Positions 1 through 64,000 of a stretch of 64,000 bases of DNA are shown one piece after another (the first letter of the stretch is position 1; every line of letters begins with the position of its first letter). The stretch is taken from contig CAVVDC010000012.1 in NCBI GenBank assembly GCA_963746855.1, forward strand, positions 100,230-164,229. The letters run 5' to 3'. Source of the stretch: an uncultured Chloroflexia bacterium (GTDB lineage Bacteria; Chloroflexota; Limnocylindria; Limnocylindrales; CSP1-4). The notes beneath the pieces were generated by a model that was not told where the DNA came from, did not search any database, and was given only the letters and a program-made list of their open reading frames with translations. Both the position numbers and the translations under genes were made by a program.

Positions 1-2
1 CG

Positions 3-665
3 TTCCGGATCTTCGCCAACGAGGACGGGATCGTCGAGTGGGGGCAATGGGTGTGCCTGGTCGCGCTCGCCGTCATCTACGCTCGGCTGTCGATCGCCCT
101 CTGGCGCAAGGGCCTGCGGCTGCTGGCGCTGCTGTACGTGGTCGCGACCGTCGTGGTCATCTTCACGGCCGGCGAGGAGATCTCCTGGGGGCAACGGATC
201 TTCGGCTGGATGACGCCCGGTGCGCTCGAGGACATCAACAACCAGGGCGAGACGAACATCCACAACGTGGGCTCGCTGCTCAAGATCTTCAACGTGGTCG
301 TCATGGTCGTGGCGTTCGTGGCGGCACTCCTCCCAGTGGTTCGCTGGACCCTTTGGCGCGATCGCGTCCGCACGCTCTCCGGCTATGGGCTCATCCCGCC
401 GGCGGTCCTCATCCCGGCGTTCGGGATGGAGTTCTCGTATCGCCTGATCCGGTACCTGTTCCTGCCCGCGCCGCGGTACACCCTGACCAAGCTTTCCGAG
501 GTCGCCGAGCTGTCGTTCTACTTCGCCCTGGTCGTCTTCGGCGTGCTCGCCTGGCGGGTCATCGTGAGCGGGTGGCGGCCGCCGTCGCCGGCAAGTGCTG
601 GGGCTGCCGGGCCTGGGACCGCCCAGGCGCCGGCACCGGAACCGCCCGCCGACCCGGCGGCCTAG
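3..665 (+). CDS. integral membrane protein of unknown function (5' end outside window)
   Basis: ORF 51..665 stays open in the same frame back to base 3 (FRIFANEDGIVEWGQW...). Several hydrophobic helices, EEISWGQRIFGW motif, G/C-rich third positions. No family recognised. Confidence 0.6.
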   Translation, partial: FRIFANEDGIVEWGQWVCLVALAVIYARLSIALWRKGLRLLALLYVVATVVVIFTAGEEISWGQRIFGWMTPGALEDINNQGETNIHNVGSLLKIFNVVVMVVAFVAALLPVVRWTLWRDRVRTLSGYGLIPPAVLIPAFGMEFSYRLIRYLFLPAPRYTLTKLSEVAELSFYFALVVFGVLAWRVIVSGWRPPSPASAGAAGPGTAQAPAPEPPADPAA

Positions 666-1550
666 CGGTCGCTCGCGTCGCACTCCGCTGAGCGTTGCGG
701 CCGGCGGCCACTCTCGGCGAGGCGTTCGTCGTAGCGGCGATCCCGCCACGCGAGCGCGGCCTTCAGGCCGTCCCGCTTGACGATCGCGTCCCACTCGCGC
801 TGCTCGGGCGTGTCCGCGGCGTTGATGATGGCCCCGAGGTCCAGGCCGGCCTCGACGGCCATGCGGAAACCCGCCGCATCCATCGCGCGGTTCAGCATCA
901 GCTTGGTCGGGGCCATGACCTCGGGCGGCGTCCTGGCCAGTCGATCGGCCAGGGCGTCGACCTCGGCCGCGAGGCGGTCCGCCGGGACGACCCGGTTGAC
1001 GAGCCCGATCCGCTCCGCCTCCACGCGCATCGATCAGATCGCCGGTCAGGAGCAGCTCGCGGGTCCGCTTCTGGCCGATGAGATACGGCATGAGCAGGGT
1101 CACCGGCGCCGACCCGTAGCGGATCTCCGGCTCGCCGAGCTGCGTGCCCTCGGCCGCCACGATGAGGTCGCAGGCCATCGCGAGCTCGAGGCCGCCGGCC
1201 AGGGCGTAGCCGTGGATCTGGGCGATGATGGGCTTCGGGCAGTCGAGCAGGCGCAGCGTCGCCTCGACGTCGACCGCAAGCGCCCGTCGCCAGCCGACCG
1301 GCCCACCGATACCTCCCTCTGACTCCTCGGTCAGGTCGTAGCCGGCCGAGAACGCCCGCCCGGCGCCTTCGAGGACGATGACTCGCACCTCGGCATCGCC
1401 GGCCGCGCGGTCGACCGCGGCGACGAGGGCCTCGACGAGCGGCCCGGACAGGGCGTTGAGCTTGGCCGGCCGGTTGAGCGTCAACCGGACGCCCCACGGC
1501 GTCGGCGTGGTCAGGACGAGGGCCGCCGAGTCGTCAGGTGGCGCCGACAT
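662..1550 (-). pseudogene. enoyl-CoA hydratase/isomerase (crotonase) family, interrupted by a +1 frameshift near 1021-1036
   Basis: The minus frame from ATG 1550 reads ...LNRPAKLNALSG...GAGRAFSAGYDL...PKPIIAQIHGYALAGGLELAMACDLIVAAEG...LLLTGDLIDA. That frame has no stop down to base 1, so it is absent from the ORF track. The C-terminal half (EAERIGLVNRVVP...) is ORF 662..1030 in another frame. Deleting one G/C at about 1021-1023 restores GDLIDAREAERIGLVNRVVP. Confidence 0.7.
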
Positions 1551-3777
1551 CGGCGTCCTCCTCGAGCACCACCAGCGCATCGACCGCAACGGCCCCCGAC
1601 GGCGTGGCGATGACCGGGTTGAGATCGACCTCGAGGACGTCGGGGCGGTCGGCACCGAGCCGTCCGAGCGCGACCAGCATCTCGGCGACCGCGGCGCGAT
1701 CGATGGCCGGCCGACCACGGACCCCGTCGAGCAACCGACGACCGCGCAGGTCGTCGAGCATCGACATCGCCGCCCGCGGCGTGACGGGTGCGAGCCGGAT
1801 GGCGACGTCGTCGAGGACCTCGGTCAGGACACCACCGAGACCCACCAGGATCGACGGCCCGAAGAGCGGGTCACGGCGGAGCCCGAGGATGAGTTCCACG
1901 CCACGGGACGCCATCGGCTGGACGAGCAGGCCGCGCACGTCGAGGCCGCGCCGCCGCGCCCCGTCGAGCATCGCGAGGGCCGCCATGTAGACCGCGTCGT
2001 CGCCGACGAGGTCGACCGAAACGCCGCCCACCTCGCTCTTGTGGACGACGCCGACGGCGTCGAGCTTGAGCGCGACGGCTCGCCCGAACCGCCGCGCGAC
2101 CGTCACGGCCTCGGAGGCATCGCGGACCGCGAGCGACTCGGTCACCGCGATCCCGGCTTTGCCAAGGAAAGCGAGGCTCTCGCGCTCGGAGAGGGGACGG
2201 GGATGCCCGGCTGGGGGCAGGACGGGCTGGCCGTCCGCGCCGTGGCTCGTCCGATCGGCGGCCAGTGCGGGCCACCCTCCACGCCAGGGTCCGACGGCGC
2301 GCCGAAGATCCCGCCGCGCCTCCCACCTCGCGAGGCTCGCGATCGCGGTGAACGCCTCGATGCCGCCTCGGAGCAGCGGCGCCCCGCCGCCCTTCGTGTC
2401 GAGCAGCTCCTTCGTCTCGGGAGGCGGTTCGCCGGACGTGAGCGACACGTAGACCGGCAGGATCGATGGTCGATCGCGCGTGGCCTCGAGGAGCTGGAAG
2501 GCGACGTCGTTGGCCGTGCCGACCTCCGAAGGGAGCGATCGATACGGGAAGTCGTGGACGATGGCGAGCACGTCGTACGCGCCCGAGGCCGCCATCGCCT
2601 CGAAGCTCGCGCCGTACGCGACCGCCGGCTCGGCGGCGCCCCACGGATCGAGCGGATTGGCGATGTAGCCCATCGTCGGCAGCGCCGCCAGGATCGCGGC
2701 GTGCGCCTCGTCGGGGAGGGGCGGCAGGTCGATGCCGGTCTGTGGCGCCTGGTCGGCGATGAGCGAGGCCTCGCCGGTGGACACGGTCACGACCCCCGTC
2801 CGGCCGCGGCCGACGGCCCGGCCCGTCCGGCGCGTGCCCTCGACCAGTTCAGCCGTTTCCAGGAGCTGGTCGAGATCGGCACACACGATGACACCGGCGG
2901 CGTCGAGGGCCGCGTCGGTGACGCGCGCCTCCCCGGCCAGCGAGCCGGAGTGGGCGATCGCCGCGACCTGCGCCTGCGGGCTCCGGCCGACCTTGACCGC
3001 CATGATCGGCTTGCCGAGCTCGAGGGCGCGATCGGCCAGCGCCAGGAATCGCTCCGGGCGCTTGAAGCCTTCGACGAACAGGATGACCGAGTGCGTCTTG
3101 GGATCGTCGAGGCAGTAGGCAAGGTAATCGCAGACGTCGAGGACGACCTCCGAACCGCAGCTGATGATGCGGCTGAATCCCACGCGTGAGCCGGAGTGGA
3201 CGAACGCGTCGGTCACCGACCCCGACTGCGCGATGCCGGCCACGCCGCCGAGCGGCAGGTACGGCGAGACGTCGCCGATGTAGGTCGCCGAGTTGGCGAC
3301 GAGGTCGATGACGCCCATGCAGTTGGGACCGACGAGCGCCAGGCCATGGTCGCGGGCGATCCGCCCGACCTCGAGTTGCATGGCGGCCGCCGCCTCACCG
3401 CCCTCCACGACCCCACCGCCCGGGATGATGACGGCCGGCACGCCCGCGGCCGCCGCGGCTTCGGTCATCGAGGCCGCCCGGGACGTGCTGACCGCGAGGA
3501 TCGCGATGTCGGGCCGCTCGGGCAGGGCCTCCAGGCTCGGATAGCACGCCTGGCCGTGGAGTTCGTCGTAATTCGGATTCACGAAGTGGCAGCGGGTCTC
3601 GCTGCCCATGACCTTGAGGTTGTCGCGGACCGTCTCGGCGATCCAGCTGCGCGGCGACGCCCCGACGACCGCGACGGACCGTGGGGCGAAGAGGGGCCGG
3701 AGATCGATCGCCCCGGTCGGCCTGGGCGTCGCGGCACGCTTCGGCGTGGCGGCCGCGTTCGACGCCGTCCTCGTCAC
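1534..3777 (-). CDS. ADP-forming acyl-CoA synthetase (acetate--CoA ligase family; CoA-binding + succinyl-CoA-ligase-like + ATP-grasp domains)
   Basis: 747-aa ORF. N-terminus RSVAVVGASPRS...NPNY (CoA-binding Rossmann), GPNCMG, and a C-terminal ATP-grasp-like half. The GTG start overlaps the upstream stop (GTGA at 3774-3777). Confidence 0.8.
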   Translation of the reverse strand: MTRTASNAAATPKRAATPRPTGAIDLRPLFAPRSVAVVGASPRSWIAETVRDNLKVMGSETRCHFVNPNYDELHGQACYPSLEALPERPDIAILAVSTSRAASMTEAAAAAGVPAVIIPGGGVVEGGEAAAAMQLEVGRIARDHGLALVGPNCMGVIDLVANSATYIGDVSPYLPLGGVAGIAQSGSVTDAFVHSGSRVGFSRIISCGSEVVLDVCDYLAYCLDDPKTHSVILFVEGFKRPERFLALADRALELGKPIMAVKVGRSPQAQVAAIAHSGSLAGEARVTDAALDAAGVIVCADLDQLLETAELVEGTRRTGRAVGRGRTGVVTVSTGEASLIADQAPQTGIDLPPLPDEAHAAILAALPTMGYIANPLDPWGAAEPAVAYGASFEAMAASGAYDVLAIVHDFPYRSLPSEVGTANDVAFQLLEATRDRPSILPVYVSLTSGEPPPETKELLDTKGGGAPLLRGGIEAFTAIASLARWEARRDLRRAVGPWRGGWPALAADRTSHGADGQPVLPPAGHPRPLSERESLAFLGKAGIAVTESLAVRDASEAVTVARRFGRAVALKLDAVGVVHKSEVGGVSVDLVGDDAVYMAALAMLDGARRRGLDVRGLLVQPMASRGVELILGLRRDPLFGPSILVGLGGVLTEVLDDVAIRLAPVTPRAAMSMLDDLRGRRLLDGVRGRPAIDRAAVAEMLVALGRLGADRPDVLEVDLNPVIATPSGAVAVDALVVLEEDADVGAT

Positions 3778-4949
3778 CCGACCACCCGGTCAACACCCCG
3801 CTTCTCGAGGGCGCGCGCGACGATGAGCCGCTGGATCTCGGAGGTGCCCTCCCAGATCCGGTCCACGCGAAGCTCCCGGAAGAACCGCTCCGCTGCGAAC
3901 TCCCGCATGTAGCCCCGCCCGCCGAAGACCTGCACGACCCGGTCGGCGCAACGGAACGCCGCCTCCGAGGCGAACAGCTTGGCCAGCGACGCCTTGGCGT
4001 GGACGACCTTCGGGTCCGCGCCGGAGTCCGCGAGCCATGCCGCCTCGCGCGTGAGCAGTCGAGCCGCGGACGCGTCCGCGGCTGAATCGGCCAGCGGGAA
4101 CGAGACGCCCTGGAAGTCGTAGATCCGCTCGCCGAACTGGACCCGTTCAGTCGCCCACTCGACCGCCAGCGACAGGAGCCGCTCCATCGCGCCGGAGCAG
4201 CGCGCCCCGATGTGGATCCGTTCCTCGACGAACCACTCGTTGGTCAGCTCGTCGGCCGCCCCGACACCGCCCAGGATCGCGGCCGGCGGGACGCGCACAT
4301 CCTCGAGCACGAACTGGGGATGCCGGTCGGCGAACGTGTGCATGTAATCCGGATCGTGCGCGAGCCGGACGCCCGGCATGTCGTAGTCCACGAGGAACAG
4401 CGTCGGCAGCAGCCGGTCGCCGTCGACGACGTTGCAGTGGAAGATCATGAAGTCCGTGTCGTCGGGGCCGGTCACGAACCACTTCTCCCCGTTGAGCACG
4501 TAATCGCCGCTGGCGGGATCGCGCACGGCCGTGGCCTGGAGTGTCCGCGCGTCGGAGCCGGCGTCCGCCTCCGTGACGGCGTAGCTGCCCGAGCGCTCGC
4601 CGCGCATGCATGGATCGAGATAGCGGGCTCGCTGCTCGGGGTCACAGTGGATCAGGGCGTTGTACGGCCCCGGGATGTACGACCACAGGCCGCCGGTCCC
4701 CTGCCCCAGCTGTTCGTGGACGAGCACCTGGTCGAGCGCCGACCAGCCCTGCCCGCCGAGCGCCACCGGGAACGAGCCACCATGCAGCCGGGCGTCGATC
4801 GCCGCGCGACGGATCGGTGCGCCCCAGTCGCGGGGAACGTGTCCGCCCGCCTGCTCGAATTCGACCTCGCGGGGCTGGAGCACATCGCGGACGAAGGCCC
4901 GGGCGCGCGCCTGGAGTTCGAGCTGGGCCGGCGACAATGTCAGGTCCAC
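3774..4949 (-). CDS. acyl-CoA dehydrogenase
   Basis: ACAD-like sequence throughout (...YAVTEADAGSD..., ...RVVQVFGGRGYMREFAAERFFRELRVDRIWEGTSEIQRLIVARAL). Start chosen at GTG 4949 (VDLTLSPAQLELQ...). The track's 62-codon extension to 5135 is Arg/Cys-rich and unlike ACAD N-termini. Confidence 0.85.
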   Translation of the reverse strand: MDLTLSPAQLELQARARAFVRDVLQPREVEFEQAGGHVPRDWGAPIRRAAIDARLHGGSFPVALGGQGWSALDQVLVHEQLGQGTGGLWSYIPGPYNALIHCDPEQRARYLDPCMRGERSGSYAVTEADAGSDARTLQATAVRDPASGDYVLNGEKWFVTGPDDTDFMIFHCNVVDGDRLLPTLFLVDYDMPGVRLAHDPDYMHTFADRHPQFVLEDVRVPPAAILGGVGAADELTNEWFVEERIHIGARCSGAMERLLSLAVEWATERVQFGERIYDFQGVSFPLADSAADASAARLLTREAAWLADSGADPKVVHAKASLAKLFASEAAFRCADRVVQVFGGRGYMREFAAERFFRELRVDRIWEGTSEIQRLIVARALEKRGVDRVVG

Positions 4950-5300
4950 CGGGCAAGGATGCGTCACGCCAGTGCGCCACCACCGACACCGTCGCGGGCC
5001 GCGGGACGGCGGACCGCGGACGGCGGGCTGTGCGGGTGGTGCGCCGACGCACCTCGTTCCACAGAGCGGTCCTGCAACCGTCTCGCTCCACAGGCTGCAC
5101 CGGGCCGCAATGCAGAACACGCTCGAACGGTGCAAACTGGCACCTGACGAGGAGACCCGGGGAAGGCCCCCGCCCGCAGCCCCCCAACCGCGGGATCAAG
5201 CTCCGTCGGCATTCCCCTCGTCCGCGCCCCCGCGACGGAGCCCATGGCCATCGTTCGCCGCGCCCCCCAATTCCGCGGCGTCCAGGTAGGAAGGAGCACC

Positions 5301-7301
5301 ATGTCGTCGGTCCGTCACGGCGCCCAGTGGGCGTCCAGCCCCCAGTCGACCCCCTCCCCCGAAACCCCCAGCGACCCCCAGCCCGACCCCCAGCCCGACC
5401 CCTCGCTCGACCCCCGATCCCGTCCCCTTGGGACCCGCCGCCGGTCACGCACACCGACCGCCGCGGCCCTCTCGATCGGTCTCGTCGTCGCCCTCCTCGT
5501 CTCCGTCGCCGCCTGGAGCACCACGGTGTCCGCCGCGGGCGGCTACATCCTGATGCCCCGTTCCGAGCTCCTGGCGCGCCCCGTGAGCGGCACGGCGTGG
5601 TCGAATCTCGTCAAGGTGGCCGACGGAAGCCTCGGGTCTGCGGACGCGTGCGACATCAACTCCGACCATCATCTGCGCACGCTCGCCGCCGCCATGGTGT
5701 TCGCCCGGACCGGCAGTGCGGCCTACGGCACCAAGGCGCGCGCCGGGGTGATGGCCGGCATGGCCAGCCAGAAGGACGGCTGCTCGCAGGCGGTCCTGTC
5801 GCTCGGGCGACAGCTCACCGCATACGTGCTGGCTGCCGACTTCGCCAACCTGTCAGGCGCCGACGACACGAAGTTCCGCGCCTGGTTGAGTGCCATCCGT
5901 ACGAAGAACATCGGCGGCCATTCCACCCGGAACGCCATCACGACGACGCACAAGATCTCCTCGAACAACTGGGGCGCGTACGCCGGTGCATCGCGCATCG
6001 CCGCCGACCTATATCTCGGCGACTCGGCCGATCTCGCGGCGGCCGCCAAGGTGACCCGTGGCTTCCTGGGCGATCGTGCCGCCTACGCCAGCTTCACCGA
6101 CAACCTCCAGTCGGACGACCTGTCGTGGGCCTGCTCCGGGAGCGCGGCGACCTTCACGCCGGTGAACCCGCCCTGCACGAAGAGCGGGATCAACGTCGAT
6201 GGCGGCATCGTCTCGGACATCAGCCGAAGTGGAGCGCTGAAGTGGCCGCCCGGATCGACGGCGGTCCAGTACCAGCTTGACTCGATCCAGGGCGTCGGCC
6301 TCCAGGTCGAACTCCTCTATCGCAACGGTTATGCCAACGCGTGGAGTTGGTCGAGCTCCGCGCTCAAGCGGATGGCCGGCCTGGTCACCCGCTCGGGCAA
6401 TGCCGGTGGCACCGGCTGGAACGCGACGAACACCAGCCGGCAGATGCCCTGGCTGCTGAACAAGCGCTACGGCACCTCGATCCCGACGCAATCGTCGGGC
6501 ATGGGGCGTGGGATCGGGTTCACGGACTGGCTCTACGGGAATGGCGGCGGTGGCAGCGGGTCGGCACCGAAGCCGCCCAAGACCCCCAAGCCGACGCCGA
6601 AGCCCAAGCCGATCCCGGCGCCGCCCGGCGGCGGCAGCGACCCGGTCGTCAACACGCCGAACCTGCGCCTCGCGCAGAAGTCGACGACCCCGATGGCCGG
6701 CGTGCCGGCCCTGGTGTCGTGGAGTCTCGCGGGGAGCCTGAGCGGCCTGCGCCGCTACGACCTCCAGTACCGACGGGACGGCGGCGCCTGGAAGGCGCTG
6801 GCGCTCACGGCGGCCGGAGCCAAGGCCCGTTGGGTAACCCTCAACCGTGGGCACCACTACGAGTTCCGAGTCCGGGCGGTCGACAAGGCCGGTCGAGTCG
6901 GCAAGTGGAAGACCGTCGGGCCTCGCCTCGGGGCGAGCGTGTCCGATGCCTCGGCGCTGATCACCTGGAAGGGCACATGGTCCAGCGTCAAGCTGAAGAC
7001 CTACCTGGGCCGCACGGCCCATTGGACCAAAGCCAAGAACGCGACCGCCACGCTGCGGTTCAAGGGGACCAACGTCGCGTGGGTGGGACCGATAGGCCCG
7101 ACCCGCGGCAAGGCGAACGTCTACCTCGACGGCAAGCTGGTCGCGACGGTCGACCTCAAGTCATCGACGTTCCGGCCCCGCCGGGTCGTCTACGCGGCGA
7201 GCGTCAAGAACGGTACCCACACGCTCGTCATCAAGGCGCTCGGTACGACCGGCCGACGAACGGTCGCCATCGACGCCATCTACGTCGTGGCGCCGAGCTG
7301 A
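5301..7301 (+). CDS. secreted multidomain protein: alginate-lyase-like (polysaccharide lyase superfamily) N-domain, Pro/Lys linker, FN3-like and C-terminal beta-sandwich domains
   Basis: ATG 5301 is preceded by AGGAAGGAG. Contains a TM/signal segment (ALSIGLVVALLVSVAAW), an SSNNWGAYAG motif reminiscent of alginate lyase, a KPPKTPKPTPKPKP linker, and a YDLQYRRDGGAW...YEFRVRAVD FN3-like segment. The functional call is tentative. Confidence 0.7.
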   Translation: MSSVRHGAQWASSPQSTPSPETPSDPQPDPQPDPSLDPRSRPLGTRRRSRTPTAAALSIGLVVALLVSVAAWSTTVSAAGGYILMPRSELLARPVSGTAWSNLVKVADGSLGSADACDINSDHHLRTLAAAMVFARTGSAAYGTKARAGVMAGMASQKDGCSQAVLSLGRQLTAYVLAADFANLSGADDTKFRAWLSAIRTKNIGGHSTRNAITTTHKISSNNWGAYAGASRIAADLYLGDSADLAAAAKVTRGFLGDRAAYASFTDNLQSDDLSWACSGSAATFTPVNPPCTKSGINVDGGIVSDISRSGALKWPPGSTAVQYQLDSIQGVGLQVELLYRNGYANAWSWSSSALKRMAGLVTRSGNAGGTGWNATNTSRQMPWLLNKRYGTSIPTQSSGMGRGIGFTDWLYGNGGGGSGSAPKPPKTPKPTPKPKPIPAPPGGGSDPVVNTPNLRLAQKSTTPMAGVPALVSWSLAGSLSGLRRYDLQYRRDGGAWKALALTAAGAKARWVTLNRGHHYEFRVRAVDKAGRVGKWKTVGPRLGASVSDASALITWKGTWSSVKLKTYLGRTAHWTKAKNATATLRFKGTNVAWVGPIGPTRGKANVYLDGKLVATVDLKSSTFRPRRVVYAASVKNGTHTLVIKALGTTGRRTVAIDAIYVVAPS

Positions 7302-7326
7302 CCCCCTCCGCGCCACATACGGGACC

Positions 7327-7359
7327 CCAGAACGCCCCGGCCCAGCCGGGGCGTTCTGG
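7327..7359 (+). terminator. stem-loop downstream of the secreted-protein gene (14-bp perfect stem)
   Basis: CCAGAACGCCCCGG-cccag-CCGGGGCGTTCTGG lies 26 nt after the stop at 7301. There is no clear U-tract, which is common in GC-rich genomes. Confidence 0.5.
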
Positions 7360-7518
7360 ATTCGGGGCGCGGCGGGCCGGCCCGCGGCGGCGTCAAACGA
7401 TCGTGCACTTGTCAGGTGCAGGATCTCGACGAACCCCTCGTGGTCCGATCCCCAAACGACAGATCTCGCCGCCATCAGGCAGCGACCACGCTCGTCTGTC
7501 CGAGATGTGCACCTCAGT

Positions 7519-7617
7519 GGCGCGGCCCGGCTGTTCCCAGGGCAAGGCGGAGGGGAGCACGTGAGCGAGCGCACTCCGACGTGCGTGAGCGAGCGCGCGC
7601 AGCCGACAACGCCGCCC
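7519..7617 (+). repeat. intergenic repeat, copy A (about 95 nt; a 31-nt core is identical to copy B)
   Basis: GGCAAGGCG..GAGCAC..GAGCGAGCGCACTCCGACGTGCGTGAGCGAG....ACAACGCCGCC aligns with the reverse complement of 41408-41512. It lies between convergent genes. Confidence 0.6.
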
Positions 7618-7637
7618 TGGGGCGGCCCGGCCGCGCC

Positions 7638-9083
7638 TTAGCTGGGCTGGGCGAGGACCATGATGCGGATCTCGGTCATGTCCTCGACGGCCCAGCGCAA
7701 TCCTTCGCGCCCGAGACCCGAGTCCTTGACCCCGCCGTAGGGCATGTGGTCGGTCCGGTACGTCGGCACGTCGTTGACGATCACGCCGCCCACCTCGAGC
7801 TCGCCGAACGCCCGCCATGCACCGGTGAGGTCGTTGGTGAAGACACCCGTCTGCAGCCCGAACATGCTGTCGTTGACCATGGCGATGGCCTCGTCGAGCT
7901 CGCGGAACTTCGTGGCGACGACGAGCGGCGCGAACGCCTCGTTTGAGCAGACCGCGGCGGTCCGCGGCACGTCGGTCAGGATCGTCGGCGGGAAGAAGGT
8001 GCCGTCGGCCTTGCCGCCGGTCAGGACCTTGCCACCGAGCGCCACGGCCTCGTCGATCCAGCGCTGTGTCCGCGAGGCGGCGTGCTCGTCGACCATCGGC
8101 CCGATGTCGGTCGTGGGGTCGAGCGGGTCGCCGACCTTGAGCGTCTTCGCACCCTCCACGAGGCGCGGGATGAACTCGTCCCACACATCCTCATGGACAA
8201 AGGCACGCTGGACGCTGATGCACACCTGTCCGGCATAGGCGAAGGCGCCCACGAGGTTGCGCTTGACGGCCCAGTCGAGGTCGGCGGTCTTGTCGATGAT
8301 CACCCCGGCGTTGCCGCCGAGCTCGAGGACGACCTTCTTCTTGCCGGCTCGCTCCTTCATCCGCCAGCCGACCGACGGACTGCCGGTGAAGGTCAGGAGC
8401 TTGAAGCGCTCGTCGGCCACCATCCGGTCGCCCAGTTCCCGCGTCATCGGCAGGATGCTGACCGCCCCGGTCGGCACCCCGGCCGCCTCGATGATCTCGG
8501 CCACGGCCAGCATCACGAGCGGGTCCTTGGACGGCGGCTTGAGGACGATCGGGTTCCCCGACGCGATCGCCGGGGCCACCTTGTGCGCGGCCAGGTTGAG
8601 CGGGAAGTTGAACGGGCTGATGCCGGCGATCGGGCCGATCGGGAAGCGTCGGGTGATGCCGACCCGGTCCTTCGACGCGGGCGTGATGTCGAGCGGGATG
8701 AGCTCGCCGGTCATCCGCTCGGCCTCCTCGGCGCCGAGACGGAACGTGATGACGGCCCGGTCGACCTCGATGAGCGCGTCGCGGATGGGCTTGCCCGCCT
8801 CGAGGGCGATGAGCCGTCCCAACTCCTCGCGACGACCCTTGATCCCGGCGCTGATCTCGCGAAGGATGCGGCCGCGCTCGTAGGCCGGCAGGTGACGCGT
8901 GACCTCGAAGGCGGCGACCGCCGCCTCGACCGCCTCCTCGTACTGGGCTTCGGTCGCGTTGAACGTCGAGCCGGCCGGCGTGGCAGGATCGGCCGGATTC
9001 GCGACCACGAGCGGATCGGGCGACTCCACCCAGCGCCCGGCGAGGAAGATCGGATGGGGCTTGGCGCCGGCGGCGATGGTCAT
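7638..9083 (-). CDS. NAD(P)+-dependent aldehyde dehydrogenase
   Basis: 481-aa ORF with ALDH hallmarks: FTGSPSVG, VVLELGGNAG (catalytic Glu region), AGQVCISVQRAFV (catalytic Cys), PYGGVKDSGLGREG. Confidence 0.9.
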   Translation of the reverse strand: MTIAAGAKPHPIFLAGRWVESPDPLVVANPADPATPAGSTFNATEAQYEEAVEAAVAAFEVTRHLPAYERGRILREISAGIKGRREELGRLIALEAGKPIRDALIEVDRAVITFRLGAEEAERMTGELIPLDITPASKDRVGITRRFPIGPIAGISPFNFPLNLAAHKVAPAIASGNPIVLKPPSKDPLVMLAVAEIIEAAGVPTGAVSILPMTRELGDRMVADERFKLLTFTGSPSVGWRMKERAGKKKVVLELGGNAGVIIDKTADLDWAVKRNLVGAFAYAGQVCISVQRAFVHEDVWDEFIPRLVEGAKTLKVGDPLDPTTDIGPMVDEHAASRTQRWIDEAVALGGKVLTGGKADGTFFPPTILTDVPRTAAVCSNEAFAPLVVATKFRELDEAIAMVNDSMFGLQTGVFTNDLTGAWRAFGELEVGGVIVNDVPTYRTDHMPYGGVKDSGLGREGLRWAVEDMTEIRIMVLAQPS

Positions 9084-9195
9084 CGGTCGGGTACCTCAGG
9101 TCGGCGAGAGCTGCGTCTGGAGGCGATGGTATCGCCTCGTCGCTGGTGGTCGTCCGAAGGGCCACGCCGGTGACCCGTCGTGCGACGATACGCCG

Positions 9196-10005
9196 ATGGA
9201 GGATCTTCACTCGCGACTGCTCGTCGAACCGGGTCATCGGGTCCGCCTTGGAGCCATCGATCCCGGCGACACCCAAGGCATCGACCGGGAAGCTGCGCTC
9301 GCCCAGACGGCCGAGCAGCTGGAGCTGCTGACCGAGCTGCAGGATCGGCTGTGGGCGGAGGCGAAACGGGCGGTCCTCGTCGTCCTCCAGGGCATCGACG
9401 CTGCCGGCAAGGACGGCACGATCAAGAAGGTCATGGAGGCTTTCAATCCCCAGGGCTGTCCGGTGAGCAGCTTCAAGGTGCCGAGCACCGAGGAACTGGC
9501 CCACGACTATCTCTGGCGGGTCCACCAGCGGGTCCCGCGGAAGGGTGAGATCGGCGTCTTCAACCGCTCCCACTATGAAGACGTCCTTGTCGTTCGGGTC
9601 CACGGCCTCGTCCCGAAGTCGGTCTGGAGCAAACGCTACGACCAGATCAACGACTGGGAGCGGATGCTGAGCGCGTCGGGGACCACGATCGTGAAGTTCT
9701 TCCTGACGATCGACCGCGACGAGCAGCGGCAGCGGTTCCAGGACCGCTACGACGACCCGAGTCGGCGCTGGAAGTTCTCGATGGGCGACCTCGAGGAGCG
9801 CAAGCTCTGGGACGACTACCAGGCCGCGTTCGACGACGCGCTCTCGAAGACTTCGACCAGTTGGGCGCCCTGGTACGTCATCCCGGCCAACCACAAGTGG
9901 TTCCGCAACCTGGCCGTGTCGTCGATCCTCGTCGATACGCTCGAGGGCCTCAAGCCCGCCTATCCGCCGGAACCCGACCTGCCACCGGGTCTCGTCATCG
10001 AGTAG
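9196..10005 (+). CDS. ppk2: polyphosphate kinase 2 family protein (single PPK2 domain)
   Basis: Sequence from ATG 9196 (MEDLHSRLL...) contains VVLQGIDAAGKDGTIK (Walker A-like), FNRSHYEDVLVVRVH and WAPWYVIPANHKW. The track ORF's upstream 99 codons overlap the divergent promoter region. Confidence 0.85.
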   Translation: MEDLHSRLLVEPGHRVRLGAIDPGDTQGIDREAALAQTAEQLELLTELQDRLWAEAKRAVLVVLQGIDAAGKDGTIKKVMEAFNPQGCPVSSFKVPSTEELAHDYLWRVHQRVPRKGEIGVFNRSHYEDVLVVRVHGLVPKSVWSKRYDQINDWERMLSASGTTIVKFFLTIDRDEQRQRFQDRYDDPSRRWKFSMGDLEERKLWDDYQAAFDDALSKTSTSWAPWYVIPANHKWFRNLAVSSILVDTLEGLKPAYPPEPDLPPGLVIE

Positions 10006-10006
10006 C

Positions 10007-11041
10007 TCATCCGCCCGGGAACCGCCGGTCGAGGCGCTCGACGAAGGCGATCAGCCACGCCGCCGTCCCACCGTGGTGGCCGCCCATCTCGTCGCGGGTC
10101 AGGCCGAGGAGCGCCCGCTCCCAGGCCGTCGCCTTGCCGATATGCCCGAGATCGAGCGCGAGGCCCGCGACGTCGGCGAGTCCGGAACGCGGCAGGACAT
10201 CGGTCCAGGCCTCCGTGTAGGCGTCGCGGACCCGGGCGATCTCCGGACCGTCGAGGTCGAGCTCGGTACGTCGGGCGATCGAACCCAGCGTCGCTGGCAA
10301 CGTCCCGAACGGGTGGCTGACCGTAGCGTCGCCCCAGTCGAAGATCCGGTTCCCGAGCGGCCCCACCAGCACGTTCCGGCCGTGCAGGTCGCCATGCTCC
10401 ACGGAAGCGTCGATCCCGGACGTGGCCAGTCGCCACGCCAGCGCGGCGATCGACGGACGCAGGTCCCGGAGGCGTTCCCGGCTCGCGACGGCCGCCGCCG
10501 CATCGGCCTCGTCGACGCGGGTCCAGATCACGTCCTCATCAAGCAGCCGATCGAGGATGGCCGGGAGGCGATCAGGTCGCTCGTCGGGGACACCCGCGGC
10601 GATCAACTCGCCGGACCATCGCTCGACGGTGCGCTGGAGTCCGGCGTATTCGGCCATGACCCGCTCCCAGGCGGCGAGGTCGTGATCGCCGGTATCGCCC
10701 GGACCGCTGGCCCGCAGCGTCGTGCCGCCGTCGTCGAAGAGCAGCCGCGCGTGAGCGTGGTCCGAGGCGAGCGGCAGGAGGACGTGCTCGACGTGATGCC
10801 GCTCGAGCGAGGCGAGCAACGGACCCTCGTGGGCCGTCCCCGGTCCCGTCGCCTTGAGCCAGACGACGCCGCCGGTCGTGTTGATCCGGAACGCCGTCGA
10901 CCAGGGCATGATGTGTGGCTGCTCGATCGGCCCGGTGACCCCCCGACCGAGCGCATCGAGGGACACTTCGGCCCAGGCCAACGCCTCCGCACGCCAGTCC
11001 GGATCGGTCCAGGTCCGGATGCCAGTGGGGATCGCGGTCAC
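10007..11041 (-). CDS. phosphotransferase (aminoglycoside phosphotransferase/choline-kinase fold) family protein
   Basis: HGDLHGRNVLVG...IFDWGDA catalytic/Mg-binding motifs. GTG 11041 was chosen so the gene does not overlap the upstream gene's 3' end (stop at 11061). Confidence 0.75.
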   Translation of the reverse strand: MTAIPTGIRTWTDPDWRAEALAWAEVSLDALGRGVTGPIEQPHIMPWSTAFRINTTGGVVWLKATGPGTAHEGPLLASLERHHVEHVLLPLASDHAHARLLFDDGGTTLRASGPGDTGDHDLAAWERVMAEYAGLQRTVERWSGELIAAGVPDERPDRLPAILDRLLDEDVIWTRVDEADAAAAVASRERLRDLRPSIAALAWRLATSGIDASVEHGDLHGRNVLVGPLGNRIFDWGDATVSHPFGTLPATLGSIARRTELDLDGPEIARVRDAYTEAWTDVLPRSGLADVAGLALDLGHIGKATAWERALLGLTRDEMGGHHGGTAAWLIAFVERLDRRFPGG

Positions 11042-11060
11042 GGCCGGCCCGGCGCCGCGC

Positions 11061-12737
11061 CTACCGGGATTTGCCGCCGCCGAAGAGCGTGCCGAACACC
11101 CCGCGGATGATGTCCTGTCCGAGACGCGAGGTGGCGACCTTCCCACCCGTCCGGATCGCGGTATCGATGGTCCGCTGCTGGGCCTTGGCCGCTTCGCGCT
11201 GCGCCTTCTCCTCGGCCTTGCGCTGACGTTCGGCCTCCCGAGCGGCCTTGGCCTGGGCCGCCTCGATGGCCTTCTGCTGGCGGGCGATCTCGCGTTGCTG
11301 CTGGGCCGGCGTCATCGTGTTCATGCCCGTCGCGGTCGTCGGGTCGACCCCGGCCCGCAGCGCGGCGTCGACCGTCGCCTGCCGGGCCGCGGCCATTCGC
11401 GCCGTGATCCGCTCATGGGCGCTGTCGCGATCGACGGTCGCGCCGTACTTGGCCTGGAACGGGCTCATCGCGATGCGGCCGCGGAACTGGACCTCGTCGA
11501 TCGGGGCCATCAGTGAATCGGGCGCCTGCAATCGCGTCGCGGCCAGCGGCGTCGGCACGCCCTTCGGTGACAGCACGGTCACGAGGGCCTCGCCGGTCCC
11601 CAATGAGGTGATCGTCCGCTCGACGTCGTAGAAGTCGGTCATCGGGAAGGTCCGTGCCGTCTTGCGCAACGCGTCGGCATCGTCGGGCGTGTAGGCGCGC
11701 AGCGCGTGCTGCACCCGGTTGCCGAGCTGGGCCAGGACGGGCGACGGGACGTCGGTCGGGGTCTGCGTCACGAAGTAGACCCCGACGCCCTTCGACCGGA
11801 TGAGCCGGGCGGTCCGCTCGACCTGGTCCATGAGCGCCTCGGACGCGTCATCGAAGAGCAGGTGCGCCTCGTCGAAGAAGAAGCACAGCTTGGGCTTGGG
11901 CAGGTCACCCGCCTCGGGCAGGCTCTCGTAGAGCTGGGCGAGCATCCAGAGCATGAACGTCGAAAACAGCCGAGGCTGGTCCATGACATCCGAGAGCTCG
12001 AGGATGCTGACGATCCCCTCGCCCTCCGGCGTCGAGCGCAGCAGGTCCTCGACCTCGAACTCCGGCTCGCCGAAGAAGACGTCCGCGCCTTCCTGCTCGA
12101 GGACGACGATCGACCGAAGGAGGACGCCGACCGACGCGGACGACATGCCCCCGTAGTCGGCGAGGATGGGCTTGCCCTCGTCGGACGAGAGGTACTTGAG
12201 GGTCGTCGCGAGGTCCTTGAGGTCCAGCAACGGCAGGTCGTTGTCGTCGCAGTACTTGAAGATCAGCGCGAGGATGCTGGTCTGGGTCTCGTTGAGGTCG
12301 AGGACCTTGCCGAGCAGCAGCGGTCCGAACGAGTGGACCGAGGCCCGCACCTGTGCCCCGAGCTTGCCCGAGAGCGACAGGAACTCCACCGGATGACCGC
12401 TCGCCTTGAACTCGAGGCCGAGCGACGTCATCCGCTCCTGGACCTTGGGGTTGGTGGCGTCGCCGGGAGCGGCCATGCCGGTCACATCGCCCTTGATGTC
12501 CGAGACGAAGACCGGGACGCCGGCCTTGGAGAGCTGCCCCGCCATCAACTGCAGCGTCTTGGTCTTGCCGGTACCGGTGGCGCCCGCGATGAGGCCGTGC
12601 CGGTTGAGCATCGAGAGCGCGACCTGCACGTGGACGTCGTTGAACAGCTCGCCATCGTGCAGGGCGCTGCCGAGCACGACCGACGGTTCGGCGAGCGTGT
12701 AGCCGGCGGTCATGGCATCGCGGAATGCCTGGTCCAT
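11061..12737 (-). CDS. HerA-like AAA ATPase, DUF853 (YjgR) family
   Basis: GLIAGATGTGKTKTLQ Walker A, CFFFDEAHLLF Walker B, and a Lys/Glu/Ala-rich coiled C-terminus. ATG 12737 is preceded by GGAGG. Confidence 0.8.
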   Translation of the reverse strand: MDQAFRDAMTAGYTLAEPSVVLGSALHDGELFNDVHVQVALSMLNRHGLIAGATGTGKTKTLQLMAGQLSKAGVPVFVSDIKGDVTGMAAPGDATNPKVQERMTSLGLEFKASGHPVEFLSLSGKLGAQVRASVHSFGPLLLGKVLDLNETQTSILALIFKYCDDNDLPLLDLKDLATTLKYLSSDEGKPILADYGGMSSASVGVLLRSIVVLEQEGADVFFGEPEFEVEDLLRSTPEGEGIVSILELSDVMDQPRLFSTFMLWMLAQLYESLPEAGDLPKPKLCFFFDEAHLLFDDASEALMDQVERTARLIRSKGVGVYFVTQTPTDVPSPVLAQLGNRVQHALRAYTPDDADALRKTARTFPMTDFYDVERTITSLGTGEALVTVLSPKGVPTPLAATRLQAPDSLMAPIDEVQFRGRIAMSPFQAKYGATVDRDSAHERITARMAAARQATVDAALRAGVDPTTATGMNTMTPAQQQREIARQQKAIEAAQAKAAREAERQRKAEEKAQREAAKAQQRTIDTAIRTGGKVATSRLGQDIIRGVFGTLFGGGKSR

Positions 12738-12858
12738 CAGTGCCTCCGGGGCGCGCGAAACGCTAGGTTCGCGGGGGAGCGTCAAGCGTATCATCGGCAC
12801 CCCCTGACCTCGGCCCCAGCCGCGGCTCACGGGCGATGTTGCCGAGGAGGACGGAACG

Positions 12859-13266
12859 TTGGCGAATATCGAGGAGGTCGAGGGGATCGGCCCGGTCTAC
12901 GGGGAGAAGCTCGCCGGTGCCGGCATCAACACGACGGACGATCTGTTGGAGCGAGGCGCCAAGCCGGGTGGTCGCCAGGCCATCGAGGCGTCGACGGGCA
13001 TCGCCCATTCGCTGATCCTGGAGTGGGTCAACCACGTCGACCTGATGCGGATCAACGGCGTCGGGTCGGAGTACTCGGACCTGCTCGAGGCGGCCGGCGT
13101 CGACTCGCCCGCCGAGCTGGCGCACCGGAACGCGGCCAACCTCGCCACGACGGTGCAGGAAGTCGTCGCAGCTCGACCCGGCATCGTGCGGCGGGTGCCG
13201 AGCGAGAGCGAACTCGCCGATTGGATCGCCCAGTCCAAGGACCTGCCCAAGGTCGTCGAGCACTGA
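12859..13266 (+). CDS. DUF4332 (helix-hairpin-helix) domain protein
   Basis: 135-aa ORF with a TTG start after GAGGAGG. Repeated HhH-like IEGIGPVYGEKLAGAGI / INGVGSEYSDLLEAAGV. Confidence 0.7.
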   Translation: MANIEEVEGIGPVYGEKLAGAGINTTDDLLERGAKPGGRQAIEASTGIAHSLILEWVNHVDLMRINGVGSEYSDLLEAAGVDSPAELAHRNAANLATTVQEVVAARPGIVRRVPSESELADWIAQSKDLPKVVEH

Positions 13267-13274
13267 CCGATCCG

Positions 13275-13646
13275 ATGGGCGGCTTTCGGGAGTTCCTGAC
13301 CAAGAGCAACGCGCTGGCGCTGGCCATCGGCGTCATCATCGGCGCCGCCCTGGGCGGCGTCGTGACGTCGCTCGTCAACGACGTGATCATGCCGCCCATC
13401 GGCTGGGCGCTCGGTGGCGTCAACTTCTCCGACCTGAAGATCGTGCTGGGCACGAACACCGCCGGTGAGGAAGTCGCGATCCGCTGGGGCCTGCTGGTCA
13501 ACGCGCTCATCGTGTTCCTGATCGTCGCGCTGGTCGTCTACTGGATCAGCAAGCTCTTCATCAAAGAGCCACCGCCGCCAGGCCCGACGGCCGAGGAGGC
13601 GCTCCTCACCGAGATCCGCGACGAGCTGCGCAAGCGCCCGACGTAG
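13275..13646 (+). CDS. mscL: large-conductance mechanosensitive channel
   Basis: MGGFREFLTKSNALALAIGVIIGAALGGVVTSLVNDVIMPPIG... is a textbook MscL N-terminus. 123 aa, lying inside track ORF 11706..13646. Confidence 0.9.
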   Translation: MGGFREFLTKSNALALAIGVIIGAALGGVVTSLVNDVIMPPIGWALGGVNFSDLKIVLGTNTAGEEVAIRWGLLVNALIVFLIVALVVYWISKLFIKEPPPPGPTAEEALLTEIRDELRKRPT

Positions 13647-13667
13647 CGGGCCGCGCCCGCCGGCCGC

Positions 13668-16491
13668 TCACTTGAAGTAGCCGGTCACGTCCAGGATGAG
13701 GTGCGTCTTCTTGCCGCTGCCGGCCTTGTACACGAGGCTCATGTTGCCCCCGCTGAGTGGCACGGTCACGCCGTTGGCGCGCGTGTCACCCGACGGGAAG
13801 TTGATCGTGGACGTCGTCGGATTGGCGATCGGCGTCGGTGTGATCGAGACGTAGCCGGCGGCGGTCTGGCCCGTGACGGTGAGGTTGCCGGTCACGGCCG
13901 AGGCCCCGGCCGGCACGCCCCAGTGGCCGTCGGTGTCGAGCGTCCGTGGCGTACTCGCGGTGAACAGCCCGGTCAGGCCGGACAGCACGGACGTCCGGCT
14001 GTCCATGATCCGGCCCGGATCGAGCGGGAAGAACTTGAGTCCGCTGCCGGCCGCGAGGTAGTAGCCGGTGACATCGAGGATCAGGTGCGTCTGCGCCGCG
14101 GTGCCGGCCTTGTAGACCAGCCACAGCTTGCCGGCCGTCAGCTTCGCCGTCAGCCCGTTGGCCCGCACGTCGCCGGTCGGGAAGTTGATGTTCGACGTCG
14201 TCGGGGTGGCGATGCTCGTGGGGGTCACTGAGACGAAGCCCGCCTTGGTCTGCCCGATGACAGTCAGGTTGGCCGTGATCGCGACCGCGCCGCCGGGGAT
14301 GCCCCCCCGGGTGCCGATGAGCAGCTCGCGCGGCGCGCCGCTAACGAAGCGGCCGGCTAGGCCGTTGCCCACCCGGGTGTCGAGCAGGCGCACCGGCGCG
14401 ACCGTGTTGTAGGCAGCGTTGGTCGTCCCGGGCAGGAAGTAGCCGGTGACGTCGAACAGGATGTGGGCCTTCTTGCCGGCCGCGGCCTTGTAGACCGCCG
14501 ACAGCGTGCCGTTCGATGCCAGCGAGGCGGTCAGGTTGTTGGCCCGCGTGTCGCCGCTCGGGAAGTTGAGCGTGGACGATCGCGGCGTCGACGGTCGCGG
14601 TGGTCGTGATCGAGACGTAGCCCGCGGCGGTCTGGCCGGTGACCGTGACGTTGCCGGTCACGGCGATCGCCCCCGCCGGGATGGTCCCGACGCCGGCCAC
14701 CTGGAACGTCCTGGGTGCGCTGGCGCTGAAGATGCCCGTGACGCCGAGGGGGATCCGGCTGTCGAGGACCCGCAGCGGGTCGATCGGGACGTAGGTCGCG
14801 CCCCCGGTCTGGAGCTGCGAGACCTTGGTCGCCCAGGTCGCACCGCCCTGCGAGAAGAGGCCGCCCTGCCAGACGGCGTTGGGAACCTGCGGGTCCTGGG
14901 CGACGCCCTGGTGCCCACCCCAGCGCCCGCCGGTGTACGGGCCACCGGTTCCGGGCGCGACGGACGCGGGCGTGCCGAGGGTGTTGACGGCGGCCGTCGG
15001 CAGCTGATAAGCGGTCCAGGCCGACGGGTCCTGATCGGTCGTGCCATCCGCGGATTCGGTCCAAACGACGTGGAGCGTGCCATTCCCCGATTGGCCGATC
15101 CCGCCGAGGTAGCTGTGCACCCCGTTCTTCGCGATGAGGAAGTCCTGGCGCTTGGTCGGGGCGGACGCGGCGTTTGCCGGCGTATTGAGTTGCGTCACCC
15201 GGACGCAGTCTCGCGGCGTGGAATCGCCGGTCGGCGTGCAGCCCACCGTCGTGACCGTCGTGAGGCGACCGTTCTGCCAGATCGCATCGGTCGGTCGCGA
15301 CGTCAGCTCCGTGGTCACGGTGGACCCATCCGATTGCACCGGGTCCGGCGGGTCGACCAGCGCCCCGACGATGCCGACCGTGTTGAGGTCCTCGTCGTAC
15401 CCGAACGTGATCGAGTCACTCACGGCGCTCCCCGTGATCGCCGTGTAGTACAGCCCGATGGCTCCGGCATCGTCGTGCCGAGCGACCAGGTGCATCGTCG
15501 GGGACGTCGCGGGGACCTGGAGGGCGACCCGGGCCCCGATGTACGGCAGATACCCTGCCGGGTCGTTCGGGTCGGCCGCATCGGTGAAGGAGTACTCGCG
15601 GGTGCTGAAGCCGCTCGCTCCGCCGCCGGCGAGGATGTCGACCCAGTCATTGATCAGGACGTTGGTTTCGAGATAGGCCATGCCCGTGGTGCAGGCCGAA
15701 CCGGGCGCGAACGTGTACAGGTCGGTCGTGAACGCGAGCTTGTCGGTCGAAGCCCCGGCCCCGGGGACATCCGGCAGCGCGTCGTAGGTATAGAAGAACG
15801 AGTCCCACACGCCCGTCGGGTCGGCCGTCTGGGAGATCACGAAGTCCAGGTACCCCGCCGGATCGTCCGCCACCGCGTTCTGGTCGACGTCGCACGTCCA
15901 GCTGACCTCGGTGCCGATCCATCGACCATGAAGCGCGTCGTACACGAAGGTCGGGTGCAGATTGGTCAGGTCATCGGGCAGGTTGAACAGCTCCGGGATG
16001 GAAACCAGTGTCGGCGGCACCTGGGCCCCGTGGGTTCGATCCCAGATCTGGACGGATGTGTTGACGACCTGAAGCACGTGATCCGGCCCGACCGCGACCC
16101 ATGGATCGGCCAACGGGAACCCGGTCTGCGACTGGTTGAACCCGGCCCATCCGGGCTGGATCGCCGAGGGCGCCGCGGTGGTCGTGACCTGGACCGGGGC
16201 GGGGCCGGCGGCGAGGGAAACGTCCGGCGGCGGCACCGCCGGCACATCGCGCGCGGTGGGAAGGCTCGGCTGGCGCCGCGGGCGTGACTGGTCGTCTTCC
16301 GAGAGCCGGCCGACGTCGACCCGGCCCCGATGACCCGGGGCGGGATCGGCGACCTTGCGCGCGGCGTCGGAGGTCGCGTGGCGCGGCTCGGCGGCGACCG
16401 AGACGGACCCCATGGCCTGGGCGGCCAGCGTGACCAGCGTCAGTCCTGCGGCCATGGCGACGCGGCGGGGGCGGCGATCGGAGCGGCGCAT
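13668..16491 (-). pseudogene. large secreted protein with three C-terminal ~115-aa repeats, split by a 1-nt insertion at about 14577
   Basis: ORF 14341..16491 (signal peptide MRRSDRRPRRVAMAAGLTLVTLAAQA) goes out of frame after GYVSITTTATVDAAI. Shifting one base gives STLNFPSGDTRANN...VTGYFL...LLDTRVGNGL, which runs directly into ORF 13668..14393. Repeat spacing matches the other two copies only if one base is removed. Confidence 0.7.
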
Positions 16492-16581
16492 CGATCCCTC
16501 CAGGCGATGGCGTGATCCCGACCCTTCGCGGTCGCGTGGCCGGAGGATACCGGACGGTCCTCCGCGCGAGAAGGGCGAACT

Positions 16582-17262
16582 TCAGTCGGCTGGCACCGTC
16601 GGATCGAGCCGGACCTCGCCGACCGGGACCGTCCGACCGGCGGCCATGACCCGGTTGCTTCGAGCGAGGACGATCGACTCGATGGGGAACGGGTCGCTGT
16701 GGATCCGTCGCCGGCGCGCGACCGCCTCGATGAACGCCGGCGTGGGCGGTGCCGTGAAGCGGACGATGGTCGCCCACATGAGTCGCTCGCGGAGCAGCCG
16801 TTCGATCCGGCTCGGGGCGGCGCTCGCCCATCGGTCACGCAAGAGTCGCCGAGCTTCGACCAGGCCGTCACCGGACGCCTCGAGGCGGGCGTAGACCGTC
16901 GACGACCCAAGATTCAGGCCAGCGAGGGCGAGTCGTGTCCCAGCCAGCAGCGGCGCGACCGCGCGAAGATCGTCGAGGACCGACGGACTGTCCTGTCCCG
17001 GTCGTCCGGCCGGTCCGACGAGGGTCATGTGGATCGACCGAGACGGATAGGCGTACTGCCCGGGCTGTACGGCGGAGAAGGCCACGCCCAGCTCGTGCAG
17101 CCGTCCGGTCACCAAGGGCGGCAGCCAGACGACGCTCGTGAGGATCTCGGGCGGCGCGTCGGGATCGGCGTGGGCGGGGTCGATCGAGCCGGCGCGCAGG
17201 CCGCGCCCGGACGCCCGGCGCAGGATCCAGTCGGCCTCGAGCACGACGGACGCCAGCATCAC
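16582..17262 (-). CDS. hypothetical protein (possibly a degenerate 2H-phosphoesterase fold)
   Basis: 226-aa ORF, 13 nt downstream of pheA, with good GC3. One HxT-like motif (SIHMTLVG); the second is degenerate (WATIVRF). Confidence 0.5.
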   Translation of the reverse strand: MMLASVVLEADWILRRASGRGLRAGSIDPAHADPDAPPEILTSVVWLPPLVTGRLHELGVAFSAVQPGQYAYPSRSIHMTLVGPAGRPGQDSPSVLDDLRAVAPLLAGTRLALAGLNLGSSTVYARLEASGDGLVEARRLLRDRWASAAPSRIERLLRERLMWATIVRFTAPPTPAFIEAVARRRRIHSDPFPIESIVLARSNRVMAAGRTVPVGEVRLDPTVPAD

Positions 17263-17275
17263 GGATCGCCGAGGA

Positions 17276-18121
17276 TCAGGCTTCGACCGCCGCCGGGTAG
17301 CTGCCGAGCACCCGGGTCATCGTCGTGACCGCGTCAAGCTCGGCGAGGGCGGCGGCGGTGCCCGGATCCTCTGTGTCGGCATCGAGGTCGATCCAGAACA
17401 CGTACTCCCAGGCGCGCTCGCGGCTCGGCCGCGATTCGAGCTTGTGCATGTTCAGGCCGTGGCGCCCGATGACCGCCAGCACGGCAAGCAGCGTGCCGGG
17501 TTCGTTGCGGACCGCCACGACCAGGGTCGTCCGGCGGGCGGGGCCTGCGCGGAGAGGCGTCGGCGCCGCCCGGTCCGACCGCGCGAGGACCAGGAACCGC
17601 GTCTTGTTGTGGGGCAGGTCGCCGATGTCATCGGCCAGGATCTCGAGACCGAACAGTGCCGCGGCACGCGGTGAGAGGACCGCCGCGGCGCCGCGCTCGC
17701 CCCGATCGACGATGGCCTTGCCTGCGCCGGCGGTGTTGTACGTCGTCAGCAGTTGCCACGGGCGCGAGCGCAGGAACGTTTCGGCCTGTCCGAGCGCCTG
17801 GATGTGCGAATAGACCCGCTCGATGTCCTCGATCCGCTCGCCCGGCAGCGCCGCGAGGCAGAGCCGGACCGGGACCACGACCTCGCCACGGATCACGAGG
17901 TCGTGCTCGAGCAGGAGGTCGTAGTTCTCGCGGACCGTGCCGTTGATGACGTTCTCGATCGGCACGACGCCGGCCGGCGCGTCGCCGGCCGCCACCGATT
18001 CGAAGACCGCTCGAAAGCTGCCGAGCGGCGTTCGGGCCACATCGCCGTAGACCGCGAGGACCGCATCCTCGGCGAAGGCGCCGGGCTCCCCGGCGTAGGC
18101 GACGGCGGACGGGTCGGGCAT
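17276..18121 (-). CDS. pheA: prephenate dehydratase
   Basis: AYAGEPGAFAEDA..., IENVINGTVRENYDLL, TRFLVL, and a C-terminal ACT domain (ESRPSRERAWEYVFWIDL). Confidence 0.9.
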   Translation of the reverse strand: MPDPSAVAYAGEPGAFAEDAVLAVYGDVARTPLGSFRAVFESVAAGDAPAGVVPIENVINGTVRENYDLLLEHDLVIRGEVVVPVRLCLAALPGERIEDIERVYSHIQALGQAETFLRSRPWQLLTTYNTAGAGKAIVDRGERGAAAVLSPRAAALFGLEILADDIGDLPHNKTRFLVLARSDRAAPTPLRAGPARRTTLVVAVRNEPGTLLAVLAVIGRHGLNMHKLESRPSRERAWEYVFWIDLDADTEDPGTAAALAELDAVTTMTRVLGSYPAAVEA

Positions 18122-18379
18122 GGTGGCGCGAAGTCTAGCGGGCGACCGGAGTGCCGCCGCAGGGATCGCTCGGCAGCCCAGCGACGGGCGACCGGGGCTA
18201 TCCGCGAGCGAGCTGCACCGTGATGAACGGGATCCCGGTTCCCGCCCATTGAGCCCCGCGTACCATCCGGGCCGTGACGCGAGGTTCGCCGACGAGCTGG
18301 TCCCGCCGCCAGCGGCTCTTGTACGGACTGTTCCTCGTCGCCGTGGCGACGGCCATCGTGCTTCTGCTCGCGGGCCCGC

Positions 18380-18937
18380 CTACTGGTTGAACCAGTCGGT
18401 CGTATCGATCTCGCCGGCTTCCTCGTCGAGTTCCGCTCGCCGCGCCCGTGCCTCGCCGGCGGGGACCGGCGTTCGCTTGCGGGCCTTCGTCCCGGACGCC
18501 ACGGCCGCCTCTGGCGCGCCCTTCCAATGGGTCTCGGCAAGCATCGCGTTGAGGGCCGCAAGGTACGCCTCGATCGAGGCGGCGATGATGTTCGTGCTGC
18601 GAGCTTCGCCGGCGTACTCGCCCGTGCCGCGCGCTCCGGCCACGTCCGGTGGCGCGACCCGCACGGTCACCACGCCGATCGTGTCCGTCCCTTCGCCGAG
18701 GGCGTGGATGTCGTAGGCGAGCAGTCGCGGATGCCCGTCCAGGATCTCGGCGAGCGCCCGGTCCACCGCGGTGTACAGCGCATCGATCGCCCCGTTGCCC
18801 TCGGCCGACGCGCGCCACTGATGCTCGCCGGACGCGATTAGGACCGCGCCGCGACTCTGGGCGTTGCTGCCCGAGGTCACCGTCCAGCGGCTGAGATGGA
18901 TCGTGGGCGCGGTGGGCGACGTGGCGGATTCGGGCAT
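18380..18937 (-). CDS. stand-alone LeuA allosteric/dimerisation (regulatory) domain protein with an acidic C-terminal tail
   Basis: EGNGAIDALYTAVDRAL...YDIHALGEGTDTIGVVTVRV...STNIIAASIEAYLAALN parallels the C-terminal domains of the LeuA and CimA encoded nearby. ATG 18937 lies 5 nt after the cimA stop, with GGAGG upstream. Confidence 0.75.
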   Translation of the reverse strand: MPESATSPTAPTIHLSRWTVTSGSNAQSRGAVLIASGEHQWRASAEGNGAIDALYTAVDRALAEILDGHPRLLAYDIHALGEGTDTIGVVTVRVAPPDVAGARGTGEYAGEARSTNIIAASIEAYLAALNAMLAETHWKGAPEAAVASGTKARKRTPVPAGEARARRAELDEEAGEIDTTDWFNQ

Positions 18938-18942
18938 CCGGG

Positions 18943-20648
<1,706 letters not shown>

Positions 20649-20652
<4 letters not shown>

Positions 20653-21776
20653 GCCGGCACTCCGGCGCCGAGCGCCTCGATCACCGCGGTCGCGAACGCC
20701 GTCGTGCCGACGACCACGAGGCCGTCATCGGGGTTCGCCGGATCCGCGAGGTCGGCGGTACGCCAGCCGTCGTCGATGGCCTTCGAGACGGCGGCCTCGA
20801 TCGCATCCGAGACATCCCGGCGCTGGAATGAGGAGAACATCATCATCGCCGCCGACAGGATCGTGCCGACCGGGTTGGCCTTGTCCTGGCCGGCGATGTC
20901 GGGTGCCGATCCGTGGATCGGCTCGTACAGCCCGAACACGCCGTGCTCGGTCGAGCGGTTCGAGAGCGATGCGGAAGGCAGCATGCCAAGCGAGCCGGCG
21001 AGGACCGCCGCCTCGTCGGAGAGGATGTCGCCGAAGAGGTTCTCGGTGACGATCACGTCGAAGTCGGCTGGACGCTTGACCAGGAGCATCGCGCAGGAAT
21101 CGACGAGTTGGTGACTGACCTCGACGTCGGGGAAACGTCGACGCTCTTCATCCACGACGCGTCGCCAGAGTCGTGAGGTGGCGAGGACGTTCGCCTTGTC
21201 GACGCTCGTCAGTCGGCGCCGGCGGATGAGGGCGTACGCGCCGGCGAGCATGACGATCCGCCGGATCTCATCCTCGGCATACGGCATCGTGTCGACCGCG
21301 CGCCGCTCGCCGGGTTCCGCGGCCGCTTCCTCGCGTTCCCCGAAGTAGATGCCGCCAGTCAGTTCGCGGACGATGAGCATGTCGACGCCCTCGAGCAGCT
21401 CCGGGCGCAGCGGCGACGCGGCAACGAGCGCCGGATGGACCTTGACCGGCCGCAGGTTGGCGAAGAGGCCGAGCTCGCCGCGCAACGCGAAGAGGGCCTG
21501 CTCCGGTCGAACCGGTGCACTCGGGTCGGACCACTTCGGCCCACCGACCGCCCCCAGCAGGATCGCGTCGGCCTCACCGCACGCGGCCACGTCCTCGGGT
21601 CGGATGGCGACCCCGTAGGTGTCGATCGCGGCGCCACCGACGAGGAACTCGGTCCATTCGACCTTGAACCCGAAGACGGCACCAGCGGCGTCGACGACCC
21701 GTCGAGCGGCAGCCACCACCTCCGGGCCGACGCCGTCGCCCGGGATCGTCGCGACGCGGTAGGTGGTGTCCGTCAC
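20649..21776 (-). CDS. leuB: 3-isopropylmalate dehydrogenase
   Basis: YRVATIPGDGVGPEV..., LLGAVGGPKW, NLFGDILSDEAAVLAGSLGMLPSASL. GTGA overlap with leuA. Confidence 0.9.
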
Positions 21777-23413
21777 GGAAGACCCTCTTCGGAGCGAGGT
21801 GCGACGAACGCGACGGCGACGCCGTTGATCTCGGCGCCGTGGAGCTTGTTGACCGCGACCAGGTACGCGTCGAGCGACGCCTCGATGATGTTGGTCGATA
21901 ACCCGTGCCCGGAGACGACGAGCGCGCCGGGCCCTTCGTCCGACGAGCGGCGGCAGCGGACCAGCACCTGGCCCTGCGCGTCCTCGCCGGCGGAGACCGC
22001 CTTGATCTCGTATTCCGTGAGCGTCGGATGCCAGCCGAGGATGGGCTGCAGGGCCTGGTCGACGGCGTCGAAGAGCGCGTCGACCGGACCGTTGCCGGTC
22101 GCCTCGGACGTTCGTTCCTGCCCGTCCACCGTGAGCGAGATGGAGCCCGTGGCATTCCCGCCGTGCGACGAGGTCACGCTCCAGCCGACGAGCGACACCG
22201 ATGCCGGCACCTCCGCGGCGCGCTGTTCCATGAGCGCCATCAGGTCGGCGTCGGTGACTTCCTTCTTCGCGTCGGCGAGCGTGACCGCCTGGCGGTAGAG
22301 CTCGTCGAGCGCCTCGCCCTCGAGGTCGTAGCCGAGCTCCTTCATCTTGCCCTGGAGGCCGCGCCGCCCGGACAGCTTGCCGATCGTCAGCTGGCTGCCG
22401 GACAGGCCCACCGACTGCGGCGTCATGATCTCGTAGGTGAGCGGGTTCTTGATGACGCCGTCCTGGTGGATCCCGGATTCGTGCGCGAAGGCGTTGCCAC
22501 CGACGATCGCCTTGTTAGGCTGGACCGCGAAGCCCGTCAGGTAGCTGACCAGGCGGCTGGCCGCGGTGATCTGCTCGGTCGCGACGCCCGACGCCCCGCG
22601 CTCGAACTGGGTCGGGCGGGTCCGGAGGGCCATGACGACCTCCTCGAGCGAGGCGTTGCCGGCTCGCTCGCCGAGGCCGTTGATCGTGACCTCCACCTGG
22701 CGCGCGCCGGCCTGGACGGCGGCGAGCGTGTTGGCCGTGGCGAGGCCCAGGTCGTTGTGGCAGTGGACGCTGACCGTCGCCTGGTCGCCCACGAGGTCCA
22801 CGACGCGCTTGGTCAGCAGGCCGAACTCGGCGGGGATCGCATATCCGACGGTGTCGGGGATGTTGACCGTCGACGCCCCGGCCTCGACGACCGCCTCGTA
22901 GATCCGCATGAGGTAGTCGACATCGGTGCGCGAGGCGTCCTCGGCGCTGAACTCGATCTCGGCGTCCCGGCCGAGCTGTTCGCGGCCGTAACGGACCCAG
23001 CGGACCGCCTCCTTGAGGGCCGTCTCGCGGTCGATCCGCAGCTTGTGCTTGAGGTGGATGTCGCTCGTGGCGATGAAGACGTGGAGGTGTGGCCGCTCCG
23101 CGACTTTGATGGCCTCGATCGCGCGCTGCGGATCGCCGTCCTTGCAGCGGGCGAGCGCCGCCACGGCGATCCCGCCCTTCGTCTCCTGGGCGATGCGGCG
23201 GACCGCCTCGAAGTCGCCGGGCGAGGCGGCCGGGAAGCCGGCCTCGATGACATCGACCTTGAGCCGGACCAGCTGGCGGGCGACCTCGAGCTTCTCGGCC
23301 GCTGTCAGGCCGGCACCGGGCGCCTGCTCCCCGTCGCGCAGGGTCGTATCGAAGATGCGGACGCTCCCCGCCGGCACGAACGGGCCGGCGGGCCGCGGTA
23401 CGGCCGGGCTCAC
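21773..23413 (-). CDS. leuA: 2-isopropylmalate synthase
   Basis: [18 protein letters not shown]..., [17 protein letters not shown], and a C-terminal regulatory domain. GTG 23413 overlaps the ilvC stop (GTGA). The track's longer ORF overlaps ilvC and was trimmed. Confidence 0.9.
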
Positions 23414-24462
23414 CGCGACGCTCCCGGGGTCGTGGCCGCGGCCTGGGCCTGGCCGGCCTGGACCTCGACCGGGTTGAGGAACGGCATCTGGGCGCGGAGG
23501 CGGCTGCCGACCCGCTCGATCAGGTGATCGTGGTCGGCGGCCCGCAGGCGCTCGAACTCGACGCGGCCGTGCTCGTTCTCCTCGATCCAGCGGTTCGCGA
23601 ACGACCCATCCTGGATCTCCTTGAGGACCTGCTGCATCGTCTCGCGGACGTGGCCGTCGATGATCCGGGGGCCACTCACGTAGTCGCCGTACTCGGCGGT
23701 GTCGCTGACGCTGAAGCGCATGAAGTTCAGCCCGCCGCGGTACATCAGGTCGACGATGAGCTTGAGCTCGTGCATGGTCTCGAAGTAGGCCAGCTCCGGC
23801 TGGTAGCCCGCCTCGACGAGCGTCTCGAACGCCATCTTGACCAGCGCAGCGGTGCCGCCGCACAGGACCGACTGCTCACCGAACAGGTCGGTCTCGGTCT
23901 CCTCGGCGAAGGTCGTCTCGAGGACGCCGGCCCGGGTGGAACCGATGGCGCGGGCGTAGGCCAGCGTCCGGTCGCGCCCCGTCCCGGACTGGTCGCGATG
24001 GACCGCGAACAGCGACGGCACCCCGCCGCCCGCCTGGTAGACGCTGCGGAGCAGGTGGCCCGGGCCCTTCGGCGCGACCATCCCGACGTCGACGATGCCG
24101 GGCGGGTCGATGCGGCCGAAGTGGATGTTGAAGCCGTGGGCGAACATCAGCAGGTGGCCTGGTCGCAGGTTCGGTTCGATCTCCGCGTCGTAGACGGCCT
24201 TCTGGGCCGTGTCGGGGACGAGGATCATGATGACGTCCGCGGCCTGCACGGCCTCCGCGACGTCCATGACCCGCAGGCCCGCATCGGCCGCGATGGCCCG
24301 GCTCTTCGATCCGGGCGCGAGGCCCACGACGACGTCGATGCCGGATTCGTGGAGGTTCAGGGCGTGGGCGTGGCCCTGGCTGCCATACCCGATGATGGCC
24401 ACGGTCTGACCGGCCAGCGCCGACGGGTCGGCGTCGTTGTCGTAGTACATGCGTGCCGTCAT
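23410..24462 (-). CDS. ilvC: ketol-acid reductoisomerase
   Basis: [33 protein letters not shown]... is a class I KARI. Confidence 0.95.
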
Positions 24463-25067
24463 CGCTTGATCGCCTCCTCGATGGATCCGGAGCCCCGGGC
24501 CATGACGACGGCGCCGGTGCGGACCAACTCCTTGATGCCGTAGTTGCGGACGAGCGCGACGAACGCGTCGATCTCGGCCTCGGTGCCGGTGACCTCGACG
24601 ACCACCGAGCCGTCGGCCATGTCGACGACCCGGCCGCGGGACAGCTCGACCAGGCGCAAGACCTCGGCCCGGTTCGACTCGGTCGACCGGACCTTCACAA
24701 GCGCGAGCTCGTGCTCAACGGTCGGCTCGGACGTGACGTCCTGGACCTTCAGGACGTCGATCAGCCGGTAGAGCTGCTTCGCGGCCTGCTCGACCGCGAC
24801 GTCGTCGCCGTGGAGCGTGATGGTCATCCGGCTGGTGTCCGGCCGGTCGGTATGGCTGACTGCGAGCGAATCGATGTTGAAGTTGCGGGCGCGCATCAGG
24901 CTGGCCACCCGGTTCAGCACGCCCGGTTTGTCCAGCACGATCGCGATGAGGACGTGGCGACGGTGCTCGCCGCCGCCCGGCAGGGCCCGCGGCGGCGGAG
25001 CCGCGTGGGCCGGACCGCCGGCCGCGGCGCCCGGGAGCTGCCCGTTCGAGTTCGGGTCGGCGGTCAT
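24459..25067 (-). CDS. ilvN: acetolactate synthase small (regulatory) subunit
   Basis: [33 protein letters not shown] (ACT domain). ATG 25067 overlaps the ilvB stop (ATGA). Confidence 0.9.
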
Positions 25068-26965
25068 TCGTCCGCCCCGCCCCACTTCTCGATCAGGTCG
25101 GACAGCCCCTTGCCGGCGGGCATCATCGGGAAGACGTTCTGCTCCTCGGCGATCTCGAACCAGATGAGCGCCGGCCCATCGACCGCCTGGGCGGCCTCGA
25201 TGGCGGGGTCGACCTCGTCGGGCGTCCGCGCCCGGAACGCCGGGATCCCGAAGGCGTCGGCGAGCTTCGCGAAGTCGGGTCCGGGCAGGTTGGCCGAGTG
25301 GTAGTTGCCCGCGTAGATGATCTCCTGCCACTGGCGGATCATCCCGAGCTTCTTGTTGTCCAGCAGCGCGATCTTGACCGGGATGTGGTCGGCGACGAGG
25401 GTCATGAGCTCCTGGAAGGTCATCTGGAAGCCGCCGTCACCGGTGATCGCCCAGGCCTCGCGATCGGGTCGCCCGAGGGCCGCCCCCATCGCCGCCGGGA
25501 CGCTGAAGCCCATCGTGCCCAGCCCGCCGGAACTCACGTGGCTGTTCGGGTGGCGGAAGCCGGCGTAGCGCGCCAGCCACATCTGGTTCTGGCCGACGTC
25601 GGCGATGTAGGTCGCGTCGTGATTGGTCAGCTCACCGATCCGCTCCACGACGTAGTCTGCCGAAAGCAGGCCGTCCCGCCAGGCGCCCGAGCCATGCCAG
25701 GACGACGCGACCGAGTCCGCCTTCCACTCGGCCAGCTGATCGAAATAGGGCTGCCGGACCGCGGGATCGACCTCGTCGACCAGTCGGGTCAGGCCGACCA
25801 GGACCCGCTTCGCGTCGCCGACGATGGGCACTTCGACGGCCACGTTCTTGCCGATCTCGGCGGGGTCGATGTCGGCGTGGATGATCCGGGCGTACGGGGC
25901 ATACGTCCGGACGTTGCCCGTGACGCGGTCGTCGAAGCGCATGCCGATCGCGATGAGCAGGTCGGCGGTCTGGATCGCCCGGTTGACGTGCTTCCAGCCG
26001 TGCATGCCCATGTAGCCGTAGGCCAGGGGGTGGGTCTCGTCCATCGCCCCGATACCCAGCAGGGTCCACGCGACCGGGATCTGGGTCTTCTCGGCGAAGG
26101 CGCGGAGCTCGTCCCAGGCTTCGGCATGGAGGACGCCGTGTCCGGCCAGGATGATCGGGCGCTCGGCCTTCGCGATCTCGGCCGCCGCGAGCTTCAGCTG
26201 GCGGGGATGGCCATCCATGTTCGGTCGGAAGCCCGGCAACCCGGCGACGATCTCCTCCTCGCTCGGATGCTCGGCCCGGGTCTCCTGCTGGAGGGCGTCC
26301 TTGGTGATGTCGATGTGGACCGGGCCTGGTCGACCGGTCCGCGCGATATGGAAGGCCTCGGCGACCACGCGCGGCAGCTCGTCGGCATCGCGGACCAGGT
26401 AGTTGTGCTTGGTCATCGGCAGGGTGATGCCGTTGATGTCGATCTCCTGGAAGGCGTCCTTGCCGATCAGCGCGCCCGGCACGTTGCCGGTGATGGCGAC
26501 CATCGGCACCGAGTCCAGGAGGGCCGTCCCGATGCCGGTCACGAGGTTCGTCGCGCCCGGTCCCGAGGTGCCCATGCAGACGCCGACCCGACCGGTGACG
26601 CGCGCGTAGCCGTCCGCGGCGTGGGCCCCGCCCTGCTCGTGGCGGACCAGGATGTGGCGCAGCTCCGGGTAGTCGCCGAGGACGTCGTAGAGCGGCAGGA
26701 TGACGCCACCGGGATAGCTGAAGAACACGTCCACGCCCTGGCGCAGGAGCGCCTCGCACAGCACGTCCGCGCCGATGCGCGTCCGCTTCAGGTCGCGCGC
26801 CTCGTGGAGCATGCCCTTGCGGGCGCGCTCGACGGCCGCCGCCCCGGCGGTGCCATCACCGGGCACGTGGCTCCGCCGGGTCGCCGGCTTGGTCGCGGCG
26901 TCGGCCCCGGTCTTGGACGCGCCCTGACCCGGTGGCCTGGACGGTTCGCTCTTCGCCATCGTCAT
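25064..26965 (-). CDS. ilvB: acetolactate synthase large subunit
   Basis: ThDP enzyme motifs (GYPGGVILPLYD, GTSGPGATNLVTG, GLGTMGFSVPAAMGA, ITGDGGFQM). Long N-terminal extension of the kind seen in actinobacterial IlvB. GAAGGGA lies upstream of ATG 26965. Confidence 0.9.
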   Translation of the reverse strand: MTMAKSEPSRPPGQGASKTGADAATKPATRRSHVPGDGTAGAAAVERARKGMLHEARDLKRTRIGADVLCEALLRQGVDVFFSYPGGVILPLYDVLGDYPELRHILVRHEQGGAHAADGYARVTGRVGVCMGTSGPGATNLVTGIGTALLDSVPMVAITGNVPGALIGKDAFQEIDINGITLPMTKHNYLVRDADELPRVVAEAFHIARTGRPGPVHIDITKDALQQETRAEHPSEEEIVAGLPGFRPNMDGHPRQLKLAAAEIAKAERPIILAGHGVLHAEAWDELRAFAEKTQIPVAWTLLGIGAMDETHPLAYGYMGMHGWKHVNRAIQTADLLIAIGMRFDDRVTGNVRTYAPYARIIHADIDPAEIGKNVAVEVPIVGDAKRVLVGLTRLVDEVDPAVRQPYFDQLAEWKADSVASSWHGSGAWRDGLLSADYVVERIGELTNHDATYIADVGQNQMWLARYAGFRHPNSHVSSGGLGTMGFSVPAAMGAALGRPDREAWAITGDGGFQMTFQELMTLVADHIPVKIALLDNKKLGMIRQWQEIIYAGNYHSANLPGPDFAKLADAFGIPAFRARTPDEVDPAIEAAQAVDGPALIWFEIAEEQNVFPMMPAGKGLSDLIEKWGGADE

Positions 26966-27008
26966 CGGTCGGGTCCCTTCTCTGGTTTCGGTTCGGTCCG
27001 GACAAACA

Positions 27009-27040
27009 GAAGACCCTCGCCACCCGGCGAGGGTCCCTTC
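27009..27040 (-). terminator. intrinsic terminator 36 nt upstream of the ilvB start (candidate attenuator)
   Basis: Minus strand: GAAG-gg-ACCCUCGCC-gggu-GGCGAGGGU-CUUC followed by UGUUUGUC. This leaves no room for a separate ilvB promoter. Confidence 0.6.
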
Positions 27041-27061
27041 GGTCTTCGGTGGTGTCGGGCG

Positions 27062-27295
27062 CTACGAGCGCTCGTTCCTCCGCGTTCCTCGGTCCCGCCG
27101 GGAGCCGCTAATAAGGCCGAGAAGGCCATCAAGCCCCGGAATCGAGCGAAGGAGTTCGAGGAGGGATACGTCGGCGAGGCCCGCGGGCTCGATCGGCACA
27201 TGGACGCGACGACCGTCCGTCGTGACGACGACGGCGACCTGTCGACGATCCTGTCGATCGAAGCGACCCAAGCTGGCCTCCCGGTTGCGCTTCAT
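27062..27295 (-). CDS. candidate leader/small ORF upstream of ilvB (77 aa from ATG 27295; TTG 27352 also possible)
   Basis: MKRNREASLGRFDRQDRRQVAVVVTTDGRRVHVPIEPAGLADVSLLELLRSIPGLDGLLGLISG... contains a Val run and a Leu/Ile-rich block that uses the otherwise rare CTT/ATT codons. GC3 is lower than in neighbouring genes, so coding status is uncertain. Confidence 0.3.
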   Translation of the reverse strand: MKRNREASLGRFDRQDRRQVAVVVTTDGRRVHVPIEPAGLADVSLLELLRSIPGLDGLLGLISGSRRDRGTRRNERS

Positions 27296-27362
27296 CGCCC
27301 AGCGACCGGACGACGTGTGGCGCAGTCTACGAGGCAGGCCGGCATCGTGCAACCCGTACGAA

Positions 27363-29063
27363 TCATGTGGGCATCGTCCGCAGTCGTTCGATGAGCCAGT
27401 CGGCGCCCTTGACGAGGTTCGGCAGGTCGATCGACTCGGTCGACGGGCGATCCGTCGGGCGGCCGAGCAGGTACCCCTGGCCGGCCCCGATGCCGAGCGA
27501 TCGGACGACCTCGAGTTGGGCTGGTGTCTCGATCCCCTCCGCGACGACGAGGGCGCCCCAACGGTCGGCCAGGTCGCGCAGGGTCTTGACGATCTCGAGT
27601 GACGTCTCGCGGACCGCGCCGCCCTGGACGAGCGACAGGTCGATCTTGACGATGTCGAAGCGCAGCTGGCTCAGGAGCCGCAGCCCGGCATTACCGGCTC
27701 CGACGTCGTCCGCGGCGAGCCGGATGCCGGCGACCCGGCAGGCCTCGCATGCCCGGCGCAGCCGGTCGACGTCCTCGACGGCCTCGCGCTCGGTCAGCTC
27801 CAGGACGATCAGCCGCGGATCCAGGCCGTGTCGGACGATCATGCGCAGCAACGCGTGGACGCTGAAGTCGTCGCTCTCGAGCGTGCGCGGCGACAGGTTG
27901 ACCGTCAGCGACCCGGGCAGGCGCAGGCGGGCCGCCGTCTCCATGACGGTGTTGAGGCAGGCGATGTCGAGCTCGCTCGTCCGCCCTGTCGCCTCGGCGG
28001 CCTCGAACAGCGATCCGGGGTCGTTGAACCCGCTGTCGGGCAACGGCCGCACGAGGCCCTCGTAGCCGCGCGGCGCGCCGGTCGACAGGTCGAAGATCGG
28101 CTGGAAGACCGCCCGGATGGCGCCGGTCGCGGCGACCTGCGCGACGGCCGCCGAGAGCTCGGCCTGCGGACGCTCGGTGACGTGGTTGTCGTGGCGCGCG
28201 GCGTCGTAGATGGTCACGCACGTGCGGCCGTGGCGCTTGCTCCAGAAGAGCGCGCTGTCGGCCTGCCGGTAGAGGGCCTCGCGGTCCTTCGCGGGGGTGG
28301 GCCCGGCACCGATGCCCGCCGAGAACGAGACCGTGTGCGCGGCGCCACGACCGGTCTCGCCGTCGAGACATGCGGCGAGCAGCCGGCGGACCATGACCTG
28401 GGCGCCCTCGGTGTCGGTGTCCGCGAGGATCAACGCGAACTCATCGCCGCCGATCCGGAACGCCCGATCGGAGCGGCGCATGTAGGCCGCCATCGTGGTG
28501 GCGGCCTGGCGCAGGACCTGGTCCCCGGCGGCGTGGCCGCTGGAGTCGTTGATACGCTTGAAGTCGTCGAGGTCGAGCAGGGCCAGGGCCATCGAACGAC
28601 CTGTCCGGACGGCGAGCGCCCACTGGCGCTCCATCTCCTCCTGGAACGCCCGGTGGTTGCCGAGGCCGGTGAGCGTGTCCCGGAGCGCCTCGGCTCGGGC
28701 GCGGTCGTAGGCGTCCTCGAGGATGCGACGGCCCTCCTCCAGTCGTTCGGCCGGTTCGAGGACGCGGCGGGCGAGCCAGACGGTGAGGGCGCCGAGGAGC
28801 AGCGCCATCGAGATGAGGGCGACGGTCGGCACGATGAGGGAGGTGCCCGATCGTGCGGTCAGGCCGTAGATGAACGGCGCCGCGATGAGGATCGGGATCG
28901 CGAACATGATGATGAGCGCGAGGAACAGGCGAAGACGGACCAGTCGCAGGTTCGTCGACTCGCCTAGGAGCACTTCCGGAGCCGATGGATCGTCGCGGAT
29001 GGTCCTCTCCCAACGTTGAGTGAGGTCTGTTATAGCCGGGATGGGTTGCCGTCGGACGAACAC
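27363..29063 (-). CDS. membrane-anchored GGDEF-EAL protein (diguanylate cyclase/phosphodiesterase)
   Basis: N-terminal TM helices. RRSD-x5-GGDEF (I-site plus active-site motif), an EAL domain with the variant YEGLVRP, DDVGAG, EGIETPAQL, QGYLLGRP. Confidence 0.9.
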   Translation of the reverse strand: MFVRRQPIPAITDLTQRWERTIRDDPSAPEVLLGESTNLRLVRLRLFLALIIMFAIPILIAAPFIYGLTARSGTSLIVPTVALISMALLLGALTVWLARRVLEPAERLEEGRRILEDAYDRARAEALRDTLTGLGNHRAFQEEMERQWALAVRTGRSMALALLDLDDFKRINDSSGHAAGDQVLRQAATTMAAYMRRSDRAFRIGGDEFALILADTDTEGAQVMVRRLLAACLDGETGRGAAHTVSFSAGIGAGPTPAKDREALYRQADSALFWSKRHGRTCVTIYDAARHDNHVTERPQAELSAAVAQVAATGAIRAVFQPIFDLSTGAPRGYEGLVRPLPDSGFNDPGSLFEAAEATGRTSELDIACLNTVMETAARLRLPGSLTVNLSPRTLESDDFSVHALLRMIVRHGLDPRLIVLELTEREAVEDVDRLRRACEACRVAGIRLAADDVGAGNAGLRLLSQLRFDIVKIDLSLVQGGAVRETSLEIVKTLRDLADRWGALVVAEGIETPAQLEVVRSLGIGAGQGYLLGRPTDRPSTESIDLPNLVKGADWLIERLRTMPT

Positions 29064-29116
29064 CGTCGTACCGGTGCAGATAGGACGAACGGGTCGCCGC
29101 CGGGCAACACGCCCCG

Positions 29117-29716
29117 GTGCACGCTGCGTCGATGTTCATCCTGTACGGGGTCCTGGTCGGGCTCCTGATCGGCGTCGTGACCGGCGGTTCCGCGGCGTTG
29201 CTGGGCCGGCTCCGCTTCCGCTGGGGCGCCGTCGTCATGCTCGGCATGGCCGCCCAGCTGCTCCTGTTCTCGTCGCCCATCGGTGACGCGCTCGGGCCGG
29301 CGGCGCCAGCGGTGTACATGGCGACCAACGGCGTGGTGCTCGCTGCGGTCGCCCGGAACCTGGCGATCCCCGGGCTGCCGCTGGTCCTGCTGGGGGGCTT
29401 GGCCAACCTGCTCGCGATGGTCGTCAATGGCGGCTACATGCCGGTCAGCCGCGCCGCGCTCGAGGCGATGAACCGGGCGCCGGGCGATGGTGGCTACTCG
29501 AACAGCGCCCTGCTCGACCACGTCCAGCTGGCGCCCCTGACCGATATCTTCGCGATGCCCACCTGGCTGCCGGTCGCCAATGTCTTCAGTGCGGGTGACG
29601 TGCTCATCGGCGCCGGCGTCGCGATCGCGATCGTCGCCGGGATGCACGGCCGCGGGCCACGACTGGACGCGGCCCCGACCGCTCCGGCCGACCCCATTGG
29701 TGCGCCCGGACACTGA
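29117..29716 (+). CDS. DUF5317-like polytopic membrane protein
   Basis: 199 aa with 5-6 hydrophobic helices. NGGYMPVS and FSAGDVLIGAG motifs as I recall them for DUF5317. Confidence 0.65.
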   Translation: MHAASMFILYGVLVGLLIGVVTGGSAALLGRLRFRWGAVVMLGMAAQLLLFSSPIGDALGPAAPAVYMATNGVVLAAVARNLAIPGLPLVLLGGLANLLAMVVNGGYMPVSRAALEAMNRAPGDGGYSNSALLDHVQLAPLTDIFAMPTWLPVANVFSAGDVLIGAGVAIAIVAGMHGRGPRLDAAPTAPADPIGAPGH

Positions 29717-29815
29717 CCCGCACGGGCACGGTGAGTAGGACCATCGCGTCATGGTGACGGGACCATGGTCCGCCCACATTTCGAGGAGGGAACGAAGGCC
29801 GTTTCCGCGATCGCC

Positions 29816-29898
29816 ATCGTCCAGGGCAAACCCGTCGCGAGGCGGGGACGCAAAGCCAGGGATCTCCTTCGGGAGACCGCCCAGCCGCCGTTGACGGT
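29816..29898 (+). promoter_or_regulatory. c-di-GMP-I (GEMM-I) riboswitch aptamer
   Basis: AUCGUC-CAGGGCAAACC-CGUC-GCGA-GGCGGGGACGCAAAGCC-AGGGAUCUCC-UUCG-GGAGACCGCCC-AGCCGCCGUU-GACGGU. The CAGGGCAAACC...GGGACGCAAAGCC core matches the Vc2 riboswitch as I remember it. The P2 helix is capped by a GNRA loop (GCGA), there is a second hairpin, and a closing helix AUCGUC/GACGGU. Confidence 0.7.
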
Positions 29899-29928
29899 CG
29901 TCAGGTGCACAGCCACAAGGTAGGTGCC

Positions 29929-30018
29929 GTGAAGGCGAACCTGGCGCGCTTCACCATGGCCGTGTCGCTTCTGGCGACGATGGCCCTGTCCCTCGGCGCG
30001 GGCATCAAGTGGTATTGA
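29929..30018 (+). CDS. 29-aa hydrophobic micropeptide immediately downstream of the riboswitch
   Basis: GTG 29929 follows AAGGTAGG. The peptide is MKANLARFTMAVSLLATMALSLGAGIKWY (one TM helix after K/R residues). 27 of 29 third positions are G/C, like bona fide genes here. It is below the ORF-track size cutoff. Confidence 0.4.
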   Translation: MKANLARFTMAVSLLATMALSLGAGIKWY

Positions 30019-30146
30019 CCATGAACGTCATGTTCGTGGTCTCTGCCCATGTGCTGTCCGACAGCGGTCGACCCGGACCCGAATCCGGTCATCGCTGGCG
30101 CTGAACTGATGGCGGCCGAGCGACCTCCGGGTCGGTCGGTCCCGCG

Positions 30147-30174
30147 GAGAGCGGCCCCGCCCGGGGCCGCTCTC
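30147..30174 (+). terminator. perfect 12-bp hairpin between the riboswitch-sORF unit and the GGDEF-EAL gene
   Basis: GAGAGCGGCCCC-gccc-GGGGCCGCTCTC followed by TCGATTCC. Confidence 0.5.
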
Positions 30175-30215
30175 TCGATTCCGGGCATAGGACTTTCGGG
30201 TGGGCGTCGAGGAGG

Positions 30216-32894
30216 ATGGTCGGGGCGACACTGACCGCCACGGGACGCCCCAGTCGACGAGCTTGCATGCCCCAACCCTCCGGATCGCCGACATCGACAC
30301 GTTCAGCCGAGCAGACTGACGGACCTCCGCCGCTGACCGCGGCCATGGAACGGCCGCCTTGGCTGGATGCCGCCGTTCGCGTTCGGCTGTTCATCGTCAG
30401 CCTGGTGATCGTCGGGATCTTCGGCTACCTCGCGTTCGTGCGCGACATGGCCCCCGTGCCCGGGGGCATCATGCTGTTCTGGCCCCTGGCGGCCCTGGGC
30501 TTCTACCTGGGCGAGACGAACGTCGTCGTGGTCCATTTCCTGCGCGAGCGTCACTCGTTCTCGCTGAGCGAGCTGCCGGGCGTGATGGGCCTGTTCCTGC
30601 TGACCCCTCCCGACTACGTGCTGGCCTACGTCGTCGGCGCCGGTGCGGCGCTGCTGCTCGATCGCAACCAGTCCGGCGTCAAGCGCGCCTACAACATCGC
30701 CCAGGTCTGGATCTGCGCGATCGTCGGGCTCGTGGTCTTCCATGCGATCGCCGAACCGAGCGGGCAGCTCGTGCCCCGGGACTGGATCGCGGCGTTCGCG
30801 TCAACCGGCGCCACGGCGACCCTCGGTGCGGTCCTGGTCGCCACCGTCATCTCGCTCTCGGGCGGGGCCCCCCAGTTCACCAAGCTGCCCGAGATGATGC
30901 GGTTCAGCACGATGGTCGCGATGGCCAATACAAGCCTGGCGCTGCTGGCGGTCATGGTCATCAAGGAGGACGCGCGATCGGTCCTGCTGCTCGCGGTGCC
31001 GACGGCCATCGTGTTCCTGGCCTATCGCGCCTACATCGGCGAACGGGAGAAGCACGAACGCCTCGAATTGCTGTACGAGTCGAGCCGACTGCTGCACTAC
31101 GCGCCCGAGCTCGACTCGGCCATCGCGGCGCTGCTGGACCACGCTCGCAAGATGTTCCGGGCCGAGCGCGCCGAGCTCCTCCTGTTCCCCGATCCGAACG
31201 GCGAAGGCGCCCTCCGGTCGAGCGCCGGCGGCGCGGCCGGACCCGAGACCATGACGCCCCAGAAGGTGCCGCTCGCCGACTCGCTCCGGGCCCGCGTCCA
31301 GCGCGAGCGCGGGGCGTTCCACGCGACCGTGACCTCGGCGTGGACGCTGCAACCGGAACAGGTCGAAGAGGCGATGGTCGGTCCGCTCGTCGGCGAGCGC
31401 GGCGTCTTCGGCGCGGTGACCATCATCAACCGGCTCGGCGAGGGCAGTCGCTTCGAGGCGGATGACCTGCGCCTCCTGGAGACCGTCGCCAACCAGGCCG
31501 CGGTGGCGCTGGAGAACGGCCAGCTGGAGCAGTCCCTGCACGAGCTGTCCCGGCTCAAGGAGCAGCTCCGCCACCAGGCCTATCACGACTCGCTGACCGG
31601 TCTCGGCAACCGGGCCCTCTTCGTCGAGGAGGTCGAGCGCCGGCTCGCCGGGCCGCGCGACCCGGCGGCGCCGCCGTGCATCGTCTTCCTCGACCTCGAC
31701 GACTTCAAGGTCGTCAACGACACGTTCGGACACCCCTCGGGCGATGAGCTGCTGGTCGATGTCGCCGAGCGCATCGGGGCGGAGCTGCGCGACGGCGACC
31801 TGCTGGCGCGATTCGGCGGCGACGAGTTCGCCGTTCTGCCCGGCGAGGGCGCGAGCGTCGAGGACGCCATGGCGCTGACCCAGCGCATCATCGTCGCCCT
31901 CGAACTGCCATTCCCGGTCGCGGGGACGGACGTCATCGTCGGCTGCAGCGTCGGGATCAGCGTCGCCCGCGGTGGCGAGCTCGTCGACGAGCTCCTCCGC
32001 GACGCCGACGTCGCGATGTACCGGGCCAAGGCGGACGGCAAGCGTCGGGCCGAGGTGTTCGACCCGAAGATGCATCGCTCCATCGTCGAGCGCCACGAGC
32101 TGAACACGGACCTCGGCCGGAGCATCAGCCGCGGCGACCTCGCCGTGCACTACCAGCCGATCGTCGAGCTGACGACCGGCCGGATCGTCGGCGTCGAGGC
32201 GCTGGTCCGCTGGCGTCACCCGACCCGCGGCATCGTGGACCCGGCCGACTTCATCCGGCTCGCCGAGGAAAGCGGCAAGATCGTCGCACTGGGCCGCACG
32301 GTCCTGCAGGCCGCCGCACAGCAGGTCGTGGCCTGGCATCGCCTCCCGGGCCTCGAGACCCTGGCGCTCAGCGTCAACCTGTCGCCGCTCCAGCTCCAGC
32401 ACAAGGGCTTCATCGACGAGGTCGTGGCGGACCTGCGCGAGTCAGGCATCGATCCGGGCGACCTGACCTTCGAGATGACCGAGACCGCGATGTTCCGGGA
32501 CACGCAGGCCACGATCGTCACCCTCGAGTTGCTGCGGGCCCTCGGCGTCCGGATCGCGATGGACGACTTCGGCACGGGCTACTCGTCGCTCGCGTACCTG
32601 CGCCGCTTCCCGGTCGACATCCTCAAGATCGCGCGCGAGCTCATCGGGGCGCCCGGAGAGGCCGAGCGCGAGGCCTGGGCGTTCGCGAAGGCCATCCTCG
32701 CGCTGGGCCGTTCACTCGGCCTGACCGTCGTCGCAGAAGGCATCGAGACCGACGAGCAGCTCCGGATGCTGCGTCGCCTCGGGTGCGAGCTGGGCCAGGG
32801 CTACCTGTTCGGCCGACCGGCCACGGCCAAGGAGATCGAGGCCCAGCTCATCGAAGGCGTGACCGGCCCCCTCGGCCAGCGGGTCACGGCCTGA
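30216..32894 (+). CDS. polytopic membrane GAF-GGDEF-EAL protein (diguanylate cyclase/phosphodiesterase)
   Basis: About 8 TM helices, a GAF-like segment (...[39 protein letters not shown]), RDGD-x5-[38 protein letters not shown]. The start is uncertain: ATG 30345 ([18 protein letters not shown]...) is a plausible alternative. Confidence 0.9.
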
Positions 32895-32964
32895 GCCGCT
32901 CGAAACCGAGGCTCTGGTACGCTCTGAGCCCCATCCGATCCCGTTCGCAAGCGAGCCACGCCCG

Positions 32965-34404
32965 ATGACCCAGCCGCGCACCATCGTCTCGAAGATCTGG
33001 GACGACCATGTCGTCACGCAGGACCCCGGCGCCCCCGCCGTCCTCGCGGTCGACCTGCACCTCATCCACGAGGTCACCAGCCCCCAGGCGTTCTCGGGCC
33101 TGCGGGCTCGCGGGCTGCGCGTCCGGCGGCCGGGGCAGACGGTGGCGACCGCCGATCACTCCATCCCGACGACGCCCCGCGACCTGCCGATCCTCGACGA
33201 GATGGCCGCGGCCCAGGTCCGCCAGCTCGAGACGAATTGCGCCGAGTTCGGCATCCCGCTGCACGGCATCGGTTCGCCGAGCCAGGGCATCGTCCACGTC
33301 ATCGGTCCGCAGCTCGGGCTCACCCAGCCGGGCATGACCATCGTCTGCGGCGATTCGCACACGAGCACGCATGGAGCGTTCGGGGCACTGGCGTTCGGGA
33401 TCGGGACGAGCGAGGTGGAGATGGTCCTCGCGACGCAGACGCTCCTCCAGCGCGATCCCCTGACCTACGAGGTTCGCGTCGACGGGCGGCTGGCGCCCGG
33501 CGTCAGCGCCAAGGACATCATCCTGCATCTCATCTCGCGCATCGGCATCGGCGGCGGGACCGGTCACATCTTCGAATACCGAGGCGAGGCGATCCGGGCC
33601 CTGACCATGGAACAGCGGATGACGATCTGCAACATGAGCATCGAGGGCGGTGCGCGAGCCGGCCTGATCGCCCCGGACGACACGACCTTCGAGTACCTGG
33701 CCGGGCGCCCGCATGCCCCGGCCGGCGCCGCCTGGGACGACGCCGTCCGACGATGGCGAGGCCTCCCGACCGACGATGGGGCGACGTTCGACAAGTCCAT
33801 CGCCATCGATGCCGACGCGCTCGAACCGATGGTCACGTACGGCACCAACCCGGGCATGGGCATCCCCATCACGGGCAACGTGCCGTCGCCGGACGAGCAG
33901 GGCGACCCGGCCCAGCGCCGGGCCCTCGAGCGGGCGCTGGAGTACATGGACCTGCGGCCCGGTCAGGCGATCCTCGGCCAGAAGGTCGACGTCGTCTTCG
34001 TCGGCAGCTGCACGAACGGCCGCATCAGCGACCTGCGCCTCGCGGCCGCCGCGCTCAAGGACCGACACGTCGCCGACGGCGTCCGGCTGATGGTGGTCCC
34101 AGGCAGCGACGAGGTGAAGCGCGAAGCCGAGGCCGAGGGCCTCGCCGAGGTCTTCAAGGCGGCCGGCGCCGAGTGGCGAGAAGCGGGCTGCTCGATGTGC
34201 ATCGCCATGAACGGCGACCAGTTGCGGCCCGGGCAGTACGCCGTCAGCACCAGCAACCGCAACTTCGAGGGCCGCCAGGGCAAGGGCGGGCGCACGTTCC
34301 TCGCCTCGCCGCTCACGGCGGCGGCCAGCGCCATCTACGGGGTCGTCAGCGACCCGCGGCGACTGCCCGGCATCGAGACGCTCGCCGCGGTCGGCGGTCG
34401 CTGA
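32965..34404 (+). CDS. leuC: 3-isopropylmalate dehydratase large subunit
   Basis: KIWDDHVV...[58 protein letters not shown]. Confidence 0.95.
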
Positions 34405-35027
34405 TGGGCGAGCCCTTCACGATGTTCACGAGCAAGGCCGTGCCGATCGCGGCCGAGAACGTCGACACCGACCAGATCGTGCCCGCCCGCTATCTCAAGG
34501 TCACCGACAAGGACGGCCTCGCCGAGGCCCTGTTCCGGGACTGGCGCTTCGAGGAGGACGGATCGTTGAAGGATCCGCCGTTCATCCTCGATCGGCCGGG
34601 CATGGCCGGACGCCAGATCCTGCTGGTCGGCGACAACTTCGGGGCCGGTTCGTCGCGCGAGCACGCGCCGTGGGCCCTGGCCGCCTGGGGCGTCCGAGCC
34701 ATCATCTCGACCTCGTTCGCGGACATCTTTAGCAACAACAGCCTCAAGAACGGGGTGCTGCCGATCGCGGTCGATGCGGCCACGCACGCGCGACTGGTGG
34801 CCCTGCTGCAGGCCGATCCGGACGCCTCGCTGACCGTCGACCTCGCGGAGGGCGGCATGCTGCTGCCGGATGGCTCGACCATCGACTTCGAGATCGATCC
34901 GTTCGCGCGGCAGATGCTCCTTGCGGGCACGGACGAGCTCGGCTACCTCCTCTCGAAGGAGGCCGAGCTCGGCGCATGGGAGGCGGGCCACCCGCCGCAG
35001 ATCGATTCACTCGCCGGAGCGAGCTGA
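34404..35027 (+). CDS. leuD: 3-isopropylmalate dehydratase small subunit
   Basis: ENVDTDQIVPARYLK, GDNFGAGSSREHAPWAL. The ATG overlaps the leuC TGA by 1 nt. It lies inside track ORF 33237..35027. Confidence 0.95.
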   Translation: MGEPFTMFTSKAVPIAAENVDTDQIVPARYLKVTDKDGLAEALFRDWRFEEDGSLKDPPFILDRPGMAGRQILLVGDNFGAGSSREHAPWALAAWGVRAIISTSFADIFSNNSLKNGVLPIAVDAATHARLVALLQADPDASLTVDLAEGGMLLPDGSTIDFEIDPFARQMLLAGTDELGYLLSKEAELGAWEAGHPPQIDSLAGAS

Positions 35028-35038
35028 CCGAGCCTGCC

Positions 35039-35665
35039 ATGGACCGGGCGGAACCCACGACCCGGCGGGCTCGTCTCCGGGCCATGCGTACCCTCCGCCG
35101 GCTCGCCGGCCCACTCAGCCTCGTCATCCTCGTGACCGCGTGCGCCGGCTCGGTCTCCCCGACCGCTCGGCCGCCGGACAAGACCGCGGGCATGCCACCG
35201 ATCTCGATGCCGAGCGCGTCGCCGAGTGCTGACGCCTCGCCGTCCTCCGGCCCGACCAGCCCGGCCACCGACGATCCGAACGCCCCGATCGGCACCGACG
35301 TCCCACCCGGCACGAGCGAGCCAGGCAACGGTCCCGTCATCATCCCCAAGCCGGGCCAGCTCGAGATCCGCCCGGTCAGGCTGGACCTGCTCGCGGCCGC
35401 CGTGGACGGGCGGCACGTCATCGTCACGGCGACCTGGACGAGCGGCGTCGAGCCGTGCTACGTCCTCGACCACGTCTTCGTCGCGCCCGGGGCCCGGTCG
35501 TTCACGATCACCGTGTTCGAGGGTCACGGCCCGGGCGACGACATCTGCATCGAGATCGCCCAGATCAAGCAGACCCAGGTCGATCTCGGGGAGCTCGCCC
35601 CGGGCACCTACACGATCGCCGACAGCCAGCGTGGCGCCGCCCCGATCGAGGTGACGGTCAGCTAG
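35039..35665 (+). CDS. lipoprotein of unknown function
   Basis: Arg-rich N-terminus, then LSLVILVTAC (lipobox), a Pro/Ser-rich linker and a small beta-rich C-domain. Confidence 0.65.
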   Translation: MDRAEPTTRRARLRAMRTLRRLAGPLSLVILVTACAGSVSPTARPPDKTAGMPPISMPSASPSADASPSSGPTSPATDDPNAPIGTDVPPGTSEPGNGPVIIPKPGQLEIRPVRLDLLAAAVDGRHVIVTATWTSGVEPCYVLDHVFVAPGARSFTITVFEGHGPGDDICIEIAQIKQTQVDLGELAPGTYTIADSQRGAAPIEVTVS

Positions 35666-35739
35666 GCTCGATTCGCGCCCGGCGACCGTCTCGCGAGCTG
35701 CCGCCGTCAGGATTCCGGCGCCTGTGCGACGATCGGGCC

Positions 35740-36924
35740 GTGAACCCGCTGGACGTCGTCGCGATCCTGCTGGTCGCCCTCGGAGCGTTCCTCGGCTTCC
35801 GCTCCGGCGCGCTCCCGCAGATCGGTGGGCTCATCGGCGCGATCGGCGGGGCGGCGATCGTCATCCTCGGACTCCCGTTCGTGACCGAGCAACTCGCCCA
35901 GGTCGATGCCGCGCTGCGCCCGTTCCTGGTGCTCGCCGGCCTGCTCATCGCCGTCGCGCTCGGTGAATCGATCGGGTCGACCATCGGTCGCCGGGTCGCG
36001 CGCGGCCTTGGCACTGGCGTGCTCGGAGCGGCCGACCGGGTCTTCGGCTCGTTCGTCGGCGTGGCCCAGGCGGTCCTCATCGTGTGGCTGGTCGGTGGAC
36101 TGCTCGCGTTCGGGCCCGTCGCCCGCCTGACCGAGGCGGCCCAGACGTCGCGGGCCATCCGCGTCCTCAACGCCCTGTTGCCGGCCCCGGGGGAGTTCGC
36201 CGTGGAGCTCGGTCGGCTCCTCGACAGCACGGGCCTGCCGGCCGTCTTCGTCGGCTTCGAGCCCATTCCCGCGCCAGCCGTCGACCGACCCGACGACCCG
36301 ACGGCGCATCGGCTGGCCCAGGCCGCGGTCGCGAGCACGGTGAAGGTCGCGGCGGCCGCGTGCGGCTACTCGTCGGTCGGCACTGGCTTCGCCGTCCGGC
36401 GCGATCACGTCGTCACCAACGCCCACGTGGTCGCCGGGGCGGACCGTCGCGCGGTCCGCGTCACCTCGGCCGACGGACGACTGCTCGATGGCCAGGTCGT
36501 GCTGTTCGATCCCGAGTTCGACATCGCGGTCGTCTACGTCCCGGATCTCGACGCACCTGGGCTGCGGTTCGCCTCGTCCGACCCGGCCCGGGGCGCCATC
36601 GGCGCCACGCTCGGCTATCCGGGAGGCGGTCGCCTCGAAGTGCTGCCGGCCGCGGTCGCCGACGCCTACGCCGCGACCGGTCGCGACATCTACAGCGAAT
36701 CAACGGTCAGGCGCCGCATCCTCGAGCTGCGCGCCGCCATCGACCGCGGCGACAGTGGCGGACCGCTGATCCTGCGCGACGGCACCGTCGGGGGGGTCGT
36801 GTTCGCCGAGGCTCGCTCCGATCCCGACGTCGGGTATGCCCTCTCGCCGACCGAGGTCGCGGCCCGGGTCGCCCCCGCGCTGGACCGGACCGCCCCCGTC
36901 GATACGGGCGCCTGCACCCGCTGA
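35740..36924 (+). CDS. CvpA-domain membrane protein fused to a trypsin-like serine protease (MarP family)
   Basis: GTG 35740 ([20 protein letters not shown]...). Four TM helices, then the catalytic triad contexts [23 protein letters not shown]. Confidence 0.8.
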
Positions 36925-36926
36925 CC

Positions 36927-36942
36927 ACGCCCGTTCGGGCGT
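36927..36942 (+). terminator. short hairpin after the MarP-like gene
   Basis: ACGCCC-gttc-GGGCGT directly after the stop at 36924. TACACT (a -10-like hexamer) follows, upstream of ilvD. Confidence 0.35.
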
Positions 36943-36982
36943 CTACACTTGGCGCTCCCGACAGCCCACCAAGGACGACCCG

Positions 36983-38725
36983 ATGCCCGACGCCCGCCAT
37001 CCCTACGACCGTCCGACCGATCCGGCCAAGCGCCACTCGGCGGCCCTGACCGACGGCCCCGATCGGGCCGGCGCCCGGTCGATGCTCAAGGCCATCGGCT
37101 TCACCGACGAAGACCTGGCGAAGCCGCTGGTCGGCGTGGCGACGACGTGGATCGAGACCATGCCGTGCAACTACAACCAGCGCCGCCTGGCCGAGCACGT
37201 GAAGGACGGCATCCGGGCGGCCGGCGGCACGCCGATGGAGTTCAACACGATCTCCGTCAGCGACGGCGTGTCGATGGGCACCGAGGGCATGAAGGCCTCG
37301 CTCATCAGCCGCGACCTCATCGCCGATTCCATCGAGCTCGTCATGCGCGGCCACCTGCTCGACGGCCTCGTGTGCCTGGTCGGCTGCGACAAGACGATGC
37401 CCGGCGCAGCGATGGCGCTCGGGCGCCTCGATGTGCCCGGCCTGGCTCTCTACAACGGCACGATCTACCCCGGCGTGTACAAGGGCCAGCGGAACGCCAC
37501 GGTCGTGACCGTGTACGAGGCCATCGGGGCGTACCGGGCCGGCAAGATCACGCTCGACGAGCTGTACGAGATCGAGAACGTCGCCTGTCCGGGTGCGGGT
37601 GCGTGCGGTGGCCAGTTCACGGCCAACACGATGAGCATGGTCCTGGAGTTCATCGGGCTCTCGCCCGCCGGTCTCAACGGCATCCCGGCCGAGGATCCGG
37701 CCAAGGACGCGGCCGCGCGGACCTCGGGCGAGCTGGTGATGGACCTCGTCCGACGGGACGTGCGGCCGTCGTCGATCCTCACGCGCCAGGCCCTGGAGAA
37801 CGGGATCGCCTCGGTCGCGGCCACCGGCGGGTCGACGAACGGCGTGTTGCACCTGCTCGCGATCGCCCATGAGTTCGGCATCCCGCTCGACATCGACGAA
37901 TTCGGGGTCATCGCGGACCGGACGCCCGTGGTCGCAGACCTGCAGCCCGGTGGGCGATTCGTGGCGAGCGACCTGTACGACGCCGGCGGCGTCGGGCTCG
38001 TCATGCGCGAGCTCCTCAAGCGACCCGGTCTGCTGCACGGCGATTCGCCCACGGTCGATGGACGGACGATCGCCGAGATCGCGGCCGCCACCACCGAAAC
38101 CCCCGGCCAGCAGGTGGTCGTCCCGATCGACCGGCCGCTCAAGGCCACCGGTGGGCTCGCGATCCTGCACGGCTCCCTCGCACCGGACGGCTGCGTCGTC
38201 AAGCTGGCGGGGCACGAGCGTCGGCTCCATCGCGGACCAGCCCGTGTCTTCGAATCGGAGGCGGACTGCTATGCCGCCGTCCGCGACCGCCGGATCGTGC
38301 CGGGCGACGTCGTGGTCATCCGCAACGAGGGCCCGGTCGGCGGCCCGGGCATGCAGGAGATGCTGAGCGTGACCGCCGCACTCGTCGGCGAGGGCCTCGG
38401 CGACTCGGTCGCGCTGCTGACCGACGGCCGGTTCTCGGGCGGGACCCACGGGCTGATGATCGGCCACGTCGCGCCCGAGGCCGCCCTCGGCGGCCCGATC
38501 GCGGTCGTGCGCGAAGGCGACTCGGTCGTCATCGACGTCGACCGCAAGGCGCTCGACCTGGAGGTCCCCGCCGACGAGGTCGCGCGTCGCCTGGCCGCCT
38601 GGACACCGCCGGCCCCGCGCTACTCGGGCGGCGTGATGGCCAAGTACGCGGCCCTCGTCGATTCGGCGTCGCGCGGCGCGGTCACGACCGGGAGCCGGAT
38701 GAGCGCGAGCCTGCGAGGACGCTGA
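36983..38725 (+). CDS. ilvD: dihydroxy-acid dehydratase
   Basis: [62 protein letters not shown] 36983 chosen; the upstream part of the track ORF overlaps the previous gene. Confidence 0.95.
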
Positions 38726-38729
38726 CCGC

Positions 38730-39644
38730 GTGACGGCGACGACGACGCGCCGCGTCGAGATCGGGATCAAGACCTCACCGCAGGGGGTCGACTGGCCGAC
38801 GCTGGATGCGGCGTGGGCACGGATCGGCGAGCACGACGTGTTCGGCAGCGTCTGGATGAACGACCACCTCACCGACATCGGGCAGGATCGCGCCGGCCCG
38901 TCGTTCGAGGCGTTCACCGCGATGGCCGCCCTCGCCCACCGCGTGCCGGGCAAGTGGCTGGGCCATGCCGTCCTGTCCGTCACGTTCCGCCATCCGTCGG
39001 TACTCGCGAAGTCGGCGACGGTCATGGATCATGCGACGGGTGGGCGCTTCATCCTCGGTCTCGGCGCGGGCTGGTTCGATCCGGAGCACACGCCCTTCGC
39101 GATCCCCTACCCGCCGATGCCCGAGCGGTTCGACCGGTTCGAATCCGCGGTCCGCACGATCCGCGCGCTCAACTCCGCGGCGGCGACCACGTCCGCGGGC
39201 GTGGCCCGCGACGATCCGTTCTACCCGCTGGCCGGCGCGACGAACGACCCGCCGCCCCTGACCCCGGGCGGCCCGCCGATCTGGCTCGGCGGCCAGAAGC
39301 GGCGTGGCATCGCGCTCGCGGCGGCCGTCGCCGACGGATGGCTCCTGCCGGCCGTGACCGCTGACAAGAACCCGACCGACATGTCCTACTTCGCCGGTCG
39401 CCGGGACGCGATCCTCGCCGCCCTCGACGCCGCCGGGCGCGACCCGGCCGCGTTCGCCATCGTCGCCCAGGTCCCGGCCGGGACGACCGCCGAGAGCCGG
39501 CGCGAGGGCCTCGATGCGGCGCACGAGGCGGTCCGGCTGGGGGCCACGCACGTCATCGTGGGCATGCCCGCGCGCCTCGGGGCAGCGGGCGTGGACGGGG
39601 TCGCCCGCACGATCGCGGAGCCGCTGCGCGAGGCCCACGGGTGA
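38730..39644 (+). CDS. luciferase-like monooxygenase (LLM) class flavin/F420-dependent oxidoreductase
   Basis: 304 aa: VEIGIKTSPQGVDW...VWMNDHL...GRFILGLGAGWF. TIM-barrel LLM pattern. Confidence 0.8.
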   Translation: MTATTTRRVEIGIKTSPQGVDWPTLDAAWARIGEHDVFGSVWMNDHLTDIGQDRAGPSFEAFTAMAALAHRVPGKWLGHAVLSVTFRHPSVLAKSATVMDHATGGRFILGLGAGWFDPEHTPFAIPYPPMPERFDRFESAVRTIRALNSAAATTSAGVARDDPFYPLAGATNDPPPLTPGGPPIWLGGQKRRGIALAAAVADGWLLPAVTADKNPTDMSYFAGRRDAILAALDAAGRDPAAFAIVAQVPAGTTAESRREGLDAAHEAVRLGATHVIVGMPARLGAAGVDGVARTIAEPLREAHG

Positions 39645-39964
39645 CGTTCGCCGTGCAGCGGGCCGCTGCCCGATCTGCCGACGATGCGAGGCCTCCTCGT
39701 TCACGGCATCATGCAATCGTGACCGAGCTCGAGCCGACCCCCCTGCCGCCCGACCCGGCCGCCTACGACGACGTCCGCAATGTCCACGCCCGAGCGCGTG
39801 GCCTCGAGGCGCCGTACATCGCCGGCGGGACGGATCCCGATCCGGCTGCCGGCCTGCGCGAGGAGCGCTACTACGGCCGGCTGCTGCTCTGGATGGTCAT
39901 CGTGCTGATCCTCGGCGGGTTCGTCGTCGGGCTGATCATCGCCCTCGCGTCGGCCGCCTCGTGA
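39641..39964 (+). CDS. small C-terminally anchored membrane protein
   Basis: GTGA overlaps with both flanking genes. GC3 becomes gene-like only from GTG 39719 (VTELEPT...), so the true start may be there. C-terminal TM helix LLLWMVIVLILGGFVVGLIIALA. Confidence 0.5.
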   Translation: MTFAVQRAAARSADDARPPRSRHHAIVTELEPTPLPPDPAAYDDVRNVHARARGLEAPYIAGGTDPDPAAGLREERYYGRLLLWMVIVLILGGFVVGLIIALASAAS

Positions 39965-41394
39965 ACCGGGTTGCCGCCGCCCCGTCGAGCCAGCTGGGCG
40001 ACGCGACCTGGGTCGCCGCCCACGAGACGCTCGTCGCGACGCTGCGCGACCTCATCCGCATCCCCTCGGTCAATCCGCCCGACCCGGCCCGCCCGGACCA
40101 GGAGCTCGTCGTCGCACGGTACATCGCCGACCAGCTGACGGCCGAAGGGCTGGAGCCCGAGATCGTCGAGCCCGTGCCCGGTCGCGGCTCGGTCCACGTC
40201 CGGCTGCGCGGCGACGGGACCGGTGGCGAGCCGATCCTGCTGCTCTCGCACCTCGACGTCGTCCCGGCGCCGCCTGAGCGCTGGACGCACGATCCGTTCG
40301 CCGCCGACATCGCCGGCGGTTACGTCGTCGGCCGCGGCGCCGTCGACATGAAGGACCTGATCGCGATGGAGCTCGGGGTCATCCGCTTGCTCGTGGCCGA
40401 AGCCCGGGCCGCCGGGCTCGACCCCGCCCGAGACCCGATCCCCGGTCTTCGGCGCGACGTGCTGTTCACTGCCGCGGCCGATGAGGAGGCGGGCGGCGAC
40501 GCCGGCGCGAAGTGGATCGCTCGCGAGCGGCCGGACTGGCTGCGGGCGGCCGGCGCGGTCAACGAGAGCGGCGGGGTGTCGGTCACGGTCGCCGGCCGGC
40601 GCATCTATCCCATCCAGGTCGCGGAGAAGGGGTTCGCCCCCTACCGGATCCGTGTCCGCGGCACGTGGGGCCACGGCTCCATGCCGCGCACCGACAACGC
40701 CGCGGTCATGGCCGCGACGATCGTCGAGCGCCTGGCCGTGCCGGGACCGATCCGCCTGACGCCGGTGATGGAGCGGTTCCTCCTCGCCCTGGCGGAGATC
40801 CTGCCGAGCGAGATCGCCGGGGTGGTCCGCGCGGTCGCCGCCGGCGATGCCGGTGCCGAAGCGGGACTCGAGCACGTCTGCGAGCCGACGTATGCCCGGG
40901 CCCTGCGCGCGCTCATCCGCGACACCCTCAGTCCGGACGTCATCCACGCCGGGGTGAAGTACAACGTCATCCCGGGCGACGCGGTCATCGAGGTCGATTG
41001 CCGGGTCCTGCCCGGCTCGACCGAGGCAGCCGCCCGAGCCGAGGTCGAGCGACGGATCGGTCCGGACCTCCTGCCTGCGTGCGAGATCGAGCGCCTCGTC
41101 TGGGGCGAGCCCGTGGAGTCACCGGCCGAGGGACCGCTCTGGGACGTCCTGGTCGGGACGCTGCTCGATCATGACCCCGAGGCCGTCCCGCTGCCGATCA
41201 TGGGCCCGTGGGGCACCGACGCCAAGAGCACGGTCCCACTCGGTGTCCCTACCTACGGCTTCTCGCCGCTCCGGCTCGACCCCGACGAGCGGTATCTCGA
41301 GCGCTACCACGGGGTCGACGAGCGCGTGGCGCTCGATGCCCTCCGCTGGGGGTTGCCAGTCCTCTACGACGTCGTCCGCCGCTTCTGCAGCTGA
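39961..41394 (+). CDS. M20/M25/M40 family metallopeptidase
   Basis: LLLSHLDVVPA, GRGAVDMKD, TAAADEEAGG, GTDAK...HGVDERV. Lies inside track ORF 39514..41394. The GTG start overlaps the previous stop. Confidence 0.85.
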   Translation: MNRVAAAPSSQLGDATWVAAHETLVATLRDLIRIPSVNPPDPARPDQELVVARYIADQLTAEGLEPEIVEPVPGRGSVHVRLRGDGTGGEPILLLSHLDVVPAPPERWTHDPFAADIAGGYVVGRGAVDMKDLIAMELGVIRLLVAEARAAGLDPARDPIPGLRRDVLFTAAADEEAGGDAGAKWIARERPDWLRAAGAVNESGGVSVTVAGRRIYPIQVAEKGFAPYRIRVRGTWGHGSMPRTDNAAVMAATIVERLAVPGPIRLTPVMERFLLALAEILPSEIAGVVRAVAAGDAGAEAGLEHVCEPTYARALRALIRDTLSPDVIHAGVKYNVIPGDAVIEVDCRVLPGSTEAAARAEVERRIGPDLLPACEIERLVWGEPVESPAEGPLWDVLVGTLLDHDPEAVPLPIMGPWGTDAKSTVPLGVPTYGFSPLRLDPDERYLERYHGVDERVALDALRWGLPVLYDVVRRFCS

Positions 41395-41407
41395 CGTCGC
41401 AACCTCA

Positions 41408-41512
41408 CCAGCCGATGGCGGCGTTGCCGTCTCCGCCCCTCGCTCACGCACGTCGGAGTGCGCTCGCTCCGGTGCTCGACGGCGCCTTGCCCTCGACCGG
41501 TGCGCTCGCGCC
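41408..41512 (-). repeat. intergenic repeat, copy B (inverted relative to copy A)
   Basis: CTCGCTCACGCACGTCGGAGTGCGCTCGCTC is the exact reverse complement of 7565-7595. Flanking similarity (GGCAAGGCG, AACGCCGCC) extends the match to about 95 nt. It lies between convergent genes. Confidence 0.6.
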
Positions 41513-41521
41513 GTTCGTTCC

Positions 41522-41731
41522 CTAGTGGTGGTCGTCGTCGGTCGGGTTCCGGACGACGACCTGCTCGTCGCAGGTCGAGCAGACGTACAGCTGCCCGCCG
41601 GCCCAGGACCGCTCCGGGTCATGCTCGACCGAGTCGTGGTGCTGCGGCCGGGGCTGGAGCGCGCTCCAGCTCCCGTCGGAGTGGCGATGCTCGAGACGCA
41701 TCAACGCCTCAGTGAAGCGCGCCTGGTCCAT
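41522..41731 (-). CDS. small His/Asp-rich protein with a CxxC motif
   Basis: 69 aa: MDQARFTEALMRLEHRHSDGSW...HHDSVEHDPERSW...YVCSTCDEQVVVRNPTDDDHH. GAGGAGG lies 6 nt upstream of the ATG. It is 35 nt downstream of the MarR gene. Confidence 0.5.
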   Translation of the reverse strand: MDQARFTEALMRLEHRHSDGSWSALQPRPQHHDSVEHDPERSWAGGQLYVCSTCDEQVVVRNPTDDDHH

Positions 41732-41766
41732 GTCGTCCTCCTCGTCGCTCCGGTCGGCGCCGGCAG

Positions 41767-42363
41767 CTAGTCGCGTGGGGTCCGGATCAACCGGCCGCGC
41801 CGGTTGATGGCGTGGGTCGCGAGGGCCGCCACGCCCATGGCGACGATGGCCCGCTCGGCGGTCGGCAGGGGCCGGACCGCCGAGAGGAACTGGTCGGCCC
41901 GCGAGCGATCGACGACCCGCAGCACGGCGTGACCGCGCTGGGTCAGGCGAAGGGTTCGTTGCCGCCGGTCCTCGGGCTCCTGGTGGCGCTCGACGAGGCG
42001 ACGCCGGACGAGTCCGTCGATAAGCCGGCTGGTGGCCGACGGCGATCGGCCGATCTCCTCGGCCAGCTCGCCCACCGTCATCGTGCTCCCATCGGCCAGC
42101 ACGTACAACGCCGCCAGCTGCGTGAACCCGAGGCGGAGCTCGCCCAGCTGGCTGGCGAACCCGATGACGAGCTCGCGCCAGAGGGCCCGGCCCATGGCCA
42201 CGCGTTCGCTGATCTGGCGGACATTCGGCAGGCGGTTGCCGGCGGCCAGCACCGGGGCCGAGAGATCCGCCTCGAACTGGCGGGCCACGGCCTGCCGGGG
42301 GACGACGCGCCGTCGGATCGGAGTGGGTTGTTCGGACACGTCGAGAGCGTATGCCGACCGCAA
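41767..42363 (-). CDS. MarR family transcriptional regulator
   Basis: Winged-helix core LAALYVLADGSTMTVGELAEEIGRSPSATSRLIDGLVRRRLVERHQEPEDRRQRTLRLTQRG. The start is uncertain (TTG 42363, GTG 42339 or an internal ATG). Confidence 0.8.
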   Translation of the reverse strand: MRSAYALDVSEQPTPIRRRVVPRQAVARQFEADLSAPVLAAGNRLPNVRQISERVAMGRALWRELVIGFASQLGELRLGFTQLAALYVLADGSTMTVGELAEEIGRSPSATSRLIDGLVRRRLVERHQEPEDRRQRTLRLTQRGHAVLRVVDRSRADQFLSAVRPLPTAERAIVAMGVAALATHAINRRGRLIRTPRD

Positions 42364-42421
42364 GTTCCGTGCAACCGTGCACGCGAATCGTGCCTGAAGC
42401 GAAGGTTGCGGGCTACCCTCA

Positions 42422-43396
42422 GTGGTGATGACGTCATTCGCCTACGTGTTCCCCGGCCAGGGCTCGCAGTCGGTCGGGATGGGTCGCGAGCTGGCCGAGC
42501 GGTCGCCTGGCGCCCGAGCGACCTTCGAAGCGGCCGATGCCGCCCTGGGCGAGTCGCTCAGCACGCTCACCTGGGACGGCCCGGTGGAACGGCTCGACCT
42601 GACCGAGAACGCCCAGCCGGCGATCCTCGCGACGTCGATCGCGATCCTCAGCGCGATGCGCGAGCGATGGGCGGCGGCCGGCGTCCCGGAGCCCCGACCC
42701 GCCTTCGCGGCCGGGCACTCGATGGGCCAGTACTCGGCCCTCGTGGCGGCCGGCTGCGTCTCGCTCGCCGACGGGATCCGACTCGTGCGCGAACGCGGTC
42801 GCCTGATGCAGGCGTCCGGTGGCGGCCAGGACGGCGCGATGGCCGCGCTCATCGGGCTCGACGACGCCCGGATCCCGGAGCTGGTCGCGGGCGCCTCGGC
42901 ACATGGCATCTTCGTGGTCGCGAACCGGAACGCCCCGGGCCAGGTCGTCGTGTCGGGCGTGCGACCGGCGGTGGAAGCGGGTGCGGAACTGGCGCGTGCC
43001 CTCGGGGCGAAGCGGGCCATCGTCCTGCCCGTGTCGGTGGCCGCGCACTCGCCGCTGATGGCCGAGGCCGCCGAGGGGATGCGCGCGGCCCTGGCCGATG
43101 TCCCGTTCGAGGACCCCGAGACGCCGCTCCTGGCCAACGCGGACGCGCGCGTCATCACGACGGCGGGTGGCGCCCGTGCCGAGCTCGTCGAGCACCTGAC
43201 GGCCGGCGTCGACTGGGTCGGGGCGGTCGGGCGGATGTCCGAGGCCGGGGTCACCACCTTCGTCGAGATCGGCCCGGGCAAGGTCCTGACCGGCCTCATC
43301 AAGCGCATCGCCCCCGACGCCGAGCTCATCGCGGCCGACGATCCCGCGTCGGCCGAACGCCTCGTCGACCTGGCCGCCTCGGCCACCCCGGTCTGA
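42422..43396 (+). CDS. fabD: malonyl-CoA:ACP transacylase
   Basis: FAYVFPGQGSQSVGMG, AGHSMGQYSALVAAG, NAPGQVVVSG, VSVAAHSPLM. Confidence 0.9.
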   Translation: MVMTSFAYVFPGQGSQSVGMGRELAERSPGARATFEAADAALGESLSTLTWDGPVERLDLTENAQPAILATSIAILSAMRERWAAAGVPEPRPAFAAGHSMGQYSALVAAGCVSLADGIRLVRERGRLMQASGGGQDGAMAALIGLDDARIPELVAGASAHGIFVVANRNAPGQVVVSGVRPAVEAGAELARALGAKRAIVLPVSVAAHSPLMAEAAEGMRAALADVPFEDPETPLLANADARVITTAGGARAELVEHLTAGVDWVGAVGRMSEAGVTTFVEIGPGKVLTGLIKRIAPDAELIAADDPASAERLVDLAASATPV

Positions 43397-43418
43397 ATCC
43401 GAGCATCAGAAGGAGTAC

Positions 43419-44699
43419 TTGATCTTGCGCAAGCCCGACTACCAACGGCGCGTCGTCGTGACCGGTCTCGGCGTCGTCAGCTCGGTCGGCAACGACGTCC
43501 AGACGGCATGGGCCAACCTCGTCGAAGGCCGGTCCGGCCTGGGCCCCATCACCCGGTTCGACCCGAGCGCCTATGAAGCCAAGCTCGCGGGGGAGGTCCA
43601 CGACTTCACGCCCTCGGACTGGATGGACGCCAAGGCGGCCCGTCGCAGTGAGTCGAGCATGCACTTCGGGGTCGCGGCCGCGAAGCAGGCGCTCGCCGAT
43701 TCGGGCTTCGAGCTGACCGATGAGAACCGCACCGAGGTCGGGGTCGTCTTCGGCTCCGGCGCGGGCGGCCAGTCGATGATGATCGACAACTACACGGCAC
43801 TCCACGAACGCGGCAATCGGACGGTCGCCCCGACGTTCATCGCGAACGCGCTCGTGGACAGCTGCTCGGGGATGATCGCCATCGAGACGGGTGCGATCGG
43901 CCACAACATCTGCATGGTGTCGGCCTGCGCGACCGGCACGCACAACGTCGGCGAGGGGGCCGAGGCCATCCGGCGCGGCGACTGCATCGCCGTCATCTCC
44001 GGTTCGACCGAGGCGCCACTGCTCGAGGTCGGCCACGCCGGCTTCTCGAACATGCGCGGGATGGGCATGCCCCGACCTGGCGAGGCGCCCCAGACCGTCT
44101 CGCGGCCGTTCGACCTGACCCGGGACGGCTTCGTCCTCGGCGAGGGATCGGCTTCGCTGTTCCTCGAGGACCTCGAGCTCGCCAAGGCGCGCGGCGCGCG
44201 GATCTATGCCGAGGTCGTCGGCTACGGGTCGGCGGCCGACGGCTGGGACATGATCCAGCCGATCGAGGAGGGGATCGGCTCGGCTCGGGCCATGCGGATG
44301 GCCCTCGAGCGACGCGGCGTCCCCGCCGACGAGGTCGACCTCATCAACCCGCACGGGACCTCCACGCCGCTCGGCGACAAGCGCGAGGCCGAGGCGATCT
44401 GGACGGTGTTCGGCGCGCGATCGGCGGCCTCCGCTCGCTCGCTCGCCATCAGCGCCACCAAGTCGATGACCGGGCACATGATGGGCGCGGCCGGCGCCTT
44501 CGAGGCGTTCGCGACCGTCAAGTCCGTCGCCGAGCAGTGCGCGCCGGCCACGATCAACTATCGCGACTTCGACCCCGACTGCGACCTCTGGGTGGTGAGC
44601 GAGACGCAGTCGCTGCCGATCCGCTACGCCCTTTCGAACAACATCGGGCTAGGCGGGCACAACGGCGCCATCATCTTCGGAAGGTACGACGGAGATTGA
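43419..44699 (+). CDS. fabF: beta-ketoacyl-ACP synthase II (KasA/FabF-like), copy 1
   Basis: RVVVTGLGVVSSVGN, MVSACATGTH (active-site Cys), NPHGTSTPLGD, SATKSMTGHMMGAAG, SNNIGLGGHN. Confidence 0.9.
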   Translation: MILRKPDYQRRVVVTGLGVVSSVGNDVQTAWANLVEGRSGLGPITRFDPSAYEAKLAGEVHDFTPSDWMDAKAARRSESSMHFGVAAAKQALADSGFELTDENRTEVGVVFGSGAGGQSMMIDNYTALHERGNRTVAPTFIANALVDSCSGMIAIETGAIGHNICMVSACATGTHNVGEGAEAIRRGDCIAVISGSTEAPLLEVGHAGFSNMRGMGMPRPGEAPQTVSRPFDLTRDGFVLGEGSASLFLEDLELAKARGARIYAEVVGYGSAADGWDMIQPIEEGIGSARAMRMALERRGVPADEVDLINPHGTSTPLGDKREAEAIWTVFGARSAASARSLAISATKSMTGHMMGAAGAFEAFATVKSVAEQCAPATINYRDFDPDCDLWVVSETQSLPIRYALSNNIGLGGHNGAIIFGRYDGD

Positions 44700-44779
44700 C
44701 GTCGTGGCTGGGACGTCCCAGCGCGGTCGCGACGTCGGTTCCTCCCTACAATCGGCAGACCCCGACCTGAGGAACCCAC

Positions 44780-46048
44780 GTGCCTGAACGAGACCCCGCG
44801 CGGCGTGCGGTGATCACCGGCCTCGGCGCCATCATGCCGATCGGCAACGACTTCCCCACGTACTGGTCCAACCTGGTCGCCGGGGTGACCGGGACCCGAC
44901 TCATCCAGAGCTTCGATGCATCGGCATTCGAGGTCCGGATCGCTGCGGAAGTCCTCGGCTTCGATCCGGCGACGGTCATGGATCCCAAGATGGCCCGCCG
45001 CATGAGTCGCTTCATCCACCTCGCCCTCGCGGCCGGCAAGGAGGCCGTGCGCGACTCCGGGATCGACTTCGCGGCGATGTCGGAAGAGCGGCGCGATCGG
45101 GTCGGGGTGGTCGTCAACACGGGCGGCGGCGGGATCGAATCCATCATCGACGGGACCCACGTCCACGACACGAAGGGCCCGCGCTTCGTGAGCGCTTTCG
45201 CCGTGCCGGCCCTGTCGGGGTCGATGGGCGCGTGCATGCTCTCGATGGAGTACGGCCTCACCGGCCCGGTCATCACCCAGGTCGCCGCGTGCGCCACGTC
45301 GGTGATCGCCTTCCACGATGCGCTCCGGCTGATCCGGAGCGGCGAATGCGACGTCGTCCTCGCCGGTGGCTCGGAGGCGCCGATCGTCCCGATGGGCGTG
45401 GCGGCACTCGCGAACATGACCGCGCTCTCCAAGCGCAACGACTCGCCGGAGACCGCATCGCGGCCGTTCGACCTGACGCGCGATGGGTTCGTGCTCGGCG
45501 AAGGCGCCGGCGTGGTCGTGGTGGAGTCCCTCGCACATGCCCTGGAGCGCGGCGCGACGCCGGTGGCCGAGATCATCGGTGGGGCCTTGACCGCCGACGC
45601 GTTCCACATCAGCGCCCCGGAACCCACCGGCCGAGGCCAGGCCCGGGCCATGACCCAGGCGCTCCGCCACGCCGAGGTCGCGCCCGACGAGATCGACTAC
45701 ATCGTGGCCCACGGCACGTCGACGTCGCTCAACGACGTGACCGAGACGCGCGCCATCAAGACGGCCTACGGCGCCCACGCCTACAAGGTCGCGGTCTCCT
45801 CGCCCAAGTCGATGATCGGGCACCTCGTCGGGGCGGCCGGCATCGCGAGCGTGCTCGCGGCCGTCGGCGCCATCCGCGACCAGGTCATCCCACCGACCGC
45901 CAACCTCCACACGCCCGACCCGGATTGCGACCTCGACTACGTCCCGCTCACGGCGCGGAAGGCAAAGGTCGATACGGTCGCGGTCGATGGCTTCGGGTTC
46001 GGTGGCCAGAACGCGGTGGCGATCTTCCGGCGGGTCACCGACGCCTGA
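44780..46048 (+). CDS. beta-ketoacyl-ACP synthase II (KasB/FabF-like), copy 2
   Basis: RAVITGLGAIMPIGN, QVAACATSV, VAHGTSTSLND, SSPKSMIGHLVGAAG, DGFGFGGQN. GTG start at 44780. Confidence 0.9.
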   Translation: MPERDPARRAVITGLGAIMPIGNDFPTYWSNLVAGVTGTRLIQSFDASAFEVRIAAEVLGFDPATVMDPKMARRMSRFIHLALAAGKEAVRDSGIDFAAMSEERRDRVGVVVNTGGGGIESIIDGTHVHDTKGPRFVSAFAVPALSGSMGACMLSMEYGLTGPVITQVAACATSVIAFHDALRLIRSGECDVVLAGGSEAPIVPMGVAALANMTALSKRNDSPETASRPFDLTRDGFVLGEGAGVVVVESLAHALERGATPVAEIIGGALTADAFHISAPEPTGRGQARAMTQALRHAEVAPDEIDYIVAHGTSTSLNDVTETRAIKTAYGAHAYKVAVSSPKSMIGHLVGAAGIASVLAAVGAIRDQVIPPTANLHTPDPDCDLDYVPLTARKAKVDTVAVDGFGFGGQNAVAIFRRVTDA

Positions 46049-46060
46049 CGGCCGGTGGCC

Positions 46061-46528
46061 TCAGGCCCGGAGCGGGCGGCCCTCGTAGGCCTCGATGGCG
46101 GCCACTTGCTCATCCGACAGCGGGATCGAGGCCCCCGCGACGTAGTCATAGCGGACCAGGATCGAATCCGAGACTGCCACGAGCCGGGGCTCGCCGCCGT
46201 CGGGCGTCGCCAGCACCCGGTGCTCGAGCGTGAACGACGATCGGCCGATGTGCGACGCGCGGGTCTGGACCGTCACCAGTTCGCCATAGAACGTCTGGGC
46301 CCGGTACGTGATCCGCGCCTCGGCGAGGATCAGGCTCTCCGCGCCCGCGGCGACGGACGTGAACGCCTCGCCGGTGACGTCGGACCAATAGCGGATCCGG
46401 CCGATCTCGCAATAGGTCAGGTAGACGGCGTTGTTGACATGGCCGCGTGCGTCGGTATCCGAGAAGCGGACATGGATCTCGACATGGTGGCGGAAGGGGC
46501 CGGCCAGGTCCCGTGGATCGTGTGGCAC
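46061..46528 (-). CDS. acyl-CoA thioesterase (4HBT/YbgC-like hotdog fold)
   Basis: HVEIHVRFSDTDARGHVNNAVYLTYCEIGRIRYW is the characteristic 4HBT N-terminal motif. 155 aa. Confidence 0.85.
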   Translation of the reverse strand: MPHDPRDLAGPFRHHVEIHVRFSDTDARGHVNNAVYLTYCEIGRIRYWSDVTGEAFTSVAAGAESLILAEARITYRAQTFYGELVTVQTRASHIGRSSFTLEHRVLATPDGGEPRLVAVSDSILVRYDYVAGASIPLSDEQVAAIEAYEGRPLRA

Positions 46529-46538
46529 GCCCCGGAGT

Positions 46539-48839
46539 CTACGCGGCGTGGCGGTGTCCGCGGAGGCGAAGCGAGTTGAGGACCACCGCCACCGACGAGA
46601 ACGCCATCGCCCCGGCGGCGAGGGCCGGGTTGAGCGTGATCCCGAACGCCGGGTAGAGCACGCCCGCCGCGACCGGGATCAGCAGGACGTTGTAGGCGAA
46701 GGCCCAGAACAGGTTCTGGCGGATCACCGTCATCGTCGCGCGCGACAGCTCGATGGCCCGCGCGATGGCCCGCGTGTCGCCGCCCACGAGCGTCACGTCG
46801 GACGCCTCGATGGCGACGTCGGCGCCGGTCCCGATCGCGACCCCGAGATCGGCGGCGGCCAGCGCCGGGGCGTCGTTGAGGCCGTCGCCGACCATCGCGA
46901 CCGTCCGGCCCTCGGCCCGCAGGCGTTCGATGAGGTCCGTCTTGTCGGCCGGCCGGGCGTCGGCCAGGATCCGCTCCGGCGGGATGCCGACGGCCCGCCC
47001 GACCGCCTCCGCCGTCGCGCGCCCGTCGCCGGTCGCGAGCCACGTCTCAACCCGCTCCCCCTCGAGGGCGGCCACCCCGGCCGGGGCGTCGTCGCGAACC
47101 GGGTCCGTGATGGAGATGACCCCCGCGGCCCGTCCGTCGATGACGACGAAGGCCATCGTCCGGCCGTCCTCGGCGCCTCGGGCCGCCGCGTCCCGGAATA
47201 CGTCGAGGTCGACGCCGCGCTCCCGCAGCCACCGCGCGCTCCCGACCAGGATGTCGCGCGGCCCGTCATCGCTGACGACCGTGGCCCCGACGCCGCCGCC
47301 CACGGCGGTGGCGAACCCGTCGATGGGTCGGAACCCGAGCTCGTCACGTCGGGCTCGGGCGACGATCGCGGCTGCCAGCGGGTGCTCGCTGCCCTTCTCG
47401 GCGGACGCGGCCAGGTCGATGACCTCGCGAACCTCGAATCCGTCGGCGGCAACGACCTCGTCCACGACTGGCCGGCCCAGGGTCAGGGTGCCCGTCTTGT
47501 CGAGCACGACGGCATCGACCTTGTGCGCGGTCTCGAGGGCCTCGCCGCCGCGGATGAGGATGCCGGCTTCCGCGCCGCGTCCCGTCCCGACCATGATCGC
47601 CGTCGGTGTCGCGAGGCCCATCGCGCACGGACAGGCGATGACGAGGACCGCGATGGCCGCGACGAGGGCGTGTGTCAGCCGAGGTTCGGGTCCCAGCGCC
47701 ATCCAGCCGAGGAACGTCGCGGCCGCGATGACGAGCACGAGCGGGACGAAGACCTCCGCGATCCGGTCCGCCAGGCGCGCGATGGGCGCCTTCGAGCCCT
47801 GGGCACGCTCGACCAGCTCGACGATGCGGGCGAGCGCGGTGTCGCGCCCGACCCGGGTGGCACGCATGACGAAGGTGCCCGTCGTGTTGAGCGTCGCCCC
47901 GATGACCTCGTCGCCGGGACCCTTGGCCGTCGGGATCGGCTCGCCGGTCAGCAGGCTCTCATCGATCGCCGAGGTCCCCTCGAGCACGACCCCGTCGACC
48001 GGCACCTTGTCGCCGGGCCGGACGCGCAGGAGGTCGCCGACGACGACCGATTCGAGCGTGACGTCCGCCTCGTCGTCGCCGCGCACCAGCCGCGCGGACG
48101 CGGGACGCAGCGCCGCGAGTCGACGGATGGCACCGGTCGTCTGGCCCTTGGCGCGCGACTCGAGCCAGCGCCCGAGCAGGACCAGCCCGATGATGATCGC
48201 CGCGCTGTCGAAGTAGGTGGCGGGCTCGAGGCCGGCGTCGATGACGACCGCGGGGACCAGGGTCAGCACGACGCTGTACGCCCAGGCGGCGCTCGTGCCG
48301 ATCGCGACGAGCGTGTCCATATTGCTCGTGCCGTGGCGGGCGGCCCGCCAGGCCGAGCGATAGAACCGACGACCGGCCCAGACCTGCACGAACGTCGCGG
48401 GGATGAGCGCGAGCAGGTTGCGCTGCTCCATCGTGGCGAGCTCGGCCGGGGCGGCCATCAGGGCCATGATCGAGAGGGCCACGCCGATCGAGACGACCGC
48501 CTGGACGAGCAGGACGCGCGCCTCGCGGGCGCGAGCGACGTCGTCGGCCGTTCGCTCCTCGGCCAGAGAGGCCGGTGCCTCGTGATCGGCGACGGTCGGG
48601 CGCTCGCGGATCGCATAGCCGGCCGCCTCGACCGCCCCGACGAGGTCCGCACGCCCGGCGACGTCGGGCAGGTACACGATGGTCGCGAGCTCGGTCGCGA
48701 GGTTGACGCTGGCGTCCTGGACGCCCGGCGTCTTGCGCAGGAAACGCTCGATCCGGTTGACGCACGAGGCGCAGGTCATGCCCTCGATGGGCAGGGCGAC
48801 CTCGGCCGTCAGATGGCTGGTGGTGGCTGGGTTCGGCAT
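46539..48839 (-). CDS. copA: copper-translocating P1B-type ATPase
   Basis: [12 protein letters not shown] metal-binding domain, CPC in the TM helix, [21 protein letters not shown] 48839 ([10 protein letters not shown]...). The track's 1078-aa ORF was trimmed. Confidence 0.9.
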
Positions 48840-48854
48840 ACTCCCTAGGAGTAT
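48838..48854. promoter_or_regulatory. perfect 7-3-7 palindrome overlapping the copA start (candidate copper-repressor operator)
   Basis: ATACTCC-CTA-GGAGTAT sits in the 39-bp gap between divergent copA and ogt, an unusually AT-rich patch. It resembles the ATACCCC..GGGGTAT-type CsoR operators as I recall them. Confidence 0.35.
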
Positions 48855-48878
48855 ATCAGGCCGACGAACCCCGGAACC

Positions 48879-49505
48879 GTGGATCGGCCGTCCGGCACAC
48901 TGGTGCGCGTGCATCCACCCGAGGACATCCGCGCCATCGTCCGAACCGTCGCCGGGCCGTGGGGCCCGCTCCATATCGCCGCGACGACGCGGGGCATCGT
49001 GGCCGTGGAGTCCGCTTCGACCGACGACGCTTTCGCCGACACGGTCGCCCGCCGCGTGCACGGATCGGTGGCGCCGGAGCGTGCCGTTCCGCCCGACGAC
49101 CCGCGACGCGCCCACCTGGATCGGGCCGAGGCGGTCATCTCGGAACTCGTCGCCGGCCGCGCGCCTCGCACCGACGCGCCACCGATCGACCTCGAGGACC
49201 GGCCGGACTGGGATCGCCGCGTGCTCGGCGAGGTCCGGGCGATCGCCTGGGGCGAGACGGCGAGCTACGGTGAGATCGCCCGCCGGATCGGCGCCCCGGG
49301 GGCCGCTCGGGCCGTCGGCGGGGCGCTCGGGCGCAACCCGATCAGCCTGATCGTGCCATGCCATCGCGTGATCGCGACCGACGGGACCATCGGCGGGTAC
49401 GGCGGCGACGCCTGGGGCTCGCGTGAGGCCGCGCTGGATCGCAAGCGAGCGCTGCTGCGGCGTGAGGGCGTGACCGTCCGGGTCGGTGAGCGCGAGCGCG
49501 ACTAG
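48879..49505 (+). CDS. ogt: methylated-DNA--protein-cysteine methyltransferase
   Basis: [38 protein letters not shown] (PCHR active site). Confidence 0.85.
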
Positions 49506-50197
49506 GGCCGGGGCACCGGGCGCATCGGGTAGACGCCGACGACGATCGGCGTCCGCGGGTCGAGCGAGAGCTCGTAGCCGATCTCGCCGGCCCGCAGCAG
49601 CTCGCCCAGGAGCTGCCCCTCGCGGGCGGGCAGGCCCACGAAGATGTAACCAGGATCGATCTGGATCCTGCTGACGTCGTCGTCCCCGCCGTCGATGGCG
49701 AAGCGGCGGCGGAGCTCGTGCATCGGCACGTAGGGCCGGCTCTTGATGAAGCGCCGGAGCTGGGGAGCCGTGCACGGCGAAGCCTGCCCGACACCGTTCT
49801 GGCCGTTCTGGGCGCCGACGCCGTTCTGGGCGCCATGACCGTTCTGACCCACCGGTCGGCCGGGCGGAACGTCGGTCGGATGGGGACCGCTCGGAACGGG
49901 ATGCGCCTCGGTCATCGACGCCCCGTTGATCGGCGCGGGGGTTGATGCCGCGACGGCCGGCGTCTCGACCGGCTCGACCGGAGCGACCGGCTCGACCGGA
50001 ACGGCGGGCTCGACCGGAACCGCGGCGGACGTCGGTGGGGTGGGCACGATCGGTTCCGCGGCGACCGGCGGCGGGGCGACGTGGCCCTGGGCAGAATCGG
50101 TCGGCCGCGCCGGGCGCGGGCCCGCCGGTGTCCCCGGACGCGGGGCGCCATGGTGCCCACGTTCGTGATGATGCGTTCGGCCGTGGCGCCGGCTCAT
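49502..50197 (-). CDS. Pro-rich protein with a conserved-looking C-terminal domain, unknown function
   Basis: ATG 50197 ([16 protein letters not shown]...), PVEP and QNG repeats, and the C-domain [44 protein letters not shown]. The upstream part of the track ORF overlaps the M24 peptidase gene. Confidence 0.55.
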
Positions 50198-50354
50198 CGA
50201 GCGATCCGACCGGTCGTTGCGTCCCGGTCTGAGAAAGCGCCGCCGAAGCGGCGCGACAGGTGGCTGGTCATCGGACACTCGGACTGCTGGCGGATCGATC
50301 GGGCCGATCCGTCGCCCGATGATACCGCAGGCGCGGGCGAGACCCCGACGCGGG

Positions 50355-51515
50355 TCAGCCGTCGACGACGTACAGCTCGCGACTCGCCTCGTTGAGCACG
50401 ATCGGCCCGTCCGCGCCGCAGACGACGATGTCCTCGATCCGGGCGCCGTACTCGCCGACGAGGTAGATGCCGGGCTCGACCGAGAACGCCATCCCCTCGC
50501 GCAGCGGCAGGTCGTTGCCCGCGACGAGGTACGGGTCCTCGTGGGCCTCCAGGCCGATGCCGTGCCCGGTGCGGTGGAAGAACGCCTCGCCGTAGCCCTC
50601 GGCGTCGATCGGGCCGCGCGCCGCCGCGTCGATCGCCGCGCACGCGACACCCGGGCGAACGGCACGCAGCGCGGCGGCCTGCGCGCCATGAAGCACGCCG
50701 AACAGGTGTCGGTACCGCTCGTCGGGTCCGTTGGCTTCGTCGCCGCCGGTCACCCACAGCGTCCGCGTGATGTCCGAGCCGTATCCACCGACCGAGCCGC
50801 CGATGTCGAGGACGATCGGCTCGCCGGCCCGGATCACCCGATCCGATGCTTCGTGATGGGGCGAGGCCGAGTTCGGGCCGGACCCGACGATCGCGAAGGA
50901 CGCCTCGTCGTGGCCTTCCGCGAGCAGTCGGTCCCGGACCTCGCGGGCGACATCGGCCTCCGTCCGGCCGACGAGCGCGCCGGCGGCGATCTGGGCTACC
51001 ACCCGGTCGGCTGCGTGGGCCGCCAGACGAAGCAGTTCGATCTCGGCCAGATCCTTGATCATCCGGAGCTCGCGTAGCACGGTCGAGGCAGGCTCGAAGC
51101 GCGCACCGGGGAGCGCCGCCTGCAGCCGCAGCAGGTGGCTGGCCCACAGCGTGTCGGACACGGCCACCCGCGAGACGGCGCCCGCGGTCGCGCCGGTGAC
51201 GTGTCCCGCGACCAGCTCGTAGGGATCGCGCAGCTCGTCCCAGGTCTCGATCGCGACGTCCGCGCGGAGGCCGATCTCGGCCGCACCGCGCTCCAGGCGC
51301 GGCACCTCGATGACGGGCGGCCGGCCCGGGACGACGACGAGCATCGTCAGCCGCTCGAGCGGCATCGCCTCGTAGCCGGTCAGGTAGCGCAGGTCCGGCC
51401 CGACGGCGACCAGCAGCGCGTCGAATCCGTGCTCGGCCGTCACCGCCACGACCCGCCGTAGGCGCTCGGCGTATCGCTCGGCGGCGATGGCCGGCCGGAC
51501 GGCCTCGGTGGTCAT
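50355..51515 (-). CDS. Xaa-Pro aminopeptidase / M24B family peptidase
   Basis: LDIGGSVGGYGSDITRT, HRTGHGIGLEAHEDPY, FSVEPGIY, GARIEDIVV. ATG 51515 overlaps the upstream stop (ATGA). Confidence 0.85.
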   Translation of the reverse strand: MTTEAVRPAIAAERYAERLRRVVAVTAEHGFDALLVAVGPDLRYLTGYEAMPLERLTMLVVVPGRPPVIEVPRLERGAAEIGLRADVAIETWDELRDPYELVAGHVTGATAGAVSRVAVSDTLWASHLLRLQAALPGARFEPASTVLRELRMIKDLAEIELLRLAAHAADRVVAQIAAGALVGRTEADVAREVRDRLLAEGHDEASFAIVGSGPNSASPHHEASDRVIRAGEPIVLDIGGSVGGYGSDITRTLWVTGGDEANGPDERYRHLFGVLHGAQAAALRAVRPGVACAAIDAAARGPIDAEGYGEAFFHRTGHGIGLEAHEDPYLVAGNDLPLREGMAFSVEPGIYLVGEYGARIEDIVVCGADGPIVLNEASRELYVVDG

Positions 51516-51886
51516 GAGGCGTGCGCCGTCGACGCCGCCCGCTCCAGCCACGTCGAGATCGTCGTCGGGCCGTCCTCGAACAGCTTGCGATAGGCGAGCA
51601 CCCGCTCGGCGCCCCGGGCGAGCGCTCGCTTGCGCAACGCGAGGTCGTCGTGCGGTCCGACCGCGAGGACCCGGGCGCCGAGCGATCGGGCCCGCTCGAT
51701 GGCGACCAGCGGGTCGTAGGCGCGGGCGGTCAGGTCGACGATCGCAAGGTCGGCGCACTCGAGCGCCCGGTCGAACTCCGGTGCCGTCTTGGCCCGCATC
51801 GGGGTGGCTCCCGCCGATTCGACGGCCCTGGCGAGGCGGTCCTGCCAGATGAGGTCCTGGGCGAGGACGGCGACGCGGGTCGTCAC
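51512..51886 (-). CDS. CheY-like receiver-fold protein (degenerate)
   Basis: 124 aa. ADLAIVDLT (phospho-acceptor-like Asp) and AYRKL (Lys) are present, but the N-terminal acidic pair is missing. GTGA overlap with the upstream CBS gene. Confidence 0.5.
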   Translation of the reverse strand: MTTRVAVLAQDLIWQDRLARAVESAGATPMRAKTAPEFDRALECADLAIVDLTARAYDPLVAIERARSLGARVLAVGPHDDLALRKRALARGAERVLAYRKLFEDGPTTISTWLERAASTAHAS

Positions 51887-52383
51887 CCGAACTGTTCGGC
51901 GAGGTGGTGGAAGACGTCGCGGGCGGTCACGACGCCGGTCGGCCGGCCATCCTCGACGATCGGGATGTGCCGGAAGCCGCCGACGGCCATCTTGTGGATG
52001 GCGACCGCGATCGGATCGTCGTGGCGCAGGACGACCGGGTCTGGGGTCATGAAGTCGCGCACCCGGAACGACTTGAGCGGCTTGCCGGCCGCCTTCGCGA
52101 CCGCGTCGCGATCGGTGAAGATGCCGACGAGCCGATCGTCGGAGACGACCAGCACGCAGTCGGCCTCCGCCTCCTGCATCCGGGCGATCGCCGCGTCGAC
52201 GGGCGTGTCGGGTCCGACGAGGATCGGGGCGGGCGCCCCGAGATCGTCGAGATGTTCGCCGAGGAGGCGCCCGTGGAACGACATGGCCTCCTGCGGGACG
52301 TCGCCCCCGGCGAGGTCGGCGCCGCAGTTGTCGCAGATCTCCGTCCCGGTGAGGTTGAAGTGCCCACAGACCGGGCAGTCCAT
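51883..52383 (-). CDS. zinc-ribbon + CBS-pair domain protein
   Basis: MDCPVCGHFNLTGTEICDNCGADL (CxxC...CxxC), then two CBS motifs (VLVVSDDRLVGIFTDRD, HIPIVEDGRPTGVVTARD). Confidence 0.8.
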   Translation of the reverse strand: MDCPVCGHFNLTGTEICDNCGADLAGGDVPQEAMSFHGRLLGEHLDDLGAPAPILVGPDTPVDAAIARMQEAEADCVLVVSDDRLVGIFTDRDAVAKAAGKPLKSFRVRDFMTPDPVVLRHDDPIAVAIHKMAVGGFRHIPIVEDGRPTGVVTARDVFHHLAEQFG

Positions 52384-52413
52384 CTCGCTCCCCTCCTGCT
52401 TCGTTCGGTCAGC

Positions 52414-53508
52414 CTACTCGACGGTCCAGGTCTCGTTGCCGCGCAGGACCCGGGCCAGGTCGCCGGGGCCGGACTTGGCCACGGCTGCACTCAGCTGATC
52501 CTCGAGCAGTTGATCGTGGGTCGGGCGGCTGACCGCTCGAAGCACCCCGACCGGGACCGGGAAGTCCGGCCAGGCCATGCGCGATAGCATCAGCGCGAGG
52601 TACGGCTCCTTGGCGGCCTCATCGTGGACGAGGAGGTCCGCCTCGGTCACGCCGTTCTCGCCGATCGTCACGACCTCCGGCCGCAGGCCATCGAGGCGGA
52701 TGCCCTTGTTGCGGTCCTTGCCGAAGATCATGGGCTTGCCGTCCTCGAGGACGAGCATCCGGTCCTCGCGGACCTCGCGGTCGGTGAAGTCGCGCCATGC
52801 CCCGTCATTGAAGATGTTGCAGTTCTGGAGGACTTCGACGAACGCGGAGCCTTTGTGTCGGCCGGCCCGCTCGAGGGTCCCCTGCAGGTGTTCGGTGTGC
52901 GTGTCCACCGACCGGGCGACGAAACTCGCCTCGGCGGCCAGGGCGATCGTGAGCGGGATGATGGGCGTGTCGACGGTGCCCGCCGGCGTCGACTTCGTGC
53001 GCTTGCCGAACTCCGAGGTCGGCGACGCCTGGCCCTTGGTCAGGCCGTAGATCCGGTTGTTGAACATGATCAGGTTGATGTCGACGTTGCGGCGCATCGA
53101 GTGGATGACGTGGTTGCCGCCGATCGACAGCGCATCGCCGTCGCCGGTGATCACCCAGACCATCAGGTCCGGTCGCGAGGCCTTGAGCCCGGTCGCGAGC
53201 GTCGGCGCCCGTCCGTGGATCGTGTGGAAGCCGAAGGTGTTCATGTAGTACGGCAGTCGTCCCGAGCAGCCGATGCCCGAGATGAACACGATGTTCTCCC
53301 GCGGGTAGCCGAAGTCCGGCATCACCTTCTGGGTCTGGGCGAGGATCGAGTAGTCGCCACAGCCCGGGCACCAGCGGACCTCCTGGTCCGACACGAAGTC
53401 CTTACGGGTCAGGGCGATGACAGCGGCGTTCTCGGGGCTCAGCGGCGGCTGGTCGGCCGTCGCCCCGGTCGTCGGGTTGGCGCCGTTGGTCGCGACGGGA
53501 TCGGTCAT
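52414..53508 (-). CDS. korB: 2-oxoacid:ferredoxin oxidoreductase beta subunit
   Basis: RWCPGCGDYSIL, SGIGCSGRLPYYM, ITGDGDALSIGGNH (ThDP-binding). ATG 53508 overlaps the korA stop. The track ORF 52414..54216 was trimmed. Confidence 0.9.
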   Translation of the reverse strand: MTDPVATNGANPTTGATADQPPLSPENAAVIALTRKDFVSDQEVRWCPGCGDYSILAQTQKVMPDFGYPRENIVFISGIGCSGRLPYYMNTFGFHTIHGRAPTLATGLKASRPDLMVWVITGDGDALSIGGNHVIHSMRRNVDINLIMFNNRIYGLTKGQASPTSEFGKRTKSTPAGTVDTPIIPLTIALAAEASFVARSVDTHTEHLQGTLERAGRHKGSAFVEVLQNCNIFNDGAWRDFTDREVREDRMLVLEDGKPMIFGKDRNKGIRLDGLRPEVVTIGENGVTEADLLVHDEAAKEPYLALMLSRMAWPDFPVPVGVLRAVSRPTHDQLLEDQLSAAVAKSGPGDLARVLRGNETWTVE

Positions 53509-55373
53509 GTCGCTGCGGGCTCCGCGAGGAGGCGTTCGGCCTCGGCCACGATCTCCGAGATGCGGAACGGCTTGCCCCGCACCCGGTCGTAGCCGACGGC
53601 ATCGATGAGGTACCTGGCCCGGACCAGCATCAGGAGCTGGCCCAGGTTGACCTCGGGGATGAGGACCCGCCGGTACGAGCGCAGGACCGTCTCCGTGTTG
53701 GCCGGGAACGGGTTGAGGTGCCGGAGGTGGGCATGGGCGACGGACTTGCCGCCGACCTGCAGGCCTTCGACCGCCGAGCGGATGGCCCCGTACGTCGAGC
53801 CCCAGCCGAGGATGAGCAGCTCGCCCGACGCCGGGCCGAACACCTCGAGCGGCGTGATGTCGCCGGCGATGCCGGCCACCTTGGCCGCGCGCAGGAGCTG
53901 CATCTTGTGGTGGTTGTCCGGGTCGTAGCTGACGTTGCCCGTCCCGTCCGCCTTCTCCAGCCCGCCGATCCGGTGCTCGAGGCCGGCCGTGCCCGGGACC
54001 GCCCATGGCCGGGCGAGCGTGTCGGGGTCGCGCCGGTACGGCTGGAAGGGGCCCTCGCCGCGTACGGCGTTGTCGACGCCGATGTCGGGCAGGGTCGCGA
54101 TGTCGGGGATCTTCCACGGCTCCGAACCGGTGGCGAGGAATGCATCGGACATGAAGGCGACCGGGGTCATGTACTTGAGCGCGAGGCGCCAAGCCTCGAT
54201 GGCCATGTCGAAGCACTCACCCGGCGTCGCCGGGGCCACGATCGGGATCGGGGAGTCCGAATTGCGCCCGAACATGACCTGCAGGAGATCGGCCTGCTCG
54301 TTCTTGGTCGGCATGCCCGTCGATGGGCCGGCTCGCTGGACGTCGATGACGACGAGCGGCAGCTCGACCATGACCGCGAGCCCCATCGCCTCGGTCTTGA
54401 GCGCGATGCCCGGACCGGACGAGGCCGTCATGCCGAGCGCGCCACCGTAGCTGGCCCCGATGGCCGCGCCGATGGCCGCGATCTCGTCCTCCGCCTGGAA
54501 CGTCTTGAGGCCGAAGGCCTTGTAGGTCGAGAGCTGGTGGAGGATGTCGCTGGCCGGGGTGATCGGATAGCTGCCGTAGAAGAGCGGCCGGCCGGCCAGC
54601 TTCGAGGCGGCCAGGAACCCGAGCGCCGTCGCCTCGTTGCCGGTGATGTTCCGATACGTGCCCGGCGGCAGCTGGGCGGGCTTGACCCGGTAGTGCGTGT
54701 GGAAGATCTCGGTCGTCTCGCCGAAGGCGTAACCGGCCTTCAGGGCTCGCTTGTTCGCCTCGGCGATGACGGGGCGTGCCGAGAACTTCTGGTCGATCCA
54801 GCCGATGGTCGGATCCATGCTCCGCTCGTACAGCCAGAACATGATCCCGAGCGCGAAGAAGTTCTTCGTCAGGTCCTTCTGCTTGCTCGTCATGTCCAGG
54901 CCGTCGAGCGAGCGCTCGTTGAGCGCCGAGATCGGGACCTCGAAGACCGTGAACGAGCTGAGCGAGCCGTCGGTCAGCGGGTTGCTCGCGTAGGCCGCCT
55001 TGTTCAGGTTCTGCTGGGTGAACGCATCGCTGTTGACGATGAGGGCCCCGCCCGGCGGCAGGTCCATGATGTTGGTCTTGAGCGCTGCCGGGTTCATCGC
55101 GACCAGGACGTCGGGCTGGTCGCCCGGCGTGTGGATGTCGGTCGAGCTGAAGCTGATCTGGAAGCCGGAGACGCCCGGCAGCGAGCCGGCCGGAGCGCGG
55201 ATCTCGGCCGGGAAGTCCGGCAGGGTGCTGATGTCGTTCCCGAAGACCGCCGCGGTCCGCGTGAACTGGGTCCCGGTCAACTGCATCCCGTCGCCGGAAT
55301 CGCCGGCGAAGCGGATGGTCACACGCTCGAGCTCCGAGACCTCGGGCTCGAGTTCCCTGGTGGTCGTGGTCAC
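53505..55373 (-). CDS. korA: 2-oxoacid:ferredoxin oxidoreductase alpha subunit
   Basis: 622 aa: IRFAGDSGDGMQLTG, GSYPITPASDILH, DVQRAGPSTGMPTK. Confidence 0.9.
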   Translation of the reverse strand: MTTTTRELEPEVSELERVTIRFAGDSGDGMQLTGTQFTRTAAVFGNDISTLPDFPAEIRAPAGSLPGVSGFQISFSSTDIHTPGDQPDVLVAMNPAALKTNIMDLPPGGALIVNSDAFTQQNLNKAAYASNPLTDGSLSSFTVFEVPISALNERSLDGLDMTSKQKDLTKNFFALGIMFWLYERSMDPTIGWIDQKFSARPVIAEANKRALKAGYAFGETTEIFHTHYRVKPAQLPPGTYRNITGNEATALGFLAASKLAGRPLFYGSYPITPASDILHQLSTYKAFGLKTFQAEDEIAAIGAAIGASYGGALGMTASSGPGIALKTEAMGLAVMVELPLVVIDVQRAGPSTGMPTKNEQADLLQVMFGRNSDSPIPIVAPATPGECFDMAIEAWRLALKYMTPVAFMSDAFLATGSEPWKIPDIATLPDIGVDNAVRGEGPFQPYRRDPDTLARPWAVPGTAGLEHRIGGLEKADGTGNVSYDPDNHHKMQLLRAAKVAGIAGDITPLEVFGPASGELLILGWGSTYGAIRSAVEGLQVGGKSVAHAHLRHLNPFPANTETVLRSYRRVLIPEVNLGQLLMLVRARYLIDAVGYDRVRGKPFRISEIVAEAERLLAEPAAT

Positions 55374-55870
55374 GCCCCTTCCGGCTCCTTCATGCGCTGG
55401 TGCGGCCGGGGTGGGAGGTTCAGCAGCTCCTCCGGGAACGACTCAGCCAGGTACTTGATGATGTCGGCCTGCCGGATCACGCCAACGAGGTGGCCACGCT
55501 CGTCCACCACCGGCACGTTCCGATAGCGCCCGGTCTGCATCAGGTCGATGGCGTCACGGATGGTCTGATCGAGGTCGAGGGTCCGCGGCTGGGTCGTCAT
55601 CAGCGTCTCGACCGGATGGCCCAGGTCGACGCTCCCGGCGACGATCCGCGAGAAGATATCGCGCTCGGTCAGCACACCGATCAGTCGGCCCGGCTCGTCA
55701 CACACGAAGACCGAATCGCCGGTGCCGGTCCGCTGGATGGCCCGCAGGCACTCGGCCAGCGACGTCCCGGGTGGCACGGTCACGGGCTGCCGTCGGCTGA
55801 GCACCCGAAGGCGCTCCTCCAGGATGGCCGGCACGCGGCGAGCGACAGCGGTTTCGGTCAAGTCGGTCAC
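55370..55870 (-). CDS. CBS-pair domain protein
   Basis: GTG 55870 (VTDLTETAV...). VFVCDEPGRLIGVLTERD and NVPVVDERGHLVGVIRQAD. Its stop overlaps the korA GTG (GTGA). Confidence 0.75.
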   Translation of the reverse strand: MTDLTETAVARRVPAILEERLRVLSRRQPVTVPPGTSLAECLRAIQRTGTGDSVFVCDEPGRLIGVLTERDIFSRIVAGSVDLGHPVETLMTTQPRTLDLDQTIRDAIDLMQTGRYRNVPVVDERGHLVGVIRQADIIKYLAESFPEELLNLPPRPHQRMKEPEGA

Positions 55871-55965
55871 GCTCCGAAGTGTAGCGACCGTTGCCGGAAT
55901 GGGCCGACGGACTTCATGATGCGCCGAACGCCCGACGGCGTGGCCGGGACTGGGAGGGACGACGC

Positions 55966-57135
55966 ATGCGGCACGATGCGCGGCGGGTCGCGAGCCTGGC
56001 CGTGATGGTGCTCCTGGCGGGCGGCGCTTGTGGCGACCCGAACCCGCCACCCACTCCGGTGCCGACCACCGCACCGGTCGCGACCGTCGCGCCGACCGCG
56101 GCGCCCACGCCGAGCCCTTCGGCGGTCGATGTCGCGTCCGCCTTCATCCGGATCATCGGCTCGCCGAACTTCAGCGCGACGGCCGACGTCCGCGGGACCC
56201 TCACCGTCGGGGGTGCGGCCGGGGCTCTGTCGGGCAACGCGACGTTCGCCGGTTCCAGCTCGGACACGACCATCCGGTTCGACGTGACTGGCTTCTCCCA
56301 GGGCTCGCAGTCGATCTCGATCGGGACCAGGAACTGGAGTCGCACGCCGCCCGGGCCCTGGCTGGCCGGCGCGGATGCCGATCCGTCAGAGGGGTCGATC
56401 TCGGGCACGCTCGCGGCGATCGCCTCGGTCGAGGACCTCGGGGTCGTCGCCAAGGACGGCCGACCGCTGCACCACCTCCAGCCCCAGGGCGGCGGGGCGA
56501 TCTCACCGGCGGCCATCGGCTTCGATGTCGCGCGGGCCACGGACGCATCGTTCGTCCTGGACGTCTTCACCACCGATGACGGCACGCCCGCCAGCATCGG
56601 CATCAGCGGTTCGTGGACCCAGACGACCGACGCGGGGCCGGTGCCCGCCACGATCGATCTCGAGTTCGCGCTCGCCGACGTCGGCGTCCCCCAGACCATC
56701 GCCCCGCCCGAGGACGTCTGGGTCGTGAACACGTCGAAGACGTTCCCGTACCGCATGGCCCACCCCGCGGACTGGACGGTCGAGGCATCGAAGACCGAGG
56801 AGGCGTACGCCGTCGACGGCCAGCCCTACGTCTACGTTGCCGCGCAGGCGGTCGACGCGGACACGACGGTCGAGTCGTTCGCGAGTGCGCTCCAGGTCTT
56901 CTACAAAGACGACTTCGGCGCGCCGACCTCGGACGTGGCCGCGTCGCTGGGCGGACAGCCGGCGGAGCGGCTCGTGTTCCAGTTCGTCAACGACCAGGGC
57001 CAGGACGTGACGCTCGTCGATGACGTGACGGTCCGTGGGCGGACCGGCTGGGAGGTCTTCCTGGTCACCGCCGGCGGTGCCTCGGACATCCCGGTCTTCG
57101 ACCAGTTCGTCGCGACCTTCGCGTTCACCGACTGA
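55966..57135 (+). CDS. probable lipoprotein, unknown function
   Basis: GGGAGGG RBS, MRHDARRVASLAVMVLLAGGACGDP, then a Pro/Thr/Ala linker and about 330 aa of globular region. Confidence 0.7.
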   Translation: MRHDARRVASLAVMVLLAGGACGDPNPPPTPVPTTAPVATVAPTAAPTPSPSAVDVASAFIRIIGSPNFSATADVRGTLTVGGAAGALSGNATFAGSSSDTTIRFDVTGFSQGSQSISIGTRNWSRTPPGPWLAGADADPSEGSISGTLAAIASVEDLGVVAKDGRPLHHLQPQGGGAISPAAIGFDVARATDASFVLDVFTTDDGTPASIGISGSWTQTTDAGPVPATIDLEFALADVGVPQTIAPPEDVWVVNTSKTFPYRMAHPADWTVEASKTEEAYAVDGQPYVYVAAQAVDADTTVESFASALQVFYKDDFGAPTSDVAASLGGQPAERLVFQFVNDQGQDVTLVDDVTVRGRTGWEVFLVTAGGASDIPVFDQFVATFAFTD

Positions 57136-57166
57136 GGCGCCCCCCGACGCTGCTAGCCTCGCGCCG

Positions 57167-58135
57167 ATGGATCGCCGACGGCTGGGCGGAGTCGCCCTCA
57201 TCCTCCTGTCCGCGGCCGGATTCGGATCCGGCTCGCTCTTCGCCCAGCCGGTCTATGCGAGCGGCGTCGACTGGCTCGTCCTCTCGGCGTGGCGTTTCCT
57301 GTTCGGGGCGAGCCTGGCGTGGATCTGGCTGCTGGGATCGCCGGCGCGGCGGCGTGGCTTGCGCGCCTTCGACCGACGCGCGGTCATCGTCGGGCTCGCG
57401 CTCGGGGTCCTGTACGTCGGCAACTCCGGCGCCTACTACGCGTCGCTCGAGACGGTCTCGCCGTCGCTGGCCGGCCTGATCGTGTTCACCTACCCGGCGC
57501 TGGTCGCCGTCGTGACGCTGCGCGTCGGGCAGCCCCTGGAGGGTCGCCGGGCCTGGCTCGCGCTCGGTGTCGCGCTCGTCGGGGTCGCCCTGACGATCGG
57601 TGGCATCGACCCGGACGACGCCCCACCCGTGTCGGGCCTGCTGCTGGCGATCGCGTCGATGCTGATCTACGTCGTCTGGATCGTGCTGGCCGCACGCCTG
57701 GCCGGCGAACGCCGCGACAGCGTCGGCGGCGAGTCCGACCGGGGGGCGGCCGCATCCGCTGCGACCGCGCTGATGATGACCGCGACGGCCGCCGTGTACT
57801 GGCTGTGGGGTCTCGGCAGCGGCCGGCCGGTGTTGCCCGCCCAGATCCCGACCGAGGCGTGGTTCGGGCTCGTCGGTGTCGGCGTGGTGTCGACGTTCAT
57901 CGCGATCCAGGCCTTCTATGCCGGCACGCAGCGCATCGGGGCGGCGCAGGCCTCGATCATCAGCACGGTCGAGCCGGTCTGGACGGTCGTCCTGGCGTAC
58001 CTGCTGTTCGGCTTCACGTTGACGCCCGTCCAGATCGTCGGGGGCGCGCTCATCATCACGGGCGTCCTGCTCGCCCAGACCGGGCCGCGGGCCAGGGACG
58101 CACGGGATCCGGTGGTGCGGCTCGCGGACGAGTAG
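57167..58135 (+). CDS. EamA/DMT superfamily transporter
   Basis: Ten predicted TM helices in two EamA-like halves. Starts MDRRRLGGVALILLSAAGFGS. Confidence 0.8.
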   Translation: MDRRRLGGVALILLSAAGFGSGSLFAQPVYASGVDWLVLSAWRFLFGASLAWIWLLGSPARRRGLRAFDRRAVIVGLALGVLYVGNSGAYYASLETVSPSLAGLIVFTYPALVAVVTLRVGQPLEGRRAWLALGVALVGVALTIGGIDPDDAPPVSGLLLAIASMLIYVVWIVLAARLAGERRDSVGGESDRGAAASAATALMMTATAAVYWLWGLGSGRPVLPAQIPTEAWFGLVGVGVVSTFIAIQAFYAGTQRIGAAQASIISTVEPVWTVVLAYLLFGFTLTPVQIVGGALIITGVLLAQTGPRARDARDPVVRLADE

Positions 58136-58159
58136 GTCCGGGGCCGATCGGGCGCGAGT

Positions 58160-58918
58160 TCAGCCGCCGCGGGCGGCCTCGACCATGCCCCGGGCGCCCG
58201 CGGCCACGAAGCCCAGGTCCGAGCCGAGTCCGATGAAGCGGAAGCCGAGTTCGAGGTGCCGCGCGATGACCGCGCGGTCGTAGAGCAGGATGCCGGCGGC
58301 CTTGCCGTGCCGCTCGCAGGCGGCCAGCACCGTCTTGATGGCGTCGAGGTAGACCGGATCGTCGAACCGACCCGGCACCCCGAGCGAGTGCGACAGGTCG
58401 GCCGGGCCGACGAACAGGACGTCCGCGCCGGGGAGCGCGGCGATCGCGTCCGCGTCGGCGACCGCGGACGGATTCTCGATCTGGAACGCCCCCACGACCA
58501 CGTCGTTGAGCGTGCCGATGTCGGCGTGGCCGACCTGTCCGAATCCCTGGCCACGACCGCCCAGCGCGATGCCTCGCTGGCCCTCGGGCGGGAAGCGCAT
58601 CCAGTCGAGCGCCTGGCGGACATCGTCGGCCGAGTCCACGCGTGGGACCACGAGCCCGCCGGCGCCCATGTCGAGGACCCGCGAGATGCGCAGCCGATCG
58701 CTCCGCTCGATGCGAACGAGGGGGGTTGCGGCCGTGGTCCCGATCGCGTAGAGCTGGCCCAGGACCGTGGTCTCGGTGGTCATCCCGTGCTCGGTGTCGA
58801 TGACGAGCCAGTCGAAGCCGGCCCGCGCGCACGCCTCCGCGACGACCGGCGAACCGGTCGAAAGCCAGGTGCCGAATGTCGTCGCGCCGCCGAGCACGCG
58901 CTCACGCAAGGTCGTCAT
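58160..58918 (-). CDS. HpcH/HpaI family aldolase
   Basis: FGTWLSTGSPVVAEACARAGFDWLVIDTEHG, VRIERSD, GAFQIENP, LFVGPADLSHSLG. ATG 58918. Confidence 0.85.
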   Translation of the reverse strand: MTTLRERVLGGATTFGTWLSTGSPVVAEACARAGFDWLVIDTEHGMTTETTVLGQLYAIGTTAATPLVRIERSDRLRISRVLDMGAGGLVVPRVDSADDVRQALDWMRFPPEGQRGIALGGRGQGFGQVGHADIGTLNDVVVGAFQIENPSAVADADAIAALPGADVLFVGPADLSHSLGVPGRFDDPVYLDAIKTVLAACERHGKAAGILLYDRAVIARHLELGFRFIGLGSDLGFVAAGARGMVEAARGG

Positions 58919-58973
58919 GCGGCGATGATGACGATTCCGGCGGGGGCCGTGGTCGAGCCCCCGCGTGCCCGGG

Positions 58974-60419
58974 CTATGGCCCGTTGACCAGCCCGGTCGT
59001 GTCGACGACCTCGAGGTCCTGGCCGGTGATGACGTCGAGCTCGTGCATGACGTCGTCGTCGAAGCCGGGGTTACTGACCCCGGTGATGTACCAGGGCGAG
59101 CCATTGTCGGCCAGGATCATCCCGTACTTCTTGAGGGCCTCTGCGATGACCCGGGCCTGCGGCGAGAATCCGGACGTGTCGTAGGACGCCTCGAGCCGGA
59201 CCCGAAGGCCCATCGGCGGCAGCGACGCCGACGTCGAGTCGCTTGCGTAGTGACGGGCCGGGTAGATGTACAGCTTGCGGGTCTCGTCGGTCGTGAACCG
59301 GAGCGCATGGTTGATGGCTCCGGCGGTCACCTCGTCGTAGCGGACGAGGCCCGGCAGGATGGGCAGCCCGGCGGCGTCGGCACTGGTCCAGCCGGCGGTC
59401 CGCAGGGCGTTCGAGCGCATGTCCCAGGTCGCGCCACTGCCGGCCCGCCACGCCCCGCTGACCTGGCGCGCGTTGAACAGCTCGTACAACCGGCAGGCGT
59501 CCTGGTCGACCATGAGGATGTGGCGGTCCGAGCCGCCCTCGATCTTCGGGTTCGCCGGGATCGGATACGGGACGTGGTCCGAGTCCTCGTCATAGTCGAA
59601 CGTCAGCGTCGACCGCGGGGTCGTCTCGGTCACGACGTTGTACGGGATGCCGTAGCCCGAATACGACCCGAAGTCCATGTGCAGGCCGGCGTTCAGGCCG
59701 ATGGACGAGATCATCGTGGCCGAGTTCGAGGCGACGGCACGACCGTCGATGCGAACGTTCCACACGTTGTCGGCCGGAAAGACCGAGCAATCCGGGAGGC
59801 CCGGCAGCGTCGGCGCTCCGCCCGAGCCGCCACCGGGCGGCGGCGGGGTCGACGGCAGCGTCGGGTGGCTGGACTTGTCGATCGGGTTCGTCCCGGCCGT
59901 GATCTCGTCGCCGTCGCTGTAGCCGTCGTGGTCGGTGTCCCAGATGCGCGGATGCGTGCCGCGCGTCTGTTCGGTCTTGTTGGTCAGGCCGTCCTTGTCG
60001 GGATCCTCGCGATCGTCGCGCAAGCCGTCCTTGTCGGTGTCCTTGAGCTTCGGCCGGGTCCCGGCATAGAACTCGAACCGGGTCTTCAGGCCGTCCTTGT
60101 CGGTGTCTTCCTTGTCGTCGCGGATCCCATCGCGATCAGTGTCGGCCCGGCGGGGTCGCATGCCGGCGAGGTACTCCATCCGGTTGGTCAGCGTGTCCCT
60201 GTCGGGGTCCTCGCTGCCGTCCTTGATGCCGTCCTTGTCGGTGTCGGCCCTCTTGGGGTTGGTCTTGGAGTAGTCGCGTTCCCACGTGCTGGGCAGGCCG
60301 TCCTTGTCCGGATCGGACGAGGCGGCGAGCGCCGACGCCGGCAGGCTCCCGACGACCAGCGCCGCGACCACGGCGGCGAGCACGGCGCGGCGGTTCAGGG
60401 CGCGCGGGGTACGGGTCAT
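58974..60419 (-). CDS. secreted protein with thrombospondin-type-3-like Ca-binding repeats and an uncharacterised C-terminal domain
   Basis: Signal peptide MTRTPRALNRRAVLAAVVAALVVGSLPASALA. About 8 DxDxDG repeats (DTDKDGIKDG, DTDRDGIRDD, ...), then a ~290-aa domain (CSVFPADNVWN...). Confidence 0.75.
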   Translation of the reverse strand: MTRTPRALNRRAVLAAVVAALVVGSLPASALAASSDPDKDGLPSTWERDYSKTNPKRADTDKDGIKDGSEDPDRDTLTNRMEYLAGMRPRRADTDRDGIRDDKEDTDKDGLKTRFEFYAGTRPKLKDTDKDGLRDDREDPDKDGLTNKTEQTRGTHPRIWDTDHDGYSDGDEITAGTNPIDKSSHPTLPSTPPPPGGGSGGAPTLPGLPDCSVFPADNVWNVRIDGRAVASNSATMISSIGLNAGLHMDFGSYSGYGIPYNVVTETTPRSTLTFDYDEDSDHVPYPIPANPKIEGGSDRHILMVDQDACRLYELFNARQVSGAWRAGSGATWDMRSNALRTAGWTSADAAGLPILPGLVRYDEVTAGAINHALRFTTDETRKLYIYPARHYASDSTSASLPPMGLRVRLEASYDTSGFSPQARVIAEALKKYGMILADNGSPWYITGVSNPGFDDDVMHELDVITGQDLEVVDTTGLVNGP

Positions 60420-60507
60420 GGACCCATGGTCGCCCCTGGGGGCAACCCGCGCGACCCACCAACTGGTCCCATCGGCCAACCACGGTGGTCCGGTTCCAAA
60501 GGGCAAC

Positions 60508-60536
60508 GGTGAACCTTTGCGCGGGTGCGACCATCT
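60508..60536 (+). promoter_or_regulatory. ECF-type promoter-like motif upstream of sigma gene 1
   Basis: GGTGAAC-N16-CCATCT. The same GGTGAAC(C/G)TTT...CCAT(A/C) pattern recurs at 62070-62100, upstream of sigma gene 2. Confidence 0.35.
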
Positions 60537-60580
60537 GTTGTGGGTGAAGCGCCAAGATCGGCGCCACTGGAGTACCGCTC

Positions 60581-61133
60581 ATGCGGACGAGGCTGGTCGA
60601 ACGGGCCCGCGACGGCGACGATGTCGCCTTCACGGAACTCGTCGACCTCGACGGCGACCTGTGCTACGCCATCGCCTATCGGATCCTGCGCGATGTCGAA
60701 CGAGCCCAGGACGCCGTCCAGCAGGCATTCCTCCTCGCCTGGCGCGAACTCCCGCGGCTGCGCGATCCGGAGCGCTTCGGACCCTGGCTCCATCGGCTGC
60801 TCGTGAACGCCTGTTACGAGGAGTCGCGCCGACACCGGCGCTGGAGCACCCGCATCAGGGCACTGCCGGTCGACGGACCGAGCGGGCCCGACCCGATGGT
60901 CTCGGTCGACGACCGGGACGCCCTCGATCGCGCCTTCGAGCGACTGACGCCCGAGCATCGCGCGGTCTTCGTCCTGCACCACCACGCGGGACTGCCGCTG
61001 GCCGAGATCGCCGACATCGTCGGCGTTCCGGTCGGCACGGTGAAGTCCCGCCTGCATCACTCGACCACGAACCCTGCGCGCGGCGATCGTCGCTGACAGC
61101 CAGGTCGATCCCAAGGAGGCCCGACTGGCATGA
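60581..61133 (+). pseudogene. ECF (group 4) sigma-70 factor, copy 1, with an apparent 1-nt insertion near 61064 that truncates region 4.2
   Basis: Regions 2 and 4 are recognisable (DAVQQAFLLAWRELPRLRDPERFGPWLHRLLVNAC; LAEIADIVGVPVGTVKSRLHH). The track ORF ends at 61096 as ...HHSTTNPARGDRR. Skipping one base gives HHSPRTLRAAIVAD..., which is colinear with the paralogue's HYAVRQLRATLDAD and ends in an ATGA overlap with the next gene, exactly as in the intact pair. Confidence 0.6.
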
Positions 61134-62033
61134 ACGTTCAGCGCGATCCCGACGCGATCCTCGCCGCGTGGCTGGACGAGGGGCCGACGGGGCTCCCCGA
61201 ACCGACCCGACGAGCGATCGCGGTCAACACACGAACAACGACCCAGCGACGGCGTCCGGTCTGGATGCCGCCAAGGAGACCCTTGATGAACACCTATGCC
61301 CGATGGGCGGTCGCGGCCATCGCGGTCGTCCTCGCGATCGGCGGGGCTGCCTACTTCCTGGCGCCTGCTGGCGGCCAGTTCGGCGGACTCCCGAACGCCA
61401 CACCATCAGCAAGTTCATCTTCGTCGTGGGGGCGTCGGCGACCCCGTACCGCCTCGGTGGCGACGCCGTCGGCGAGCCCGGCGCCCTCGTCGGCCGACGG
61501 CTTCGTCTATCCAGGGACGTACATTCCCGCGTTTGACCCGGGGCTGACGTTCACGATCGACCGCGAGGTCCAGCACAACTGCGCACCGGGCTTCGAGTGC
61601 CGCGGCAGTATCGATGTCAACCTCCCCGGTCTGGCTCAACCTCGAGTTCGGCATGCCGAGGATCGAGGTGCATGTCGTGCGCGTCGACAAGGTCAACGAC
61701 CCGGCCAAATCCGGCACGCTGATCGATCCACCGGCCGACCTCGCGACTGGATCGCCAGCCGGCCGGGCGTGACCGTGACCGCCCAGAAGACCGTCCAGGT
61801 GGGTGGCCTCGCCGCGACCCAACTCGACGTCCAAACCGGCAACAAGGACTTGTCCTTCGGCCCGATCCCCGGGGTCGACCGATCCCACGTTGGGATTCGG
61901 CGCCAACTGGACGGTTCGGCTGTTCGTCGTGCCGGTCGATGGCCACCAGGTTCTCATCATCCTGGGCACGCGGAGAAGTTGGCTCGCGATGACGGAGCTC
62001 CAGCCCCTCGTCGATTCGATGGTCTGGCACTGA
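61130..62033 (+). pseudogene. membrane-anchored ECF-partner (anti-sigma-like) protein, copy 1, with at least 3 frameshifts
   Basis: The N-terminus and TM helix parallel ORF 62698..63501. Protein-like sequence jumps frames at about 61624-61627 (C-run; ...SIDVNLP|VWLNLEFGMPRIEVHVVRVDKVNDP...), about 61745 (...PPADLA|DWIASRPGVTVTAQ...) and about 61880 (...GPIPGVD|DPTLGFGANWTVRLFVVPVDGHQVLIILG...MVWH*, in ORF 61803..62033). Confidence 0.65.
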
Positions 62034-62069
62034 CGCACGCCCGTCGACACACCCACCGCCCGATCTCGA

Positions 62070-62100
62070 GGTGAACGTTTCGGGATCGGGCGGTCCCATA
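62070..62100 (+). promoter_or_regulatory. ECF-type promoter-like motif upstream of sigma gene 2
   Basis: GGTGAACGTTT-N-CCCATA ends about 5 nt before GTG 62105, implying a near-leaderless mRNA. Confidence 0.35.
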
Positions 62101-62104
62101 CTCG

Positions 62105-62701
62105 GTGACGCGGCCAGACGGGCTGCATCCCGAGGTGAACGACACCGTGCAACGCGAGGTCGTGGAACGGGCAGCCCAGGGGGACCAGGAGGCGTTCGCC
62201 ATCCTGGCCACGGGTCATGTCGACCGTTGCTACGCCCTCGCGTACCGGATCCTGCGTGACACCCATCGGGCCCAGGACGCGACGCAACAGGCACTCCTGA
62301 ACGCCTGGCGCGACCTCGCGACCCTCCGAGACCCCGAACGGTTCGATGCCTGGTTGCATCGGATCGTCGTCCAAGCCTGCTATCTCGAGTCGCGCGGCGA
62401 GCGGCGCTGGAACGCCCGCGTCCGGGTGCTCTCCGTCGTCCCGCCCACGAGCCCCGACGTCGCCAAGTCGGTCGTCGATCGCGATGCCCTCGATCACGCC
62501 TTCCGCCTGCTGACACCGGAACAGCGGGCGGTCGTCGTGCTCCACCACCACCTGGGGTACCCGCTCACCGAGATCGCGGCGACCCTCGGCATCCCTGAAG
62601 GGACCGCGCGGTCCCGCCTTCACTACGCGGTCCGTCAGCTGCGGGCCACGCTCGATGCGGATGCTCCATCCGCGATCACCTCGCAGGAGCGACCAGCATG
62701 A
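62105..62701 (+). CDS. ECF (group 4) sigma-70 factor, copy 2 (intact)
   Basis: DATQQALLNAWRDLATLRDPERFDAWLHRIVVQACY (region 2) and LTEIAATLGIPEGTARSRLHYAVRQLRATL (region 4). Confidence 0.85.
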   Translation: MTRPDGLHPEVNDTVQREVVERAAQGDQEAFAILATGHVDRCYALAYRILRDTHRAQDATQQALLNAWRDLATLRDPERFDAWLHRIVVQACYLESRGERRWNARVRVLSVVPPTSPDVAKSVVDRDALDHAFRLLTPEQRAVVVLHHHLGYPLTEIAATLGIPEGTARSRLHYAVRQLRATLDADAPSAITSQERPA

Positions 62702-63501
62702 CCGACCAGGACCGGGCTCCCTTCGACCCCCGCATCGCCGACTGGCTCGAAGGCGACCCGAACACCGCGCCCGAACCGACCCTCGAGATCGTCCTGGCGG
62801 CATTCCCTTCGATCAAGCAGCGGCATGGCTCGCGCCTGCCGTGGAGGTTCTCCGCCATGCCTACGTCCTTCAAGCTCGCCCTTGGGGCGGCGGCGGTCAT
62901 CGTCGTCGTCCTCGGCGGCGCCTTCGCACTGGGACCGCGTTCGCCGAGCGGCGTCGGCGGCCCAGGCCCGACGCCGTCGCCGATCACCACCCAAGCGCCG
63001 TCGTCGCCGGAAGCCCAGGCGACCGTCCCGATCGACTGGACGACGTACACATCAAGCCGTTTCGCGTACACGATCGACTATCCAGCCGATTGGGTCGCGA
63101 CCCCGGCGACGCAGGACTGGCCGTCTGCCGGTTTTCCGAGCCCGATGGGTGGCTTTGACCATGACACCTTCGGCCCTCCATCGTTCGGATCCCCGGTGTA
63201 CGTCTCGTCGGTCCCCCTGACAGCCGGCAAGGTCGCTGCCGATTGGTTGAACGGGCTGGATGCCGAGGGGGCGGCCCACGACTGTCAAATGTCGGCTGCG
63301 CGCACGGTCGTCGTCGATGGCGTCGATGCTCGACGGCGAGAAGGCGTCTGCATGTCAACCGACCAGATGATCGAGGTTGCCATGGCCGACGATAAGCGGT
63401 TCTACCTGATCTACATGTTCGGGACACCGGCGGGTGCGTTCACCGACGTAAACCACGCGACGCTCGACAAGTTCCTCGCGTCGTTCAAGTTCGGCGGCTA
63501 G
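62698..63501 (+). CDS. membrane-anchored ECF-partner (anti-sigma-like) protein, copy 2 (intact)
   Basis: ATGA overlap with the sigma gene. Cytoplasmic N-terminus (IADWLEGDPNTAPEP...), a single TM helix (LALGAAAVIVVVLGGAF), a Pro-rich linker and an extracytoplasmic domain. No zinc-finger anti-sigma motif. Confidence 0.7.
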   Translation: MTDQDRAPFDPRIADWLEGDPNTAPEPTLEIVLAAFPSIKQRHGSRLPWRFSAMPTSFKLALGAAAVIVVVLGGAFALGPRSPSGVGGPGPTPSPITTQAPSSPEAQATVPIDWTTYTSSRFAYTIDYPADWVATPATQDWPSAGFPSPMGGFDHDTFGPPSFGSPVYVSSVPLTAGKVAADWLNGLDAEGAAHDCQMSAARTVVVDGVDARRREGVCMSTDQMIEVAMADDKRFYLIYMFGTPAGAFTDVNHATLDKFLASFKFGG

Positions 63502-63518
63502 TCGAACCGTTGGTCCCG

Positions 63519-64000
63519 TCAGTCCGGGAACGCCTCCGGCCCGCGCTCGCTCAGTTCGCGGGCCTCGCCGGAGGCGTCCTCGGCCGGCAACCATGAATAC
63601 GGGTAGCGGCCGTCCTCCAGGGCGGCCGCCTGCCGCGTGATCTTGAGCGGGTGGAAGGTGTCGACCATGACCGCCAGCTCCTCGGTCGCCTCCTTGCCGA
63701 TCGAGGCCTCCGCCGTCCCGGGATGCGGCCCGTGCGGGATCCCGGCCGGATGCAGCGTGAATGAGCTGATCCCCACGCCGCGCCGGCTCATGAAGTTGCC
63801 GGCCACGTAGTAGATGACCTCGTCCGAGTTGATGTTCGAGTGGTTGTAGGGCGCCGGGATCGCCAGCGGGTGGTAGTCGAACTTGCGCGGCACGAACGAG
63901 CACACGACGAAGTTCCGAGCCGCGAACGTCTGGTGGACCGGCGGTGGCTGGTGGACCCGCCCGGTGATGGGCTCGAAGTCGCCGATGTTGAACGCGAACG
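63519..64000 (-). CDS. hmgA: homogentisate 1,2-dioxygenase family protein (3' part; 5' end outside window)
   Basis: The frame is open to the window edge (FNIGDFEPITGRVHQPPPVHQTF...). FVPRKFDYHP...PYNHSNINSDEV...LHPAGIPHGPHPG resembles the HGO C-terminal region. Confidence 0.7.
   Translation of the reverse strand, partial: FAFNIGDFEPITGRVHQPPPVHQTFAARNFVVCSFVPRKFDYHPLAIPAPYNHSNINSDEVIYYVAGNFMSRRGVGISSFTLHPAGIPHGPHPGTAEASIGKEATEELAVMVDTFHPLKITRQAAALEDGRYPYSWLPAEDASGEARELSERGPEAFPD

Follow-up and report, generated by a model that had tools for sequence, protein, structure and literature searches.

A c-di-GMP-I riboswitch with micropeptide cargo in a conserved, putative DUF5317 signaling module of Limnocylindria

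The gap between ilvBNC and leuCD in the analyzed window, a 64,000-nucleotide stretch of DNA from an uncultured soil Chloroflexota (Ca. Limnocylindria) and not from an actinobacterium, holds a conserved c-di-GMP signaling module of this class. The core of the module would consist of two genes, one for the membrane protein DUF5317 and one for a ~29-aa single-helix micropeptide ending in G-x-[K/R]-W (two such ORFs in this lineage), with a canonical c-di-GMP-I riboswitch placed between the partners. We lean slightly toward a reading in which c-di-GMP sets the dosage of the micropeptides for a DUF5317 membrane module tied to c-di-GMP turnover.

Results

The module is an ancient occupant of the leuCD/ilvBNC gap

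Pfam, Rfam and ORF checks recovered, in the order and positions given by the original prediction, all five of its elements: two GGDEF-EAL genes, DUF5317, a GEMM-I-like aptamer, and tiny ORFs followed by a hairpin (Table 1). GC content is even across the region (~0.70) and the arrangement is conserved class-wide, so that the description of these genes as an island interrupting the branched-chain amino-acid genes, which implies an insertion, is inapt. The module is an ancient, conserved occupant of the divergent gap and not a recent insertion. Two gene orders are known, both between leuC and ilvB, and the riboswitch-peptide units are usually flanked by c-di-GMP enzyme genes. The order DUF5317, aptamer, peptide is found in 58 of 80 Limnocylindria genome loci and in ~94% of assessable metagenome matches. 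A reverse search from an ORF1 26-mer returned 91 copies with the aptamer and DUF5317 upstream and six assessable copies without DUF5317. The expected co-occurrence of DUF5317, GEMM-I and GGDEF-EAL genes is seen in many related genomes and metagenome contigs, and the micropeptides accompany them.

Table 1. Features of the module and its flanks (window coordinates)
Feature	Coordinates	Strand	Evidence and remarks
ilvC	23410-24462	-	Beyond ilvB; confirmed
ilvN	24459-~24960	-	Beyond ilvB; confirmed
ilvB, acetolactate synthase large subunit	25064..26965	-	Module flank; NCBIfam TIGR00118 E 4.5e-212
Membrane-anchored GGDEF-EAL protein	27363..29063	-	566 aa as called; Pfam GGDEF E 2.5e-39, EAL E 6.6e-47
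DUF5317 polytopic membrane protein	29132..29716	+	194 aa from ATG 29132; PF17248 E 4e-24
Intergenic region with conserved blocks	29717..29787	+	Alignment of 27 intergenic regions
Conserved 7-bp hairpin	29788..29806	+	GGGAACG-AAGGC-CGUUUCC, ~8 nt upstream of P1; leader folds
c-di-GMP-I (GEMM-I) aptamer	29813..29895	+	Rfam RF03167; own covariance model R1 93.4 bits
Start-codon hairpin (candidate platform)	29929..29954	+	ORF1 codons 1-9, GUGAAGGCG-AACCUGG-CGCgCUUCAC; -11.1 kcal/mol, z -2.5
ORF1, 29-aa micropeptide	29929..30018	+	V/M-KANLARFTMAVSLLATMALSLGAGIKWY; GTG start; coding signature
ORF2	30021..30104	+	MNVMFVVSAHVLSDSGRPGPESGHRWR; 27 aa from ATG (31 aa from GTG 30009); conserved tail
Terminator-like hairpin	30147..30174	+	12-bp GC stem, tetraloop, then UCGAUUCC; -27.3 kcal/mol
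Polytopic-membrane GAF-GGDEF-EAL protein	30345..32894 (ORF open from 30216)	+	849 aa; Pfam GAF_3, GGDEF, EAL
leuC	32965..34404	+	Module flank; NCBIfam leuC E 2.4e-207
leuD	34407-35027	+	After leuC; E 2.8e-54

Both enzymes keep the I-site plus GGDEF and EAL-domain motifs, one with EGLVR, and the motif check agrees with the original prediction on this point. The minus-strand protein begins with two hydrophobic helices and carries RRSD-x5-GGDEF, EGLVR, NLS, ELTE, DDVGAG, KID, EGIE and QGY. Its orthologues adjoin ilvB in L001-L023 and most alignments start at residue 19-25; the true start may lie ~20 codons downstream of the called start. The plus-strand protein carries RDGD-x5-GGDEF, EALVR, NLS, EMTE, DDFGTG, EGIE and QGY with all catalytic motifs intact, and its orthologues align from residue 3 of the ATG 30345 start, from which relatives keep the protein. 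DcpA/MSDGC-1 and Rv1354c are mycobacterial GAF-GGDEF-EAL bifunctional enzymes. The window protein has their domain order and likewise intact GGDEF, RxxD I-site and EAL catalytic motifs; unlike them, it has an N-terminal polytopic membrane domain of ~250 aa, which has no Pfam match and is unrelated to DUF5317 on comparison.

The RNA between DUF5317 and the tiny ORFs is a c-di-GMP-I aptamer

The Rfam match at 29816-29893 on the plus strand is to RF03167 (60.8 bits; gathering score 59), and a second, lower-scoring family of the same clan also reaches its own gathering score, with the canonical-family threshold of 35 bits passed. RF03167 is c-di-GMP-I-GGC, an orphan variant class recognized when riboswitch binding sites were analyzed comparatively. 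No other Rfam model scores higher for the window aptamer or for eight relatives (62-65 bits), and overall sequence similarity is high, but the scores lie just 2-6 bits over its threshold and the middle diagnostic position differs: the model has G (GACGCGAAgCc), whereas A occupies this position in the window and in all 65 relatives (GACGCAAAGCC). With G at 29825, A at 29852 and C at 29888, the window has the canonical G20/A47/C92 triad, G/A/C in every copy, and not the G/G/C of RF03167; in the Vibrio Vc2 structures these positions contact the ligand. One relative is called as RF01051 at 61.7 bits. The aptamer consists of P1, P1a with a GNRA loop (GCGA) and P1b, the same three-helix architecture as RF01051 c-di-GMP-I RNAs (P1, P1a with its GNRA loop, P1b with its receptor bulge), and the conserved core GGCAAACC...GGGACGCAAAGCC is present. 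Across 37 sequences the GEMM-I structure is 92.4% paired, with compensatory changes in 11 pairs, compared with 29-49% pairing in slid controls, and our covariance model found 65 matches in 81 sources. By sequence and covariation this is a genuine c-di-GMP-I (GEMM-I) aptamer, which upholds the riboswitch call, and c-di-GMP is its presumed ligand.

Like RF01051 riboswitches, the window aptamer lies in a 5′ leader with c-di-GMP enzyme genes close by. Unlike them, it has two tiny ORFs (29 + 27 aa) as cargo and no normal-sized gene, its candidate expression platform is a start-codon hairpin within the coding sequence, and it occurs in Chloroflexota, sometimes as tandem whole units ~500 nt apart.

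The riboswitch cargo is a pair of micropeptide genes

ORF1 follows a Shine-Dalgarno-like AAGGTAGG and is spaced 35 nt from the aptamer in nearly every copy. In the predicted peptide a basic N-terminus precedes a single transmembrane helix, which carries small-xxx-small motifs, and the tail is G-x-K-W; the peptide is conserved as a transmembrane protein over its full length. Among 57 distinct DNA versions the codon-position entropy is 0.56/0.30/0.85, and 45% of the codon differences are synonymous in frame versus 15% and 5% in the shifted frames. ORF1 has no family match in Pfam or NCBIfam; the exact peptide occurs, unnamed, in public gene calls. ORF2 starts 2 nt past the ORF1 stop and ends in a conserved [A/S]-G-H-R-W, so both peptides end in G-x-[K/R]-W. 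An ORF2-type tail follows ORF1 in 50 of 57 copies on a body of 9 to 45 aa, and its Gly (GGT/GGG/GGC/GGA) and His (CAT/CAC) codons vary synonymously. ORF2 is hydrophilic and very short in most lineages and is a transmembrane paralogue of ORF1 in L033, L034, L036 and L039. Judged by these substitution patterns, ORF1 and ORF2 are real conserved protein-coding genes under peptide-level selection.

The pair is closed by a hairpin. A strong hairpin (≤ -15 kcal/mol) lies within 300 nt past ORF1 in all 57 loci, and in most of them a near-perfect GC stem, differing in sequence and often with a pyrimidine-rich tail, sits just past ORF2. A consensus terminator scan does not list the window hairpin because it lacks a T-run. 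Upstream of the aptamer, the intergenic region contains TAGGAC/GGTAC, aTGGtc, 17 nt and a TAnnnT-like box in that order, together with the palindrome GGACCATGGTCC. A sigma-70 consensus scan of this region found nothing; its conserved blocks may represent a promoter or operator of the riboswitch unit. The 7-bp hairpin that follows forms in essentially all 37 leaders with differing stems (GGAGCG/CGCUCC, GAGGAC/GUCCUC, GAAGAC/GUCUUC) and would serve as a 5′ stem-loop on the riboswitch transcript, as the DUF5317 terminator, or as both. The direct cargo of the riboswitch is a compact unit of promoter-like region, 5′ hairpin, aptamer, ORF1, ORF2 and terminator hairpin. Placement of the riboswitch between the partners would make the micropeptide genes a short transcription unit of their own, and the aptamer does not regulate DUF5317, since that gene lies upstream of it.

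A hairpin at the ORF1 start codon is a candidate expression platform

Synonymous sites of ORF1 are frozen only in codons 2-8 (GCG 49/49, CTG 57/57, GCG 50/52, CGC 56/57), and codons 9-27 vary freely. In the folding model the first 26 nt of ORF1 would fold into a hairpin with the GUG start codon buried inside, and this hairpin is a candidate expression platform. Its loop, CCUGG(C), is complementary to GCCAGG in the aptamer P1b strand, and both partners are invariant across copies. In most leaders, folding without constraint pairs GCCAGG with CCUGGC, and in the window leader this fold is favored over the aptamer-forced one by ~10 kcal/mol. The peptide gene of the riboswitch-less locus L026 lacks the start-hairpin sequence. 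The hairpin loop and adjacent bases may therefore pair alternatively with P1b, in which case the folding of the aptamer and the state of the ORF1 start would depend on each other. Binding of c-di-GMP by the aptamer would alter translation initiation at ORF1, and ORF2 would follow via coupling. A test of an alternative switch, the P1 5′ strand against the Shine-Dalgarno region, fell short of significance (p = 0.06), and forcing the aptamer fold left mean predicted Shine-Dalgarno accessibility unchanged (0.40 versus 0.42). The mechanism of switching is presumptive, and the ligand may turn expression either on or off.

DUF5317 and the micropeptide form a persistent gene pair

DUF5317 has an alternative start at GTG 29117; its homologues, of which there are more than 1000, mostly 190-205 aa, favor ATG 29132. 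The AlphaFold2 model (pLDDT 79, pTM 0.75) has five long helices. Comparison with the PDB gave no match by sequence (no profile hit) or by fold (best Foldseek E-value 2). Many polar residues are invariant (N76, N92, N99, D138, N150, D156, H172). A likeness to GxGD aspartyl proteases was considered and is unsupported.

Distant DUF5317 genes appear to be fused to, or in operons with, GGDEF, EAL or HD-GYP enzymes. DUF5317-GAF-GGDEF fusions occur in P0147 and P0270, each a single-member cluster that could be an assembly or gene-calling artefact; GGDEF-EAL genes overlap the DUF5317 start in P0250 and P0232; and an HD/HD_5 gene lies immediately upstream in P0213. In about 20 of the 80 DUF5317 loci the surrounding 8 kb contains neither a GGDEF nor an EAL gene, and the context there is DinB_2/HPPD. 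Other DUF5317 genes adjoin histidine kinases or SpoIIE phosphatases. Given these contexts, DUF5317 is not exclusively a c-di-GMP component.

The DUF5317-micropeptide pair occurs without the riboswitch in L026, L028, L031, L035, L046, L049, L052, L062 and L074, and a filter-free model search found no aptamer in L026, L028, L031, L035, L046 and L052. Distant pairs were found in L201, L202, L203, L205, L208, L210 and the P0232 contig. The peptide filter gave zero false positives in 1.21 Mb. A KW/RW-tailed micropeptide gene adjoins DUF5317 even at 35-39% DUF5317 identity and in an organism of 54% GC, in unrelated gene contexts and differing relative orientations; these distant micropeptides share the motif only (transmembrane helix plus KW tail), and their homology is not statistically demonstrable. 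The pair also survives rearrangements that shuffle the enzyme genes. By this comparative evidence the link between DUF5317 and the micropeptide holds whether or not a riboswitch is present, and as originally proposed they are the best candidates for the output.

Discussion

The original prediction stands in its riboswitch, its co-occurring genes and its output candidates, and fails in the interrupting island and in the wiring of the sensor RNA to the enzyme genes, as the conserved cargo is the ORF pair closed by a hairpin (57/57). A feedback loop through the enzymes is conceivable. Direct feedback would arise if the riboswitch attenuated the downstream GAF-GGDEF-EAL gene, with the tiny ORFs and hairpin acting as leader and terminator. 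The window and L001-L009 do have aptamer, ORFs, hairpin and this gene in order on a single strand, and a hairpin without a long U-tract could give partial or regulated termination. We consider attenuation unlikely: the downstream gene is absent in six close relatives (L010, L013, L014, L018, L020, L032), and the second gene order, found in distant relatives, puts it upstream of DUF5317 and has the other GGDEF-EAL gene or ilvB after the peptides. In addition, ORF1 is kept as a transmembrane protein along its entire length, ORF1-type peptides with their own terminator occur without a riboswitch, and between the hairpin and ATG 30345 lie 170 nt that contain promoter-like motifs. It is also conceivable that the riboswitch-peptide unit, DUF5317 and the enzymes are independent and that their synteny reflects only shared ancestry in one class. 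A single class of uncultured bacteria does supply most of the evidence, which makes the loci non-independent, and L064 and L067 have DUF5317 at the leuC/ilvB position without riboswitch, peptide or enzyme genes. Recurrence of the pair at low DUF5317 identity in unrelated contexts, varied orientations and the 54% GC organism, its persistence through shuffling of the enzyme genes, and the repeated, independent linkage or fusion of DUF5317 with GGDEF, EAL or HD-GYP make a purely historical adjacency highly improbable.

Other roles for the peptides were weighed. They could be precursors or substrates, with DUF5317 a membrane enzyme or exporter that would process or release KW/RW-tailed peptides (a signal peptide, for instance) and c-di-GMP regulating production. 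The C-terminal G-x-[K/R]-W is the most conserved element and is kept in ORF2 even when the remainder degenerates to 9-10 aa, the invariant polar residues of DUF5317 resemble those of enzymes and transporters, and strict adjacency of the two genes extends to distant lineages. Foldseek and profile searches of the PDB found no protease, transferase or transporter fold for DUF5317, the conserved neighbors of the loci include neither a modification enzyme nor an ABC exporter, and we regard processing or release as distinctly unlikely. A cationic peptide of 29 aa that has a transmembrane helix, Trp and small-xxx-small motifs, two peptide genes side by side, a start codon within a hairpin and a neighboring multi-pass membrane protein would also suit membrane-active toxins (type I-like or leaderless two-peptide bacteriocin-like), with DUF5317 as immunity protein and the buried start as a safety catch. 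Mobile toxin and bacteriocin loci differ from this stable, class-wide core-genome position at leuCD/ilvBNC with its uniform GC content; the neighbors are signaling enzymes and not exporters, ORF2 is mostly hydrophilic and very short, and a toxin role is very unlikely.

In the favored reading, c-di-GMP-controlled micropeptide dosage, the micropeptides would have DUF5317 as their target in the membrane, serving it as subunit, ligand or substrate. By function DUF5317 would group with membrane-bound c-di-GMP enzymes, the two neighboring GGDEF-EAL proteins among them, which would allow feedback. The promoter, the physical interaction and the biochemical role are what we infer for this system. MgrB-PhoQ and SafA-PhoQ are small membrane-protein regulators of membrane sensors in enterobacteria. 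The window peptides have no sequence relationship to them, and the resemblance is in a possible mode of working: a single-helix peptide of ~30-50 aa, its expression set by the pathway that it modulates (here a proposal), may act within the membrane on a larger signaling protein. The proposed partner here is DUF5317 and the control a riboswitch, whereas MgrB and SafA systems have a histidine kinase and a response regulator. The linkage of riboswitch, micropeptide and DUF5317, together with the flanking c-di-GMP enzymes, provides a first functional lead for the DUF5317 family.

Gene order between ilvB and leuC

Features of the window were ordered from the ORF listing together with Pfam and NCBIfam matches. 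The original prediction was a c-di-GMP island of five elements between ilvB and leuC, namely a minus-strand TM-GGDEF-EAL gene, a DUF5317-like membrane protein, a GEMM-I-like aptamer, tiny ORFs followed by a hairpin, and a plus-strand GAF-GGDEF-EAL gene. The ORF listing, Pfam, NCBIfam and Rfam bear out every item and the order.

Features of the ilvC-leuD region and its 3' flank (window coordinates)
Feature	Position	Strand	Remark
ilvC	23410-24462	-	
ilvN	24459-~24960	-	
ilvB	25064-26965	-	
Terminator-like site	27010-27037	-	12-bp stem and T-rich tail
Two-helix (TM) GGDEF-EAL protein	27363-29063	-	
DUF5317	29132-29716	+	
TAGGAC/ATGGTC box, copy 1	29734-29770		
Riboswitch	29816-29893	+	Rfam match
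ORF1	29929-30018	+	
ORF2	30021-30104	+	
12-bp GC hairpin	30147-30174	+	
TAGGAC/ATGGTC box, copy 2	30183-30235		
Polytopic GAF-GGDEF-EAL protein	30216/30345-32894	+	
leuC	32965-34404	+	
leuD	34407-35027	+	
MarP-family membrane serine protease	35455-36924	+	NCBIfam NF033740, E 3e-92; short way 3' of leuD, outside the module

The motifs claimed for the two enzymes, RxxD-x5-GGDEF and the EAL-domain catalytic residues with EGLVR in one protein, were all found. Each GGDEF domain has the GGDEF active site with an RxxD I-site five residues upstream (RRSDRAFRIGGDEF in one protein), and each EAL domain keeps the E of EAL, N, ExxE, DD, K, E(GIE) and Q. One EAL domain reads EGL for EAL and DDVGAG for DDFGTG. 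By these motifs, both GGDEF-EAL proteins are predicted to be catalytically competent cyclase/phosphodiesterases.

The annotated starts of the divergent TM-GGDEF-EAL and DUF5317 genes are ~55-70 nt apart (29064-29131). Orthologue alignments suggest that the true GGDEF-EAL start is ~20 codons further in, and even with this later start the control region common to both divergent genes must be very compact. The sole consensus terminator-like site of the region lies within the 400-nt gap at 26966-27362, ~45 nt 5' of the ilvB start codon. The site may serve as terminator of the GGDEF-EAL gene or as an ilvB leader attenuator; neither an Rfam family nor an obvious Ile/Leu/Val-rich leader peptide was seen.

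The aptamer has the canonical c-di-GMP-I contact nucleotides

The best Rfam model for the window RNA is RF03167 (c-di-GMP-I-GGC), which scores 60.8 bits (threshold 59). One more match of the same clan, lower in score, also reaches its own gathering score, and we infer that this is RF01051. Eight relatives score 62-65 bits on RF03167, each with a second same-clan match above its threshold, and in relative L030 the RNA is assigned to RF01051 (c-di-GMP-I) with 61.7 bits (threshold 35).

The contact nucleotides decide between the two models. In the Rfam alignment the ligand contacts G, A and C fall at model positions 10, 37 and 75; in the window aptamer the G precedes the first P1a pair and the C precedes the 3' strand of P1. 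We take these nucleotides to be the canonical triad (G20/A47/C92) known from the Vc2 structures of Vibrio. The GGC label, read here from the Rfam consensus, would require a diagnostic G at the A47-equivalent position, which is A in the window and in all relatives. The RF03167 variant consensus is GACGCGAAgCc where the window and every relative read GACGCAAAGCC, a core that is invariant in alignments A2 and A3. Because of this A, the RNA is not to be filed as a GGC variant despite the top-scoring model, and the triad places it among ordinary c-di-GMP-I aptamers; taking the top Rfam label at face value would wrongly suggest orphan ligand specificity. The predicted ligand is c-di-GMP.

Covariation supports the fold. 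Across 37 distinct sequences, the GEMM-I P1/P1a/P1b structure has 92.4% of cells paired and 11 pairs with compensatory changes on both sides; the observed value is attained by 0 of 500 shuffles, and slid controls give 29-49% pairing. With the Rfam match, this fold and the canonical contacts, the riboswitch call stands. A covariance model built from the 37-sequence set finds 65 copies in the window and the 80 loci of the DUF5317 profile scan, one of them in the window, with full-length copies scoring 79-103 bits. Locus L014 carries a half aptamer (8739-8824; 49 bits) that runs into the 3' end of an EAL-domain frame (..AIIALGNSLGLP.IVAEGIETPEQLR..). This looks like a deletion or an assembly junction by which P1b, the peptides and the bulk of the GAF-GGDEF-EAL gene were lost.

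The riboswitch is followed by two micropeptide genes

ORF1 is a GTG-initiated frame of 29 aa located ~35 nt 3' of almost every aptamer, with the pattern VKANLARFTxAxxLLAxMALxLGAGx[K/R]W(x). Among 57 distinct DNA versions the codon-position entropies are 0.56/0.30/0.85, and 45% of the codon differences are synonymous in frame compared with 15% and 5% in the other frames. These codon statistics identify ORF1 as a real gene for a predicted single-helix peptide. ORF2 starts 2 nt past the ORF1 stop or overlaps ORF1. Its body varies from 9 to 45 aa across loci, its tail is [A/S]-G-H-R-W(x) in 50/57 cases, and in four loci (L033, L034, L036, L039) it is a clear transmembrane paralogue of ORF1 (..ALVLEAGxRWx). 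Synonymous variation at the Gly and His codons argues that the ORF2 tail is selected as peptide. High-GC sequence may contain chance ORFs, and this explanation is ruled out by the codon statistics together with zero false positives of a peptide filter (a hydrophobic stretch plus [K/R]W no more than three residues from the stop) in 1.21 Mb. ORF1 matches no Pfam or NCBIfam family, and an exact look-up found its peptide in public gene calls solely as an unnamed or hypothetical protein. The micropeptides define a new family with a transmembrane helix and a G-x-[K/R]-W C-terminus as hallmarks.

The boundaries of the unit are also conserved. A strong hairpin (at most -15 kcal/mol) occurs within 300 nt after ORF1 in 57/57 loci; mostly it is a near-perfect GC stem just 3' of ORF2 whose sequence differs from locus to locus. 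Promoter-like blocks are conserved between the DUF5317 stop and the aptamer, and a 7-bp hairpin with compensatory stem changes lies just 5' of P1. A consensus promoter/terminator scan detected neither a sigma-70 promoter nor the GC hairpin, so the putative promoter is assigned from the conserved blocks only. By these boundaries, the riboswitch unit is a putative mini-operon, self-contained and coding for the two micropeptides.

The window contains two copies of a TAGGAC box with an ATGGTC/ATGGTG box after it. Copy 1, which includes the perfect palindrome GGACCATGGTCC, lies just 3' of the DUF5317 stop and 5' of the riboswitch unit, and copy 2 lies just 3' of the ORF2 terminator and 5' of the GAF-GGDEF-EAL gene. 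The sequence ATAGGACTTTC is kept after the terminator in L001-L007. The repeated boxes may be a common operator or promoter element.

The window has a single unit, and several relatives have tandem whole units (aptamer and ORF1, with or without ORF2) ~490-590 nt apart: L009 (8669-8753 and 9157-9241), L017 (8695 and 9282), L050 (8699 and 9226), L048 (8704 and 9271), L084, L092, L101, L129, L131, L159 and L171. These duplicates repeat the whole unit, unlike tandem aptamers on one common expression platform. Units not directly 3' of DUF5317 occur in L015 (11915-12123), L033 (10621-10940) and L072/L073 (6150-6464, minus strand); one is between the GAF-GGDEF-EAL gene and leuC and the others are divergent from DUF5317. 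Such displacement indicates that the unit can move as a cassette inside the locus.

The start of ORF1 is constrained as RNA

Synonymous sites are frozen in ORF1 codons 2-8 (GCG 49/49, CTG 57/57, GCG 50/52, CGC 56/57) and vary freely in codons 9-27. The first 26 nt of ORF1 fold as a hairpin that buries the GUG start (-11.1 kcal/mol, z -2.5), and the riboswitch-less ORF1-like gene of L026 is without the hairpin sequence. Its CCUGGC segment, made up of the loop and the bases that close it, could pair with GCCAGG in the aptamer P1b strand; both segments are invariant among leaders. Unconstrained folds of most leaders use this long-range pairing, and in the window leader the long-range fold is favored over the aptamer fold by ~10 kcal/mol. 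We infer that aptamer folding would be coupled to the structure of the start region. A classical switch, with the P1 5' strand as alternative partner of the Shine-Dalgarno/start region, was considered and not adopted: duplexes between the two average -7.3 kcal/mol for cognate and -6.7 kcal/mol for non-cognate pairs, a difference short of significance (permutation p = 0.06), and the Shine-Dalgarno region is predicted to be equally accessible when the aptamer fold is forced. Constraint acts on the first nine ORF1 codons at the peptide and the RNA level alike, which makes them a tractable case of dual coding.

The module is an old resident of the leuCD-ilvBNC gap

A DUF5317 profile scan of the genome collection returned 80 loci, all from uncultured Chloroflexota/Candidatus Limnocylindria genome bins. 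In the closest, L001, the ilvB, leuC and GGDEF-EAL proteins are 97-99% identical to those of the window. Two gene orders recur. The window and L001-L023 have ilvB(-), TM-GGDEF-EAL(-)/DUF5317(+), aptamer, peptides, GAF-GGDEF-EAL(+) and leuC(+), with GAF-GGDEF-EAL missing in six loci. The second order (e.g. L030, L034, L038, L059-L063, L075-L080) is leuC(-)/GAF-GGDEF-EAL(+), DUF5317(+), aptamer, peptides, in some cases TM-GGDEF-EAL(+), and ilvB(+). The DUF5317-aptamer-peptide block is constant in both and the enzyme genes shift around it. The reverse test scanned metagenomes for the first 26 nt of ORF1 and yielded at least 120 contigs. In 91 copies, ORF1 is preceded by the aptamer as well as by DUF5317 in the same orientation; DUF5317 is absent in six assessable copies, and the remaining copies are at contig edges. 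In all, the analysis assembled more than 150 loci with both DUF5317 and ORF1. Thus, the block is kept across relatives, as a comparison of gene neighborhoods had been expected to reveal if the elements belong together, with GGDEF-EAL genes around it. Some leuC-ilvB loci have two DUF5317 genes, before and after GAF-GGDEF-EAL (L059, 6845-7411 and 8001-8534; L090, L110, L187).

The island was thought to interrupt the branched-chain amino acid genes. A recent island or horizontal insertion is rejected on the uniform base composition (GC ~70%, with no compositional break over 20-40 kb of the window) and the class-wide synteny, and the module is instead an old resident of the gap. The high GC is no indication of an actinobacterial source either: 80/80 loci of the profile scan are Chloroflexota/Candidatus Limnocylindria.

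DUF5317 genes are paired with micropeptide genes outside the riboswitch context

The window protein matches DUF5317 (PF17248) at 85.7 bits against a cut-off of 25 and covers profile positions 2-151 of 151. Its AlphaFold2 model has five long helices with moderate to good confidence (pLDDT 79, pTM 0.75), and the conserved loop at residues 100-150 has lower confidence. Invariant polar residues in or near the membrane include N76, N92, N99, D138, N150, D156 and H172. The family comprises ~3,800 clusters at 50% identity and is not mentioned in the searched literature. PLTD and SxGD motifs prompted the idea of a GxGD aspartyl protease (A24/presenilin-like; FlaK, PSH and prepilin peptidase folds). 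This assignment is not supported: the profile has 0 matches to PDB sequences at E up to 10, and the best Foldseek match of the model in the PDB, at an E-value of 2.0, is an unrelated nicotinic receptor. Homology to the membrane domains at the N-termini of both GGDEF-EAL proteins was likewise rejected, with hhalign probabilities of 0.2% and 0.1%.

About 20 of the 80 Limnocylindria loci have a DUF5317 paralogue in DinB_2/HPPD surroundings, with neither a riboswitch nor a GGDEF or EAL gene. At least nine have a micropeptide gene of the same family 100-350 nt downstream, for example VKAKAMRLATALMLLASTAMTLGAGIRWK and MKMLKLQAVRVLLALGALAASGLALEAGRRWV. In L029, L031, L046, L049, L053 and L071 (~6200-8600), a DinB_2-family gene ends ~10 nt 5' of the paralogous DUF5317 in an apparent operon; a 4-hydroxyphenylpyruvate dioxygenase-like (Glyoxalase/HPPD) gene runs divergently from it. 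DUF5317 has here a second conserved setting, one that has no relation to c-di-GMP. Peptide or signaling genes are also neighbors of more distant DUF5317 genes (35-39% identity), a sample of which was drawn from a library-wide profile search.

Neighbors of distant DUF5317 genes
Locus	DUF5317 protein	Arrangement
L203	P0250	GGDEF-EAL overlapping DUF5317; two convergent peptides (..AAPQKWC, ..AAPAKWF)
	P0232	GGDEF-EAL, DUF5317, then 33-aa gene
L205	P0182	..AAGAAGKWG peptide, then hybrid histidine kinase
L208	P0240	..GSLGASRKW peptide 5' of DUF5317
L210	P0237	54% GC; MRKWTLLRWLLAVAAIVVAGGAPTKWA immediately 3' of DUF5317; SpoIIE phosphatase neighbors
L202/L201	P0147/P0270	DUF5317-GAF(-GAF)-GGDEF fusions; peptide before each (..VLVLAAPFRWNS, ..VLVLAAPLRW)
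	P0213	HD/HD_5 (HD-GYP-type) gene ends 4 nt before DUF5317

The peptide filter returned 48 matches beside DUF5317 plus three genuine second units in the 1.21 Mb and no others. The adjacency of DUF5317 and the peptides is not explained by chance.

Discussion

The best-supported reading is a membrane module that runs from aptamer to micropeptide to DUF5317. The canonical GEMM-I aptamer would sense c-di-GMP and set the output of the KW/RW-tailed micropeptides, which would work with DUF5317 in the membrane; DUF5317 itself is a module repeatedly associated with, or fused to, c-di-GMP turnover enzymes and other signaling proteins. The feedback-wired module originally proposed survives as a c-di-GMP-wired one with DUF5317 and the micropeptide as outputs. 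The wiring has to be redrawn, since the sensor does not sit where it would regulate the enzymes; a feedback loop via the flanking pair of GGDEF-EAL proteins is a plausible hypothesis.

The c-di-GMP riboswitch is a familiar element whose usual outputs are adhesins, pili, flagella or enzymes. In contrast, the conserved output here is a micropeptide pair, encoded by genes of a class usually missed by annotation. The searched literature contained nothing on c-di-GMP riboswitches with micropeptide cargo or on c-di-GMP riboswitches in Limnocylindria. The riboswitch class is already known; that literature describes neither this cargo nor the pairing of DUF5317 with a micropeptide nor the hairpin embedded in the coding sequence.

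A broader proposal, which we advance tentatively and with more doubt than confidence, is that DUF5317 and the KW/RW-tailed micropeptide might form an unrecognized, widespread two-component membrane signaling device that plugs into GGDEF, EAL, HD-GYP, histidine kinases and SpoIIE phosphatases, with the Limnocylindria c-di-GMP riboswitch setting the micropeptide:DUF5317 ratio. If true, this would be a new c-di-GMP output route from RNA sensor to micropeptide to membrane receptor to enzyme, with built-in feedback. Heterologous expression of synthetic genes would make the hypotheses testable even for uncultured source organisms. DUF5317 gains a lead through its constant micropeptide partner and its recurrent tie to signaling enzymes, and both an uncharacterized protein family and a micropeptide family are opened to direct testing.

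Follow-up and report, generated by a model that had tools for sequence, protein, structure and literature searches.

A predicted class-I c-di-GMP riboswitch ahead of two conserved small open reading frames in uncultured Chloroflexota

The locus and its relatives

The window analyzed here is a 64,000-nucleotide stretch of DNA from an uncultured Chloroflexia bacterium (GCA_963746855.1, CAVVDC010000012.1:100230-164229), in which genes for c-di-GMP turnover enzymes flank a short intergenic region. A GGDEF-EAL gene on the minus strand (27363-29063; Pfam EAL, E = 7e-47; GGDEF, E = 3e-39) is divergent from a plus-strand gene encoding a DUF5317 membrane protein (29117-29716; Pfam PF17248, E = 4e-24). 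Further along the plus strand, a gene at 30345-32894 (start approximate) encodes a membrane protein with GAF (E = 1e-12), GGDEF (E = 4e-39), and EAL (E = 3e-73) domains, in the translation of which the GGDEF, RxxD, and EAL motifs are intact. Exact look-up of the DUF5317 protein sequence returned no record, and we found no literature on DUF5317. The first-pass annotation of this DNA had placed a c-di-GMP aptamer in a 630-nt gap flanked by c-di-GMP enzymes and had stated that no protein open reading frame explains the region. Both flanking enzymes are borne out by Pfam, and the distance from the DUF5317 stop (29716) to the ATG at 30345 is 628 nt. This gap is not empty, however; although the aptamer itself contains no protein reading frame, the remainder of the gap holds a unit with two conserved small open reading frames, which we term sORF1 and sORF2. 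In order, the gap contains a 5' hairpin, an outer helix (P0) surrounding the aptamer, a Shine-Dalgarno site, sORF1, sORF2, and a terminator-like hairpin, all on the plus strand.

Using the N-terminal 420 residues of the downstream GAF-GGDEF-EAL enzyme as a query, we retrieved 80 orthologous loci with 48-97% identity, all of them from uncultured Chloroflexota and with hosts annotated as Ca. Limnocylindria/Limnocylindrales or as 'Chloroflexia' metagenome-assembled genomes. A pattern search found the aptamer in 72 of 81 sources, with 78 copies in total. In the window and approximately 25 close orthologs, the riboswitch unit precedes the GAF-GGDEF-EAL gene by about 450 nt on the same strand, and in approximately 50 more distant orthologs the order is GGDEF-EAL, DUF5317, riboswitch, sORF1, sORF2, and hairpin. 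DUF5317 is immediately upstream of the riboswitch unit in the window and also in L036 (5605-6153), the one distant locus in which the downstream genes were inspected and in which the hairpin is followed by a convergent gene. Two units in tandem, or one unit on either side of the enzyme gene, occur in some loci. Throughout these arrangements, no genes other than the sORFs consistently lie downstream of the aptamer, and DUF5317 is its only constant upstream neighbor. Because the unit sits downstream of the GGDEF-EAL gene in the distant relatives, the sORFs, rather than the enzyme, appear to be the conserved target of the riboswitch.

Several conserved elements border the aptamer and the sORFs. 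A 10-mer of the form [GA]CA[CA]TGACC (GACACTGACC in the window; 29710-29719), a candidate promoter or operator, precedes each aptamer of the close orthologs by 114-118 nt, second tandem copies included, and recurs at 30228, ahead of the GGDEF-EAL gene (repeat D2). The sequence CACATT (29775-29780) follows the pattern xAnnnT, in which the A and the T (A13 and T17 of alignment A1) are more than 90% conserved among 75 sequences. Judged by this conservation, the xAnnnT motif may be the -10 element for a transcript that starts at the 5' hairpin, with the 10-mer further upstream as a rival promoter candidate. Of the seven pairs of the 5' hairpin itself (GGGAACG-AAGGC-CGUUUCC; 29788-29806), six have changed on both strands across relatives, where forms of the hairpin include GGAACG/CGUUCC, GGAGCG/CGCUCC, and GAGGACG/CGUCCUC, and 73% of cells are paired despite an imperfect alignment. 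At the other end of the unit, a perfect 13-bp G+C stem, an inverted repeat with 100% complementarity (I8), is followed by UCUCGAUUCC (30147-30174). A strong hairpin of approximately -23 to -37 kcal/mol, varying in sequence, lies no more than about 140 nt past the sORF1 stop in almost every locus. The hairpin at 30147-30174 was not scored by a simple T-run terminator scan and has no clear U-tract, so that read-through into the enzyme gene would be possible in the lineage of the window. The spacer between sORF2 and the enzyme gene was also considered as a decayed second copy of the leader, an idea that we rejected on its local alignment score (37, against 35.5 +/- 5.6 for shuffled sequence).

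The aptamer fold and its binding pocket

In a covariance-model scan with 4227 Rfam families, the sole gathering-threshold match in the 64-kb window lies at 29816-29893 on the plus strand and is to RF03167, c-di-GMP-I-GGC (60.8 bits against a gathering score of 59, a margin of 1.8 bits; E = 7.1e-12; model positions 1-80 of 80). A second model of the c-di-GMP-I clan also reaches its own gathering score, scoring below RF03167. On near-identical orthologs, which differ from the window by a few bases, this second model is RF01051, c-di-GMP-I, with 52.5-53.1 bits against a gathering score of 35. Among the first 20 orthologous loci, 23 aptamer copies were confirmed with Rfam, and RF03167 is the top model for 18 of these as well. 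A permissive Rfam scan of 29600-30400 returned only noise beyond the aptamer. The first-pass annotation had recognized a c-di-GMP-I (GEMM-I) aptamer in the bases at 29816-29898, which it quoted exactly, and that identification is upheld by the clan match above the gathering score together with the covariation of three helices and the canonical G20, A47, and C92 described below.

The 78-base aptamer (29816-29893) is organized around a P1 core of two base pairs, 29818-19 with 29889-90 (C29818-G29890 and G29819-C29889). P1a joins 29826-27 to 29850-51 and 29831-36 to 29841-46 under a GCGA cap, and P1b joins 29854-66 to 29873-86. Both hairpins that had been proposed by eye are present: CCCGUC-GCGA-GGCGGG is P1a, and UCUCC-UUCG-GGAGA with its GGG/CCC extension is P1b (GGG-AUCUCC-UUCG-GGAGAC-..-CCC), each in agreement with the Rfam structure line. 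We imposed the canonical Rfam/Vc2 structure on an alignment of 75 sequences and counted pairs. The P1 core is paired in 100% of these sequences (CG in 65, UG in 7, UA in 3), pairing reaches 97% in P1a, where four of six pairs have changed in a compensatory manner, and P1b is 87% paired with three compensatory pairs, so that compensatory changes have accumulated in P1, P1a, and P1b of the orthologous loci, as had been anticipated for a genuine aptamer. The observed covariation score was reached by 0 of 500 shuffles, and controls with slid partners were 36-46% paired versus 69% for the true partners. De novo folding of the whole leader by RNAalifold had put GGC (29824-26)/GCC (29886-88) in place of the canonical junction; the Rfam/Vc2 structure was preferred and then subjected to the pair counting.

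For closure of the junction, pairing of AUCGUC with GACGGU had been suggested. Such a helix is possible in the window, but the conserved closure consists of the 2-bp P1 core and the outer helix P0, and covariation is silent on the AUCGUC/GACGGU register, which uses the invariant junction sequence CGUC. The 5' strand of P0 (29808-29815) pairs with a 3' strand, GACGGUCG, at 29893-29900. When P0 was counted directly on a MAFFT alignment, in which the linkers are misaligned, 45% was paired; because the linkers align poorly, we turned to an alignment-free comparison of each sequence's own duplex with crossed duplexes. The mean energy of the P0 duplex was -9.4 kcal/mol with the sequence's own flank and -6.7 kcal/mol with flanks taken from dissimilar relatives; in 70 of 75 sequences the own flank was the better one. 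By this measure, the GACG-type linker has the upstream flank as its conserved partner. The pairings seen include CGAUCGCC/GACGGUCG, CGAUCACC/GAUGAUCG, and CAUCG/CGAUG, and the 3' strand of P0 is alternatively able to pair with AUCGUC at 29816-21.

To number the binding pocket, the Rfam alignment of the window was projected onto the Vc2 sequence. The resulting mapping agrees with published Vc2 residues, namely A33 in the GAAA loop, G41/G42, the C44-G83 pair, G45, G94, and U96 (PMC11705072). The ligand contacts of Vc2 are G20, A47, and C92 (PMC4744006, PMC5888326), and these correspond to G29825, A29852, and C29888 in the window, with C29849-G29879 as the interhelical pair C44-G83. All of the contact columns and the columns of the interhelical pair are invariant across the 75 relatives. 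The two core blocks, CAGGGCAAACC and GGGACGCAAAGCC, are identical to those of Vc2, as the first reading of the sequence had proposed, and the CAGGGCAAA block, which holds the G of position 20, is invariant in all relatives. With G20, A47, C92, and C44-G83 all canonical, the binding pocket is therefore fully canonical, that of an ordinary c-di-GMP-I aptamer. Judged on these sequence features, the element in the window is a genuine, conserved class-I c-di-GMP riboswitch aptamer, and c-di-GMP is its predicted ligand.

We compared the element with c-di-GMP-I (GEMM-I; RF01051, clan CL00126), with the RF03167 variant, and with the c-AMP-GMP class (GEMM-Ib). RF03167 is an orphan variant defined by altered binding-site nucleotides, and the top score of this model in the window and in most of the orthologous copies raises the question of whether the element belongs to the variant and binds a ligand other than c-di-GMP. 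The P1b of the window also resembles that of L081 and L083, true G47 sequences on high-G+C metagenome contigs. The variant's consensus, GGGACGC-G-AAgCc (GACGCGAA), differs from the GGGACGC-A-AAGCC of the window in a single base, that of position 47, and from the family name and this consensus we read "GGC" as the triplet G20-G47-C92. The window and 78 of 78 related aptamer copies have A at position 47; because the defining G47 is absent, the RF03167 label is misleading. Moreover, the window barely exceeds the RF03167 threshold, and G47 sequences from metagenomes score 59-76 bits on this model, mostly above the window, with some of them scoring best on RF01051; the two models fail to discriminate by the diagnostic base 47. 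A metagenome scan for G47 relatives yielded 13 loci, several of them chance matches, and the sORFs are absent from all 13, where other genes lie downstream. The high RF03167 score of the window can be traced to the high-G+C style of P1a and P1b that is common to variant members such as L081 and L083. We consider it very improbable that the element is a member of the orphan variant, and on the evidence of its pocket it should not be filed under RF03167 despite its score. Recognition of 3'3'-cGAMP is more improbable still. GEMM-Ib variants have the same fold and are matched by the same Rfam clan models, but they carry A at position 20, where the window has G29825 in a column that is invariably G in the 75 relatives, and the genes neighboring the riboswitch encode GGDEF-EAL proteins.

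The small open reading frames and a putative expression platform

Behind each copy of the aptamer, 35-45 nt on, a Shine-Dalgarno-like site and a start codon, GTG or ATG, introduce a frame of 28-32 codons. In the window this frame, sORF1 (29929-30018), begins with GTG and encodes 29 amino acids (MKANLARFTMAVSLLATMALSLGAGIKWY), and its consensus among relatives is MK-x-x-L-x-R-F-T-x-A-x-x-L-L-A-x-M-A-L-x-L-G-A-G-x-(R/K)-W. Over codons 10-28 the entropy is 1.14 bit at the third position versus 0.39 at the second, and Ala24 is invariant, yet its third base has an entropy of 1.76 bit. The second frame, sORF2 (30021-30104), starts with ATG 2 nt past the sORF1 stop and encodes 27 amino acids (MNVMFVVSAHVLSDSGRPGPESGHRWR). 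Nearly all loci have it behind sORF1, and its product invariably terminates in G-(H/Q)-R-W with 0-2 further residues, the Gly of this motif being encoded by all four GGN codons with a third-position entropy of 1.9 bit. By these codon-position signatures, both sORFs are shown to behave as coding sequences.

The product of sORF1 is predicted to be a single-helix membrane micro-peptide, with one hydrophobic helix between a basic N-terminus and an Arg/Lys-Trp end. In distant loci, sORF2 likewise encodes a membrane peptide of 32-34 amino acids (M..KAQAFRVLLVLSALASSALVLEAGQRWK) that resembles sORF1, and in other loci it has shrunk to nine residues (MAPLAGHRW). The C-terminal G-x-(R/K)-W motif is common to sORF1 and sORF2, and across the loci the unit is characterized by micro-peptide products of 9-40 amino acids ending in (A/S)-G-x-(R/K)-W, encoded next to DUF5317 and a membrane GGDEF-EAL enzyme. 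The exact sORF1 peptide is present, unnamed, in a public protein collection, where its relatives are labeled 'hypothetical protein'; it is matched by 58 representative clusters, many of them gene calls that are too long and extend across the riboswitch. In family searches, the peptide matched no Pfam or NCBIfam family.

Within codons 1-9 of sORF1 the third-position entropy is merely 0.37 bit, which indicates that the first 27 nt are constrained at the RNA level. This segment can form a start-codon hairpin, GUGAAGGCG-AACCUGG-CGC(G)CUUCAC (29929-29954), for which 94% of cells are paired across relatives with three compensatory pairs, as in the change from GUG..CAC to AUG..CAU. The CCUGGC at 29940-29945 is also perfectly complementary to the aptamer's invariant GCCAGG (29855-29860), part of the 5' strand of P1b, with the segment imitating the P1b 3' strand. 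The CCUGGC/GCCAGG helix is complementary in 97% of cells, both of its strands being invariant and thus uninformative for covariation, and it is lost in five relatives that keep the aptamer (L020, L021, L022, L076, and L080). The minimum free energy structure of the window computed with RNAfold forms this long-range helix instead of the aptamer, and the alternative helix is present in 24 of 75 leader minimum free energy structures. When either state was enforced across the 75 leaders, the aptamer state came to -75.7 kcal/mol and the alternative state to -75.8 kcal/mol, a difference of 0.1 +/- 4.6 kcal/mol; such isoenergetic states are as expected of a switch that is tipped by ligand binding.

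The Shine-Dalgarno site AAGGUAGG (29917-29924) falls within a local hairpin in minimum free energy folds (29907-29927), and relatives have equivalent hairpins, such as GACUC-AAAG-GAGUC. The site is within this hairpin in both modeled states, with a modeled unpaired probability of approximately 0.25, and opening of the initiation region costs about 14 kcal/mol in either state. On average the holo state is easier to open by 1.0 +/- 2.6 kcal/mol (51 of 75 leaders), but for the window's own leader it is the harder one to open. Between the two accessibility models, unpaired probabilities and opening energies, the preference for ON or OFF was inconsistent, and we lean weakly toward ON with c-di-GMP. 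Since no intrinsic terminator was found between the aptamer and sORF1, translational control is the natural reading, and the pairing of the constrained sORF1 start with an aptamer strand suggests the same. From these patterns we infer a switch based on the alternative helix, translational rather than transcriptional control, and the promoter proposed above.

The explanation that we favor overall, and regard as probable, is that the element is the canonical c-di-GMP-I riboswitch leader of a self-contained two-micro-peptide unit, with the start of sORF1 as its expression platform. Leader, sORF1, and sORF2 would constitute a short transcription unit ending at the strong hairpin. The aptamer would bind c-di-GMP in the manner of Vc2, with G20 contacting one guanine through its Hoogsteen edge, C92 forming a Watson-Crick pair with the other, and A47 lying between them, while the GNRA-capped P1a would dock on P1b and C44-G83 would form the interhelical pair. 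The start of sORF1 would adopt either the local start-codon hairpin or the pairing with the 5' strand of P1b, the latter destroying the aptamer. By locking P1b, P1, and the outer helix, the ligand would decide the structure of the initiation region, and this structure would set the translation of sORF1 and, by coupling, that of sORF2.

The regulated target and relation to known systems

The arrangement in the window could also be read as one in which the GAF-GGDEF-EAL gene is the main target of the riboswitch, reached when transcription reads through the hairpin at 30147-30174, with feedback on c-di-GMP turnover as the outcome and the sORFs as passengers or leader peptides. That the riboswitch precedes the enzyme gene on the same strand, both in the window and in the close orthologs, accords with such control, as does the want of a strong U-tract after the hairpin, and c-di-GMP riboswitches are frequently found ahead of GGDEF or EAL genes (PMC7266159). 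In the approximately 50 distant orthologs, however, the unit is downstream of the enzyme gene, so control of the enzyme cannot be the conserved function; in addition, a very stable hairpin stands between the sORFs and the enzyme gene in each of the close loci, and the 10-mer recurs shortly before the enzyme gene, a hint that this gene has its own promoter. We view this account as possible but doubtful. A little less likely again is control through RNA stability or processing, in which, for example, a 5' structure closed by the ligand would shield the short mRNA from 5'-end-dependent decay. The unit does open on a 5' hairpin that is conserved, followed by a long closing helix, and in the models the initiation region stays closed in either state, which means that occlusion alone does not explain switching; there is also a precedent in Vc2, reported in a preprint to govern the stability of adjacent RNA (bioRxiv 10.1101/617340). 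Nevertheless, codons 1-9 of sORF1 are conserved as RNA and complementary to P1b, which favors the initiation region as the platform, as in the translational mechanism set out above.

The element shares with Vc2 of Vibrio cholerae (RF01051) its core blocks, the contact bases G20, A47, and C92, the C44-G83 pair, the three-way junction, the GNRA-capped P1a, and P1b. An adequately long P1 matters for ligand binding by Vc2 (PMC11705072), and although the P1 of the window differs from that of Vc2 in being extended by a conserved outer helix, this extension fits the requirement of Vc2 for a long P1. Unlike its counterpart in Vc2, the P1b of the window is short, its loop being UUCG or variable, and it lacks a tetraloop receptor of the 11-nt type; the GYGA loop probably docks on a conserved CU:AG step of P1b. 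The host also differs, being a member of the Chloroflexota (Ca. Limnocylindria), and two micro-ORFs, not tfoY, lie downstream. The RF03167 variant resembles the element in the high-G+C flavor of P1a and P1b and in its overall length (80 nt); the window departs from it in having A rather than G at position 47, G rather than A at position 19, and a different gene context. Like Vc1 (gbpA) and Bc1/Bc2 of the Bacillus cereus group, the element is predicted to be a cis-acting 5' leader in which a ligand-dependent fold alters the next gene. Both signs of regulation are known within the c-di-GMP-I class (PMC4744006; PMC11218506, PMC4933901). In contrast to Vc1 and Bc1/Bc2, the element has no intrinsic terminator between aptamer and gene, its proposed competing strand lies inside the coding sequence, within the first six codons, and the genes it targets form a bicistronic micro-peptide unit.

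As a riboswitch, the element is ordinary and is found by any Rfam scan; it is the peptide output that is new. By the evidence of these loci, the novelty lies in an apparently unannotated two-peptide unit bearing the G-x-(R/K)-W motif and in its constant association with DUF5317 and with genes of c-di-GMP turnover. The aptamer also exposes an annotation trap, in that RF03167 outscores its parent model on fully canonical pockets, and automatic annotation will therefore mislabel Chloroflexota aptamers as a variant of unknown ligand. More broadly, the element places c-di-GMP riboswitch signaling in Ca. Limnocylindria, an abundant uncultured class of soil and freshwater, for which our search found no literature on c-di-GMP.

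Gene associations of riboswitches are a classic route for assigning unknown genes to a regulon, and the association described here points to the micro-peptide pair and DUF5317 as parts of a c-di-GMP network and as testable candidate effectors. We suggest only tentatively that the sORF1 and sORF2 products might be small partners, in the membrane, of the DUF5317 or GGDEF-EAL proteins encoded next to them. With similar reserve, the pair might represent a new c-di-GMP output in Chloroflexota, made or shut off by c-di-GMP and either acting on the DUF5317 and GGDEF-EAL neighbors or itself binding nucleotide through the Arg-Trp pair. If this is true, binding of the peptides to DUF5317 or GGDEF-EAL would close a feedback loop on c-di-GMP turnover.

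Duplication of the riboswitch-sORF unit

At some of the orthologous Ca. Limnocylindria loci, the entire riboswitch-sORF unit, which includes the c-di-GMP-I aptamer, two micro-ORFs and a terminator-like hairpin, is present in tandem copies spaced approximately 500-600 nt apart. Such tandem units are located at 1823 and 2410 in L006, at 1935 and 2438 in L013, and at 1943 and 2431 in L015, and they are also found in L069 and L077. In L014, riboswitch-sORF units flank the GGDEF-EAL gene, one on each side (2371 and 5612). The tandem copies, together with this two-sided arrangement, suggest that the unit behaves like a mobile or duplicable module.

Micro-peptide C-termini and neighbouring hairpins and repeats

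Among relatives, sORF2 (30021-30104) can be as short as 9 aa (MAPLAGHRW) or as long as 34 aa, and G-(H/Q)-R-W adjoining the stop codon is kept in all of them, whatever the length. The Arg codon of this C-terminal motif is CGC in 33 of 33 distinct sequences. Adjacent micro-ORFs sORF1 (29929-30018) and sORF2 have in common the C-terminal pattern (A/S)-G-x-(R/K)-W.

A small second hairpin, GGCCGAGCGACC-UCCG-GGUCGGUCGGUC (30111-30138), lies between the sORF2 stop codon and the terminator-like hairpin (30147-30174); in relatives, too, a small hairpin directly precedes the large terminator-like one. The direct repeat CGCGATCGC(C/G)ATCGTC is present in two copies of 94% identity, one (29806-29821) over the 5' strand of the outer helix/P1 and the other (29620-29635) within the DUF5317 coding region, and probably reflects chance in G+C-rich DNA.

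Conserved motifs upstream of the aptamer

In close orthologues, every aptamer, including those of second tandem copies, is preceded at a distance of 114-118 nt by the 10-mer [GA]CA[CA]TGACC, which occurs in the window at 29710-29719 and 30228-30237 and also in loci L001-L019, L026, and L053. The second occurrence, in the window and in L001, is approximately 117-123 nt upstream of the GGDEF-EAL start codon. A TAGGAC/TAGTAC element is found 17 nt downstream of the 10-mer, and the two together could constitute a shared promoter or operator.

In the distant orthologues (L020-L080), the intergenic stretch that separates DUF5317 from the riboswitch contains the conserved motif GGTGC-N5-GGAACCTCCCCC(G)GAA, approximately 125 nt upstream of the aptamer (for example, L036 6222-6260). 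The GGAAC within this motif resembles an ECF-sigma -35 element.

The c-di-GMP-I-GGC variant and its Rfam model

On metagenome contig Ga0209515_10000418 (L085), six RF03167 aptamers with a true G47, all of the orphan variant class c-di-GMP-I-GGC, are densely clustered on both strands within 6.5 kb (2523-9021). Across L001-L020 and L081-L091, the variant model RF03167 and the parent model RF01051 do not discriminate by the nucleotide that is diagnostic. The RF03167 gathering score is passed by canonical Chloroflexota aptamers with A47, and for some sequences with G47 the best-scoring model is RF01051. The failure of these models to separate the two classes leads to systematic mis-annotation.

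Follow-up and report, generated by a model that had tools for sequence, protein, structure and literature searches.

The segment 29788..30174 of the window, i.e., of the whole stretch of 64,000 nucleotides analysed here (G + C content of 70.7%), is overall best explained as a c-di-GMP-controlled, self-terminated micropeptide cassette, a reading which we consider moderately probable. The segment would form a compact unit consisting of a 5' hairpin, an aptamer, a Shine-Dalgarno (SD) sequence, two short open reading frames (sORF A and sORF B) and a terminator hairpin. Here, the cargo of a known aptamer class is a new peptide family that is missing from annotation, and this arrangement is undescribed. 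The features of the cassette and of its surroundings are as follows:

29117..29716, plus strand: gene of a DUF5317 membrane protein (Pfam PF17248, E 4e-24), the constant upstream neighbour
29788..29806, plus strand: hairpin 'P0', located 5' of the aptamer at a distance of about 10 nt (-7.4 kcal/mol; RNAalifold)
29816..29893, plus strand: aptamer of the c-di-GMP-I class (Rfam RF03167, 60.8 bits with a gathering score of 59, E 7e-12)
29917..29926, plus strand: Shine-Dalgarno region AAGGTAGGTG, with GGAG or GAGG 9-13 nt ahead of the GTG in 122 of the 136 unique copies; the rate in random 14-mers of these loci is 11%
29929..30018, plus strand: sORF A, encoding the 29-aa single-pass transmembrane-like micropeptide MKANLARFTMAVSLLATMALSLGAGIKWY, conserved in more than 150 copies with substitutions of the coding type
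29929..29954, plus strand: nucleotide-invariant block GTGAAGGCGAACCTGGCGCGCTTCAC, a predicted start-codon hairpin (-10.3 kcal/mol, z -2.7)
30019..30039, plus strand: hairpin CCAUGAACG-UCA-UGUUCGUGG, which contains the AUG of sORF B (-9.5 kcal/mol, z -3.7)
30021..30104, plus strand: sORF B, with an ATG start and the translation MNVMFVVSAHVLSDSGRPGPESGHRWR up to the stop, a divergent paralog of A with the C-terminal motif [AS]-G-[HQ]-R-W
30147..30174, plus strand: terminator-like hairpin GAGAGCGGCCCC-GCCC-GGGGCCGCUCUC, followed by UCGAUUCC (12 bp, -27.3 kcal/mol, z -5.3)
30345..32894, plus strand: membrane-GAF-GGDEF-EAL gene (Pfam GAF, GGDEF and EAL), part of the context and not a constant partner

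The aptamers of the relatives are labelled RF03167 at 59-67 bits, barely over the gathering score of that family, while sister aptamers scoring under 59, including the one of L024, the closest relative, are labelled RF01051 at 47-60 bits (gathering score of 35). The meaning of the name 'GGC' variant, under which RF03167 is known, reportedly goes back to a work of Weinberg and colleagues in PNAS from 2017. The consensus of RF03167 reads GACGCGAAGCC, whereas the window and all of the relatives read GACGCAAAGCC. The core of the aptamer is invariant in the 28 genome copies, with both CAGGGCAAACC and GACGCAAAGCC present in 28/28, and the diagnostic pocket position is occupied by A in 28/28 genome and 115/115 metagenome copies (among the matches listed). 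The identity of the aptamer as the 'GGC' variant was rejected, as the canonical A stands in place of the diagnostic G. A search for the G-variant sequence across 199 loci gave one match, in L012, located outside the aptamers. The ligand-contacting nucleotides of the c-di-GMP-I class are G20, A47 and C92 in the Vc2 numbering, and A47 of Vc2 stacks between the two guanines of c-di-GMP. We take the diagnostic A of the window aptamer to be the equivalent of Vc2 A47; the equivalent of C92 was read by eye off the alignment (GCCCRGC), and its mapping is approximate. Because of the A at the pocket position, the aptamer was treated as a canonical c-di-GMP-I aptamer with c-di-GMP as its likely ligand.

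The P0 hairpin contains five pairs with compensatory double changes in the RNAalifold analysis of the 28 copies. A simple scan of positions 29600-30500 found no sigma-70 promoter on either strand, so the cassette may share a transcript with the DUF5317 gene, i.e., the two may be co-transcribed.

The relatives were retrieved by a genome search restricted to one genome per species, in which the downstream GGDEF-EAL protein was used as the query and 79 loci were obtained. The closest GGDEF-EAL loci belong to Chloroflexota MAGs labelled as Limnocylindria/Limnocylindrales, Chloroflexia and similar. Peptide A was detected by tblastn in 24 of the 79 loci, and together with the window, 28 copies of sORF A are available from 25 Chloroflexota (Limnocylindria-like) genome sequences, since three loci have two copies each. 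No copy of sORF A was found by tblastn at a significant E-value in the distant loci with GGDEF-EAL homologs (Actinomycetota and other phyla). The genome copies are 46-90% identical to the peptide of the window and without exception start with GTG; their consensus is VKANLARFTxAxxLLAxxALxLGAGx[KR]W followed by 0-7 residues. Across the genome loci scanned, the aptamer and sORF A occur one to one, 34-43 nt apart.

Likewise, metagenome contigs were scanned with the pattern GTGAARGCNAAYCTNGCNCGNTTYAC, in which the wobble positions were free, and at least 127 instances of sORF A were found on at least 120 contigs, encoding at least 93 distinct A peptides of 28-38 aa. Going by the contig names among the matches listed, these contigs apparently come mostly from soil and sediment. 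The aptamer core is located 105-123 nt upstream of the GTG in 116 of the 124 instances with enough flank (among the matches listed), and tandem duplicates of the cassette are present on several contigs. The cassette belongs to a group of uncultured soil bacteria. Moreover, the recurrence of the ORF, its start, the SD and the C-terminal motif in more than 150 independent copies is, by the count of these sequences, in excess of chance.

sORF A is the first reading frame 3' of the aptamer, as had been stated in the sequence-only reading of this DNA, where it was placed first after a riboswitch, and its GTG is located 35 nt past the aptamer end. The frame extends from the GTG at 29929 to the stop TGA at 30016-30018, with the translation VKANLARFTMAVSLLATMALSLGAGIKWY, and is preceded by AAGGTAGG at 29917-29924; the first residue of a peptide initiated in this way at GTG is Met in vivo. 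The position of the start, the number of 29 codons and the 27 of 29 sense codons ended by G or C given earlier were re-read identically in the sequence. The peptide is shorter than 50 aa and contains one segment of transmembrane length, with K2 and R7 on the N-terminal side and [KR]27-W28 on the C-terminal side. The mean Kyte-Doolittle hydropathy of residues 8-26 is 1.78 in the window and 1.80 +/- 0.16 in the 134 copies, which agrees with the earlier description of a basic N-terminus and a single helix. On the basis of these properties, the product of sORF A would be classified as a small single-pass membrane protein, a name that denotes a functional class and not a homology family.

sORF B is present behind sORF A in 25/28 genome copies and in 97/116 metagenome copies, and about five further metagenome copies carry a QQRW variant of the B motif (both metagenome counts among the matches listed). 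In most copies, its start is located 2-5 nt past the stop of A or overlaps with it (GTGATG). The length of B ranges from 9 to 35 aa, and the commonest form is the 33-aa hydrophobic peptide MTRMLKAQAFRVVLVLSALASSALVLEAGQRWK, which is 43% identical to A across 28 aa; B is therefore regarded as a paralog of A. Of the 134 unique cassettes, B is hydrophobic in 57, longer and non-hydrophobic in 45 and reduced to a mini form in 12, e.g., MQPLAGHRW and MAPDAGRRW of 9 aa, while it is missing from 20. The B of the window is non-hydrophobic. Within the clade of the window, the middle of B is variable in both sequence and length, while the frame is retained together with RPGPx[AS]GHRW, in which the wobble bases of Pro, Gly and His vary, and 30021..30104 is thus a genuine member of the B family. 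The sequence-only reading had called this second sORF less convincing, a judgement that has to be reversed, as B is a conserved ORF with a fixed C-terminal motif. A partner that can be soluble and varies between 9 and 35 aa fits poorly with a 'pair of membrane peptides'. The hairpin that contains the AUG of B begins directly 3' of the stop of A and is also found in L001, L003 and L004; together with the geometry of the start, it suggests a translational coupling of B to A.

The 3' end of the cassette is defined by a hairpin. In 121/126 copies, a stem with 9 or more bp, G-U pairs being permitted, was found no further than 260 nt past the stop of A, and stems of at least 10 Watson-Crick bp were found in 73/126, compared with 2.8% of random segments. 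The tails of the hairpins contain 3.5 T per 10 nt versus 1.46. Several relatives possess classical U-tracts, and the tail in the window is U-poor. As a simple terminator scan of positions 29600-30500 with a strict U-tract rule left the hairpin at 30147..30174 uncalled, the terminator was defined by the hairpin statistics instead.

The analysis of the gene neighbourhood showed a same-strand DUF5317 gene about 100 nt ahead of the cassette in nearly all genome loci, and DUF5317 was located upstream in 76 of the 86 metagenome instances with enough flank (among the matches listed). The other side is less uniform. In the window, GC3 climbs from about position 30350. A same-strand GGDEF-EAL gene is located 3' of the cassette in seven loci (the window, L001-L004, L019 and L024), and other species have a membrane-GAF-GGDEF-EAL gene upstream of DUF5317. 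At least 10 species have an unrelated gene in convergent orientation at this place (PadR-like, serC-like, LuxR-type ATPase and others), and in other species an acetolactate-synthase-like gene is found more than 570 nt downstream. Because the downstream gene is variable and often convergent, the riboswitch has no constant cargo other than the two micro-ORFs.

This arrangement bears on the explanation that A and B are leader peptides (uORFs), perhaps with an arrest at G-x-R-W, which would control the read-through of 30147-30174 into the GGDEF-EAL gene and would themselves be functionless. We regard it as unlikely. It agrees with the seven loci named above, in which the cassette is located upstream of a same-strand GGDEF-EAL gene, with the shortening of B down to 9 aa that hold only G-H-R-W and the stop, as in an arrest or leader peptide, and with the use of CGC for the Arg of the B motif in 93/97 copies (among the matches listed). 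However, a convergent, unrelated next gene leaves nothing downstream to attenuate, the loci do not share a constant regulated downstream gene, and a strong hairpin closes the unit. Moreover, unlike leader peptides, A is conserved over its full length as a hydrophobic helix, and the distances differ between copies, from 0 to 8 aa between the motif and the stop and from 4 to 50 nt between the stop and the hairpin.

Another function for the same peptides would be that of a small membrane-damaging toxin (type I or holin-like), formed by A, possibly with B, and gated by c-di-GMP rather than by an antisense RNA; this, too, appears improbable. TisB-like toxins are of a similar size and have a single hydrophobic helix with charged ends. 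The GUG start inside a hairpin and the structure close to the SD point to a tightly structured expression, and the tandem duplication of the cassette on several contigs can be counted on the same side. However, the simple promoter scan revealed neither an antitoxin RNA nor a promoter-like site on the other strand, and the databases returned no match: for both A and B, Pfam-A was empty at E <=10, and the sole match in NCBIfam was PsaJ with an E-value of 0.08 and 12.8 bits, compared with a cut-off of 69. That the cassette is strictly linked to DUF5317 and c-di-GMP enzymes favours signalling, and a conserved C-terminal epitope, which is kept by B even when B is soluble, is unexpected for a pore-forming helix.

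The coding character of sORF A was evaluated on 134-136 unique copies. The ORF, of 28-38 codons, is intact in all complete copies (134/134), codon 28 encodes Trp in 133/134, and the C-terminal motif is GAGx[KR]W. In the 27 genome copies, the column entropy of codons 10-28 equals 0.73/0.29/1.14 at codon positions 1/2/3, and the unchanging residues A16, A19, G23, A24 and G25 are encoded by 3-4 different codons each; 3-4 wobble bases were reported for the invariant Ala, Gly and Trp residues. Lys and Arg are exchanged at residue 27 through the codons AAG, AGG, CGG, CGC and CGT, and the hydrophobic positions of A retain T as the second base. The pooled pN/pS of the 27 genome copies is 0.51 in the frame of sORF A, compared with 1.04 and 3.9 for the two alternative frames. 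By this pattern of substitutions, sORF A is a true protein-coding gene under purifying selection, and on the same comparative grounds, it is taken to be translated. The earlier claim of a translated membrane micropeptide is consistent with this evolutionary signature (wobble usage, pN/pS, SD and intact ORFs). The comparative checks that had been proposed along with it gave the same picture: tblastn matched 24 loci, the comparison of synonymous and non-synonymous changes placed the lowest pN/pS in the frame, and the homologous regions carried no stops or indels that break it.

The first codons differ from the rest. The entropy of codons 1-9 is only 0.2/0.2/0.4 at the three codon positions (27 genome copies), and the exact block GTGAAGGCGAACCTGGCGCGCTTCAC is present in 124 of the 127 metagenome matches listed, although the pattern permitted 2048 synonymous versions. 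The first 26 nt of sORF A fold as a 9-bp hairpin enclosing the start codon, and CCUGGCG (nt 12-18 of the ORF) is complementary to CGUCCAGG in the 5' strand/junction of the aptamer. For the start hairpin and for the helix between the aptamer 5' strand and the ORF, pairing is compatible in 93-98% of cells with near-zero covariation; as the columns hardly vary, covariation neither supports nor rejects these two candidate helices. Thermodynamic folding of 130 copies with the aptamer junction blocked or not gave no consistent change in the accessibility of the SD or the start. The near-invariance of the 26 nt as nucleotides suggests that the expression platform reaches into the ORF. It probably extends into sORF A, and the conservation of codons 1-9 is, to judge from the wobble positions, partly related to RNA. 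The peptide-coding interpretation given in the sequence-only reading holds for codons 10-28 with their coding-type pattern and has to be amended for codons 1-9, which bear an added constraint at the nucleotide level.

The same data speak to the explanation that the frame is untranslated and its conservation reflects the RNA structure of the expression platform, which is very improbable and was rejected. The first 26 nt are invariant, including the wobble positions, and are able to fold into a hairpin or to base-pair with the aptamer, as this explanation would predict. However, codons 10-28 vary mostly at third positions while the amino acids are constant, all four Gly and all four Ala codons are used at invariant residues, and K/R exchanges proceed by multi-base changes. 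Moreover, the 134 copies are free of frame-breaking indels, the SD, start and stop are conserved, and pN/pS is lowest in the frame. RNA structure as the sole cause of conservation, a condition under which the earlier claim would have failed, is thus contradicted by entropy and pN/pS for codons 10-28.

The G + C content of sORF A at codon positions 1/2/3 is 0.53/0.50/0.90, and such a high GC3 had been brought forward as an argument for translation. A minus-strand ORF of 124 codons (29901..30275) has its third codon positions in common with sORF A, so GC3 alone cannot assign the strand and comparative evidence is required; the conclusion on translation stands by comparison, while the GC3 argument by itself is ambiguous as to the strand. 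The chance that this minus-strand ORF is the real gene is negligible, and it was rejected: its GC3 phase coincides with that of sORF A, and the antisense frame is open across the A region in 111/134 copies, but GC3 in that phase drops to 0.53-0.73 outside the sORF, stops occur in 23/134 copies within 84 nt alone, it would cross the terminator hairpin, B and the SD, and no conserved start or stop was seen.

According to the preferred reading of a c-di-GMP-controlled cassette, binding of c-di-GMP would alter the access to the SD and the GUG start. As the SD and GUG lie beside or inside a conserved structure reaching 26 nt into the ORF, the translation of A would track c-di-GMP, and such putative control is well grounded by the anatomy of the cassette. 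A ribosome terminating on A would open the hairpin with the AUG of B, which would lead to the coupled translation of B. Peptide A would insert into the membrane and act on a larger membrane protein, for which the likeliest candidates would be DUF5317, encoded at the same locus, or the neighbouring GGDEF-EAL enzymes with their membrane domain. An action of the peptide on one of these, as an output of c-di-GMP or in feedback, is put forward as a tentative possibility, and the assignment of the partner is a guess based on the gene neighbourhood. A broader proposal, of which we are more doubtful, is a new class of c-di-GMP output microproteins, i.e., paralogs with a common G-x-R-W epitope, one of them membrane-tethered and the other soluble or vestigial in some lineages, which would dock on DUF5317 or on the GGDEF-EAL membrane domain.

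In L014, a single ORF joins DUF5317 to a membrane-GAF-GGDEF protein, which ties DUF5317 to c-di-GMP enzymes. The AF2 model of DUF5317 (pLDDT 75, pTM 0.71) had no significant match in the PDB, with the best Foldseek E-value of 2.1, and the search for homologs gave stand-alone close relatives only, among the 120 matches listed. Residues 15-28 of A weakly resemble a transmembrane segment of a 566-aa GGDEF-EAL protein (8/14 identical, E 0.057, three proteins searched).

The search of 5.8 billion proteins, in which an artificial fusion of A and B was used as the query, revealed 14 word-sharing proteins. None of them carries a name other than 'hypothetical', and the majority are spurious long ORFs in which the aptamer has been translated (...IVQGKPVARRGRKARDL...). 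The profile search of 1.84 billion representatives resulted in 109 clusters, all but one of which are short ORFs of 28-181 aa; the odd cluster is a 769-aa protein with a weak match (E 7e-4). This search, partly contaminated by translated-aptamer columns from mis-called ORFs, showed no relationship to any larger family. That routine annotation would miss sORF A, as had been expected from its length, is borne out by the scarcity of word-sharing proteins and by their mostly mis-called frames. The string FTMAVSLLATMALSLGAGIK, with its relatives, is proposed as a metaproteome query for the peptide. No paper on a c-di-GMP riboswitch with a small membrane protein as its cargo was found in the literature searched, in agreement with the sequence-only reading, which knew of no described case. 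Likewise, the literature searched contained no paper on DUF5317 and nothing relevant on Limnocylindria and c-di-GMP, and no paper on the genes of the GGC variant was found in the same literature.

Riboswitch regulons are usually inferred from the annotated downstream gene, whereas the cargo of this cassette is invisible to annotation, as gene callers either skip sORF A or call a false ORF through the aptamer. Other riboswitches considered 'orphan' or 'gene-less' may conceal micropeptide genes. With the cassette, a membrane micropeptide pair would join the outputs of c-di-GMP signalling, and DUF5317 is connected to c-di-GMP enzymes by the genes around it and by one fusion. With its nucleotide-invariant start, the ORF would represent a case of an expression platform within a coding sequence. 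If the broader proposal is true, c-di-GMP governs, by way of micropeptides made under the riboswitch, either its own turnover or an output that depends on DUF5317, and the cassette offers the first functional handle on DUF5317. With a length of about 390 nt and a common occurrence in soil and sediment metagenomes, it is readily testable in a heterologous host.

The c-di-GMP-I (GEMM-I) riboswitches include Vc2 of Vibrio cholerae and Cd1 of Clostridioides difficile. The cassette shares the aptamer architecture and core with this class (RF01051 / clan CL00126), scores over the gathering thresholds and is likewise found in a GGDEF-EAL neighbourhood. However, its cargo consists of two micro-ORFs (28-38 and 9-35 codons) and no ordinary gene, it has its own terminator, and the conserved RNA sequence enters the ORF by 26 nt.

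Known leader-peptide and riboswitch-like leader systems include mgtA/mgtL, mgtM/mgtP of mgtCBR, TnaC, SecM and MifM. Like them, the cassette has a short ORF in a structured, ligand-responsive 5' region, and B has a conserved C-terminal motif. It differs from these systems in that a constant downstream gene is missing, A is conserved over its full length, and the geometry of motif, stop and hairpin is not fixed.

The nearest systems in the kind of product are MgrB (acting on PhoQ), MgtR (MgtC), AcrZ (AcrB) and KdpF, which are shorter than 50 aa, have one transmembrane helix, are often encoded beside the partner gene and were missed by annotation. To our knowledge, none of them is controlled by a c-di-GMP riboswitch. 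Peptide A has no sequence relationship to them (Pfam and NCBIfam were empty), and the cassette, unlike these systems, contains two paralogs with a common C-terminal G-x-R-W and has a putative partner.

The glutamine riboswitch controls gifB (IF17), and the 'Downstream-peptide' glutamine aptamer RF01704 is known from cyanobacteria (PMC6212724). These systems respond to another ligand (glutamine), use another aptamer and belong to another phylum than the cassette, and their products are soluble enzyme-inactivating factors and not hydrophobic 29-mers. Nevertheless, they are the closest precedent in logic, as a riboswitch is located directly ahead of a gene for a short regulatory protein or peptide (PMC6212724). 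The product of the glutamine systems intervenes in the pathway to which the sensed molecule belongs (PMC6212724), and the c-di-GMP cassette would feed back in the same manner.

The second small reading frame of the cassette, sORF B, varied in length from 9 to 35 aa in the window (30021..30104) and in the corresponding ORFs of the genome loci L001-L031 and the metagenome contigs L080-L199, and the motif [AS]-G-[HQ]-R-W near its C-terminal end was always kept in this set. The arginine of the motif is encoded by CGC in 93 of 97 copies. The retention of this motif in an sORF B of only 9 aa could be explained if it serves as an epitope for binding or causes arrest, or if the RNA is under constraint.

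At the junction of the two frames, the database protein P0001 is a natural A-B fusion of 61 aa. The genome locus L020 (7380..) carries the motif G-H-R-W-H-stop in frame with sORF A, 3' of its TGA and without a start codon of its own, which could come from read-through or from an assembly error.

Two whole cassettes each are present in seven contigs with tandem copies ~490-560 nt apart (L003, L012, L084, L093, L102, L130 and L132) and in L004, where the copies flank the GGDEF-EAL gene on both sides, ~3.2 kb apart. L003 and L004 each have one copy in which sORF B has been lost or persists as a frameshifted relic.

Gene callers often report 'proteins' of 60-100 aa that translate the aptamer through into sORF A (...IVQGKPVARRGRKARDL...). 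These ORFs are annotation artefacts that hide the riboswitch as well as the true start of sORF A. The mis-called ORFs and the other features concerned are as follows:

P0003, P0004, P0006, P0009-P0013 and many of P0135-P0242 (database proteins): mis-called ORFs spanning the aptamer
Window 29699..29815: conserved blocks from the DUF5317 stop to the aptamer, namely the inverted repeat GGTGCG...GCAC TGA CCCG spanning that stop codon, GGTAC...GGGTCAT and A-CGTTCG
Window 29760-29771: perfect palindrome GGACCATGGTCC, present in the window
Window 27363..29063 (-): 566-aa GGDEF-EAL protein, similarity region at residues 82-96
L014, on the strand opposite to the cassette: DUF5317 fusion ORF, 614 aa, partial at the locus end

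The conserved blocks of 29699..29815, the palindrome included, could function as promoter or operator, or as a site of processing; no sigma-70 match was detected there.

In the 566-aa GGDEF-EAL protein, the second transmembrane segment, ALISMALLLGALTVW, is similar to the C-terminal halves of sORF A (LATMALSLGAGIKW, 8/14 identical) and sORF B. With an E-value of 0.057 against three proteins this similarity is weak, and composition may account for it; it would fit a transmembrane-helix mimic.

In L014, a single reading frame joins DUF5317 to the membrane-GAF-GGDEF protein, which in other loci is encoded by a separate gene nearby; this fusion ties DUF5317 to c-di-GMP turnover. A further riboswitch was observed in L017, where a c-di-GMP-II-GAG variant (RF03169, 6779..6864 (+), 58.9 bits) occurs together with a class-I cassette.
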